A DNA stretch of 48,192 nucleotides from Candidatus Sulfotelmatobacter sp. (GCA_025928375.1 JAICJP010000001.1:1-48192); one strand, 5' to 3'. Positions 1 through 48,192 are shown, counted from the first letter of the stretch. A program made the numbers and translations. The notes: a model not told the origin generated them from the sequence alone.

Positions 1-813
1 CGCGAGATATACATTCACGAACTATTTCGCTTGCGGCAGCGCCGGGGTGTGACCCTGCAAGAAGCAACTACGCTGATCGACAACCGCAACGTCTTTGGCT
101 CGATGATGGTTCACATGGGAGATGCAGACGCGCTGGTTTCCGGGGTGACGCAGCACTTCCCGGATACGATTCGTCCGGCCCTGCAGATCGTGCGCATGCG
201 GGAAGGACTGCATCGCGTTTCGGGGTGCTATGTGGTTATCACGCGCAAAGGGGAGGTCTTCTTCTTGTCCGATACCAGCGTCAACATAGAGCCGACAGCA
301 GAAGATCTGGTCGAAATCGCGCTCTGTACGGCGCATATGGCACGGCGATTCGATCTTGTTCCCCGCGTGGCACTGCTTTCCTTCTCCAGTTTCGGTGCGG
401 TGGATCATCCCATTTGCACCAAGGTGCGCAGAGCCGTGGAATTGATCAAATTTGCCGATCCCACGCTGATCGTGGACGGCGAAATCATGGCGGATGAAGC
501 CCTCTCTCCGGAGATTATCGAGCAGCACTATCCTTTCAGTTCGCTGAAGGGCGGGGCCAATGTCCTGATTTTCCCCGATCTGGCTTCGGCCAACATTGCC
601 TGCAAGCTGGCGGCAAAGATAGGTGGCGGAGAGCTGATCGGGCCAATCCTTATGGGCATGAGCCGTCCGGTGCACGTATTGCAGCGTACCGCGAGCGTCG
701 AAGAGATCGTAAACGTCGCCGCCATCGCGGTCGTGGATGCGCAGGAAAATGATACCTACACGCATCCGCGAGGCCACGTGGCGCTTGAGCCGGAACTGGT
801 GGGAGAGGACTGA
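1..813 (+). CDS. maeB: NADP-dependent malic enzyme, C-terminal phosphotransacetylase-like domain (5' end outside window)
   Basis: Frame 1 is open from nt 1 to TGA at 811-813. Translation contains PTA/MaeB-type segments (GDADALVSG, LSFSSFG, DGEIMADEAL, ANVLIFPDLASANIACKL). Confidence 0.75.
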   Translation, partial: REIYIHELFRLRQRRGVTLQEATTLIDNRNVFGSMMVHMGDADALVSGVTQHFPDTIRPALQIVRMREGLHRVSGCYVVITRKGEVFFLSDTSVNIEPTAEDLVEIALCTAHMARRFDLVPRVALLSFSSFGAVDHPICTKVRRAVELIKFADPTLIVDGEIMADEALSPEIIEQHYPFSSLKGGANVLIFPDLASANIACKLAAKIGGGELIGPILMGMSRPVHVLQRTASVEEIVNVAAIAVVDAQENDTYTHPRGHVALEPELVGED

Positions 814-820
814 AGGGCGG

Positions 821-861
821 TTTCGGGTTTCGAGTTTCAGAGCCATAACTCGAACCCGAAA
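821..861. repeat. REP-like imperfect palindrome built from GTTTCG-type units
   Basis: tttcgggtttcgagtt (821-836) pairs with aactcgaacccgaaa (847-861): 15 bp with one bulge and a 10-nt loop. It lies in the maeB/aminotransferase intergenic gap. Confidence 0.6.
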
Positions 862-945
862 TTGAGACTTGAGATTAACTCAGAAGCACGTGTCCGGAGT
901 TTCGCATCTAACGTTCAGAAGTGGCGTGGTGTCGAGGAGAATCGA

Positions 946-2193
946 ATGTCTACGCTTTGGAAGTCGCGTTACGCGCAGCGCACCCTGGGCATCAAGAGTT
1001 CCGCCATCCGGGAGCTTCTCAAAGTTACTCAGAAGCCGGAGATCATTTCTTTTGGCGGCGGCCTTCCCGCCCCCGATGTCTTCCCGGTGCAGCGTTTCAA
1101 CGAAGCCTGCCACAAAGTCCTGTCTGAACATGGACCGCAAGCCCTTCAGTACGGCACGACGGAAGGTTACCAGCCCTTACGCGAGATGATCGCTCGTAAT
1201 CTTGCCCGTTACGGCATCGTGGCCAGCGCCGATAACGTGCTGATTACTTCCGGGTCGCAGCAGGCACTGGATCTGATCGGCAAACTGCTGATTAACCGGG
1301 GAGATCGCATCCTGGTCGAAGCGCCCACTTACCTCGGCGCACTGCAGGCATTCAATGTCTACGGAGCCCAGTACGTTTCCGTGCCGGTGGACGAAGATGG
1401 ACTTCTGACGGAGCAGCTGGATTCCAGCCTGCGAGCCGGTCCGAAGTTCATGTACGTGCTACCCAATTTCCAGAATCCGGCGGGCGTGACGCTGTCGGAG
1501 GGCCGCCGGCACCAGCTGATCTTGTTGGCCGATAAGTACGGGATTCCCATCATCGAAGACGATCCTTATGGGCAGTTGCGCTATGAAGGCGAACACATCT
1601 CGCCCCTGGTGGTGCTGGATCGCGAGAACGTTCGTCGCGATAACGGGTTCACGCTGGGAAACGTTATCTACCTGAGCACGTTTTCCAAGACACTGGCGCC
1701 CGGCATTCGCCTGGCCTGGATCGTGGCTCCGGAAGATGTCATCAGCAAACTGGTTCAACTCAAGCAGGCCGCTGACCTGCATACTTCCACCTTCAATCAA
1801 TATGTGGCATTCGAAGTTGCGCGGGATGGCTTCCTCGACCAGCATGTCAAGCTGATTCGCCAGGTTTACCGCGAGCGGCGCGATGCCATGCTGCATGCAT
1901 TGCAGGAGTATTTCCCTTCGGAAGTCACCTGGACTCATCCTAAGGGGGGTCTTTTCTTGTGGGTGACCATGCCTGAGGGAACGGACTCGCAGGCGCTTCT
2001 GCGAGCGGCGCTGGCCGAGAACGTTGCCTTCGTTCCCGGGGACAGCTTCTACCCGGCGAATGGCAATGGCTCTGACGGGGGCCGGCACATGCGATTGAAT
2101 TTCTCCCATTCGCAGCCGGAGCAGATTCGTGAGGGCATCCGCCGGCTCTCGGTCGCGGTGAAGATGCAGCTGCGCAATCACGTGCTTCGCTAA
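946..2193 (+). CDS. PLP-dependent aminotransferase, class I/II (2-aminoadipate/aromatic aminotransferase-like)
   Basis: ATG at 946 is preceded by GAGGAGA (934-940). Motifs SSAIRELLK, ITSGSQQALDL, PNFQNPAGV and STFSKTLAPGIRLAW (PLP-lysine region) are present. The ORF-track start at 862 is probably too early. Confidence 0.85.
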   Translation: MSTLWKSRYAQRTLGIKSSAIRELLKVTQKPEIISFGGGLPAPDVFPVQRFNEACHKVLSEHGPQALQYGTTEGYQPLREMIARNLARYGIVASADNVLITSGSQQALDLIGKLLINRGDRILVEAPTYLGALQAFNVYGAQYVSVPVDEDGLLTEQLDSSLRAGPKFMYVLPNFQNPAGVTLSEGRRHQLILLADKYGIPIIEDDPYGQLRYEGEHISPLVVLDRENVRRDNGFTLGNVIYLSTFSKTLAPGIRLAWIVAPEDVISKLVQLKQAADLHTSTFNQYVAFEVARDGFLDQHVKLIRQVYRERRDAMLHALQEYFPSEVTWTHPKGGLFLWVTMPEGTDSQALLRAALAENVAFVPGDSFYPANGNGSDGGRHMRLNFSHSQPEQIREGIRRLSVAVKMQLRNHVLR

Positions 2194-2215
2194 CGTTCAG
2201 GCATGCATTGGTCTC

Positions 2216-2250
2216 GGGGCGGACCAATGGGTCCGCCCCTACGTATTTCA
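2216..2250 (+). terminator. Hairpin terminator candidate after the aminotransferase
   Basis: GGGGCGGACC-aatg-GGTCCGCCCC forms a perfect 10-bp stem at 2216-2239, followed by tacgtatttca (weak U tract). Confidence 0.5.
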
Positions 2251-2377
2251 TCCATGTGATCGCAATCACTTGTTGCCGTGATGCAGGCTATCGCCCGGCA
2301 GGTCAGGCCTCGCCACACTTGGGTTAGAGGCCGCGTGGATCGCTCATGTAAGCCAACCGCGCGCCGGAGGTGGTCCC

Positions 2378-2950
2378 ATGACAGTCACCGTTCTGAGTAT
2401 CATCATCGCCGTTATTGTGTTGGCCTGTGGGCTGTTTGTATTACGGGCGGTGCCGGGGCTGCGTACGTATTTTCGTCTTCGCGGTGACCGCCTCATAACC
2501 TGCCCGGAAAGCCACACGGCGGAGGCGGTGCAGGTAGCCGCGGGAGAGGCAGCGTTGGGTACTTTTTTCAATGAGCCCACGCTGCAGCTGAAACAATGCT
2601 CGCGCTGGCCCGAGCGTGAAAACTGCGGGCAGGATTGCTTACAGCAAATCGAGGCAGACTCACAGAACTGCCTGGTGTGGAATATCGTTTCGAAGTGGTA
2701 CGAGGGCAAGAGCTGCGTGTTCTGCGGCAAGCCGATGGGCGGCCTGCATCAATGGGATCACGCGCCTGCGTTGCTGGGTCCGGATTTCAAGACGACGGAA
2801 TGGAAAGAGCTAAGCCCGGAAAAGCTGCCGGAGATTTTTTCCACTCACCAGCCGGTCTGCTGGAACTGCCACGTAAGCGAAAGTTTCCGCCGTCTGCACC
2901 CGGAACTGGTGACCGACCGGCCAGCCGAGATAGGCCGCAGAGCGTGGTAG
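2378..2950 (+). CDS. Hypothetical membrane-anchored cysteine-rich protein
   Basis: GGAGG (2366-2370) precedes ATG 2378. There is an N-terminal TM helix (VLSIIIAVIVLACGLFVL) and two CxxC pairs (CVFCG, CWNCH) plus additional Cys. Confidence 0.65.
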   Translation: MTVTVLSIIIAVIVLACGLFVLRAVPGLRTYFRLRGDRLITCPESHTAEAVQVAAGEAALGTFFNEPTLQLKQCSRWPERENCGQDCLQQIEADSQNCLVWNIVSKWYEGKSCVFCGKPMGGLHQWDHAPALLGPDFKTTEWKELSPEKLPEIFSTHQPVCWNCHVSESFRRLHPELVTDRPAEIGRRAW

Positions 2951-3039
2951 AAGTTTCAAGTTTCGGTTTCCAGTTTCAAGGCTCTGCGGAGCCCCTCGGC
3001 TGCCCCGCCCACTCGAAACTGAAACTCGAAACTGATTTC
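2950..3039. repeat. REP-like long imperfect palindrome of tandem GTTTC(A/G)(A/G) units
   Basis: gaagtttcaagtttcggtttccagtttcaagg lies opposite ctcgaaactgaaactcgaaactgatttc. It sits between convergent genes 2378-2950(+) and 3039-3875(-), and uses the same unit as the 821-861 element. Confidence 0.6.
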
Positions 3040-3875
3040 TACTGACTCGGGCTGCCCTTGGATTTACCAGAAAGTTTGCGGTGAATGTCGGGCCAGAATT
3101 CCTTGATCACGATCGTAACCGTGTCGAAGGCGACCTGCGATCCCCATACATTGGCGGTGTTGGCCAGGGTCCTATCTGACGGGATATAGCGTGGGCCGCT
3201 GGGAGAACGGAGTGTGGTGCTGCGGGGGTGATAGCTGTAGGTGGAAATCGCAGCCGATAACGCGCTGCCCACCACCTCGGAATAGTTGAACGCCGTACCG
3301 CCCGAGTCGGTGCGCGTCAGAAAAATACGGCTTACCGCGTAGCCGGCTTTATGCGTGAAGCCTCCCGCCTCCGAGTGATAGAACCTTGGATCCTGGTGAA
3401 GAATGGATGGCAGGATCGCACTGGTGATGAAGTTTTCGATGGTGCCATCGGCAAATGAGGTCGCGTAACGTTTTCCGTAAGCCCCCCACCCTTGACCGTA
3501 AGCGGGTTCGGCATCGTCCGCCTGATTGATCGCCGACAGAAGTCCGTACCAGGGGTACTCGATGTAGTCGAAAGCACCCCGCGTGACTACTTTGAATTTC
3601 TCTTTGCTGCTGAGCGGGGGGATCTTACCTGTGTTTTCCAGGCTGAGGAAGTTGGGCAGGGCATAAAAAAGCCTGTCGTTCGAAGTGCCTTTGGGGGCGG
3701 GTTTGCCTGTGCCGTTGGCTTCTTCCGGCTTGCCGGGAGCCTGCTGAGTCTGTTGTTGAACGGACGGCGAAGACGTTGCGGGCGGTGGTGTCGGCGAATC
3801 CTGCGCCCGACCGAGCGGCAGCATGTTCGCCAGTAACAGACCGGCGACTGAATAAGCAAACCGTACTTTGGACAA
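3039..3875 (-). CDS. Hypothetical secreted protein
   Basis: 278-aa ORF with a TTG start. It has a signal-peptide-like N-terminus (VAGLLLANMLPLGRAQD) followed by a low-complexity P/S/Q linker. Confidence 0.6.
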   Translation of the reverse strand: MSKVRFAYSVAGLLLANMLPLGRAQDSPTPPPATSSPSVQQQTQQAPGKPEEANGTGKPAPKGTSNDRLFYALPNFLSLENTGKIPPLSSKEKFKVVTRGAFDYIEYPWYGLLSAINQADDAEPAYGQGWGAYGKRYATSFADGTIENFITSAILPSILHQDPRFYHSEAGGFTHKAGYAVSRIFLTRTDSGGTAFNYSEVVGSALSAAISTYSYHPRSTTLRSPSGPRYIPSDRTLANTANVWGSQVAFDTVTIVIKEFWPDIHRKLSGKSKGSPSQ

Positions 3876-4131
3876 GCATTTCCCCCAGATTAACTTAAAC
3901 GCGCCAACTGTGAAGGTGGTTCTAATTCTAACAATGTTCGGCCAGCTTTATGTCTTCACAATTCGTTACGTCGGTTTAGGAACGTTAAGCAGCGAACTCT
4001 CATACTTTCCCGCTTCGAACCCGCCACACAACATGTATGCGGTTCTCCGCTGCGTGCTGGCCTGTGGCACGTTAGTATAGGAAGCTACAGTAACGCGAGA
4101 GCGCATTCGCATCATCCTATTCGAGGTACTC

Positions 4132-4383
4132 ATGGCAGAACCAAGCTACGAAGAACTAAAAGCTAAGCTGGCTCAACTGGAAAAAGAAGTCGAAGTCAAA
4201 AAGCGGAGTGGCGACCTGATTTTCAAAGTCGGAGAAAAAGGTGGAGTGAGCGTCTACGGACTCGGCCGCTTCCCAGTGACGCTTTATTACGAACAATGGA
4301 ATCGTCTGCTGGGGGCAGCTGACGAGATCAAGGCCTTCCTGGAAGAAAACAAGTCCAAGCTCAAACTAAAAGACCAAGCATAG
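4132..4383 (+). CDS. Small hypothetical protein (83 aa)
   Basis: ATG-initiated ORF with a balanced, non-Arg-rich composition and a coiled-coil-like N-terminus. No recognisable family. Confidence 0.5.
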   Translation: MAEPSYEELKAKLAQLEKEVEVKKRSGDLIFKVGEKGGVSVYGLGRFPVTLYYEQWNRLLGAADEIKAFLEENKSKLKLKDQA

Positions 4384-4508
4384 TGCGAGAGACTCGGGCT
4401 TGAGCCTCGCCTGGCTTCCGCTGTTTCCTTTTCGCCCGCCGCGGAAAGAGGTACAATCTCGGGCATCTTGGGGCTGCCGCCATGAGAGGCTGGCAGATTG
4501 GGTGTCGG

Positions 4509-5264
4509 ATGAGCACTGCGGTTGCGCCGCCACGTACGTTTGTAAAGCCGGTGTCCACTCTTCCCGGAAGGCGTTTTGACCACATCTTTTTCTCCTCGAC
4601 AGCACTGTTGATGCTGGCCACGGTGTTCGTGGGATTCGGTCCCAGTTATTACCTGGCCGGCATCTTCAAGGCGCCCCTGCCCAGCACCATCATCCATATT
4701 CACGGCGCCGTCTTTTCGAGTTGGATCCTGCTGCTGGTGACGCAAACGTCGCTGGTAGCAACCCATCGGGTGGACATTCATAAGAAGCTTGGTATTGCCG
4801 CATTTCTGTTGGCGTGCAGTATGGTCGTGATCGGAGTCATGGCGGCGACGGACAGGTTGGCGCGCGGAACTGCCCCGGGCAACTTTGATCCGTATTTCTT
4901 CTATATCATTCCACTCACGGATATGTTGATCTTCGGTACCTTGATCGCATTCGCATTCCGTTTGCGTTTCGATTCCGCGGCCCACAAACGCCTCATCTAT
5001 ATTGCCAATACCGCACTGCTGATCGCGGCCTTTGCGCGCTGGCCGTGGCACATCATTCACAGGAACGCGCCACGAGCGGCCATTGCCACCTATGCGTTCT
5101 TGCTTCTCCTGCTCGCCTATGATCTCTGGTGCACTCGTAAGGTGCACCGCGCGACCGTCTGGGGCTGCGCGTTTCTGATTCTTGTGCAGCAAATCAGGAT
5201 TCCGATTGGAAAGACAGCGGCGTGGCACTCGTTGGCTATGTGGATTCAGCAAATCGCGCGCTGA
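4509..5264 (+). CDS. Hypothetical integral membrane protein (about 6-7 TM)
   Basis: Multiple hydrophobic helices are present. The ATG at 4509 (MSTAVAPP) is preferred over the ORF-track start at 4482. Confidence 0.6.
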   Translation: MSTAVAPPRTFVKPVSTLPGRRFDHIFFSSTALLMLATVFVGFGPSYYLAGIFKAPLPSTIIHIHGAVFSSWILLLVTQTSLVATHRVDIHKKLGIAAFLLACSMVVIGVMAATDRLARGTAPGNFDPYFFYIIPLTDMLIFGTLIAFAFRLRFDSAAHKRLIYIANTALLIAAFARWPWHIIHRNAPRAAIATYAFLLLLLAYDLWCTRKVHRATVWGCAFLILVQQIRIPIGKTAAWHSLAMWIQQIAR

Positions 5265-5422
5265 AAGTTGTCCAGATTCCCCTCTGAAATTTGCTGATCG
5301 GATGCTCCAGTGCGTAAATCGTGAGCGCGCGCGGCAGATTTCATTTGTTCATTTTCCCTCCTTGCATTTATTCTGTGGCGTCGTCGTAGCTGTAATCCGC
5401 TCCACCCCTATGTCTGCGAAAT

Positions 5423-6694
5423 GTGCCCATGGTGAGGTTTCTGAGGCGCTGGAAAACCCGGATCCTGCTGTTCTTCGCCGTCGTGGGCCCGGGCTTCATC
5501 ACTGCGAACGTCGACAATGATGCCGGCGGCATCCTGACCTATTCTCAGGCCGGAGCGCAGTTCGGACATCTTCTTCTCTGGACCATGATTCCGATTACGA
5601 TCGCTCTGATCGTAATTCAGGAGATGTGCGCCCGCATGGGTGCGGTGACGGGCAAGGGGCTTAGTGATCTCATCCGGGAAGAGTTCGGGTTGCGCATCAC
5701 GTTTTTCATGATGCTGGGCATCCTGGTGATCAACTTCGGCAACGTTGTGACCGAATTTATCGGGATCGCCACCAGCCTGGAGCTTTTTGGCCTGCCGCGC
5801 GTGTACACCGTTCCCATCTGCGGTGTCATTGTCTGGTTCATTGTCGTAAAGGGGCAGTACAAGACGGTGGAGAAAGTTTTCCTGGCGGCCTCTTTCTTCT
5901 ACGTTACTTACATTCTGGCAGGTATCCTGGCGCATCCCTTCTGGAAGGATGCGACGATTGCAACCTTCAAGCCTCCCGACCCGCATGCTTTTCGCGATCA
6001 GACCTACCTGTTCATGGTCATCGGCGTCGTGGGCACGACGATCGCTCCCTGGATGCAGTTTTACCTGCAGTCTTCCATCGTGGAGAAGGGAATCACGCGG
6101 CGGCAGTACCGGGCATCCATGCTGGATGTTGTGACTGGCTGCATGTTCACCGACGTGGTGGCCTGGTTCATTATTGTGGCTTGTGCCGCAACTCTCTACA
6201 TGCATGGCTTTCGGGATATCAAGTATGCTGCCGATGCCGCACAAGCGCTCAAGCCTCTGGCCGGCGATTACGCCTACATCCTGTTTGCCGTGGGGTTGTT
6301 CAATGCCTCGTTGTTCGCGGCGTCCATTCTGCCGCTCTCCACGGCTTACACCGTTTGCGAAGGGCTGGGTTTTGAATCCGGAGTCGGCCGGAGGTTCGGG
6401 GAGGCGCCATTCTTTTATTGGCTCTATACCTTCCTCATTGCTGCGGGAGGAGTCTTAGTCCTCCTCATCCCCTCGGACCGCCTGGTGAATATCGTTCTCT
6501 GGTCGCAGGTACTGAATGGAGTTGTGCTGCCATTTGTGCTTGTGTTCATGCTCCTGCTGATCAACAAGAAGGAGTTGATGGGCGAATACACGAACACGCG
6601 TCTGTTTAATGTCATCGCGTGGGCGACCACGGCTATTGTGGTTGCCTTATCGCTGGCCTGGATGTATGCGTCGGCGACCGGCAAGGGCGGCTAG
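5423..6694 (+). CDS. mntH: Nramp-family divalent metal (Mn2+/Fe2+) transporter
   Basis: GPGFITANVDNDAGG and QEMCARMGAVTGKGL motifs plus about 11 TM segments. Start is GTG 5423 or ATG 5429. Confidence 0.9.
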   Translation: MPMVRFLRRWKTRILLFFAVVGPGFITANVDNDAGGILTYSQAGAQFGHLLLWTMIPITIALIVIQEMCARMGAVTGKGLSDLIREEFGLRITFFMMLGILVINFGNVVTEFIGIATSLELFGLPRVYTVPICGVIVWFIVVKGQYKTVEKVFLAASFFYVTYILAGILAHPFWKDATIATFKPPDPHAFRDQTYLFMVIGVVGTTIAPWMQFYLQSSIVEKGITRRQYRASMLDVVTGCMFTDVVAWFIIVACAATLYMHGFRDIKYAADAAQALKPLAGDYAYILFAVGLFNASLFAASILPLSTAYTVCEGLGFESGVGRRFGEAPFFYWLYTFLIAAGGVLVLLIPSDRLVNIVLWSQVLNGVVLPFVLVFMLLLINKKELMGEYTNTRLFNVIAWATTAIVVALSLAWMYASATGKGG

Positions 6695-6700
6695 TCGGAC

Positions 6701-7093
6701 TCAGAGAAGCTTTCCACGTGCGAGATCATTCACCAGGGTAAGGTCGGCTTCAAGAAAGTCGAACTTGGGAAGTTCGGGCGGATCGGCCCATTGCATATCG
6801 CGGAAGATGCGATTTTCCAGCTCTCCTTTGTATTCCCGAACGATGTAGAAGCGCAGTTCCACCATGCCACCGTTGGGATACTCGTGCCGAACGCGGGCAA
6901 CCTCGTCGCCAATGGTCGCCAGGATCCCGAGTTCCTCTTCCAGTTCGCGGCGCAAGGCGTCACGGGGCTGCTCGCCTTCCTCGATCTTTCCGCCGGGGAA
7001 TTCCCACTTGAGCGGCATCGTCTGATGGCGTGTACGCTGACACACCAAAAGCTTGCCTTCTTGCAGGATGAGGCCCGCCACCACCCGCTTCAT
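6701..7093 (-). CDS. Nudix hydrolase (MutT-like)
   Basis: Nudix box GGKIEEGEQPRDALRRELEEELG. ATG at 7093 overlaps the upstream stop in ATGA. Confidence 0.85.
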   Translation of the reverse strand: MKRVVAGLILQEGKLLVCQRTRHQTMPLKWEFPGGKIEEGEQPRDALRRELEEELGILATIGDEVARVRHEYPNGGMVELRFYIVREYKGELENRIFRDMQWADPPELPKFDFLEADLTLVNDLARGKLL

Positions 7094-7575
7094 GCCTGGA
7101 AGGCTTCCATCTTCCGTCCCACAACTTGAGCGCAATATTGCACCAAAGCTTGATGCTCTGGAGTGAAGGCGGCGGGGAAGTGGCTGTCGATATCGAGTTC
7201 GCCGACGATCTTACCGCGTACGAAAACCGGAACTACGATTTCAGATTTTGTTTCCAGCGAACAGGCGAGGTAACGCGGATCTTTATTTACATCGTCCACG
7301 ACGACCGTCTGCCCGCTGGAAGCTGCTGCACCGCAGATTCCCTGGTTCAAAGGAATGCGCGTGTGCGGCGTCATGGCTCCCTCAAACGCGCCCAGCACAA
7401 GTACGGGCGGTTCCGCACCGGGTTCGAGCAGGTAGAAGCCCACCCAGTTGTACTTCAGCATGCGATCATGAAGTAGTTTCACAACGGACTGCATGAGCTC
7501 CGCAGCGCTTCGGCTGCGTTCAGCCAAGTCGGTGAGTTCGTTGCGGACTTCTTCGATTCGAGCGGCAACCGCCAT
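7090..7575 (-). CDS. GAF-domain protein, free methionine-(R)-sulfoxide reductase-like
   Basis: WVGFYLLE...ICGAAASSGQTVVVDDV...PRYLACS...SEIVVPV...GELDIDS pattern typical of fRMsr/YebR GAF proteins. Confidence 0.75.
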   Translation of the reverse strand: MAVAARIEEVRNELTDLAERSRSAAELMQSVVKLLHDRMLKYNWVGFYLLEPGAEPPVLVLGAFEGAMTPHTRIPLNQGICGAAASSGQTVVVDDVNKDPRYLACSLETKSEIVVPVFVRGKIVGELDIDSHFPAAFTPEHQALVQYCAQVVGRKMEAFQA

Positions 7576-7618
7576 GACCGAGATATTACCTCAGAAAATA
7601 CAATTATCTGCCAAAGGA

Positions 7619-8473
7619 TCAATCCTCGCGTGTAGAGACGTTGCTGGCAACGTCTCTACCTGAGACCGCGGTAATCTGCCGGATTCCTTTGGTGCGGGGA
7701 AACACTTCCGGATGAATGGTCCAAGCCAGGGCATCTAGTCCGTCGAGCAGTACCGGCGCGGGAGTATTCAGAAACTCGTCGCGAATGCAGTACACCCGCC
7801 TCCTTGCCGCAGCGGAAGTGCTTTGCCAGCCACGAGCCGCAATTATCTTTTCCAGCGGAACGCGATCTCCGGCTCCGCACCAGGCGGCCACGATGACCTC
7901 GGGATTCACATCCAGAACTTCGTTGGCTGAAATGGAGCGGCCGCATTCGCCCACGAATGAACCACCAGCGGCCTCCACCAATTCTGCCACCCACGCTTGC
8001 GAGGCGATGATGGGTTTGCCCCATTCTTCACAGAAGACCCTCGGCCTCGACTCGCCGCTCACGCGTTGCCGAACGCCATCGACCCGCGCCTGCATGCCAG
8101 CGATCACATGCTCTCCGCGACCGCCCGCACCAATGGCCCCGGCTATCGTCGCGATATCGGTATAGATGTCGGCCAGTGTCTTTGGCGCAAGACCGAGAAA
8201 GCGAATGCCTGCCTTCAGAATTTCGACCACCGCTTTTTCTTGATAGGGAACGGAGGCAATGACCAGATCGGGTTTTGCCTGCAGGATCTCCGCAGCATCC
8301 GCCGTCCATGAATCAGCGAGGATGACGGGCGCTCGCGCTGCTATTTCGGGCACGACATCCAGGCAGTACCGCGTACACGCGACTACCCGATCCAGTTCCC
8401 CAATGGCCTGAAGGGTGACGGTTGCGCTCGGCTGCAGACAGGCGATCCGCTTCGGGTGCTCCGCCAAGGCCAT
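7619..8473 (-). CDS. Periplasmic-binding-protein type 8 (BtuF/FhuD-like cobalamin or siderophore binding) homolog without an obvious signal peptide
   Basis: RIACLQPSATVTLQAIG, KPDLVIAS and PEVIVAAWCG segments are typical of Peripla_BP_2 proteins. Confidence 0.7.
   Translation of the reverse strand: MALAEHPKRIACLQPSATVTLQAIGELDRVVACTRYCLDVVPEIAARAPVILADSWTADAAEILQAKPDLVIASVPYQEKAVVEILKAGIRFLGLAPKTLADIYTDIATIAGAIGAGGRGEHVIAGMQARVDGVRQRVSGESRPRVFCEEWGKPIIASQAWVAELVEAAGGSFVGECGRSISANEVLDVNPEVIVAAWCGAGDRVPLEKIIAARGWQSTSAAARRRVYCIRDEFLNTPAPVLLDGLDALAWTIHPEVFPRTKGIRQITAVSGRDVASNVSTRED
7632..7659. repeat. Perfect 13-bp inverted repeat
   Basis: gtagagacgttgc-tg-gcaacgtctctac. It lies inside the last 14 codons of the 7619-8473 ORF. 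Confidence 0.8.
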
Positions 8474-8605
8474 ACCGGAATCTTATTCCAAGTCTTGTAC
8501 TTACGAGTGCGGTTGGGCTGGATTCCGGCTGCTTTTGGGTGACAACAGCATCTCTGCTCCTTTCATCCAACTCCTATTCCTCAAAGCAATACTTTAGGAG
8601 GCTGC

Positions 8606-10342
8606 TTGTACTGGCGAATATCGGTCTGGACTCGGGCGCTGCTCGGAGTTTTTTTCATGCTGGTGTTGAGTGCTGCGGCGGCGAGCGCGACCAGTTACAC
8701 GCTCACCGTCACCGTGAATGGCACCGGCACGGGAACCGTCACGAGCAACCCTGCCGGGATCAATTGCAAGCCCACCTGCTCGGCAGCCTTCGCGTCCGGG
8801 ACTCAACTGACGCTCACGGCGAAGCCCGCCACTGGATCGTACTTGGTGGGATGGAGCGGGGCCTGCAAGGGAACGAGTCTCACTTGCACGGTTACGTCGA
8901 ATACCAACGTGTCGGTGACCTTAACCTTCAACGTGAACCAGACGGTAAAAGTTCTGAATCACATCGTTTTCATGGCGCAGGAAAATCGCGGGCTGGATCA
9001 CTACTGGGGCGCATTGCGGGAATACTGGCGGCAAAATAAATTCACCGATATTTCCTACGATGGATTGCCGCAGTTCAATCCCACCTCGGGTGCTGCCCCA
9101 CTGTACGGGCCGCCCCCAACCAACCCGGGGTGCGATCCGAACTACCCACCACCGAACGATTGCAAGCTGGATAGCAACAGTCCGAAGATAGCCTCCTACA
9201 ACCTGGTCACGCAGTGCATCGAAAACCCCAGCCCGTCGTGGAACGAGAGCCACGTACAGTGGAACTACTCGAATCCGATTTCCAGCACGCCTACGTTGGA
9301 TGGATACGTGTATACATCCGCTCACGATGGGCGAAATAATGTCCCGCCCTACAACGACACCAAAGGCATTCGCAGCATGGGTTATTACGACGGGACCGCG
9401 CTGAATTACTACTACTATATGGCGTCACGGTTCTCGACCTCCGACCGCTGGTTCGCGCCTGTCATGTCCCGAACGCAGCCCAACCGCCACTACATGATGG
9501 CCGCGACTTCTCAGGGGTATGCGTATCCCATCGGGACCAACAGCAGGGACCAGTCGCTTCTGACCGCCAAAACCATTTTTCAGGAGTTACAGGCTGCGGG
9601 AATCAGCTGGAAGATTTACGTGAATCCGAAGAATACCCCGTGCGCTTCGAATCCCACTGCGCAGTGCCTACTGGCCCATAGCTACATACAGGATTTTCAA
9701 TGGGGACACACCATTCCGACCAACTATCCCAGCCATCTGGTTCCCATCGCGCAGTACTTCACGGATGTGCAGAACGGGACTTTGCCGCAGGTCGCAATGA
9801 TTGAACCGGCGTCGCCAGCCGGGCTCGACGAGCATGGATCGGATTCGGATCAGTATCCCATCGATATTCAGCTCGGAGCGCAGTACACAGCCTCGCTCAT
9901 CAACGCGCTGATGAAAAGCAAATCGTGGAAGGATTCCGCATTCATCCTCACCTACGACGAGGCTGGCGGACTCTACGACCACGTCCCGGCGCACACGGCA
10001 GTCAGCCCAGATGGCATCAAGCCCGTGGATTTACAACCCGGCGATATATGCACGACCACGACCGGCCCCAATTGCGATTTCACATACACCGGTTACCGCG
10101 TGCCTCTGCTGGTGGTTTCCCCCTATGCCAGGAAGCACTACGTCAACCACACCGCATCGGATTACACGGCCATCCTGAAGCTGATTGAAACCAGATTCGG
10201 ACTGCCGGCGCTTACTAAGCGCGATGCGGCCCAGCAGAATATGACCGGTTTCTTCAACTTCAACTTCCCCCCGTGGACAACGCCGCCCACTCCTCCGGCG
10301 CAGTACACCGGCGGGTCTTGTTATTTGAATCAGTTGCCTTGA
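8606..10342 (+). CDS. Phosphoesterase-family protein (phospholipase C / acid phosphatase AcpA-like) with N-terminal InlB B-repeat-like beta domain
   Basis: AGGAGG (8596-8601) precedes TTG 8606. There is a signal peptide, a YTLTVTVNGTGTGTVTSNPAGINC...GWSGAC domain, and the phosphoesterase motif VFMAQENRGLDHYWG. Confidence 0.8.
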   Translation: MYWRISVWTRALLGVFFMLVLSAAAASATSYTLTVTVNGTGTGTVTSNPAGINCKPTCSAAFASGTQLTLTAKPATGSYLVGWSGACKGTSLTCTVTSNTNVSVTLTFNVNQTVKVLNHIVFMAQENRGLDHYWGALREYWRQNKFTDISYDGLPQFNPTSGAAPLYGPPPTNPGCDPNYPPPNDCKLDSNSPKIASYNLVTQCIENPSPSWNESHVQWNYSNPISSTPTLDGYVYTSAHDGRNNVPPYNDTKGIRSMGYYDGTALNYYYYMASRFSTSDRWFAPVMSRTQPNRHYMMAATSQGYAYPIGTNSRDQSLLTAKTIFQELQAAGISWKIYVNPKNTPCASNPTAQCLLAHSYIQDFQWGHTIPTNYPSHLVPIAQYFTDVQNGTLPQVAMIEPASPAGLDEHGSDSDQYPIDIQLGAQYTASLINALMKSKSWKDSAFILTYDEAGGLYDHVPAHTAVSPDGIKPVDLQPGDICTTTTGPNCDFTYTGYRVPLLVVSPYARKHYVNHTASDYTAILKLIETRFGLPALTKRDAAQQNMTGFFNFNFPPWTTPPTPPAQYTGGSCYLNQLP

Positions 10343-10719
10343 GGGGTCTCACGGGGAGGCGAACTTTCGATCTGGGACAGAGCAGTGGATAAGGCATCCA
10401 GTGCCAACTGGGCAGCATGCGTGGAGGCTGGCGGCAGGCCGCCCAGGGCTGCAATGATATCGTCGCGTTTCAACCGGTGCACTTCCGGGGCAGGCTTGCC
10501 CCGGGCCAATTCGGTTAGGGCCGATCCGCAGGCGATCGCTGGAACGCATCCTTTGGCTTTGAACCGGATTTCCTCGATTCGATCGGCACGCACTTTGAGC
10601 GTCAGGCGAATTACGTCACCGCACGCCGGATTCTGAATTTCCGCCACAGCATCTGCATCCGGCAGTTCGCCCACATTGCGCGGGTTCTGAAAGTGATCGA
10701 GCAACCGGGCGGAGTACAT
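10330..10719 (-). CDS. IscU/NifU N-terminal-domain-like Fe-S scaffold homolog
   Basis: YSARLLDHFQNPRNVG, NPACGDV and KAKGCVPAIA are present. The third scaffold Cys position reads THAAQLA. Confidence 0.8.
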   Translation of the reverse strand: MYSARLLDHFQNPRNVGELPDADAVAEIQNPACGDVIRLTLKVRADRIEEIRFKAKGCVPAIACGSALTELARGKPAPEVHRLKRDDIIAALGGLPPASTHAAQLALDALSTALSQIESSPPRETPQGN

Positions 10720-10754
10720 GGATTAATTTTAACGGCATCGAGCCCGACGCGAAC

Positions 10755-11486
10755 TTACCTGCCCCTGGTTCCGTCCGGGAAATAAATCGCCCATCCCCGG
10801 TCACGCGCAATCGCTTCGAGATCCGGATTTGGATTGACGGCGAAGGCGTGCTTCGCGATCATCAGCATCTCGGCATCCCAGCGCGAATTGCCGAAGGCCG
10901 CATCAATTTCCTTGTTCAATGCTTCACGCAGCGCCTTCGGTTTGCCGGGCCCGGAAGGGACCCGCACAAGGCGTTCGCCCACGAGTTCGCCGTTCATCTG
11001 GGCTTTGGCTGCCAGGATCCGATCCGCACCGATTCCAAACTGCTCCAAGCCAGCGCGAATGATCCACTCGTTCGAAGACGAGACCGCCCAGACTTCGCAG
11101 CCTTGTTTCTGCAGCCGTCGAACCAAGTCCATCATTTCAGGGAAAATCCGGCCCGGGAATGCGGAAGTCATGAACTCGCGCGCCGCTGTCATCATGGCCG
11201 CCTCGGTGAGGCCTTTGTGCATGGAGACCATCTCTCCACACATGTCCTCTTCGGTGACTTTGCCTGCCTTGTACTCGGCATAACGGTCGCGCATCGCCCG
11301 GGCGACCTCTGGGGATACGACGCCTTTTTCGATCTCCCAAGCGAAGAAGTTCTCACCCGCGTCTCCCGACCACAGGGTGCCGTCGCAATCAAACGCGGCA
11401 ACGCGAGGCCGGAGCGCCAGGACGGACTGCAGGAAATTTTCGGTTGTAAGCGGCAGGGATTGAGCGGTGTTCATTGCATTCGACAA
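10755..11486 (-). CDS. HAD-IB family hydrolase (phosphoserine-phosphatase-like)
   Basis: Motif I is FDCDGTLWSGD. Also present: VWAVSSSNEW and a C-terminal GNSRWDAEML (motif IV-like). Confidence 0.8.
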   Translation of the reverse strand: MSNAMNTAQSLPLTTENFLQSVLALRPRVAAFDCDGTLWSGDAGENFFAWEIEKGVVSPEVARAMRDRYAEYKAGKVTEEDMCGEMVSMHKGLTEAAMMTAAREFMTSAFPGRIFPEMMDLVRRLQKQGCEVWAVSSSNEWIIRAGLEQFGIGADRILAAKAQMNGELVGERLVRVPSGPGKPKALREALNKEIDAAFGNSRWDAEMLMIAKHAFAVNPNPDLEAIARDRGWAIYFPDGTRGR

Positions 11487-11534
11487 TAACTTGTCCGCGT
11501 CTAAATGCGCAATTGGCCGGGAGTCGCTGCGGAA

Positions 11535-12194
11535 TCAGGGTTGCGCGAGTAAGGCTGCGTAGTCTTCGGGAGTATTAATGTTGAGGGCGACAAAAGGATC
11601 GCTCAGCGGGAGATATTGAATGTGATCCAGGCAGCGATGCTCGACGTCACGCGCATTCCCGCTGGTGGGTTCGCGCAGAAAGCGCTCGATCATCTCTCGC
11701 CCCGCCACATAAGGATGTCCATGCTTCTGAGCGTACTCGGGCACGACTGCCCAGATCTTCTGCTCCGCTGCTTCGAAGGCTTCGCGCAGCGTTTGAACCG
11801 TAGCCATGGCCGCTGGCGGACGGTCGACCAAGGTAATAATCGCGGCATCACGTCCTCGGTTTAGCACTTCGCGCAGGCCCACTTGCAGGGAACTGAACTG
11901 CCCCCGGCTCGGATCGGGATTTACCACGATAAATGCGCCATTGGCGTACACGACCGGTGCCAGGCTCGCTTCATTGTTTCCCGCCACGATCACTACGAAA
12001 TCAGTTGCAGCCGACAAGGAGCGGATGGCGGACGAGAGAAATGTCCCCTCCGAAGCTGAACGCTCAGAAGCTGGAGGCCACGCAAGCAAGGCCTTGTCGC
12101 GGCCCATGCGCGAAGACTCACCGGCAGCGAGGATCACTCCAGCAAAGCTCGAGGCGCGCGACATGTTGGGGAACATAGCAGAAAGTGCGGGCAA
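11535..12194 (-). CDS. MobA/MocA-like nucleotidyltransferase (molybdenum cofactor cytidylyl/guanylyltransferase)
   Basis: GVILAAGESSRMGRDKALL motif. The gene lies immediately downstream of xdhC-like (2-nt gap). Confidence 0.75.
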   Translation of the reverse strand: MPALSAMFPNMSRASSFAGVILAAGESSRMGRDKALLAWPPASERSASEGTFLSSAIRSLSAATDFVVIVAGNNEASLAPVVYANGAFIVVNPDPSRGQFSSLQVGLREVLNRGRDAAIITLVDRPPAAMATVQTLREAFEAAEQKIWAVVPEYAQKHGHPYVAGREMIERFLREPTSGNARDVEHRCLDHIQYLPLSDPFVALNINTPEDYAALLAQP

Positions 12195-12196
12195 TG

Positions 12197-13075
12197 TCAG
12201 TGCTTGGAATCAGCCTTCGGTGGCTCTGTCGTCACAGAATTCTCACGCTCCGTATCAGCATCGTGCTGTTGTGCTTTGAACCAGCTCAGATAGGGCAGGG
12301 CAGACGTGGCGTGCCGGCGCAACGCGATCAATTCGGCGGTGATTGCAACCCCAATCTCCTCGGGGGTGACCGCGCCGATATCCAGCCCGATCGGGGCGTG
12401 AACTCGCTCAAACAGGTTTGCGGGGATGCCTTCGCCCTGCAGAGCTTTGGAAATCTCAATCACTTTTCTTTTCGATCCAATCATGCCCACATAACGAGCC
12501 CGGGTTTGTACGGCCCAGCGCAGAATGCGCATATCATCGCGGTGCCCGCGGGTGACGATTACCACGTAGGCAGACTCGCTGGGGTCGAACTTCTTCATTG
12601 CCTCGTCAAAATCGAGTGCGTGTACCTCATGAGCGCCAGGGAAGCGCTCCTGGGTGGCATAAGACGAGCGATCATCGACTACAATCACCTCAAATCCGGC
12701 GCCTGCCGCAGTCCTGCAAACGCTTAGAGCTACGTGGCCTGCCCCGAATAAGTAAAGTACTGCTGGAGGAAGAACCGGCTCCACGAATATCTCCAGAGTC
12801 CCGCCACAAATCAGCCCAGTGTCGTACCTGGGATCCTGATTCAAGTCGAACTTTAAGGTTCGGGGTTTCTCCGATTCCATGACTTCGCGGGCCGCCTGCC
12901 AGACGTCAGCCTCCACACAGCCGCCGCCGATCGTGCCGACAATAGAGCCGTCATCTCGTACCAGCATCTTCGCCGTTTTGAATGATGGGATCGAACCGCG
13001 AACATTCACGATGGTCGCGACCGCTCCACGACGTCCCTGGCGGCGCAGTTCTACGATCTGCTCGTAAATGTCCAT
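12197..13075 (-). CDS. XdhC/CoxI family molybdoenzyme maturation factor
   Basis: An N-terminal XdhC_CoxI segment (ATIVNVRGSIPS...GGCVE) is followed by a Rossmann-like C-terminal domain (LYLFGAGHVA). Confidence 0.8.
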   Translation of the reverse strand: MDIYEQIVELRRQGRRGAVATIVNVRGSIPSFKTAKMLVRDDGSIVGTIGGGCVEADVWQAAREVMESEKPRTLKFDLNQDPRYDTGLICGGTLEIFVEPVLPPAVLYLFGAGHVALSVCRTAAGAGFEVIVVDDRSSYATQERFPGAHEVHALDFDEAMKKFDPSESAYVVIVTRGHRDDMRILRWAVQTRARYVGMIGSKRKVIEISKALQGEGIPANLFERVHAPIGLDIGAVTPEEIGVAITAELIALRRHATSALPYLSWFKAQQHDADTERENSVTTEPPKADSKH

Positions 13076-13186
13076 GACTAGTCTTGATTATCAGTCGGTT
13101 AACAGACGGGAGTCAATCGGGAAGCGAAAAGCAACGCCGCCGATTCAGTGGCCATCTGTGGTACGGTCGCTGGGTAGGAGATCTCC

Positions 13187-14209
13187 ATGAAAGCCGTCCG
13201 CATCCACCAGTTTGGTGGCCCTGAAGTCCTGAAATACGAAGACGTCCCCGATCCGCAGCCCCGGAAAGACCACGTCGTGGTACGAGTCAAGGCATGCTCA
13301 CTCAATCATCTGGATTTGTGGGTGCGCAAGGGGCTGCCTGGCGTGAAACTGCCGCACATTCTGGGCAGCGATGTGGCGGGAGAGATCGTTGAGATCGGCG
13401 AATACGTTAGCGGCTTTACGACGGGGCAGCGCGTGCTGGTTGCCCCCATGCATTTCTGCGGATACTGTGCGAACTGCCTGGCGGGGAAGCAGAACCAGTG
13501 CCGCGAATTCACCGTCCTCGGCAACGCGGTGGATGGCGGCGACTGCGAACTGATTGCTGTCCCGGGGGCGAACATCATTCCATTCCCCGACTCGCTGGAT
13601 TTTAATCAGGCGGCCAGCGTGCCTCTGGTCTTCGTCACCGCGTGGCACATGCTCGTCGGACTGGCCAGTATCCGCCCGGGACAGGCGGTGCTGGTACTCG
13701 GCGGCAGCTCGGGGGTGGGTATCGCAGCCATTCAGATCGCCAAATTATTTCACTGCCGCGTGATCACCACTGCGGGAGACGAGAAGAAGCTGGAAAAGGC
13801 GCATGCCTTAGGTGCCGATTACGGCATCAACCACTACAAGCAAAAGATCTCTGAGGAAGTCCGAAAGATCACCAATAAAGCGGGGGTCGACATTGTGGTT
13901 GAGCACGTGGGCGTCTCCACCTGGGATGAGAGTATCCGGTCGCTAAAGACTGCGGGAACATTGGTCACGTGCGGTGCGACCACCGGGCCCGAAGTGAAGA
14001 TCGACTTACGGCACCTTTTCTCGCGTCAACTGCGGCTGCTCGGTTCGTATATGGGCACCATGGCGGAACTCAACCAAGTACTTGGACACGTTTTTGCCGG
14101 GAGGCTGAAACCGGTGCTGGACCGGGCTTTTCCCCTGAGAGAGATTCGTGCCGCGCACGAATATCTCGAAACGAGCCGGATGTTCGGAAAGGTTGTGGTC
14201 AACCCCTAG
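13187..14209 (+). CDS. Zinc-type alcohol dehydrogenase / quinone oxidoreductase (MDR superfamily)
   Basis: AGGAG precedes ATG 13187. GSDVAGEIVEIG, a structural-zinc Cys cluster CGYCANCLAGKQNQC, and GGSSGVG nucleotide-binding motif are present. Confidence 0.85.
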   Translation: MKAVRIHQFGGPEVLKYEDVPDPQPRKDHVVVRVKACSLNHLDLWVRKGLPGVKLPHILGSDVAGEIVEIGEYVSGFTTGQRVLVAPMHFCGYCANCLAGKQNQCREFTVLGNAVDGGDCELIAVPGANIIPFPDSLDFNQAASVPLVFVTAWHMLVGLASIRPGQAVLVLGGSSGVGIAAIQIAKLFHCRVITTAGDEKKLEKAHALGADYGINHYKQKISEEVRKITNKAGVDIVVEHVGVSTWDESIRSLKTAGTLVTCGATTGPEVKIDLRHLFSRQLRLLGSYMGTMAELNQVLGHVFAGRLKPVLDRAFPLREIRAAHEYLETSRMFGKVVVNP

Positions 14210-14283
14210 GCTTCACCATGGGGGGCACAGAGAACACAGGGGCTACATACCTCGTCTCAATCGTGGTTTAGAATAAAAACATC

Positions 14284-14844
14284 ATGGCTCGCGAACTGAA
14301 TTTTGGTCCTTATGTCGATGTTGAGGGTGGGAAGAAAGTCGTTCGAGACCTGACTTTCGGAAATCCGACCCCGGAAGGTGTGGTCCTGACCACGCTCGAT
14401 TCTGCGGTGAACTGGATGCGTAAGAGCTCGATCTGGCCGCTGACCTTCGGCCTGGCCTGCTGCGCCATCGAGATGATGTCGATGGGCGCATCGCGCTTTG
14501 ACATTGCGCGCTTCGGCGCCGAAGTGTTCCGGCCCTCCCCGCGGCAGAGCGACTTGATGATTATTGCCGGTCGCGTCTCCAACAAGATGGCGCCGGTAAT
14601 CCGCCAGCTCTGGGAACAGATGCCTGAACCCAAATGGGTGATGTCGATGGGCGCGTGCGCCACCTCGGGGGGTGTGTTCCAGAACTATGCCCTGGTACAG
14701 AGCGTGAATCAGGTTATCCCGGTTGACGTGTATGTTCCCGGGTGCCCTCCCCGTCCCGAGCAGCTGATCTATGCCATTACGCTGCTGCAGGAAAAAATCC
14801 AAAAGGAACGTGGCACCATCAAGAAAGCGCTCAACCTGACCTAA
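14284..14844 (+). CDS. nuoB: NADH-quinone oxidoreductase subunit B (NuoB / NQO6-like)
   Basis: [18 protein letters not shown] and PGCPPRPE supply the Fe-S cluster N2 cysteines. Confidence 0.9.
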
Positions 14845-15040
14845 AGTTGACGATGTAACTGATGCGCAAGCAGCGGTTCGGGTCGACCTGCAAGGCGGAG
14901 CACAAGCCCAAGAGAAAACAGGGCGATCCCTCCTCCTTTCTCGGCAACTCAGTATCGCACCGGGGCATCCTCGTAATTGTGTATCCTGTGCCGAGTTCCT
15001 GACACAGGAGCTATAATCGAGCCCAGTGGTGGGGTGGTGT

Positions 15041-16138
15041 ATGGGTCACCTTCGCAGTATTCTCTTTCCCGTTTCCTTCGTTACCGTAAGCTTGATCGTG
15101 GGGCAGGCTCAACAGGCTCCGGCACCCCAACCGGTTGCTGCATCGGTCCCGCCGCCTTCGGCAACTCTGCAAGCAAAAGCGCCACCCATCCCTGCCAATG
15201 CTCCGCACATGTCAAAGGAGACGCGTTACCAGATCATCCGCGATTTCGAAACGCAGCTGGTGTACTCGCGGACCGCATTTCCCATGGGGAATAAGGGATT
15301 GATTCTCCGTAACGGCACCACCACGCCCAACGGACAAGATCTGCAACAGTTAATAGCATTGTGGGGACCTTCGATTAAGCCCGGGGATCCGGCGCATATT
15401 TCGTACGTTCGCATCAAGGACAACCATATTCACTTCGACCTGAACGGCGGTCCGATTCATCGCAAGAAATGGTATCAGCGCGTCCAGATCTCAGGGGCAA
15501 ATGGCACCCCGGTCCCTCTTTCGAAGGATGAAGAGGTAAACAATCCGCACGGGAGCTATCTCGACATTTACTTCGACAAGTACGTTCCGGAGATGAGCGC
15601 CGCTCAATTGCGCGATCTGCTGCTGCCGGTACTCGACTTCAACGCCAGGAATAAAGAAGAGGCCTATCTGGACACTGTGCCTCCGAAGGTGAAAGAAGCT
15701 ATCCAGACCCACCACGTGCTAGTCGGCATGAATAGTGAGATGGTGATCCACGCCGTCGGCAAGCCGCCCAAAAAAGTACGGGAGCGGGACGGAGACACCG
15801 AGTATGAAGAGTGGATCTACGGCGAGCCTCCGCATGATGTCGATTTCGTGCGGTTAGTGGGCGATGAAGTAGTGCGCATCGAGACGATGAAAATTGGCGG
15901 CCAGAAGATTCTACGCACGGAGAAAGAAGTCGTCCTGAAGAAGCCCGACCAGGAGGAAGAGGCAAAGAGAGAACAAGAGCAGGTCCGGCCAGCGAATGCG
16001 CCCAGCCTCCGGCGCCCGGGGGAAGATGCTGAGGATGCTCCCAAGCCCGCGGACGGAATCGCCCCGCCTCCGCCACCCATAAACGTTCCCCAGCCGCAGG
16101 GAAGTCCCGGCCCGGGGGATAATGTGGGGCACCAATAA
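15041..16138 (+). CDS. Hypothetical secreted protein with Pro/Glu-rich C-terminus
   Basis: ATG 15041 (MGHLRSILFPVSFVTVSLIVGQAQQ) gives a signal-like N-terminus. The C-terminal tail is low-complexity. Confidence 0.6.
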   Translation: MGHLRSILFPVSFVTVSLIVGQAQQAPAPQPVAASVPPPSATLQAKAPPIPANAPHMSKETRYQIIRDFETQLVYSRTAFPMGNKGLILRNGTTTPNGQDLQQLIALWGPSIKPGDPAHISYVRIKDNHIHFDLNGGPIHRKKWYQRVQISGANGTPVPLSKDEEVNNPHGSYLDIYFDKYVPEMSAAQLRDLLLPVLDFNARNKEEAYLDTVPPKVKEAIQTHHVLVGMNSEMVIHAVGKPPKKVRERDGDTEYEEWIYGEPPHDVDFVRLVGDEVVRIETMKIGGQKILRTEKEVVLKKPDQEEEAKREQEQVRPANAPSLRRPGEDAEDAPKPADGIAPPPPPINVPQPQGSPGPGDNVGHQ

Positions 16139-16158
16139 GCTCGTAAGGTCCTGCGAAG

Positions 16159-17133
16159 CTATTTCTTGGCCTTCTCGTCCGGCGCGTCCGCGAACGAAAA
16201 AGCTAAGGAGACGTTGGCGTACTCTTTCCCGTCCGCTTCCACATAGGGGTACACAAAGTAGTTCAGCGGCTTGCTGTCTTGCGGCGGGTTCAGACGCAAA
16301 TCCCGTCCCATGCTGAATTGTACGCGGTTGGCGTCGTGCGAACCAAAGAAATAATCGCGCTTGTCTGGATGCTTCCAGGCTTCGGAAATGTCCACCGGAA
16401 TCCATCCTTTCCCGTCGACATAGAAATCGGACCAGCAGTGATAACCGGCAATCTCGCCGGAATGCTTGTCTTCAGGGAGTGGGAATCCGATCTCGAAGCG
16501 CGCCGGAATGCCCTGCGACCGTGCCATGGCGATGAATAGCGAATGAAAATCGGTGCAGTTGCCCTTCTTGGCGTCGCAGGCGTAGAGAACGTCCCCTCGG
16601 CCCCATCCCGTGCCGGTCTTCTCGTAACGCATGGTCGTGAAGACGTAATCGTAAATGGCCCGCGCTTTATCCAGCGGTGCAGTCTTACTCTGCGCGACTT
16701 CGGCCGCCAGAACGGCTGGCCTGCCCGTGATCGGGACCAGTTCGTCGGCCTGCAGATCTTGTTCACGCTCTCTCGGGGTAAGGGTGGTCCTTACGAGATG
16801 AGGGGACGGGTTCAAGGCCCTACGCTCATGACGGACGATGTCGTACTCAATATCGAAGTGAAGTTCGGGTTTCCGAGCGTTCCCCTCGGCAAAGTAGATT
16901 TCGTCTCCATACTTTGATTCTCGGGTGGTCTTCAAAGGCAGATCACCGTTTGTGGAAATGACTTTCACATCCTGAAAGGCATCGGACTGCGCGGCGGGGA
17001 TCCAAACGCGAACTTTCTTGCCCGCGGTACTGTTCACCGTGAATGCGTAGTGAAAGATAAAATGGCGTGACTCCTGCGCGCCAGCGCCAAGAGATACAGC
17101 CAGGAGGCAGAGGGAGAGAATGATCTTGCGCAT
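16159..17133 (-). CDS. Transglutaminase-like cysteine protease domain protein (secreted)
   Basis: Signal peptide MRKIILSLCLLAVSLGAGA. Transglutaminase core is GNCTDFHSLFIAMARSQGIPAR. Confidence 0.85.
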   Translation of the reverse strand: MRKIILSLCLLAVSLGAGAQESRHFIFHYAFTVNSTAGKKVRVWIPAAQSDAFQDVKVISTNGDLPLKTTRESKYGDEIYFAEGNARKPELHFDIEYDIVRHERRALNPSPHLVRTTLTPREREQDLQADELVPITGRPAVLAAEVAQSKTAPLDKARAIYDYVFTTMRYEKTGTGWGRGDVLYACDAKKGNCTDFHSLFIAMARSQGIPARFEIGFPLPEDKHSGEIAGYHCWSDFYVDGKGWIPVDISEAWKHPDKRDYFFGSHDANRVQFSMGRDLRLNPPQDSKPLNYFVYPYVEADGKEYANVSLAFSFADAPDEKAKK

Positions 17134-17204
17134 AATCGGCTTCCTTGTCTTGCGGCGAGGGACAATCCTTTGTGACGTCTGTGAATCTGCAGGCGATTGA
17201 CCGT

Positions 17205-17741
17205 CTACCGTTTATTGGCATTGCCGAGCACATCGGCGTCTTTTCCAGTGTGAGCCTTTACGGCTTCCAAAATGTGCAGGTAATCGTGCTTATCCATCCG
17301 GAGTACGTAGAATTTGCGAACATTCTGTGGGTCATCGTAGTCGATCTGCAACCAGTGACTTCTCCCTTTCGTCAGCATCATCAAAGCTCCGATGCCGAGT
17401 GGCGCGGTCGCCAGCGTGCCCTCGCTGACGCGATGGCGTCGGGTGTATTCGTAGGAGAATTTATAAATCCGGTTATAAGGGATCGTCAGCCCGGCAACTT
17501 TGGTAGGACGTATCTCGACAGCCTGCTTCTGATCACTGAACGTGAGCACCGCATTGACCGGCTTTCCCTTCGAATCGGGCACTTTCACCCGGGAGAACGA
17601 TTGATCCACCGCCATCAAATGGGGAATGATGCTGAGGATTACGAACAGGACTGGGATGACTCTTTTCACGGTCTTGAAAGTATATCGGACCGCCTCGGTC
17701 CGGCTGACGTATCCCAAGTGCCGTACCATAGAATCAAGCAT
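17205..17741 (-). CDS. Hypothetical membrane-anchored protein
   Basis: Single TM helix (VIPVLFVILSIIPHLMAV). An internal ATG (17741) is chosen to avoid 5' overlap with recO; the start is uncertain. Confidence 0.5.
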   Translation of the reverse strand: MLDSMVRHLGYVSRTEAVRYTFKTVKRVIPVLFVILSIIPHLMAVDQSFSRVKVPDSKGKPVNAVLTFSDQKQAVEIRPTKVAGLTIPYNRIYKFSYEYTRRHRVSEGTLATAPLGIGALMMLTKGRSHWLQIDYDDPQNVRKFYVLRMDKHDYLHILEAVKAHTGKDADVLGNANKR

Positions 17742-17757
17742 TCTTTCCTGAACCCCC

Positions 17758-18501
17758 ATGGCCCTTCGAGAGTCAGAAGCGATTGTGCTGCGCACCTATT
17801 CTCTGCGCGAGGCTGACCTTCTAGTGACTCTGTTTACCCGCTTGGAAGGCAAAGTTCACGGCGTAGCGCGCTCGGCGAAGAAGTCCAGGCGGCGTTTCGG
17901 AGGGGCGCTCGAGCCGCTTACCTACGTACGCGCGTTCTACGATGTTCGCGAACGTCAGGAACTGGCGCGGCTGGATTCCTGCGATGTTCTGGAGTCGCCG
18001 CTGGCCTCAGAAGTGAGTTATCCGCGCGCGCTGGCGCTGGGACACATCGCGGAACTCTTGGACGAATTGCTCCCCGATCACGAGGCGAACGATGCCATTT
18101 TCCGCCTTACTCTTTCGGTGCTCCATGCCTTGCCCGGCCCGGAGATCTGGATGCCCCTTACATATTTCGAATTGTGGATGACGCGGCTCGTGGGATTTCT
18201 GCCCGAGTTAAATGAATGCGTCGTATGCGGCCGCAATCTGAATGGATCGCGCGCTTACTTCCATGCCCTCGCGGATGGGCTGATGTGCGCCGACGACAAG
18301 CGCTTAGCCTCTTCGGAGCTTTCTTCGGAATCCCGCGTTTTGGCCGGGCAGATGTTTCGAGCGCCTGTGGACGCCCTGCTGGGAGACCCCTGGCCCAAGG
18401 CCCAGGGAGCTGACTTGCGAAGATTCGCCATTCAGATCCTGCAGCGCCATATCGAGAAGAAGCTAGTGACCGCCAGCATGCTGCAGAAGAGCGACTTCTG
18501 A
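17758..18501 (+). CDS. recO: DNA repair protein RecO
   Basis: The N-terminal OB-fold segment EAIVLRTYSLREADLLVTLFT..GKV.GVARSA is present, with a CxxC zinc motif (CVVCGR). Confidence 0.85.
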   Translation: MALRESEAIVLRTYSLREADLLVTLFTRLEGKVHGVARSAKKSRRRFGGALEPLTYVRAFYDVRERQELARLDSCDVLESPLASEVSYPRALALGHIAELLDELLPDHEANDAIFRLTLSVLHALPGPEIWMPLTYFELWMTRLVGFLPELNECVVCGRNLNGSRAYFHALADGLMCADDKRLASSELSSESRVLAGQMFRAPVDALLGDPWPKAQGADLRRFAIQILQRHIEKKLVTASMLQKSDF

Positions 18502-18718
18502 GCTCCAGGTTGCCGCACCTTGCATTACTCAAGCCGCAACCGTGGCGGCGAACCCACTGCGTCAACGAATCCGGGTCACGGGCTGACGTATGCCGTCCCC
18601 TTCAATTACAATCAGAAGTTAATCTGCTGGGGTTTCCCGCAACAGAGAGTTCCAGCACTAGCTTCTTTCTCTATCCAACAATATCGTTTGGCTAGAAGGC
18701 GGGAGTTGGCAGCCGTTC

Positions 18719-19747
18719 ATGAAATCGACCTCGTCCAATCCGCTGACGTTCCAGGAACTCATCCTGCGGCTGCAGGCTTTTTGGGCCGAGCGCGGATGCG
18801 TACTGCAGCAGCCCTACGACACGGAAGTGGGCGCGGGAACCATGGCTCCGGAAACTTTCCTGCGGGTGCTTGGGCCGCAACCTTACAAAGTCGCGTATGT
18901 GCAGCCTTCGCGGCGCCCAGCGGATGGACGTTACGGCGAGAATCCCAACCGGCTGTTCAAGCACATGCAGTTGCAAGTGATTCTGAAGCCGCCGCCCGAG
19001 AATGTTCAGGAGCTCTATCTGGAATCCCTGGGCGCCATCGGCATCGATCTGCGGCAACATGACATCAAGTTTGAAGAAGACAACTGGGAAGCGCCGACCT
19101 TAAGCGCATGGGGTGTGGGCTGGCAGGTGATGCTCGACGGACTCGAGATCACCCAGTTCACCTACTTCCAGCAATGCGGTGGCATTGATCTCTTACCTAT
19201 TTGCGCTGAGCTGACTTACGGGCTGGAGCGCATCGCCGCCTTCTTACAGGATGTCGATTCGATCTACGACATCGTGTGGGCGCGCGATTCGGAAACGGGC
19301 AAAGCGGTGAAGTACGGCGACGTGCGTCTTGCGGACGAGTTGCAGTTTTCCGTTTACAACTTCGAACTCGCCGACGTGGAAAAGACCTGGAAGCACTTTG
19401 AATTATGCGAGGCAGAATGCCGGAGGCTGCTCGAAAGCTACGCGGGCTTGGCCGGAGATAAGGGGAACACCGACGGATTCGCTCGCGAGAAATCCCGATT
19501 CCCGCTGTTAGCTGCCTACGATCTATGCCTGAAGTGTTCGCATGCCTTTAACATTCTCGATGCCCGCGGCGCAATTTCTGTCACCGAGCGCGTAGGAGTG
19601 ATTGCGCGCGTGCGGGCCCTCGCGGTGGGCATTGCCAAAGCGTGGGTGGATCAGCAGAGAACCGGGCCGGACGAACGCTCTACCCAGGCTGAGCCCGCTT
19701 CAGAAAAAAAGATCAAGAAAGAAGCGCTTTCCTCGGTTGGTTCCTGA
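18719..19747 (+). CDS. glyQ: Glycine--tRNA ligase alpha subunit
   Basis: [18 protein letters not shown]...PYD.EVGAGT and [17 protein letters not shown] match GlyQ. Confidence 0.95.
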
Positions 19748-19846
19748 GGATTGGCGAAAGCGCCAGAATGGGAACTGTGTCCGCACTTGTGATTTACATC
19801 ACTTTCTATGGGCCTAAGCCTTTGAGAGACTGAACGGAACAAGAGC

Positions 19847-21991
19847 ATGCCAGATTTTCTCCTGGAGATTGGGTGCGAAGAGATCCCGGCGCGCATGATC
19901 GACGCCGCGTCGCAGGAACTGCGCGAACGAGTGGGAGCGTTGTTGGTTCGGGAACGTTTGGGCGGCGATGCAATTACTACGTTTGAAACTCCGCGCCGGC
20001 TCTCGATCCTGGCCTCTGGGATAGCCAGCACTCAAGAGGATGTCAGCGAGCAGGTGACGGGTCCTTCGGCGCACGTTGCGTACAAGGATGGCCAACCTAC
20101 ACAGGCCGCGCACGCCTTTGCGAAAAAAGCTGGGGTTGACGTCTCGCAATTAGAGAGAGTCTCCACTCCCAAAGGCGAGTACCTGGTTGCGAAGGTCACT
20201 AGGAAAGGCCGGTCCGCCGCGGAAATCCTGGCAGACAGTTTGCCGAAAGAAATCGCGACTATTTATTGGCCGAAGAACATGTACTGGCGCAAGCCGAACG
20301 AACGTTTTGTGCGCCCGGTGCGGTGGCTGGTCGCGATGCTGGATGGCCAGACCATTCCGCTTGAGTTCGACGGCATTCCCGCCGGCAGCCAGTCGCGTGG
20401 GCACCGCATTCTGACGGACGTGGCGGTTAACATTTCTCGAGCCGGTTCGGCCTACGTGGACGCGCTGCGATCTGCCAAGGTGCTGGGGCGCGCGGAACGT
20501 GAGCAGCAGATTCGCAAGGCTCTCGATGCCGCCACTCGGACGATCCCCGGCGCGCAGTGGCGCGAGGACAGGTCCCTGCTCGAAACCGTCGTCAATCTCA
20601 CCGAGTTTCCTTCCGCCATCCTGGGCGCGTTTGACTCCCAGTTCCTGGCACTCCCCGAAGAAGTATTGGTCACTGTGATGCGCGATCACCAGAAGTATTT
20701 CGCTATCCAGGACGCAAACGGCAAGTTGCTGCCGCATTTTCTTGCTGTGCTTAACACTGATAGCGATCCGCAAGGATTGATCCGGCATGGCAACGAGCGG
20801 GTGCTACGGGCGCGCTTCAATGATGCGCGATTCTTCTGGGAGACAGATCAGAAGAAGTCGCTGCTGGAGCGGCTCGAGTCGCTGAAGCATGTCACCTTTC
20901 AGAAGGATCTGGGCAGTTATTACGAAAAGACACAACGCGTCCAGCGCTTGTGCAGTTGGCTGAACGAACAATTGAAACAGCGTGGGATCATTGTGCGTCC
21001 CGGAGTAGTTCACAAGGCGGCTTGCCTGGCTAAGACCGACCTCACTACGGAACTGGTGAAGGAGTTTACCGAACTGCAGGGTATTGTTGGCGGTTTGTAC
21101 GCCCGAGTGCAGCAGTTGGATACGACTCTGCCTGAGGCTACCCGCCTTGCTATCGCGGATGCGATCTACGACCACTACAAACCGGAGTCGACCGACGATT
21201 CCGTCCCCCGGTCGCTCGAGGGGGCGGTGCTTTCCATTGGCGATAAGGCCGACACGATTGCAGGCATGTTTGCTCTCGGCCTGGTGCCGAGCGGGTCGAA
21301 AGATCCGTTTGCCCTGCGCCGCCAGGCGAATGGCATCGTGAAAGTCATCGCCGAAAAGAAGTTGCCGCTGCACTTACGCGAGTTGATGCAGGATGCGCGC
21401 ACCGGGTACCACAAGTCGCAAGCAGAGAAGAAATTCGTTGATGACCGGAAATACCTGGAGTCGATTGAGACCTTCTTCCGCGAGCGGCTGGATTTCTACC
21501 TCCGCGACGTATGCGGTTATGCCTACGACGTGGTGAAAGCGGTGCTTGGAGCCGACAGCGACGATGTAGTCGATGCGCTCGCCCGCGCCGAGGCGGTGAA
21601 GCGCGTCCTGCATATGCCGGAGTTTCAGGCTATCGGAGCGGCCTGCAAGCGCATGCGAAACATCTTGCGGCAGGCGGAGGAGAAGGGAAATGCTCCGGCC
21701 GTGAGCGCCGAACCTCTACCCGATTCCGCGCAGGAAGAAAAAAATCTCTTTACCTATTTGCAGCAGAGCGGTGCCAATGTGGAAGACTATCGCAAGCGGA
21801 AAGAATATCTGCCCGCCTTGCAGTTGCTGGCCACCGCCCGGGAACCTGTGGACAAGTTCTTCGACAAGGTGATGGTGATGGTGGAAGATCAGCGAGTCCG
21901 GGCCAACCGCCTGGCATTGCTGCGAATGCTGCTAAAGGAATTCTCCACGATCGCGGATTTTTCCGAGATCGTGACCGAAGGAAAAAGCTAA
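19847..21991 (+). CDS. glyS: Glycine--tRNA ligase beta subunit
   Basis: MPDFLLEIGCEEIPARM N-terminus, 714 aa, directly downstream of glyQ. Confidence 0.95.
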   Translation: MPDFLLEIGCEEIPARMIDAASQELRERVGALLVRERLGGDAITTFETPRRLSILASGIASTQEDVSEQVTGPSAHVAYKDGQPTQAAHAFAKKAGVDVSQLERVSTPKGEYLVAKVTRKGRSAAEILADSLPKEIATIYWPKNMYWRKPNERFVRPVRWLVAMLDGQTIPLEFDGIPAGSQSRGHRILTDVAVNISRAGSAYVDALRSAKVLGRAEREQQIRKALDAATRTIPGAQWREDRSLLETVVNLTEFPSAILGAFDSQFLALPEEVLVTVMRDHQKYFAIQDANGKLLPHFLAVLNTDSDPQGLIRHGNERVLRARFNDARFFWETDQKKSLLERLESLKHVTFQKDLGSYYEKTQRVQRLCSWLNEQLKQRGIIVRPGVVHKAACLAKTDLTTELVKEFTELQGIVGGLYARVQQLDTTLPEATRLAIADAIYDHYKPESTDDSVPRSLEGAVLSIGDKADTIAGMFALGLVPSGSKDPFALRRQANGIVKVIAEKKLPLHLRELMQDARTGYHKSQAEKKFVDDRKYLESIETFFRERLDFYLRDVCGYAYDVVKAVLGADSDDVVDALARAEAVKRVLHMPEFQAIGAACKRMRNILRQAEEKGNAPAVSAEPLPDSAQEEKNLFTYLQQSGANVEDYRKRKEYLPALQLLATAREPVDKFFDKVMVMVEDQRVRANRLALLRMLLKEFSTIADFSEIVTEGKS

Positions 21992-22059
21992 AGGACCAGT
22001 TTTAAATTACTAAATTACAAAATCCGACCGAAATTCTGACCCACAAAGGACTCATCCCC

Positions 22060-24858
<2,799 letters not shown>

Positions 24859-24880
24859 CCACTCGGATACTGCTCCCTAC

Positions 24881-24917
24881 GCGGCTTGAGCGTTCGTGCT
24901 CAAGCCGCAACTTTTTT
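24881..24917. terminator. Rho-independent (bidirectional) terminator after ppdK
   Basis: GCGGCTTGAGC-gttcgt-GCTCAAGCCGC forms an 11-bp stem, followed by aaCTTTTTTgg. It overlaps the stop of the convergent ORF 24900-25352. Confidence 0.8.
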
Positions 24918-25352
24918 GGCCGAAACAGGATTTACATCTTGTCCAATCAACGGCTGGAGGCGAGGTTTGGGGAAGCGCCGCTCACGGTGATCGTCCGATG
25001 GATGAGCTACCCGCGAGAGTCGGCCTTCGCTGGATAGATGCTGATGGGCCTGTAACCAGCCGGGAATCTCTCCATCGGGAACGGTCCAGTGCGCATACGC
25101 GGCTTCGTCGCACCATTGAAACAGTCGCGGCATAACTCGGGCGTGAACGCCGGCGCCACGAAATGACTTCATGACGCGTTCATCCTCCCACCCAGTGAGG
25201 GTCCAGAAAGTCCGTCGGGCGTCGATCAGCAGTCGCCCCCCGCAGAATCCCGCCGCGCGCGCAACCTGGCGCTGGGAAGCGAACGTGTACCAAAGGAATG
25301 CCGGCATGTGCCGCCAGCGACGAACTCGTAACCGTGTCACCGATACAAGCAT
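24900..25352 (-). CDS. Hypothetical protein (150 aa; possibly ABM/Dabb-fold-like)
   Basis: ATG ORF convergent with ppdK. No firm family call from sequence alone. Confidence 0.45.
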   Translation of the reverse strand: MLVSVTRLRVRRWRHMPAFLWYTFASQRQVARAAGFCGGRLLIDARRTFWTLTGWEDERVMKSFRGAGVHARVMPRLFQWCDEAAYAHWTVPDGEIPGWLQAHQHLSSEGRLSRVAHPSDDHRERRFPKPRLQPLIGQDVNPVSAKKVAA

Positions 25353-25411
25353 AATCTCGCGTTGTTAGAAACAGCCGGGTAAAGCGAGATTCAGAGAATT
25401 TGAGCCCGCGC

Positions 25412-26002
25412 TCACTGCACCTTCTGCAGCCGGGCAATGAGTTTTTGCGGTAAGCTCTCGTCCGATTCAGACCACAGGCGGCGCGAGGTCGCACGTGTTT
25501 TCATTTCGATTTTCTTCGTGAATTCCAGCAGCCGCAGAACATTCTCCCGGATTCTTGCCTGAGTCTCTTCCGTGAGTTTCACCTGCTCCTGCACAAAGAG
25601 TGAATCGAGGCCGAAGTCGATCTGAATGTGACCGGTCTCTTGTTGGGTGCCTTCCTCAAACTCCTCCCCCTGCGCCGTGAAGGTGACCAGGCTGGGTACG
25701 AGCAGCCATTCTCCCTGTTCGTTCGGTGTCCAAAGATCCCAATAGGCTTCGAAAACGTATGCGTAGTCATCGTGAATCAAATCCGCCGCGACAACCATTG
25801 CCTGTTCGGACGGAATTCCCGGCGAATAGCGTTGTTCCAGAATGCTGGCTTCGTTCCACGAAACCGGTTGCACCGCCACATAGGTAACTCCGGGACGCTG
25901 CTCGGAAAAAGGGAACTGCTGCAGCACTGCATTGATATGAAGCACCATGGCTGGCCCGTTGAAGTCCGGAAACCACAGGCTCAGATAGAGGGGGTCGGCC
26001 AT
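25412..26002 (-). CDS. Hypothetical acidic protein (196 aa) downstream of the KaiC-like/kinase pair
   Basis: ATG ORF on the same strand, 65 nt downstream of the kinase. Composition is coding-like. No recognised domain. Confidence 0.55.
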   Translation of the reverse strand: MADPLYLSLWFPDFNGPAMVLHINAVLQQFPFSEQRPGVTYVAVQPVSWNEASILEQRYSPGIPSEQAMVVAADLIHDDYAYVFEAYWDLWTPNEQGEWLLVPSLVTFTAQGEEFEEGTQQETGHIQIDFGLDSLFVQEQVKLTEETQARIRENVLRLLEFTKKIEMKTRATSRRLWSESDESLPQKLIARLQKVQ

Positions 26003-26067
26003 AATTCTTACACGATTGCTATCAGTTCTATTCTAATGCGCGAACAGCAGTTTAGGCCGAGTGCCTT

Positions 26068-27297
26068 TCAATCGAGGGGAAGCGCATGCGGAGCGTCTTC
26101 CACAAAAACTGGTTCCGTCGCCTCTCGCTCCTTTGTTTGAGACGATGGAAATGGGATCGTGGCACGCAGAAGGGTCCCGTCCAGGTTGGATTCGATTTCG
26201 AGAAAACCTCCAAGCTCTTTCAGTCGTTCTCGAATCCCGGCCAGTCCGACCCCAGTGTTTCCCGTTTTCCAGAAACGGTCCAGAATTTCGCGCGGCACTC
26301 CCATCCCGTAATCCTTCACGGTAAGAATCACCTTAGCGTCGCTCTCCATGACGCGCACATCTACGGCCCGGCTCCCGGAGTGACGATGAACATTGGTGAG
26401 AGCTTCCTGCAGAATACGAAACAACGCCGTTTCGGCGCCGCGCGGCAGCCGGGTTAGGTGCTCGGGAAGTTCAAGGTTAGTGCTGATCCCGCTGCGCCGT
26501 CCAAAACCCTCCACGTACCACCGGGCTGCTGAAACGAATCCCGCCTCGTCCAGCAAGGGAGGATGCAAAAGGTGAGACAAAGTCCGAGTGTCAGAAATGC
26601 AGCGATCCACCAGCTTTTGGGCCTCGCGCAGGTGGGCGGACTCCAAGTCGGACTCCTGGGCTAGCATATCGAGGGTAATTTTTGCAGCAGTGAGGTCCTG
26701 TCCGAGGCTGTCGTGAAGCTCGCGAGCAATGCGCCGGCGCTCTTCATCCTGAACTCGGAGCAGTTTGACGGATAAGCGGCGCAGCGCGGCTGTACGCTGT
26801 TCCACCAGCGACTCCAGTGCGTCGTGAGCGCGGCGGAGAGCCTCCTCTGCCGCTTGCTGTTGCTTCATATGCTCCCGAACCTCGTATTGCCGCCGGCGCG
26901 CAAGCAGCGCGCTGCGTACGGTACTCACAAGGGTCACTGGACGCAGTGGGCGCTCCAGCAGCGTCACATTGCCTAACGGAGCGCGCGAGCGAACGGCGGA
27001 TTCTGTGCTGGCTGTGCTCAGCCCCCCGCCCGTCAGAACCATGACCGGGAAATCCGACCACGGTGGCTGAGCTGATATTCTTTGCGCGAGGGCGCCAATG
27101 GTTCCGTTGTGCAGCACTTCTTCGGTCAGAATCACCGCCCCGGCATCTTCCGAAATCGCAGCACATAATCGCTCGATCGTGGGCAGTGTCTGAACCGCGA
27201 ACCCAGATTGCTGCAACACCCTTTCGATCAGGGCTGCGTCCTTGCCAAAAGGCGCGAAGACGAGCACCGGAATGTCAAAGGGATGACGATCAATCAT
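26068..27297 (-). CDS. Sensor histidine kinase (HisKA_3 + HATPase_c) with N-terminal pseudo-receiver domain
   Basis: H-box RRRIARELHDSLGQDL and ATP-lid motifs DYGMGVP / GVGLAGIRERL are present. The N-terminal CheY-like fold lacks the acidic pocket: FAPFGKDA replaces DD, and VILTEE has Thr at the phospho-Asp position. Confidence 0.8.
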   Translation of the reverse strand: MIDRHPFDIPVLVFAPFGKDAALIERVLQQSGFAVQTLPTIERLCAAISEDAGAVILTEEVLHNGTIGALAQRISAQPPWSDFPVMVLTGGGLSTASTESAVRSRAPLGNVTLLERPLRPVTLVSTVRSALLARRRQYEVREHMKQQQAAEEALRRAHDALESLVEQRTAALRRLSVKLLRVQDEERRRIARELHDSLGQDLTAAKITLDMLAQESDLESAHLREAQKLVDRCISDTRTLSHLLHPPLLDEAGFVSAARWYVEGFGRRSGISTNLELPEHLTRLPRGAETALFRILQEALTNVHRHSGSRAVDVRVMESDAKVILTVKDYGMGVPREILDRFWKTGNTGVGLAGIRERLKELGGFLEIESNLDGTLLRATIPFPSSQTKEREATEPVFVEDAPHALPLD

Positions 27298-28810
27298 TCA
27301 GAGGCCCCTTCTCGAGCAACGGCACGAGCGAGGTCGGGCTGCCGGAAAGGATCCCCTGAAAATCAGACAGTGGCGGCCCAACGTGAATAGTCTTGGGACC
27401 AAGCCGAAGTTCACGAATCGAGCGCTCGTGGCTGCCGCTCCGCTTCTTCATCATCGAGATAGCCTGGCGAATTTCCCCCGCCGCCTCAAAATAGCGCAGG
27501 ATCAGGATGTTGTCTGCCAGGTAACTCACGTCGATCGGAGTTTGCATGGCACTGCCGACCAGTCCCATTTGCGCCAGGATCATGAGCGTCACCACCCCAC
27601 GGTTGTTCAGGTAGGTAAGCAGTTCGTGCAGATGTAGAGCAAGGAATTGCTCCCCGGGCATGGCTTGCAGGAACCCGTTCAAGCTGTCAATCAAAACGCT
27701 GCGTACGTTGCGATTTTCGACGGCGTCGCGAACCATATCGACAAACTCGCCGGGAGAAACTTCCGCGGGATCGAGATGGGAGAGGATTACGCGGCCGGAC
27801 TCAACATGTTTGCTGAGATCCATGCCGAGGCCGGCAGCCCGGCCCATCAGAGTTTCGACCGTTTCCTCAAAAACGAAAGCGACGGCATTTTCTCCGCGTT
27901 CGGCCGCAGTGGTCAACCAGCGCAGGGCAATCGTGGTCTTGCCGCATCCCGCCGGACCGATCAGCAGGGTACTGGTTCCGCGATCCAGCCCACCCCCGAC
28001 TAGAGTGTCGAGCTCTGCGATTCCACTCCGGGCCGGCTCTTGCTGGGCGTGGCCGTTACTATATTCCGCCGCGACCAGCCGCGGGAAGATAACAATGCCT
28101 CCGCTGCGAATCAGATAATCGTGATACCCTTCGCGAAAAGCGCAGCCCCGCAGCTTCGTGACTTCCAGACGCCGCATGCTTTTGCCATACTCACGGGCCA
28201 CCCTGCTCATCGTGATGACTCCGTGCACGATGCTGTGCAACTCCAGATCGGCATAGCGGCTGCTGCGATCGTCCAGCAACATCACCGTGCAGTTCTCCGG
28301 AGCATATTCCTTTAAGGAGAGGATCTGGCGGCGGTAGCGCAGCGGGTCCTTGGCCAGCATTCTTACTTCCGAAAGAGCATCGATGACAAGGCGGTGAGGC
28401 TTGCGTCGGTCTACCTCAGCCATGATGGCTTGGACCCGATCACTCAACTCGACTTCGGCGGGATGGAAGACCGTGTATTGCCCATCGGGCCTGAGGTCCT
28501 CTTCGCTGGGCCGCACTTCGAGTACAGCGGAGGCATCCACGGCTAAGTGGTGCACCCGCGCGACCGTAAGAAGCTCCTGGCGTGATTCGGACAGAGTTAC
28601 ATATAAGACTTTTTCGCCGCGCTTGATCCCCTCCGCGACAAATTGCAGCGCCAGTGTCGTCTTGCCAGTCCCGGGTTCGCCCTCAACCAAATAAAAATGG
28701 CCAGCTGGGAGACCGCCTCCCAGCACGTCATCGAGCCCGGCAGACCCGGAACTGCATCGGGCTATGGTCGGATGTGATTGCTCGGCCTGCAAGTCATTCG
28801 AACTTGTCAT
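27290..28810 (-). CDS. KaiC-like double-domain RecA-superfamily ATPase
   Basis: Two Walker A motifs (GEPGTGKTTLALQF and GPAGCGKTTIALRW) with GLDDVLGGGLP / ELDTLVGGGLD lead-ins. Start is uncertain (ATG 28810 chosen; ATG 28873 and TTG 28993 are possible). The stop overlaps the kinase start by 8 nt. Confidence 0.85.
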   Translation of the reverse strand: MTSSNDLQAEQSHPTIARCSSGSAGLDDVLGGGLPAGHFYLVEGEPGTGKTTLALQFVAEGIKRGEKVLYVTLSESRQELLTVARVHHLAVDASAVLEVRPSEEDLRPDGQYTVFHPAEVELSDRVQAIMAEVDRRKPHRLVIDALSEVRMLAKDPLRYRRQILSLKEYAPENCTVMLLDDRSSRYADLELHSIVHGVITMSRVAREYGKSMRRLEVTKLRGCAFREGYHDYLIRSGGIVIFPRLVAAEYSNGHAQQEPARSGIAELDTLVGGGLDRGTSTLLIGPAGCGKTTIALRWLTTAAERGENAVAFVFEETVETLMGRAAGLGMDLSKHVESGRVILSHLDPAEVSPGEFVDMVRDAVENRNVRSVLIDSLNGFLQAMPGEQFLALHLHELLTYLNNRGVVTLMILAQMGLVGSAMQTPIDVSYLADNILILRYFEAAGEIRQAISMMKKRSGSHERSIRELRLGPKTIHVGPPLSDFQGILSGSPTSLVPLLEKGPLND

Positions 28811-29126
28811 AGAGTTGATATGGCACGCGAAACCCACTCTGCGCGAAAGCGGAATGAGTGCGCTTGAATCCATGATTTTTGATCCGACGCTTGGTCGTAA
28901 ATACATTGTTTTCTGTAGCGAAGTGAAAATGCAATCGTTGCCGGGAATGCGCTGGCGCCAAACTGGCAACAAGCTAATCAGAGCAGCGGCCAAGGGGCGA
29001 AAGCAATATAGGGAAGCGAGTGGAATTTCGGAAACCTATGGATGGCGGGATTTATAAAACCTGGGCTAGCGGCTCTGAATGACGGCCAAGGTGTTCTGAA
29101 GCTCAGGCAACCCAAAGCTTAGGACT

Positions 29127-29156
29127 TTGACACCACTCGAATGCCACTGCTACGAT
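29127..29156 (+). promoter_or_regulatory. Sigma70-like promoter candidate for tRNA-Glu
   Basis: TTGACA (29127-29132), an 18-nt spacer, then TACGAT (29151-29156), about 30 nt upstream of the tRNA 5' end. Confidence 0.4.
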
Positions 29157-29187
29157 GAATTGTTTTCCCGCACTCCTGCTGCAGATT

Positions 29188-29265
29188 GTCCCCGTCGTCT
29201 AGCCCGGCCTAGGACATCGCCCTTTCACGGCGGTAACACGGGTTCAAATCCCGTCGGGGACGCCA
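29188..29265 (+). tRNA. tRNA-Glu (anticodon UUC), CCA encoded
   Basis: Full cloverleaf by hand: acceptor GTCCCCG/CGGGGAC, D arm GTCT..GGAC, anticodon arm TCGCC-CTTTCAC-GGCGG, T arm ACGGG-TTCAAAT-CCCGT, discriminator G, then CCA. Confidence 0.9.
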
Positions 29266-29280
29266 AATCTAATCAACCAC

Positions 29281-29300
29281 TTAGGCCGATTTAGGCCGAT
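29281..29300. repeat. Perfect tandem 10-mer (ttaggccgat x2)
   Basis: Read directly from the sequence. It spans the integrase stop codon, 16 nt from the tRNA CCA end. Confidence 0.8.
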
Positions 29301-30544
29301 GTCCCCATTCCTCGCGGTACACTCTGCGGTACACCGAGATTTTCCCGAATCATGTGGACGACCTTGCGCTGCGCCGCCCGCTTTGTCGGTGTCAGCGCCT
29401 GCGCGTAGACGTCCAGTGTCATCTTGATCGAAGAATGGCGCAGCAACTCCTGCACTACCTTCACATCCTCGCCGTTGTCTTTGAGGAGGGTTGAGTAGGT
29501 GCGGCGGAAGGTGTGCCACCCAATACGTTTCTCGATACTCAGCTTCTTGGCCGCGGGTTGAATGTGATAACCCATGATCTTGCACAGCCAAAGTGGTTGT
29601 TTCCCGCGCTTCCTTCCCGCGCGGTTGCTGTCAGTCGCGAAGACCCAGTCGGTGGGAGCGTGATACGGCGTGTGCCGGTACCATTCAAGCAGGTCGGCTG
29701 CAATATATTCATCGATCGGGACCGGCTTCTGGGAGACCTCCGTCTTGCACCTTCCCACGTGCTGCTCGACGACTGATCGGCTCACATTGATTTGCAGGTT
29801 CAAAAAGTCGATATCCGCCCATTTCAAACCAGCCAGTTCCCCTCGCCGCAGTCCAGTGGCCATGTCCAAGAAGATCAAGACACGCTCTCGCAGACGAACC
29901 GCAGAGATCAATTTCTGCATTTCGCCGATGGTAAGGATGTCGGGAATGCTCATCCTCTTCGAACTCACCCTCACGCCTGAGCCCTTCACCGGTCCGGCGA
30001 TCGGATTTTTATCCGTGAATTCCCAGCGTATGGCGTGGTTGTAGAGAGCACTCATCGCGTTCCTGATTTTTGCTCTACTCCCACGAGCCAAACGCTCGGC
30101 TCCCTGGGTGTCCTTCTTCACGAGGTTCCTGAGCCAGTGCTCGACTGCCACGGCCTTTATATCGTTAATGTTCAGCTTGCCCCAGCGCGGCACGACCCAG
30201 CGATGGAGCAGCCACTTCAACCTGCTGCGGGTGGAATGAGCTCTGCCGGACTCTTCGTCTTCCGGTTCAGCAAGCTCGATGCGTTCGTAGTGCTCGATCA
30301 GAGCTGCGATGGTTATCGGACTGAGCTTGGTCGATGGCTCCATGTTGATTTTCATTCGCAGCCCAAGCAAAGCATCCTGCAGTTTCTTGCTCTTCAATGG
30401 GTATTCGCTAACGGGACCTATGGTTTTCTTGCAGGGTCGCAAGCTGCCATCCGGGTACCTTGAACGCCAGCGAAATTGCCAGCGTTCAATACCGTCTTTG
30501 CGGATGATGGTTGTGAGACAGCCATTCTGATATCGTGCCTGCAT
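29291..30544 (-). CDS. int: Tyrosine-type site-specific integrase (P4-like)
   Basis: ATGLRRGEL (Arg I), HTFRRTYSTLL (His-x-x-Arg), LLRHSS and TLDVYAQ (catalytic Tyr) are present. The gene is adjacent to a tRNA 3' end. Confidence 0.9.
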   Translation of the reverse strand: MQARYQNGCLTTIIRKDGIERWQFRWRSRYPDGSLRPCKKTIGPVSEYPLKSKKLQDALLGLRMKINMEPSTKLSPITIAALIEHYERIELAEPEDEESGRAHSTRSRLKWLLHRWVVPRWGKLNINDIKAVAVEHWLRNLVKKDTQGAERLARGSRAKIRNAMSALYNHAIRWEFTDKNPIAGPVKGSGVRVSSKRMSIPDILTIGEMQKLISAVRLRERVLIFLDMATGLRRGELAGLKWADIDFLNLQINVSRSVVEQHVGRCKTEVSQKPVPIDEYIAADLLEWYRHTPYHAPTDWVFATDSNRAGRKRGKQPLWLCKIMGYHIQPAAKKLSIEKRIGWHTFRRTYSTLLKDNGEDVKVVQELLRHSSIKMTLDVYAQALTPTKRAAQRKVVHMIRENLGVPQSVPRGMGTSA

Positions 30545-30832
30545 TCATTTTCTCCTTGAATTTAGGCACGGGTCGCTCGTCACTAAATTTACCCGTTCGT
30601 GAGCCCAGGCGTAAAGCTCGGATTCCAAGAAGCGCCATTGCTTGCGGGTCTTCCCCGTTAAGGGATGGGCTGGAACGATCCCCTGTCGAGCGAATCTCAG
30701 TAGGGTCTTCGCGCTCAGGTGCAGCAGTCCAGATGCTTGCTTTGCGTTGATAAACGGTTCGGTTGGAAGGGTTCCCGAAACGCCAGGAGAAATCTGCCTG
30801 ACCTGCAGGGCCTCATTGTCGGCTGGTCTCAT
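30545..30832 (-). CDS. Excisionase/AlpA-like helix-turn-helix protein
   Basis: INAKQASGLLHLSAKTLLRFARQGIVPA HTH segment. The stop abuts the integrase ATG with no gap. Start is uncertain (ATG 30832 chosen; the ORF extends to 30898). Confidence 0.65.
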   Translation of the reverse strand: MRPADNEALQVRQISPGVSGTLPTEPFINAKQASGLLHLSAKTLLRFARQGIVPAHPLTGKTRKQWRFLESELYAWAHERVNLVTSDPCLNSRRK

Positions 30833-31024
30833 TTGACACCTCTGCACCACATTTCCGCGCAACGTAGATGTATTTGGAATTTGGGGCAAGTCGAACAATC
30901 CGGTTGAGGCGTAAACGATCCTTGGGCCAATTCTCGAATCTGACGTTGCCTGCGCCGAGACGAAAAATCCGGAGCCAAAGGGCAGGTTGCCAGTCGATTT
31001 GACCGAAATTTCATTCGGCCCTAG

Positions 31025-32495
<1,471 letters not shown>

Positions 32496-32499
<4 letters not shown>

Positions 32500-33422
32500 A
32501 AATTCGGACGAGTTTGGTGCATCTCACAGGGCTTTGCTTCCTGACCTACGGAGGACTGGCGCAGAACGAACCACCGCAAGCGCACATCGTCAGTCTCACT
32601 CTAGATCCGCAAATCGTTACGGTGTTGCACCTGCACCCGGGCTTCGTCAGCTCGGTGCGACTGCCGGAGGAGGTCAGCTCGGTCGTCCTGGGCGATCCTG
32701 CGGCGTTTAGAGGTGAGCATTCGGAAGCTGAGCCACGCCTAGTTTTCTTCAAACCTGCGAATCCAAAACCGGGCAAGAGCAACGCCCTCATCACCACGCG
32801 CAGCGGTCGCGAAGTTTCATTGACTTTAGTCAGCGATGGCGCTTCGGCGCACCCCGAGGCGGTCGACTACGTACTGGAATACCAGCCGCAGCGTAGCTTT
32901 CTGATTTCCTCGGTATACCCGACTGTTCTGATCGGCGATACCAAGAGTCTGGGTAGCGAAAGGCCAGCGAGTCCAAGTGACTCCCCGAAGCCTGATGGCG
33001 ACGAGCGGTGGCAGCCCCGCCAGCAATTGGCGACGCCCCTTGTCTGGCACGGCAAACAGCTGCGGGTGGCAGTCGGACGAACGGAGGAAAAAGGCTCGGA
33101 CATGACTGTCGCATTTAGCGTGGTAAATGCGTCATCGGGAACCGTTGAATTGCTGCCGCCGCAGGTGCAGCTGTCTGGGACAGCGAAGCAAAAGCACCAC
33201 AAGGCGATCAAGGCCGAACCGGTAGCGGTCAAAGACTATCGAATGACCTCGCGACGTCTGCCACCGGGAGCAACGACCGAAGGCGCAGTAGTTTTCGAGC
33301 GGCCAGCCTTCAAGGAGTCTCGGGAGCGATTGGTGCTCCAGATCGCTCAAGCAGAGGAAGTCGACCGGCCGGTTTTAGTGCCGATTGCATTTGTGGCTCC
33401 AGTGAAAGGAGCAGCGAAATGA
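32496..33422 (+). CDS. VirB9/TrbG/TraN-like outer-membrane core protein
   Basis: ATGA overlap and a signal peptide. The N-domain pattern V..V.LGDPAAF....E..LVFFKP....KSNALITT.SGREVSLTLV resembles the VirB9 N-domain. The C-domain AFSVVNASSGTVELLPP...GAVVFERP...LVLQI resembles the TraN/DUF4138-type beta domain. Confidence 0.6.
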
Positions 33423-34753
33423 TCCACCCCAACGGACACGATCCCTCAACCGCGACCATTCCCGCACCCGCTCCGAGTGAGGGCATCAAAACCCCTCCGG
33501 AGCTGCCGACCACTTACCAACAGCCCATCGATATTGCAACCAGAGCCAAACTCAGAGCTCGACAACAATTTCAGCAGAACCGGTTCGTCATCATCGGCGC
33601 GGGCGCACTTGTTGTAGCCTTGCTGATTTTTGTCGCCACGTCCATGCCGCATAAGAGTCCGACGCAAAAGACGAAGCTTGGAACAGCTGCGGTAAAAGAA
33701 GACCAGACGCAAACCGCGAATACTTCGGTAGATCGAAGCCTCTTTCCTATCACAGATTCAGGGAAACCCACAGCAAAAGAAGCGCACGAGGGATTTCTGA
33801 ACGAGAAAGACCTGGAGCGTTCTGTTACTCGGCGGTCTCACCCGAGTTCCATTCAGGCTGCGCCATCGAACGCGCCGGGAACTCTCGGATCCATACCACC
33901 TTTCGGTCCGGATCAGCAGGGATGGCAGGCGCCCCCGTATCAAGCCGGCACGGCCGCCGCTGGGGCCGACGGGAGCGATCTCGGAAAGGCTGAACGCGAT
34001 GCAATGGAGAAGTCGCCATTGGTTTACGTCCGAAACACTTCCGCCTCGAAAGCCGATTCTGGAGAAAGGCCAAGTATAGCGACGCAAGAGATCGGTCTCG
34101 GGCTAGCTACAGGCACTCGATTGCGCGCTCGCCTTGAATCCGCTGCCAGCACCGCGGTGCGTGCCCCGGTTTTGGCGGTCATCGAATACACCTACGAACG
34201 GGACGGACAAATCATTGTTCCCGCTGGGGCGAAAGCGGTGGGGCGCATACAAGAAGCGGACCGGTCGGGGTATGTCCGCGTTCAATTTGAGTCCCTGATG
34301 ATGCCGGATGGCGCAACTGTTCCAATCCAGGCGGTCGCGACCGACCTGGACCTGCGCCCGTTGAAAGGTAAAGTCGAAGGCAAAAATACGGGCAAGAACG
34401 TCCTCGTCAGATCGCTGTCGGGGATCGGGGAGGCAGGTGCGCTATTGCTGGGACGGGGCAGCCTGGGGCAGCCCTTGAGCGAGTCGGACCTAATGCGAGA
34501 GCGAGTGAGTAACAACATCGGCGAGGCCTCAGATGAGGAAATATCCCGAATGGCAATCACCTCGCGCATCGTGGTCACCGTTTCTGCCGACACTCCGATC
34601 TACGTTGTTTTGGAACAGACGACAAAAGTCGCTTCAGCGTCGGGGTCGTCAAATGCTCGCAGCTCGCAGTCGCTGAACACCAACGCAGAGGAACTTCGGC
34701 AATTGCTGCAATTGAAGCGAGAATTGAATCAGTCGAGTTCAGCACCCCAATGA
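33419..34753 (+). CDS. VirB10/TrbI-like protein
   Basis: ATGA overlap. Architecture is N-terminal cytoplasmic tail, one TM (FVIIGAGALVVALLIFVA), a Pro/Ala-rich linker, then a TrbI-type C-domain (GTRLRARLESA...VLAVIE...IIVPAGAKAVGRI...VQFESLMMPDGATVPI...LKGKVEG). Confidence 0.7.
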   Translation: MIHPNGHDPSTATIPAPAPSEGIKTPPELPTTYQQPIDIATRAKLRARQQFQQNRFVIIGAGALVVALLIFVATSMPHKSPTQKTKLGTAAVKEDQTQTANTSVDRSLFPITDSGKPTAKEAHEGFLNEKDLERSVTRRSHPSSIQAAPSNAPGTLGSIPPFGPDQQGWQAPPYQAGTAAAGADGSDLGKAERDAMEKSPLVYVRNTSASKADSGERPSIATQEIGLGLATGTRLRARLESAASTAVRAPVLAVIEYTYERDGQIIVPAGAKAVGRIQEADRSGYVRVQFESLMMPDGATVPIQAVATDLDLRPLKGKVEGKNTGKNVLVRSLSGIGEAGALLLGRGSLGQPLSESDLMRERVSNNIGEASDEEISRMAITSRIVVTVSADTPIYVVLEQTTKVASASGSSNARSSQSLNTNAEELRQLLQLKRELNQSSSAPQ

Positions 34754-34962
34754 GAGCAATGCGAAACCGCAACTGAGAACCAATGCGTTCCACAAGCCGA
34801 CTTGCACTAAGACTTAGCGGGACCTACCCTGTGCATGGTTACGCCGCGATTATTCCCAACGAAGGTCAAGTATGGAAACGACGCGTGTGGCGTGGCGTAC
34901 GGGATACAGGATGCCGCGAGCGCGAGTGATACCAGTTTGGAAGCTGGCGATCCTGGGTACCT

Positions 34963-35787
34963 CTAGTGGGACTCGGTTTGGACTTCAGGGTATTTGGCGG
35001 CAAGACCTGCGAGCTGCGATGGTGGTGCCCCTTTGAGGTAAACATCGAAGAAGGTATGGACGTAGTCGGTGGTCATAGAGAGGCCTCGACGAGGTTCCAA
35101 ATGGCCGAAGACGCGGACGGCCATAAGCGCGGAGACGACGAGACGGCTCTTCAGCAAGATTTGATCACTGAAGGTGAAGTGATTCGCGCCATGAATCGTG
35201 CCGAAGTATCCACTCGGCAAGCGCACGTAGATTGAGCCGAAATCGGCGATTACTTGTTTGGCCGCGGGATCGGCCTTCTCGCGGCTGTGATGCGCGGGCG
35301 GACCATTTGTCTCATCGTCTGTAGCCCCAATTGCTGGAGGTCTCCCCGGTCCACCCGCTGAGCTTGGCTCGAAAGTTGCAAATATCCGGTCTCCGGATGG
35401 ATTGAGCTTAAGGAATTCCGGGCTGCTTCCGAGATCTAACCGTCGCACCAAACGAAGCTCGGGAGTGCTGAAGACGGCCGCATCCTTAGTATTCTTGTTC
35501 GAGGTTATGAGATATCTCCCATCCGCGGTCACTGCCAGGCCACGCGGGGCGACATCTTGCGGCTGAACTCGCCGGACTACGCTCAACGTTTTTAAGTCGA
35601 GTACGCTAATTGCACCGTCTTCCTCGGAAACATAGGCTACGTTCGTTGGAACTCTTGAACGATAAATCCACAATACGGCGGGGACTACAACTGCCATCAG
35701 CAAAAAGATCAGCCACAGTGATCGCGCTGATGATGGAGAGGTCGAGGGCCGCATCTTCGTCGCCCACAGTCTAACGGCAAATTCCAA
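34963..35787 (-). pseudogene. Chimeric ORF: YVTN-type beta-propeller fragment fused to the C-terminal tail of an alpha/beta hydrolase (likely a deletion remnant)
   Basis: The N-terminal half has about 2.5 propeller blades (AYVSEEDGAISVLDL...PRGLAVTADGRYLITSN...). The C-terminal half (TIHGANHFTFSD...YVHTFFDVYLKG) matches hydrolase C-termini but lacks the nucleophile region. Confidence 0.4.
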
Positions 35788-36162
35788 GAGCCATCAATCC
35801 AATCTTAAGTAAGCTGCGCTTCATATTGATTGCGCCGCGTTCGGTTAATTGTCGAGCCGTATCAAACCAGTTGAGCGATTGGATTTATTCAGTCCCACTG
35901 GCCTGCGTAGGATTGTCGGACTATTGGGCGCAAAGCGGCTGATCGGTGGTGAGTCGAAGTTGTTGATGCACGAGAGATTGGAGGTTGTGGCGGAGAAGTA
36001 GTTCGAGAGACCAACATTCCACGAGTACCTGATCACCGGATGGTTGCGGAACCTGTGTTATTACGAGCGATTATACAGAGCACCGGATGTCAATTGACGA
36101 AAATGCCCACTCACTCGCCTTCACGGTCAGTTCACTGTAGACACCTGGTTTAAACAAGCAGT

Positions 36163-38280
36163 TCACTGCCGCACGAAGTCCACGTAACCGTGCCGCTGCA
36201 GGAATTTGAAATAACCCACCCAATCAAAATCTCTTTGCGGGCCCAGTTCCATTTCTGTGTTTTGGATGACCTCGGCTAGATTGCGTTTGCCATCGCACCA
36301 ATAAAGTGCTGCCATGGTTGGCGACCAGAAGCCGCTGTCAGGAAATCCTTCCCGTTGATCGGGCGGGATTTCATCCAGTGGGAGAGCGCCCATTCGCTTG
36401 CGGCGAACGACGATCTTTTCGGCTTCGGGACCGAAGTTGGGAGCTATGGGCTTTATCGTTCCCGAATGCAGTTGCTTTGCACGGTGCTTTACGGCGCCTT
36501 CAATCCGCACTTTCTGCGCAGCGGCAAAGGAGGCAAGCGCGGCCAGCTCCTGCTGGAGATCGGCAGCCTGTTTGACCGCCTTGGTCTCGCGTGCCAGGTT
36601 GTAATCGACGCGAGCCTTCTCCCAGTAAAGCAGATGGCCCAGGCTGTCGGCGTCCTTTGCCGCAGCCACCAGGTCCAGGCTGTTTGCCGTCCACGAATTG
36701 ATCTGATCGTATCCGCGCTCCACAGCCAACTCAGCCATCCAGTGCATCTGGTCCGGACCCGCCGATGCGAGAAAGTACGCGTACGCCGCGTTCATCACAG
36801 CGAGGTCGCGCAGGGATTTAGGGTCGACCTGGGCGGGAGTATCGAAGCTGGTGTGGTGGGCAGGGATTCCGTGGCCGCTATTCACCGAGGTCGTGGGAAT
36901 ACCGATCATCGACTCTCCGAGATCATCGTCGGTTCCGCCGTAGTATGCGCCCCGGTTGTACTCACTCCATAAATGCGGACGGCGTACCATAGGGAAATAT
37001 TCCGCGGCAAGGCGCACAGTGAATGCATCCACAAAGGAACTGGCCGATTGCGGATTCATGGACCAGATGAACTGCGTTCCTGCCATGTACTGCCATCCGG
37101 CGGGTGTGTCGATGCACATGGCGGCGATGGTTCGCTTGGTTCGATCCTTGTGGGAATCAAGATACGCGAGCGTGCCATAGCGCTCGCCCATGGCCAGCAT
37201 GCGTATGGTCCGCTTAGGCTTGGGTAATTTACCTTCCTTAATCAAGCGGTTGAGGGTGGTTATGGCTTCAAGTATGGAAGCGACACCGCTGGAATTATCG
37301 TTGGCGCCCTCTTCATATAGATGTCCGAGCGAGAGCACCTCCTCCGCGCCAGCGCCGTCGCTACCAAGAATGGTGCCGGTCACATACGGATACGTCCCGC
37401 TGTAGTAACGAGTGTCAACGTTGGCACGGAGCTTCACTGGCCTCTTTTGCAGCAACTCATTTAGATATTGCTCCTGTCGCGGGGTGATCGAGAAACATAC
37501 CGTAGGCGTGTCACTTTTATTGAAGGCCCAGCCGTTGTCTCCGAAATCGTTCTCCCAGTCCCGCTCGTCCAACAGCATCCGGTTTACACTGCTCTCGCGA
37601 ACCATGCCCAACGCACCCGCCTGCTTCAAATCAGTCTTGGACATGCGGTGGCCAAGCACCCACTTGCCTTTCAGGTTTGCATTGCGAATGTCCTTGGGCT
37701 GCAGCACGAGCTCACCCTCTACGCCTCCCGGCGGAGTGGGCCCGCTCCACTGGCAGAGCGAGGTTGGAATTTTCTGATAGTCGGCAAGAACGCGCATATC
37801 CTCTGGGACTTGAGGCGAGACGATTTCCAGTGTGGCAGAATGCGCGTCCCACGCCATCGGCTGCGTCCAAAAACCGTTCTGCGTCACACCGTCGGCGGGC
37901 CCCTGGCCTATCTGGACGTCGTCCAGTCCTGCCTTCCGCATCATCTCCGCGACATTCTTTGCGGTCTGCTGAAATCTGGCAAAGTCAAAATAGCGGTCGG
38001 TCGCCCAGATTGCTTCCATGTTCGTAAAGGCTTCCGTCGAGTTGACGTTGGCCAGCAGCAGCTTCAGCAGGTCAGTGACAGGACTCGGGCCCGAGGGGCC
38101 GGGGTCCCGTCCCGAGATCGGGTGTGCGGCGGTGGCGAGGGCGGCTGGAGATGACGTGGGAACGGAAGAGGGAGGCGCGGAAAAATCGTCGGCTTGCCCG
38201 CCGGTGGTGGATTGTCCCCAAACCAGACTGACGCTTATCAGCAGGAACAGAGCGAGTCCTTTTTCTGCCTGAATTTTCAT
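36163..38280 (-). CDS. M28-like aminopeptidase-fold protein (DUF4910-type) with signal peptide
   Basis: ATG 38280 with signal LALFLLISVSLVWGQS. A peptidase-like core (HLYEEGANDNSSG, GHGIPAHHTSFD) and a C-terminal LYWCDGKRNLAEV winged-helix-like tail are present. Confidence 0.65.
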   Translation of the reverse strand: MKIQAEKGLALFLLISVSLVWGQSTTGGQADDFSAPPSSVPTSSPAALATAAHPISGRDPGPSGPSPVTDLLKLLLANVNSTEAFTNMEAIWATDRYFDFARFQQTAKNVAEMMRKAGLDDVQIGQGPADGVTQNGFWTQPMAWDAHSATLEIVSPQVPEDMRVLADYQKIPTSLCQWSGPTPPGGVEGELVLQPKDIRNANLKGKWVLGHRMSKTDLKQAGALGMVRESSVNRMLLDERDWENDFGDNGWAFNKSDTPTVCFSITPRQEQYLNELLQKRPVKLRANVDTRYYSGTYPYVTGTILGSDGAGAEEVLSLGHLYEEGANDNSSGVASILEAITTLNRLIKEGKLPKPKRTIRMLAMGERYGTLAYLDSHKDRTKRTIAAMCIDTPAGWQYMAGTQFIWSMNPQSASSFVDAFTVRLAAEYFPMVRRPHLWSEYNRGAYYGGTDDDLGESMIGIPTTSVNSGHGIPAHHTSFDTPAQVDPKSLRDLAVMNAAYAYFLASAGPDQMHWMAELAVERGYDQINSWTANSLDLVAAAKDADSLGHLLYWEKARVDYNLARETKAVKQAADLQQELAALASFAAAQKVRIEGAVKHRAKQLHSGTIKPIAPNFGPEAEKIVVRRKRMGALPLDEIPPDQREGFPDSGFWSPTMAALYWCDGKRNLAEVIQNTEMELGPQRDFDWVGYFKFLQRHGYVDFVRQ

Positions 38281-38420
38281 AAGGCGCAATTATCGGGATC
38301 GTTCCCCTTCAAAGCAACTCATCCTTCCTTCCATTTTCAAAATCAGAATCGATAGGGTGGGGGGATGGAAACGGTCGAATACCAGAGGCATGGGAATTGA
38401 TATACTCCCGTCTGTCCCCG

Positions 38421-38470
38421 GTGGTGCAATCCGTTAAGGTGAAGACCGACTGATTTGGAATCGGTTTCGA
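38421..38470 (+). repeat. Partial copy (A) of the about 265-nt repeated non-coding element (conserved core only)
   Basis: 33/44 identity to copy B and 34/45 to copy C over gtgc...ccgttaagg...ccgactgatttggaatcggttt. It retains the hairpin ACTGAT-ttgga-ATCGGT (38449-38465). Confidence 0.6.
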
Positions 38471-38697
38471 GCACCCGCACCCTGACTATGGTTACGCCGT
38501 GACCAGCTATCGCAGCTAGAGGCAGACCGCGCGGATCGAGTGCTGACAAAGTGGGCACGAGAAAAGGGAGTTGTTGGTCCACAACAGCTTCGCGTACGTC
38601 CCCGTTTCCCGCGCTCAACACGACCGACACAAATGACCAAAGCACGCTTCCCGTAGTCGCAGTCGTAGGGCGGATGTACTTAATGCTGGTCGTAATG

Positions 38698-39140
38698 TCA
38701 GGTCGTGCGGCGTGGGGCGGAGCAGTATGGTTTCCGTGCCAAATACACTGTTCGGCAGCCGGGGCGTATCAGCCGATTGTCTTTAAAAAACGGTGTCGCG
38801 TCCCATGCACGTATTCGGTCAAACCCGGCAGCGGCGAGTGTGCGGCGTATTTCGGCTGAGTTCCAGCAGACCTCCTCTACGCGTTCGTGATGCCTTTGCC
38901 AGCAGAGCGCGTGAGGGGGCTCGTCGGGATATTCACTTCCCTAGATGATTCGGCACAGCTGCTGAAAAGCCACTGCCTGTAATAGGCTCGCTCTCGTCTC
39001 GCGAACTGGGAAAGAATGAGTTCTCAAAAGCGAACTTATCGCTATCCCTCCTGAATTGTCGCCAGTAGAAATTGAAAATCTGATTCCGAAGCTGCCTAAC
39101 AGTCCGGAATTCCTCGACAGCGAATGAGGCGGGAATGTCA
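38698..39140 (-). pseudogene. Class I SAM-dependent methyltransferase remnant (5'-truncated and frameshifted)
   Basis: The open frame 38701-38940 has no start and reads ...WQRHHERVEEV.WNSAEIRRTLAAAGFDRIRAWDATPF...RTVYLARKP. The adjacent upstream segment (FNFYWRQFRRDSDKFAFENSFF) is in another frame. No SAM-binding GxGxG region is present. Confidence 0.5.
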
Positions 39141-39294
39141 ATGTTTGGGGGGCCCTCTTCCTTTTCCTTTGGCGCTTCTCGAATGCCAGATCTGTGATCC
39201 GTTTTGTGATCCGTTAGCACTACCTACTGTGGTCTTCTATCGCTTATACTGTGCCCGCCGCGTTCTCTATGTTATTGAAACTACGTTATAAGCT

Positions 39295-39320
39295 GGATTC
39301 GAATCCCACTCTCTCCGTCA
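39295..39320 (+). other. tRNA 3'-end-like fragment (Ser-type acceptor), probable integration scar
   Basis: ggaTTCGAATCCCACTCTCTCCGtca matches T-loop, T-stem 3' strand, acceptor TCTCTCC and discriminator G. No matching 5' half (GGAGAGA...) lies upstream. Confidence 0.4.
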
Positions 39321-39401
39321 AGTTATTCAATATAAAGAAGTTGCCTAGGGTCCTCAGGTTCATCATGACCCACTCTCAAGGGCGGGTTTCGTCTTTGGAA
39401 A

Positions 39402-39665
39402 GAGTGACATGCAGTTTTGCAAGGCCCAAGTGCGTGCCGTTAAAGCTAGAACTGACTGATTGGGAATCAGTTTTTCGATCAACGGAGGAATTTTGCAGAC
39501 CCAAGTCAGTGCGTCCGCCGCTGGAGCGCAGAAAAAAAAGCCACACCTACGTCGCGCCGTTTGCGGCTCATGGCTTGCAGCTTCGCTGCTCAGTTCCTAG
39601 GGCTCGGGGCAGCGGCCGACAACGCGACACTCCGCGCCAGGCGACCAGGGGTTCAGTTCACCGCG
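39402..39665 (+). repeat. Copy B of the about 265-nt repeated non-coding element (candidate structured RNA or MITE-like element)
   Basis: Collinear with 45558-45826. The first about 72 nt are about 85% identical, and the 3' ends share ggggttcagttcac. Frame-breaking indels argue against coding. Confidence 0.65.
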
Positions 39666-39771
39666 TGGCCCAGTGGCATCGATGCCTGCATTAATTCATT
39701 GGTCAAATAAGGGCAGTGATTCGTTTGTCGTAGTACAACTCGAACACTGCCCCGATCTTGAAGCTTCAGAA

Positions 39772-40255
39772 TCACTTTGTGACGTGATTTCCGGCGCTAT
39801 CGATTTCACCGATCGCGGTTGCCCCGGTACTAGCATTTCGGTAGATCATGCCCCCGGGGATTGATTGAATGCTGGTCCAGCCTGGAAAAAAGGATCCGGC
39901 TGCGTAAGCCCTGATGTTTTGCACCATTAGCATCTCCGGCTGTTCCTCCTCCTGTCCATGGCCCAAACACCTTCCCCCAACAACCGTCGCTGTCGCCTGT
40001 CGCATACAAAATCCTAGGCAGCGCATCGCTCGTGCCTTTGACCAGAGTCAAAGCATGAACATTCTGAGTTTCAAGAGCAAGGTTTGCAGGCTTCCACTCT
40101 AGTCCGTCGATCGTTCCCTCGAACTGCGGGTTAGGCCAAAGTCCGACTCCTCCACCCGTACCGATTTTTCCACGAAGAACTCCGCCGTCTGTCGCCAGCC
40201 ATACTGCAAAATCGCTCGGCGGGCAAACTGAGCTGCCTACGTATACGTGATCGAA
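39772..40255 (-). pseudogene. Possible frameshifted hypothetical gene remnant
   Basis: Two overlapping minus-strand frames carry coding-like sequence (...WLATDGGVLRGKIGTGGG...LYATGDSDG... then ...GMIYRNASTGATAIGEIDSAGNHVTK). No start codon was found after the upstream gene stop. Confidence 0.3.
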
Positions 40256-40262
40256 AGTGCAT

Positions 40263-41348
40263 CTAGATTGCAATTCCCGCCGAGCGGTAAATCTGCGTGA
40301 TGTAGCGCATGTCGCGCAGGCCTTCCTCGCCCGGGGATTTCGGCTCCAGACCATTTTGGATGCAGTTGGAGAAATGTTCCGCTTCGGCCTGGAAGTGCGA
40401 AGGGTCGCGGGCCGGGTTGAGTTCGTCCAGTTGAGTGCCGGCAAAATCCGCGCGCAGCCGCAACCCCTGATAGACAAAGGCCGAATCGACCTGAAGCCAG
40501 CCTTTGGATCCGTGCACGCGGTAGAAGCCTTCCATGTTTGCGCCGTACGTCGTGTTGCAACTGGCAACGATTCCGGAGGGAAACTTCATCGTCCAGGAAA
40601 CATTCTCCTCGACTTCGTTGAAGCGACCGTCGTGATCGATGATCGAGGCATTGGCCGAGATGTGTTCCGGCTCTTCGCTGGTCAGGTAGCGGCACGCGTT
40701 GAGCGAGTAGATTCCCACATCGAAGAGCGGCCCGCCGCCGGCGAGTTTTTTGTTCAGCCGCCATTCGCCCGGGGCAATGTTAAAACCGAAGGTGCTCTCA
40801 ATGGCCTGCACCTGGCCCAGCGCGCCTTGGCGGATGAGCTGGACCGCTTTCAGGTTGGTGGGCTCGTAGTGGCAGCGATAGGCAATCATTAGCTTGACGC
40901 GGGCCGCTTTGCAGGCTGCGATCATGGCCTCGGCATCGGCCACGCTGGTCGACATCGGCTTCTCGCAAAGCACGTGTTTGGCGGCTTTGGCCGCGCGTAT
41001 CGAGTACTCGGCGTGCATCGAATTGGGGAGCGCCACGTAGACCGCATCAATGGCCGGGTTGCGCGCGATGTCACCGAAGTTTTCGTAGTTGTAGATCGAG
41101 CTTGGCGAAACGCCGTACTCGGCCGCAATGCGCTCCGCCTTGTCGCGATGGCCACTCACCAGCCCGGCAATCAGCGAGGTGGTGGTGTTGCGCACGGCGG
41201 GCATGAAGTGTCCGGCGATGCGGCCTAGCCCGATGACGCAGTAGCCGGTTTTCTTGGTTGCGGGGGTGCTGGCCGACAGACTCGGGACAAATCGGGCGAC
41301 GAGGCCGAGCGCGGTCAGCCTGGCGAGGTCTCTACGTGTCAGATTCAT
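40263..41348 (-). CDS. Gfo/Idh/MocA-family oxidoreductase with twin-arginine signal
   Basis: ATG 41348. Tat-like MNLTRRDLARLTALGLVA is followed by Rossmann GYCVIGLGRIA and the EKP motif (LCEKPM). Confidence 0.85.
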   Translation of the reverse strand: MNLTRRDLARLTALGLVARFVPSLSASTPATKKTGYCVIGLGRIAGHFMPAVRNTTTSLIAGLVSGHRDKAERIAAEYGVSPSSIYNYENFGDIARNPAIDAVYVALPNSMHAEYSIRAAKAAKHVLCEKPMSTSVADAEAMIAACKAARVKLMIAYRCHYEPTNLKAVQLIRQGALGQVQAIESTFGFNIAPGEWRLNKKLAGGGPLFDVGIYSLNACRYLTSEEPEHISANASIIDHDGRFNEVEENVSWTMKFPSGIVASCNTTYGANMEGFYRVHGSKGWLQVDSAFVYQGLRLRADFAGTQLDELNPARDPSHFQAEAEHFSNCIQNGLEPKSPGEEGLRDMRYITQIYRSAGIAI

Positions 41349-41755
41349 GTTGAAGCGATTCTCCCAAAAGATATTTCGCGTCATTCTATAAGAGCGCAAT
41401 GAGCGTTGCGAGGGATGACGCCGCTATGGTTCAGGTGGAAACGGAGTGAGACTAGGCGCATCCTAAACTCAGAGGGCAACTCCCACTGAGAACGGGCCGA
41501 TCCCGGTTAACGGCAGGTGAGTGTAACCGCGATATTCGCCAACCTGCCCTAGTTTCTGTACAAAATTGACGATCTTTTTGCTGCGGACCGCTGCATCATA
41601 ACGCACCAATTACGAAGGGCTAGACTGGAAGCCACATGAAGGCCGAAGTGCAGTTCAACGGCTGTTCTTGCCATAGGGTTGTCACCGTTGGCGACCTCGA
41701 CACCTAGGACCGTGCTTTCTAATCGCCACTCTTCGCTGCATTCCAGCCCGTTAGG

Positions 41756-42727
41756 TCACTTGCGTTCTCTCAGAATCTCCTCGATACGAGATTTCGGAAA
41801 AGGCAGATGGTCTTCATTCTGCTTCAGCCACAGGAAATAATCCTGCTCGATAGGATCAGTCCAGCGGGCATCAATCTGTCCGGCGGTGTATTTGTCTTCT
41901 TGCAGCCGTTGGTGTCCAAAAAGATCACGGAGGTGAGTTTCTTCTGAGGACTTAACTACCTGTTCAGCGAGTTGCGGCGGAATGAAGATAACCCCACCGT
42001 TTCGTCCTAGCACCACGTCACCCGGCATGACCATCACGTGGCCGATCCTCGTCGGAGCATTGATACCGACCATGGTTGAGTTGAGCAGCTTGCCCGTCTT
42101 CAGGGATCCATAATGATGCGACGGATCGTAATAGCGAACAAAGGCAACGAAATTAGGCAATTCATCGAGACCGTTGATGTCGCGCACCGCGCCATCGTAA
42201 ACAATACCGTTGCCTGACTTGGCGTAGATCGCATTCCCGACATTGTCACCTATAGAAGGTCCACCCTCTTTCAGCCCGAAGTGGTCGCAGGTGTAGACGT
42301 CGCGCTTTTGCAGCATGTCAACTGGCCAGGCATTCATCCCGCCGATCCTATGCATCTTCTCGCCTTCTTCTTCAATCAACTTTTGTACGTCGGGCCGGCC
42401 GGGCATCCACGTTGCCGTAAGCGCTCGACCAACCAGCACTTTGCCCTCGTGAATGGTCAGCCAACCATCCTCGTACTGGTGCATGAAGCCGTTTTGCTGA
42501 AGCACCGCCCAGGCTTCTTCGAGTGTTACTGGCTTCATGCGATCCAGAATGTCGTCCGGTACTTTGGGACGGCCATCCGGAAAGCGTTCCCCATGCCAAT
42601 CCGGCGTGTACTTAAGTACATCCCCAGAAGTAAAGAACCCCTGTTGTGCGGGCGCAGTGGGCACAATCGCCGCGATAAGCACCAGATACAGAGTTGCGCA
42701 GGAAATTCGACTCAGTTCTCTCGTCAT
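41756..42727 (-). CDS. RraA-family protein (HMG/CHA-aldolase-like) with signal peptide
   Basis: ATG 42727. Signal is ISCATLYLVLIAAIVPTAPAQQ. The RraA-type core includes GDNVGNAI...GAVRD...GDVVLGRNGGVIFIP. Confidence 0.7.
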   Translation of the reverse strand: MTRELSRISCATLYLVLIAAIVPTAPAQQGFFTSGDVLKYTPDWHGERFPDGRPKVPDDILDRMKPVTLEEAWAVLQQNGFMHQYEDGWLTIHEGKVLVGRALTATWMPGRPDVQKLIEEEGEKMHRIGGMNAWPVDMLQKRDVYTCDHFGLKEGGPSIGDNVGNAIYAKSGNGIVYDGAVRDINGLDELPNFVAFVRYYDPSHHYGSLKTGKLLNSTMVGINAPTRIGHVMVMPGDVVLGRNGGVIFIPPQLAEQVVKSSEETHLRDLFGHQRLQEDKYTAGQIDARWTDPIEQDYFLWLKQNEDHLPFPKSRIEEILRERK

Positions 42728-42753
42728 GACCGCGTTCGCTCCAGTTTGTCTTC

Positions 42754-44019
42754 TCAAGCTTTGGTTGGCTCAAACCACGTCGTTCCCGGGATCTGGGACT
42801 TTTGCGCCACTTCTTCGTTCATCTCAAGCCCAATGCCCGGCTTGTCAGTGACAGTGACGTATCCCTTCTGGATGATCTCTCCTTCCTTCACCCAGTTCTT
42901 CCAAAGCTCGGGAAAGTTGATCCAGTGCCATTCGCAGACCAGGAAATTAGGAATAGAGGCGCAGACGTGTGCCGTGGACATCATGCCGATGGGCGATACG
43001 ACGCAATGGGGCGCAACCGGCACATAATATGTTTGTGCCAGATTGGCGATTTTTCGTCCTTCAGAGAGTCCGCCGGTCTTTTGAATGTCTGGCTGGATGA
43101 TATCTACCGCGCCCTTATCCAGTAGCTCGCGATACCCCCAGCGCATGTACAAGTTCTCCCCGGTAGCAATCGGCGTTGACGTCGAATGGCGAATATCCGC
43201 CATGGCATCAATGTCTTCAGGCGCAACAGGTTCTTCCAGCCAGAGCAGACGGAACGGTTCAAGTTCCTTTGCCACCCGCTTCGCCGTCCCAGCATCGTAC
43301 CGGCCATGCATGTCGCAGCAGAGTTCCATTTCCTTGGGTATGGAGTCCCGCACGTGCCTCACCCAGTTCACCATGCGGTCTACCTCGGCGTTATTGGCCG
43401 TCCAGTTTACTCGATCGAAACGGTTCGGATCGCTGGCATCATCGAGGTCGATCTTCATGGCTGTAAAGCCTTGGTTCTTAATCCAGGGAAGCTTCCGGTC
43501 AGACTCCGGGCCTAGTGGATCTTCCATGTCGGAGTCGCAATAGATACGTATTTTGTCGCGGAACTTCCCACCCAATAGTTGATAGACGGGTAGGCCCAGA
43601 GCCTTGCCTGCTAAGTCCCACAAAGCGATTTCAAGACCCGTCAATGCCGTCACATATTGCCCGCCCTGCGCACCCGCGAAGATTCCCGAGACCCGGATCC
43701 TCTCCCACAGGGCATCCACATTCAGGGGGTCCTGTCCAACCAAAAAACGACGGAACTGGTTAATCAGCGATACGGTTCCGACTGCCGCATCGGTTGATTC
43801 GCCCTGCCCGTACAACCCCTGATCGGTATAAACACGGATATGCGTTTGAAGTCCATGCACACGGACCACAGCCGTACGTACGTCAGTAATCTTCAGTTTG
43901 GGACGCTGATACGGAGTGCTTGCATCCTGGACTGCCGCAGCCAAAGTGGGGAGTGCAAAAGTACCGGCAATTGGCAACGCTGCGTTCTTGAGCATCTTCC
44001 TGCGCGTGAGTAGACTCAT
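42754..44019 (-). CDS. Enolase-superfamily (mandelate racemase/muconate lactonizing enzyme family) sugar-acid dehydratase with Tat-like signal
   Basis: N-terminal LTRRKMLKNAALPIAGTFALPTLAAA. Family segments are EIALWDLAGKALGLPVYQLLGG, CCDMHGRY, LWLEEP and ATGENL. Confidence 0.85.
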   Translation of the reverse strand: MSLLTRRKMLKNAALPIAGTFALPTLAAAVQDASTPYQRPKLKITDVRTAVVRVHGLQTHIRVYTDQGLYGQGESTDAAVGTVSLINQFRRFLVGQDPLNVDALWERIRVSGIFAGAQGGQYVTALTGLEIALWDLAGKALGLPVYQLLGGKFRDKIRIYCDSDMEDPLGPESDRKLPWIKNQGFTAMKIDLDDASDPNRFDRVNWTANNAEVDRMVNWVRHVRDSIPKEMELCCDMHGRYDAGTAKRVAKELEPFRLLWLEEPVAPEDIDAMADIRHSTSTPIATGENLYMRWGYRELLDKGAVDIIQPDIQKTGGLSEGRKIANLAQTYYVPVAPHCVVSPIGMMSTAHVCASIPNFLVCEWHWINFPELWKNWVKEGEIIQKGYVTVTDKPGIGLEMNEEVAQKSQIPGTTWFEPTKA

Positions 44020-44067
44020 TCGGCCATCCTCTTGTTCCTTTATTTGTTCATTGCAAATCGTTTGGAT

Positions 44068-45320
44068 CTACCCGTCTTGCGTTGGCGCGGCCTTGAGTTG
44101 TTGGTTCGGATTCACCATCAGCCAGGCAACCGCGCTCAGAAAACACAAACCAGCTGCCACCCAAAACGACATGTCCCATCCAAAATGCTCGGCTACAAAG
44201 GGCGTCAAGCTCGCAGTAGTGGCGCCCCCGAACTGGCCGCCCATGTTCATCAGTCCGGAAACCGATCCGGCCGAGCGGCCACCGATATCGGAACTCACCG
44301 ACCAGAATGCGCTCTGCGCAAGGCATAAAGCGCCTGCGCCGCCCGCAAGCACAACGCTGGCCAGTCGCGCATCTCCCACATGAGTCCCCAGTCCGACAAA
44401 CACCGCAGCGACGAGCGTAGCAGCACTGGCTGAATAGCAACGTCCGATGCGCTTGCCATACTTCAGCGTCAACCCATCGCTAATCAGGCCACCGAGCGAT
44501 GAGCAGATGGCGATGGCCGCAAAGGACAGCATGGCATACCCGGCGCTCGCCTTCAGATTGAGGCCACGGACCATGTTCAGATAGGTATAGAACCAGGTAA
44601 AGAAGATGTAAGCGACGTACACGAAACCAAAGTAGCTGGCAGTGACGACCCAGACATCCTTGCAGCCAAGGATGGTCCTCCAGGGCATCAACTGGCTTTC
44701 CGCGCTCTTGGTTGCGTCTGGCAAGCCAGACGAAATAAGGGAAACTTCTGCCGGACTCACCCACGGATGATGTTCCGGTTCATCGCGCGCCATCAAGAAC
44801 CAGAGCACACCAATTAGCAGCCCAATGAATGCGCAAGTCCAGAGCGACAAGCGCCAGCCGTAGTAGTAAATGATGTATGCAATCAATGGCGGCGTGACTG
44901 CCGCTCGCGTTCTTGTGAAGGGATCCACGCTGCCACCAGACGGTTGCCGGCCGGATAGACGATGGATTCCCCCACCCCCAGTAAGAAGCGAACCACCACC
45001 AGGATGGAAAGTGATCCCGCCACATTGGCTGGCGCCAGCGCCGTGAGTGCGGTGAATACTGCCCACCACGTCGTTCCCAGCAGTAAAATCTTTCTCGGCC
45101 CAAAGCGGTCCGCCAGACGCCCACTTGGCGCCTGAAAAAGCGCGTATCCTAGCACCCATGCACTGAAAACCCAGCCCAGGCGAATGTGATCCAGATGAAA
45201 CTCGCGCTCAATCGAAGGGCCGGCGATCGAGATGTTTACACGATCCAGATAAGAGACCGCGCTGATCACCAACACCAAGCCGACGAGAACCCATCGGACG
45301 TTCCTGCGAATCATGTTCAT
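44068..45320 (-). pseudogene. MFS transporter (ACS/DgoT-like sugar-acid transporter) interrupted by a frameshift near 44914
   Basis: The N-terminal part is in the frame of ORF 44883-45446 (YLDRVNISIAGP...GRLADRFGPRK...AAWIPSQER). The rest is in the frame of ORF 44068-45159 (AAVTPPLIAYIIYYYGWR...). The two parts join as one typical MFS protein only after a 1-nt correction. Confidence 0.7.
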
Positions 45321-45557
45321 GATTGAAGGCGCAGCATCGCAAACCGTGAGGCTGCGACTCGACCTTGCCCGCCGTTGTCGCATGCGGTTCGCACGGATTG
45401 ACAACGTCCTCGGCGATACGGCATGGGGCAAAGGATAACGCATCAATTAGCGGTTTCGCAGAGTGAAACTGAGAGTCCGAAGGGTCCTAAGACCGGAAAT
45501 GCATTGATCATTGCTCCCTTCCGCTCGAAGCTGCTTGATCAGCCCGCCAAGACCAAT

Positions 45558-45826
45558 GAGTGACATGCAGTTTTGCAACGCCCAGGTGCGTGCCGTTAAG
45601 GCTAAAAACCGACCGATTGGGAACCAGTTTGTCGGCCGCCGAAGGAAGAATTTCCAGACTCAGGTCGTCGCGCCCGCTTCTGGAGCGCCGAACAAAAAGC
45701 GACACCGGAGGTCGTGCCGATTGCGGTTCACGGCTTGCAGGTTCGCAGTTCAGTCTAGGCCGGACTCGGAGCAGCGGACAACGCGTCACTCCCGGGCCAG
45801 GTGAGTAGGGGTTCAGTTCACTGCGC
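45558..45826 (+). repeat. Copy C of the about 265-nt repeated non-coding element
   Basis: See copy B. The terminal pairing GAGTGAC (45558-45564) / GTCACTC (45785-45791) is perfect in this copy. Confidence 0.65.
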
Positions 45827-46281
45827 CATCACACGAACTGCACGTTGCTAATCGTCATCTCGCACTGTCGTTTTGTGACATCCTGGACCAATCGATTTCA
45901 CGAAGCAAGCTTCGACGTTGCACTTCTTACGACAGCGGCACTCATTCCTAAGAAAATGCATAAGTAGATTGACGAAGATTGGATCGAGCTCTCGCGTCGG
46001 GTTCAATTGCACCACTTCCGCGGTAACACATTGCCAGGCGCCAAGCCGGAAGCTTTATCATGCGAAGTCTTGATAGCCGCGTATCAGAATGCGTACGCGC
46101 TGTTCAGGAACGAACACTTCGATCCGAAAACGAACGTGTTCAGGCGGTTTGCGTACGCGTCTGCCATTGGAATGTTACATTTGCGCGGCGCAGCCTTGGT
46201 AAGCGATTTGCACGCTCAAATAGGTTCATCTCTGGCGTCTGGGAAACGCCCGCAAAAATTAAAAGCCTTTCAGGAGACTTC

Positions 46282-48192
46282 ATGGAGTCGCTTATTAGCC
46301 AACTCAAGCAGGTCTTCCGGCGACTTGGCCGCGCGCCACTTTTCGATGTCGGTCTCTATGCCTTCTTGTCGTTTCACATCACGGGCGGCGCTCAGCCGGA
46401 GCCGGTCCAGGGATTGCAAGTGACAGATGGCACATTGCCCATTCTCGGTGTTCGTCCTGCCCTCGGGCGCCTATTCACTAGGCGGGATGACTCGCCCGAG
46501 ACGCCGCAGACCGTCATTCTTACTTACGCTTTCTGGCAACGGCATTTTGGGTGGCGATGCTGCGGTGGTCGGCCGCACTCTGAAGTTAGATGGGGCGATG
46601 CACGAAATTATCGGCATTCTGCCGGCCGAGTTCGTGTTCATGGATCGTTCCGATGTGGATGTTGTCGTGCCAAGGCAAATTGACCGCACCAAAACGACAC
46701 TCGGCAGCTTCAGTGCCAACGGCTTGGCACGCCTGAAACCGGGAGTTACTTTGCAGCAAGCCACGGCCGATTTGACCCGCCTGGTTCCGATTGCTACGCA
46801 CAATTTTCCCCCGCCAAAAGACTTCAGCATAGCGCTGTTTGAACAAGCAAATTTCACTCCCACTCTTTAGCCGCTGAAGATTGATGTCATCGGCGACATC
46901 GGCAATGTGCTTTGGGTATTGATGGGATGCATCGCTATCGTTCTCTTGGTAGCGTGTGCGAACGTAGCTAACCTGCTGCTGGTGCGCATCGAAGGCCGCC
47001 GTCAGGAACTTGCCATTCGCGCGGCTTTGGGAGCGGATCGTAAACATATGGTCGCGGGACTGCTGCTGGAAAGTTTGATGTTGGGATGCGCGGGCAGCGC
47101 CATCGGGCTGGGCCTCGCGTACGGCGCTCTAAATTTGATTGTTGCTGCCGCGCCTACGGGATTGCCGCGCCTGCATGAGATCGGCATTGATATACCTGGG
47201 CTTCTTTTTACGGCAGGCCTGGCAGTATTCGTCAGCCTTGTCATCGGTATGATTCCGGTTCTGAAACACTCAGGTATCAAAGCCAAAACCGGTTTGCGTG
47301 AAGGCGGGCGCGGCCTCAGTCAAAGCCGAGAGCGGCATCGCACACGCAAAACGCTGGTTGTGGTCCAGGTTGCGCTGACACTGGTCTTGTTGATTTGCTC
47401 AGGGCTGATGATTCGCACCTTCCGCGCACTCACCCGCGTTTCCCCAGGATTCAGCGATCCGAATACCATCGCATCGTTCGACATCTTTATTCCCACGTCG
47501 CAGGTTCCTGACACAAGCCGGATCGATGTTTTGCGCATGCAGCAGGCCATCTTGAACCAACTCGCCGCTGTCCCCGGAGTGAGTTCAGTTGCCATTTCAT
47601 CAAGCCTGCCGATGATCCAGGACCATCCTCTTGATCCTATTTATGCCAGCGACCGCACTTATAAAGAACGCGAGCTTCCACCCTTGAGCATGGAAAAGTT
47701 CGTATCGCCGGGTTTCTTTAAGACCATGGGCATCCCGTTGATCGCGGGACGAGACATGACCTGGCAGGAAGAGCTTGAGAAACGTCCAGTCGTCATTGTC
47801 TCGGAAAATCTTGCTCGCAAGTACTGGGGCTCGTCGGCCGCTGCTATCGGGAAACTGGTACACGTCGGCTTGAACGATTTCTGGCACGAAGTCATTGGGG
47901 TGGCTGGTGATGTGTACGATAACGGCGTAAATCAGGATCCGCCCACTGCGGTTTATTGGGGGCTGTTCCAAGACAATTTCGCCACGCAAAAAGAACTCGT
48001 GCGCCGGTATGTACACTATGTAATTCGCACGCCGCGCGCCGGGTCTGCGTCATTCTTCAGCGATAGCGAACGTGCAGTGTGGTCAGTGAATCATGATCTG
48101 CCGCTTGCCTATAACAAGACGATCGGTGGGCTGTACACCAAATCGATGGCGCGAACTTCGTTCACTCTGGTTCTGCTGTCGGTTGCAGGCGC
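46282..48192 (+). pseudogene. ADOP/MacB-like (FtsX-domain) permease with multiple lesions; 3' end outside window
   Basis: AGGAG precedes ATG 46282 (MESLISQLKQVFRRLGRAP). TM1 appears deleted, there is a +1 shift in the GGG run near 46550, and an in-frame TAG at 46868-46870. The frame then stays open to the window end, encoding MacB_PCD/FtsX-type sequence (CANVANLLLVRIEGRRQELAIRAALGA). Confidence 0.65.

Follow-up and report, generated by a model that had tools for sequence, protein, structure and literature searches.

Tandem insertion at tRNA attachment sites is a common and well understood route by which bacteria gain accessory genes. CIMEs are elements that have lost their integration and transfer genes, have kept attL and attR and undergo site-specific accretion, as seen among the ICESt1/ICESt3-related elements of Streptococcus thermophilus (PMC5704250). 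Genomic islands in tRNA and tmRNA genes have been catalogued by Islander (PMC4383910), and the tycheposon arrays of Prochlorococcus consist of tandem, tRNA-anchored elements together with partial tRNAs and fragmented integrases (10.1101/2020.12.28.424599).

We have analysed a stretch of 48,192 nt from Candidatus Sulfotelmatobacter sp., called the window in the following, in which a sequence of about 265 nt occurs twice. The two repeats appear to be the tRNA-proximal (left) ends of two decayed, CIME-like integrative elements that have accreted at a tRNA-Ser(GGA) attachment site, a reading to which we give a probability of roughly 85%. The feature is of an ordinary kind, namely relics of mobile-element ends at an integration hot spot of the tRNA type, and comes from a phylum that has been little studied. 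Our literature searches turned up no account of the family in Acidobacteriota, and to that extent it is undescribed.

Like CIMEs, the units of this family are flanked by att sites, lack integration and transfer genes, and have an apparent conjugative or mobilizable origin, to which relics of relaxase and integrase genes point. At the 3' end of the target gene they form tandem rows, with copies of the att core between them and varied accessory cargo. Both attL and attR are kept in 28 units, and gene loss and descent from an ICE or IME are indicated by the cargo ORFs, which are free of recombinases, and by the MOBF relaxase relic at the left end. Unlike the CIMEs described so far, these islets belong to Acidobacteriota and have tRNA-Ser(GGA) as their target, the left end is unusually long, up to about 0.8 kb with the relaxase relic, and an array may contain up to three or more units, whose small cargoes are very diverse. 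With the Islander islands and the tycheposons they share insertion into the 3' end of a tRNA gene, here too probably by a tyrosine integrase; the tRNA is regenerated while a displaced 3' fragment is found at the far end. Successive insertions displace older elements in the known arrays and would have done so here; integrase fragments and partial tRNAs lie scattered through the islands, and the cargo is niche-adaptive. Tycheposons, however, usually carry their own recombinase and a replication module, whereas nearly all units here are recombinase-free, share a long conserved pair of ends and the MOBF relaxase relic, and show no replication or packaging genes.

The preliminary description of this DNA, made from the sequence of the window, had reported two collinear copies on the same strand and had proposed a novel structured RNA or a MITE as candidates. 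The copies, here called B and C, are real: a self-BLASTN of the window aligned 39399-39665 with 45555-45825 on the same strand at 79% identity over 276 columns (E 1.1e-58), and a MAFFT alignment agrees with this. The identity at the 3' end that had been pointed out corresponds to a block of 14 identical nt, and at the 5' end there is another of 21 nt. A third copy, A, which is weaker and partial, had not been mentioned before (Table 1), nor had a 3' fragment of tRNA-Ser(GGA) that lies some 75 nt ahead of copy B and is flanked by conserved stretches on either side. Each of the copies B and C is 85-88% identical to copies in other genomes as compared to 79% to each other, which implies that they arrived separately and are not the result of a local duplication; judged from these identities they are members of different sublineages.

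Members of the family were recruited with one exact 19-mer, GTGACATGCAGTTTTGCAA, so that the sampling favours copies keeping that block. It matched 15 Acidobacteriota loci in GTDB species representatives, apart from one chance match, and 60 metagenome contigs, and the family thus comprises 75 further Acidobacteriota loci beyond the window; the MAGs concerned are of the Sulfotelmatobacter, Acidiferrales and Acidobacteriaceae types. Single loci are given L numbers below. The homology runs upstream of the boundary first proposed in all copies but copy C.

Table 1. Element ends, attachment-site parts and cargo genes in the window, with the evidence for each.
Feature	Position	Strand	Description and basis
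Copy A	38423..38666	+	Third copy of the element end, degenerate and with an internal deletion; about nt 30-88 of module 1 fused straight to the later part of the relaxase-gene relic (38469-38630). nhmmer, 38423-38521; BLASTN to L016, L013, L019 and L064, 38423-38666; relic matched in tblastn by helicase fragments and TrwC-like relaxases at 47-59% identity (E down to 9e-16)
Alpha arm	39165..39292	+	Conserved sequence that closes the preceding integrative element on its right; candidate integrase arm (P arm)
Alpha tandem repeat GTGATCCGTT	39194-39203 and 39206-39215	+	
Attachment-site core	39299..39320	+	22-nt 3' fragment of tRNA-Ser(GGA), TCGAATCCCACTCTCTCCGtCA, without the 5' part of the tRNA; the sole tRNA-Ser core in the window. 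Aligns to the 3' end of intact tRNA-Ser(GGA) genes in L014, L016, L024 and L025
Spacer	39321..39396	+	AAGTTATTCAA.ATAAA.AAGTTGC...CCCACTCTCA...CGTCTTTGG. Multiple alignments and conservation profile
Copy B (module 1)	39397..39666	+	About 245 nt of non-coding element-end sequence, then, from about nt 247 of module 1, the first ~5 codons of the relaxase relic (GDR-VQFTA); family homology ends at 39666. nhmmer with the full-length model, E 2e-91; 85-88% identical to L064, L080, L034 and L043
Cargo between copies B and C	40263..45446	-	Pfam and gene calls on identical contigs
Gfo/Idh/MocA oxidoreductase	40263-41399	-	
RraA-like protein	41756-42757	-	
Enolase-superfamily MR_MLE protein	42754-44019	-	
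MFS transporter, split by a frameshift	44068-45159 and 44883-45446	-	
Copy C	45555..45870	+	Module 1 (45555-45827) plus about 45 nt of further relaxase relic (VQFTAPS..., 45811-45861); relic of ~20 codons, to 45870. tblastn with helicase fragments, 45811-45861, 82% identity over 17 aa
Cargo of the copy-C unit	46282..48192	+	Frameshifted ADOP/MacB-type permease gene running past the window end. Pfam MacB_PCD and gene calls

The element has a regular position relative to the tRNA. A conserved spacer of about 75 nt, present in every core-bearing member, separates it from what lies upstream, which is an intact tRNA-Ser(GGA) gene or no more than the final 22 nt of one, TCGAATCCCACTCTCTCCGCCA. Of 83 informative copies, 74 have this gene or its fragment about 75 nt upstream, in a fixed orientation. 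All loci were searched by nhmmer with profile models of the element end and of alpha, a piece of about 130 nt found left of the core fragment in copy B and 26 other copies, and the left flanks of 89 element ends were tallied. The element followed an intact tRNA-Ser(GGA) in 12 cases, alpha and core in 27 and other sequence and core in 35, while nine ends were coreless and six lay at a contig edge. A single orientation was seen for 100 of 100 element matches and for 51 of 52 alpha matches. The most conserved part of alpha is GTGATCCGTT-(N2-3)-GTGATCCGTT (39194-39215 in the window), a repeat block that is at least 97% conserved in 37 distinct copies.

These parts repeat in a regular layout. Each unit begins with the 22-nt tRNA core, the spacer and module 1, that is the 265-nt repeat, continues in long versions with the relaxase relic, and then holds 0.5-8 kb of cargo followed by alpha with its GTGATCCGTT repeats and the next 22-nt core, the units being arranged head to tail behind an intact tRNA-Ser(GGA). 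Core-bounded units with the element at the left and alpha and core at the right numbered 28 and measured 0.5-8.2 kb, 11 of them falling between 3.09 and 3.34 kb. Tandem arrays with two to three element ends were found at 11 loci (e.g. L029, L058, L039 and L032); L029, for instance, reads tRNA-Ser, element, alpha, core-element, alpha, core-element, that is the tRNA plus three junctions. L020 is a classical attL/attR case, in which an intact tRNA is followed by a remnant of 1.7 kb that has arm repeats of its own, then by a core and the element, the cores lying at 2563 and 4293. The direct repeat that marks a tRNA island, an intact tRNA with a displaced 3' fragment, is present at L020, L024 (three cores), L029, L077 and L087, and in the window it is represented by the displaced fragment 39299-39320. 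At L024, L029 and L084 the element next to the tRNA is followed about 3 kb further on by alpha and core. Since the element thus lies between the tRNA and an alpha-core, and is repeated, it is part of the inserted units and not the native flank of the tRNA.

The window shows part of such an array, in the order remnant A, alpha-core-spacer-copy B, a putative sugar-acid operon, a deletion, copy C, an ADOP permease gene and an alpha-core outside the window. The genes between copies B and C probably serve sugar-acid catabolism, and their enolase-family protein is also encoded in MAG GCA_025936095.1, on a contig of 156 kb, and on many metagenome contigs; the gene is present in more than 170 assembly blocks. 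Copy C has no alpha arm, core or spacer of its own, nhmmer matches only model positions 76-242, and its homology begins abruptly at 45555 in every relative (BLASTN, 15 loci). This points to a deletion joint at which the next alpha, core and spacer were removed. From 45555 to 48192 the window is collinear, at 82-88% identity, with L025 (tRNA-Ser, spacer, element, ADOP permease), where the element and the ADOP gene lie directly behind an intact tRNA-Ser. The alpha and core that belong to the copy-C unit were found about 0.9 kb past the window end, at 4823-4944 of L001, a locus that is 99.96% identical to the window and reaches 5.8 kb further at the right end. Unit B therefore keeps only its left att site, and unit C only its right one, just outside the window. 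ARAGORN found no tRNA-Ser gene in the window; neither an intact tRNA-Ser(GGA) nor an integrase of the tRNA-Ser type lies within it, and the head of its array is not seen. The one integrase gene of the window (29291-30544) adjoins a tRNA-Glu, and no second tRNA-Glu 3' fragment delimiting the integrase island at 29.2 kb is present in the window.

The 3' end of the repeat connects it to conjugative elements. Translated, the invariant stretch GGGGTTCAGTTCAC that closes the repeat reads VQFT, and it opens the relic of a TrwC-like relaxase gene of which the 3' end is left. Where the copies are longest (at L064 and L034, among others), module 1 continues as an open frame, GVQFTAPSKEL..HLDHGYAVTSHSSQGQT..AYVSVSRA... 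This frame matches TIGR02768 (TraA_Ti) at positions 623-746 of 751 (E 6e-20) and also Pfam UvrD_C_2. The full-length relatives are relaxases of about 890-930 aa with a TrwC-type N-terminus, and the relic corresponds to residues ~767-930, or the last ~160 codons of the gene in the long versions. ORFs of this relic measure 110-226 aa and have 2,246 homologs. DNA homology to more intact genes (L090 and L091) begins at GGCGA..GTTCAGTTCAC, the same stretch that had been noted as the identical 3' end of the two copies. The view that the repeat is non-coding thus stands as regards the frame-breaking indels, which are real, and has to be given up for the last ~20 nt, which are relic coding sequence of the relaxase/helicase gene. 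The first 245 nt of module 1 matched neither relaxase nor integrase in sequence searches. The idea that they are a decayed upstream part of the relaxase gene gave chance-level results, both by tblastn with relatives of 220-930 aa and by local DNA alignment to intact genes (z about 0), and the idea of a decayed 3' end of an integrase gene on the minus strand gave nothing by tblastn and a six-frame HMM search, apart from an unrelated internal integrase relic downstream of the truncated copy at L081.

Relics of integrase genes, or frameshifted ones, adjoin the tRNA-Ser core at L077, L087, L088 and L081. At L077 the order is tRNA-Ser, core, arm GTGATCCGCAGCGCGATCCATTAAG, the relic of an integrase C-terminus, alpha, core and element; the arm carries GTGATCCGCAG and GCGATCCATTAAG, and the relic is a C-terminal piece of 117 aa on the opposite strand. 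The motif of this integrase-side arm can also be written GTGATCCG/GCGATCCATTAAG. The same arm and a frameshifted integrase gene lie by a core fragment at L087, 6.7 kb from an intact tRNA-Ser, and are followed after the integrase by AbiE, helicase and DUF932 genes, and at L088 an integrase fragment is fused to core and alpha. No intact cognate integrase was recovered. The best 120 homologs of the L077 relic are all at most 204 aa, none of them intact, and no member among the loci examined combines precisely this left end with a complete and functional integrase gene.

A comparison of nine distinct long copies showed mean pairwise identities of 0.87-0.94 for module 1, 0.80-0.90 for the relaxase relic and 0.66-0.79 for the spacer, so module 1 is conserved barely above the relic that adjoins it. 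The copies are cut internally at many points, with clusters at nt 88-94 and 121-125 and others at 56-76, 105-113, 139-194, 240 and 270. This level of conservation and the varied truncation fit decaying mobile DNA that has been shared recently, and not a constrained functional element. Only the spacer and the first 60-90 nt of module 1 are present in all copies, and their size would be that expected of an integrase arm beside the core. Within module 1 the candidate arm-type site GTGCGTGCCGTTAAG matches the alpha repeats only loosely, and the strict motif G[TC]GATCC[GA] has 76 matches in alpha arms as compared to 8 in element ends. Because the strict motif is rare in the element ends, a role of module 1 as an arm or a set of binding sites is no more than an inference.

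The conservation at the nucleotide level despite frame-breaking indels is what makes a structured RNA conceivable, whether an sRNA, a riboswitch-like leader or a tmRNA-like molecule transcribed from the 265-nt element, and a small peptide is not a substitute for it. The 19-codon ORF MSDMQFCKAQVRAVKAKTD has some changes that look synonymous, but a frameshift or truncation breaks it in 7 of 17 copies, and it was rejected as a peptide gene. At the gathering threshold Rfam gave only tRNA-Glu in the window, at E <= 10 it gave one spurious match of 19.5 bits in 39000-46300, outside the element, and on 15 related loci only tRNAs; the glycine riboswitch, tmRNA, Acido-1, Acido-Lenti-1, HEARO and ykkC models, suggested earlier as the ones to compare with, and all other families were without a match to the element. 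Compared to shuffled sequences the folding energies gave z-scores of +1.18 and -0.45 on the plus strand and +0.77 and +1.17 on the minus strand, which is no excess of stability. Covariation was assessed on 19 distinct full-length copies. RNAalifold gave -36 kcal/mol with a covariation term of +1.61 kcal/mol, a penalty, and five of 63 predicted pairs showed compensatory change, one double change each. The SCI of 0.365 lies about 2 sd above column shuffles (0.28 +/- 0.04), which could speak for structure, but it is the same on both strands, and it falls to 0.04 and 0.08 for the part of the left end that is common to all 62 distinct copies. The helix that had been proposed to enclose the element, GAGTGAC with G.CACTC, places A opposite a base other than T in 16 of the 19 copies. 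The apparent T-A to C-G swap traces back to one event, in copy B, and the two helices named earlier contain one double change in 228 cells, a number equalled in 217 of 500 shuffles. The promoter scan showed no promoter-like site in the element and terminator-like sites at chance level. With the many internal cut points, the flanking genes varying in identity and strand, and a conservation on par with that of the adjoining pseudogene relic, we regard a novel RNA as very improbable. The preliminary description had itself named an IS terminal region, or missing transcription and covariation among more homologs, as evidence against an RNA; the repeat is the terminal region of a mobile element in the reading given here, and no covariation was seen in the larger set. 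Even less can be said for a cis-regulatory leader, a 5' UTR or riboswitch, acting on the minus strand for the operons to the left, MFS/enolase for copy C and an M28 peptidase for copy B. Copy C does lie about 110-380 nt upstream of the MFS-MR_MLE-RraA-GFO operon on that strand, and copy B lies upstream of minus-strand ORFs; in the 75 related loci, however, the same side is taken up by the tRNA, the alpha arm or unrelated genes, with no conserved operon, and the minus strand gave neither a structural signal nor an Rfam match. We consider a leader function extremely unlikely.

A MITE, or another repeat mobilised by a transposase and inserted twice in the region, would explain the many copies across genomes with different flanking genes, and would need no transposase in cis; the element is also, like a MITE, short, non-coding, multi-copy and without a transposase. 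It differs from one in having no terminal inverted repeats, as an inverted-repeat search of both copies showed, and no short target duplicated in the flanks of B and C. The tRNA-Ser core fixes its position and, in all 100 matches, its orientation; the left boundary is always core and spacer while the right one is variable, the copies that abut the core (74 of 83) are not dispersed, and the element includes the remains of a relaxase gene. An insertion of this sort is therefore hardly credible, and what survives of the MITE proposal is that the repeat was left by non-autonomous mobile DNA. The possibility that the element is native to the chromosome, being the stretch that originally followed tRNA-Ser(GGA) (the B' flank of attB), and was displaced by islands and duplicated through an imprecisely excised one, has somewhat more in its favour. 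At 12 loci an intact tRNA-Ser is directly followed by spacer and element, the alpha-core-element junctions resemble ordinary attR sites, the order tRNA, small island, core, element of L020 fits, and copy B is nearer to copies in other genomes than to copy C. A native flank would, however, be expected once, at the distal end, and 11 loci have two to three element ends per array; at L024, L029 and L084 the tRNA-adjacent element sits inside a core-bounded unit, the arrays end with alpha-core and then unrelated sequence, and the fusion to a conjugative relaxase relic marks the element as mobile-element DNA. We find this origin improbable.

Another alternative, unlikely as it is, takes the arrays not as debris but as a working, integron-like gene-shuffling system in abundant soil Acidobacteriota. 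Modules of 3-8 kb, such as those with ADOP permeases, GNAT/AraC genes, aldo-keto reductases and sugar-acid operons, would be bounded by the same composite site of about 0.4-1 kb (alpha arm, core, spacer and module 1), and their excision, rearrangement and exchange would be the work, in trans, of a tyrosine integrase specific for tRNA-Ser whose gene lies elsewhere. The spacer and module 1 would then be a functional recombination arm, or possibly an oriT left next to the relaxase relic. The arrays do resemble integron cassettes in being made of small or promoterless-looking modules, with a repeated sequence like a recombination site between them and no internal recombinase. Unlike integrons, they have neither attC-type imperfect palindromes nor an IntI/attI/Pc platform at the head of the array, where the tRNA is preceded by response-regulator genes and not by integrase genes; the junction is a tRNA 3' core with lambda-like arms, and the modules, 3-8 kb in size, are multi-gene and lie in either orientation.

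Accreted, decayed CIME-like elements remain the best explanation of the locus. It is likely that an ICE- or IME-like ancestor with a tyrosine integrase and a MOBF relaxase inserted at the tRNA, and that internal deletions then took out the integrase and transfer genes and left att-flanked, CIME-like islets. Later arrivals would have entered at the regenerated core and displaced the older islets outward, so that the array would have been built by successive events of site-specific recombination into the 3' end of the tRNA-Ser(GGA) gene. The 265-nt sequence itself would do nothing autonomous; at most its first 60-90 nt may, together with the spacer, have belonged to an integrase-binding arm of attL/attP, and the rest would be hitchhiking relic DNA.

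The cargo is without integrase or transfer genes. Among the families matched by the 73 ORFs of the bounded units are AraC-type regulators, GNAT acetyltransferases, aldo-keto reductases, RibD_C, TPR proteins, kinases, dienelactone hydrolases and MacB/ADOP permeases; no recombinase family was found among the families with at least two members, and a local integrase HMM gave no match. Between L013 and L024, which come from MAGs of different GTDB species, the GNAT/AraC cargo is 94-97% identical, as compared to left ends that are only 85% identical and of differing deletion types, and this likeness may be taken as an indirect sign of horizontal movement.

What had appeared as a conserved, indel-ridden, two-copy non-coding element is in all probability debris of mobile-element ends and not a new RNA, which removes a false lead. 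It also illustrates that conservation at the nucleotide level across MAGs can stem from recent horizontal spread instead of purifying selection. The loci collected here document a widespread family of integrase-less islets anchored at tRNA-Ser(GGA) in Acidobacteriota, undescribed within the literature searched. The islets carry accessory transport, regulatory and catabolic genes, and they offer a handle on how soil bacteria that are hard to culture gain their flexible genes.

The tyrosine integrase beside the tRNA-Glu(TTC) gene of the window is related to the integrase relics associated with tRNA-Ser (phmmer E 1.4e-9), and a tandem TTAGGCCGAT repeat is found close to it. Downstream of the tRNA-Glu(TTC) gene comes the motif TCAACCACTT(A)GGC, which also comes after the tRNA in the tRNA-Ser elements at L077 and L087, two related loci with a decayed integrase beside the tRNA-Ser core. 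A second tRNA-Glu fragment, as the far end of the tRNA-Glu integrase island, was not found within the window. The genes lying between this integrase and the tRNA-Ser array may be the remains of a conjugative element.

Features of the window and of two related loci
Feature	Location	Remarks
tRNA-Glu(TTC) gene and 417-aa tyrosine integrase	window 29188-30544	integrase on the strand opposite to the tRNA, 26 nt beyond it
Tandem TTAGGCCGAT repeat	window ~29283-29302	
AAA ATPase	within window 31067-35787	right of the tRNA-Glu integrase
DUF2381-like protein	within window 31067-35787	right of the tRNA-Glu integrase
TrbI/VirB10-like protein	within window 31067-35787	match below Pfam cut-off
Beta-propeller-like ORF, 274 aa	within window 31067-35787	right of the tRNA-Glu integrase
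GCAGTGATTCGTTTGTCGTAGTAC	window 39712-39740	~50 nt past the end of copy B
MFS transporter, two overlapping ORFs	window 44068-45446	minus strand; first in the sugar-acid operon
ADOP/MacB-type permease, in pieces	window 46060-48192; L001 (99.96% identical to the window) 5473-7960	after copy C
IS110-family transposase (DEDD_Tnp_IS110 + Transposase_20)	L019 205-1494 (oriented coordinates)	~1 kb upstream of the core

Among the 28 core-bounded units, in which element and cargo are closed by the alpha arm and the 22-nt tRNA-Ser core, eleven have closely similar sizes, 3.09-3.34 kb (L024, L021, L030, L029, L075, L042, L032, L026, L084, L018, and L047). The cargo differs among those examined: L024 carries GNAT/AraC, L021 an ADOP permease, L018 an aldo-keto reductase and AraC, and L026 a regulator. 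Past copy B, the left end of one decayed integrative element, the stretch GCAGTGATTCGTTTGTCGTAGTAC is similar to GTGATCCGTTTGTGATCCGTTAG, with which the alpha arm begins, and may represent another degenerate att arm. The IS110-family transposase in the related locus L019 has no relation to the tRNA-Ser units, and shows that other mobile DNA also lands in the tRNA-Ser hot spot.

Some of the cargo genes are broken. The MFS transporter is split into 145 aa and 272 or 286 aa. Since the same split is called in all 10 independent contigs examined, it is no assembly error but a fixed frameshift or pseudogene. The permease that follows copy C is in pieces in related contigs as well (147 aa and 499-541 aa), and the homologous gene of L025 is intact, at 825 aa.

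Fragments of the mobility genes were also found in metagenome proteins. The best 120 of 2,246 homologs of the relaxase relic, a TrwC-like 3' gene remnant (P0121-P0240), were all 110-226 aa, and the best 120 of 1,672 homologs of the integrase relic (P0001-P0120) were all 204 aa or shorter. In soil Acidobacteria, judged by these best matches, C-terminal truncated fragments of these two genes are extremely common.
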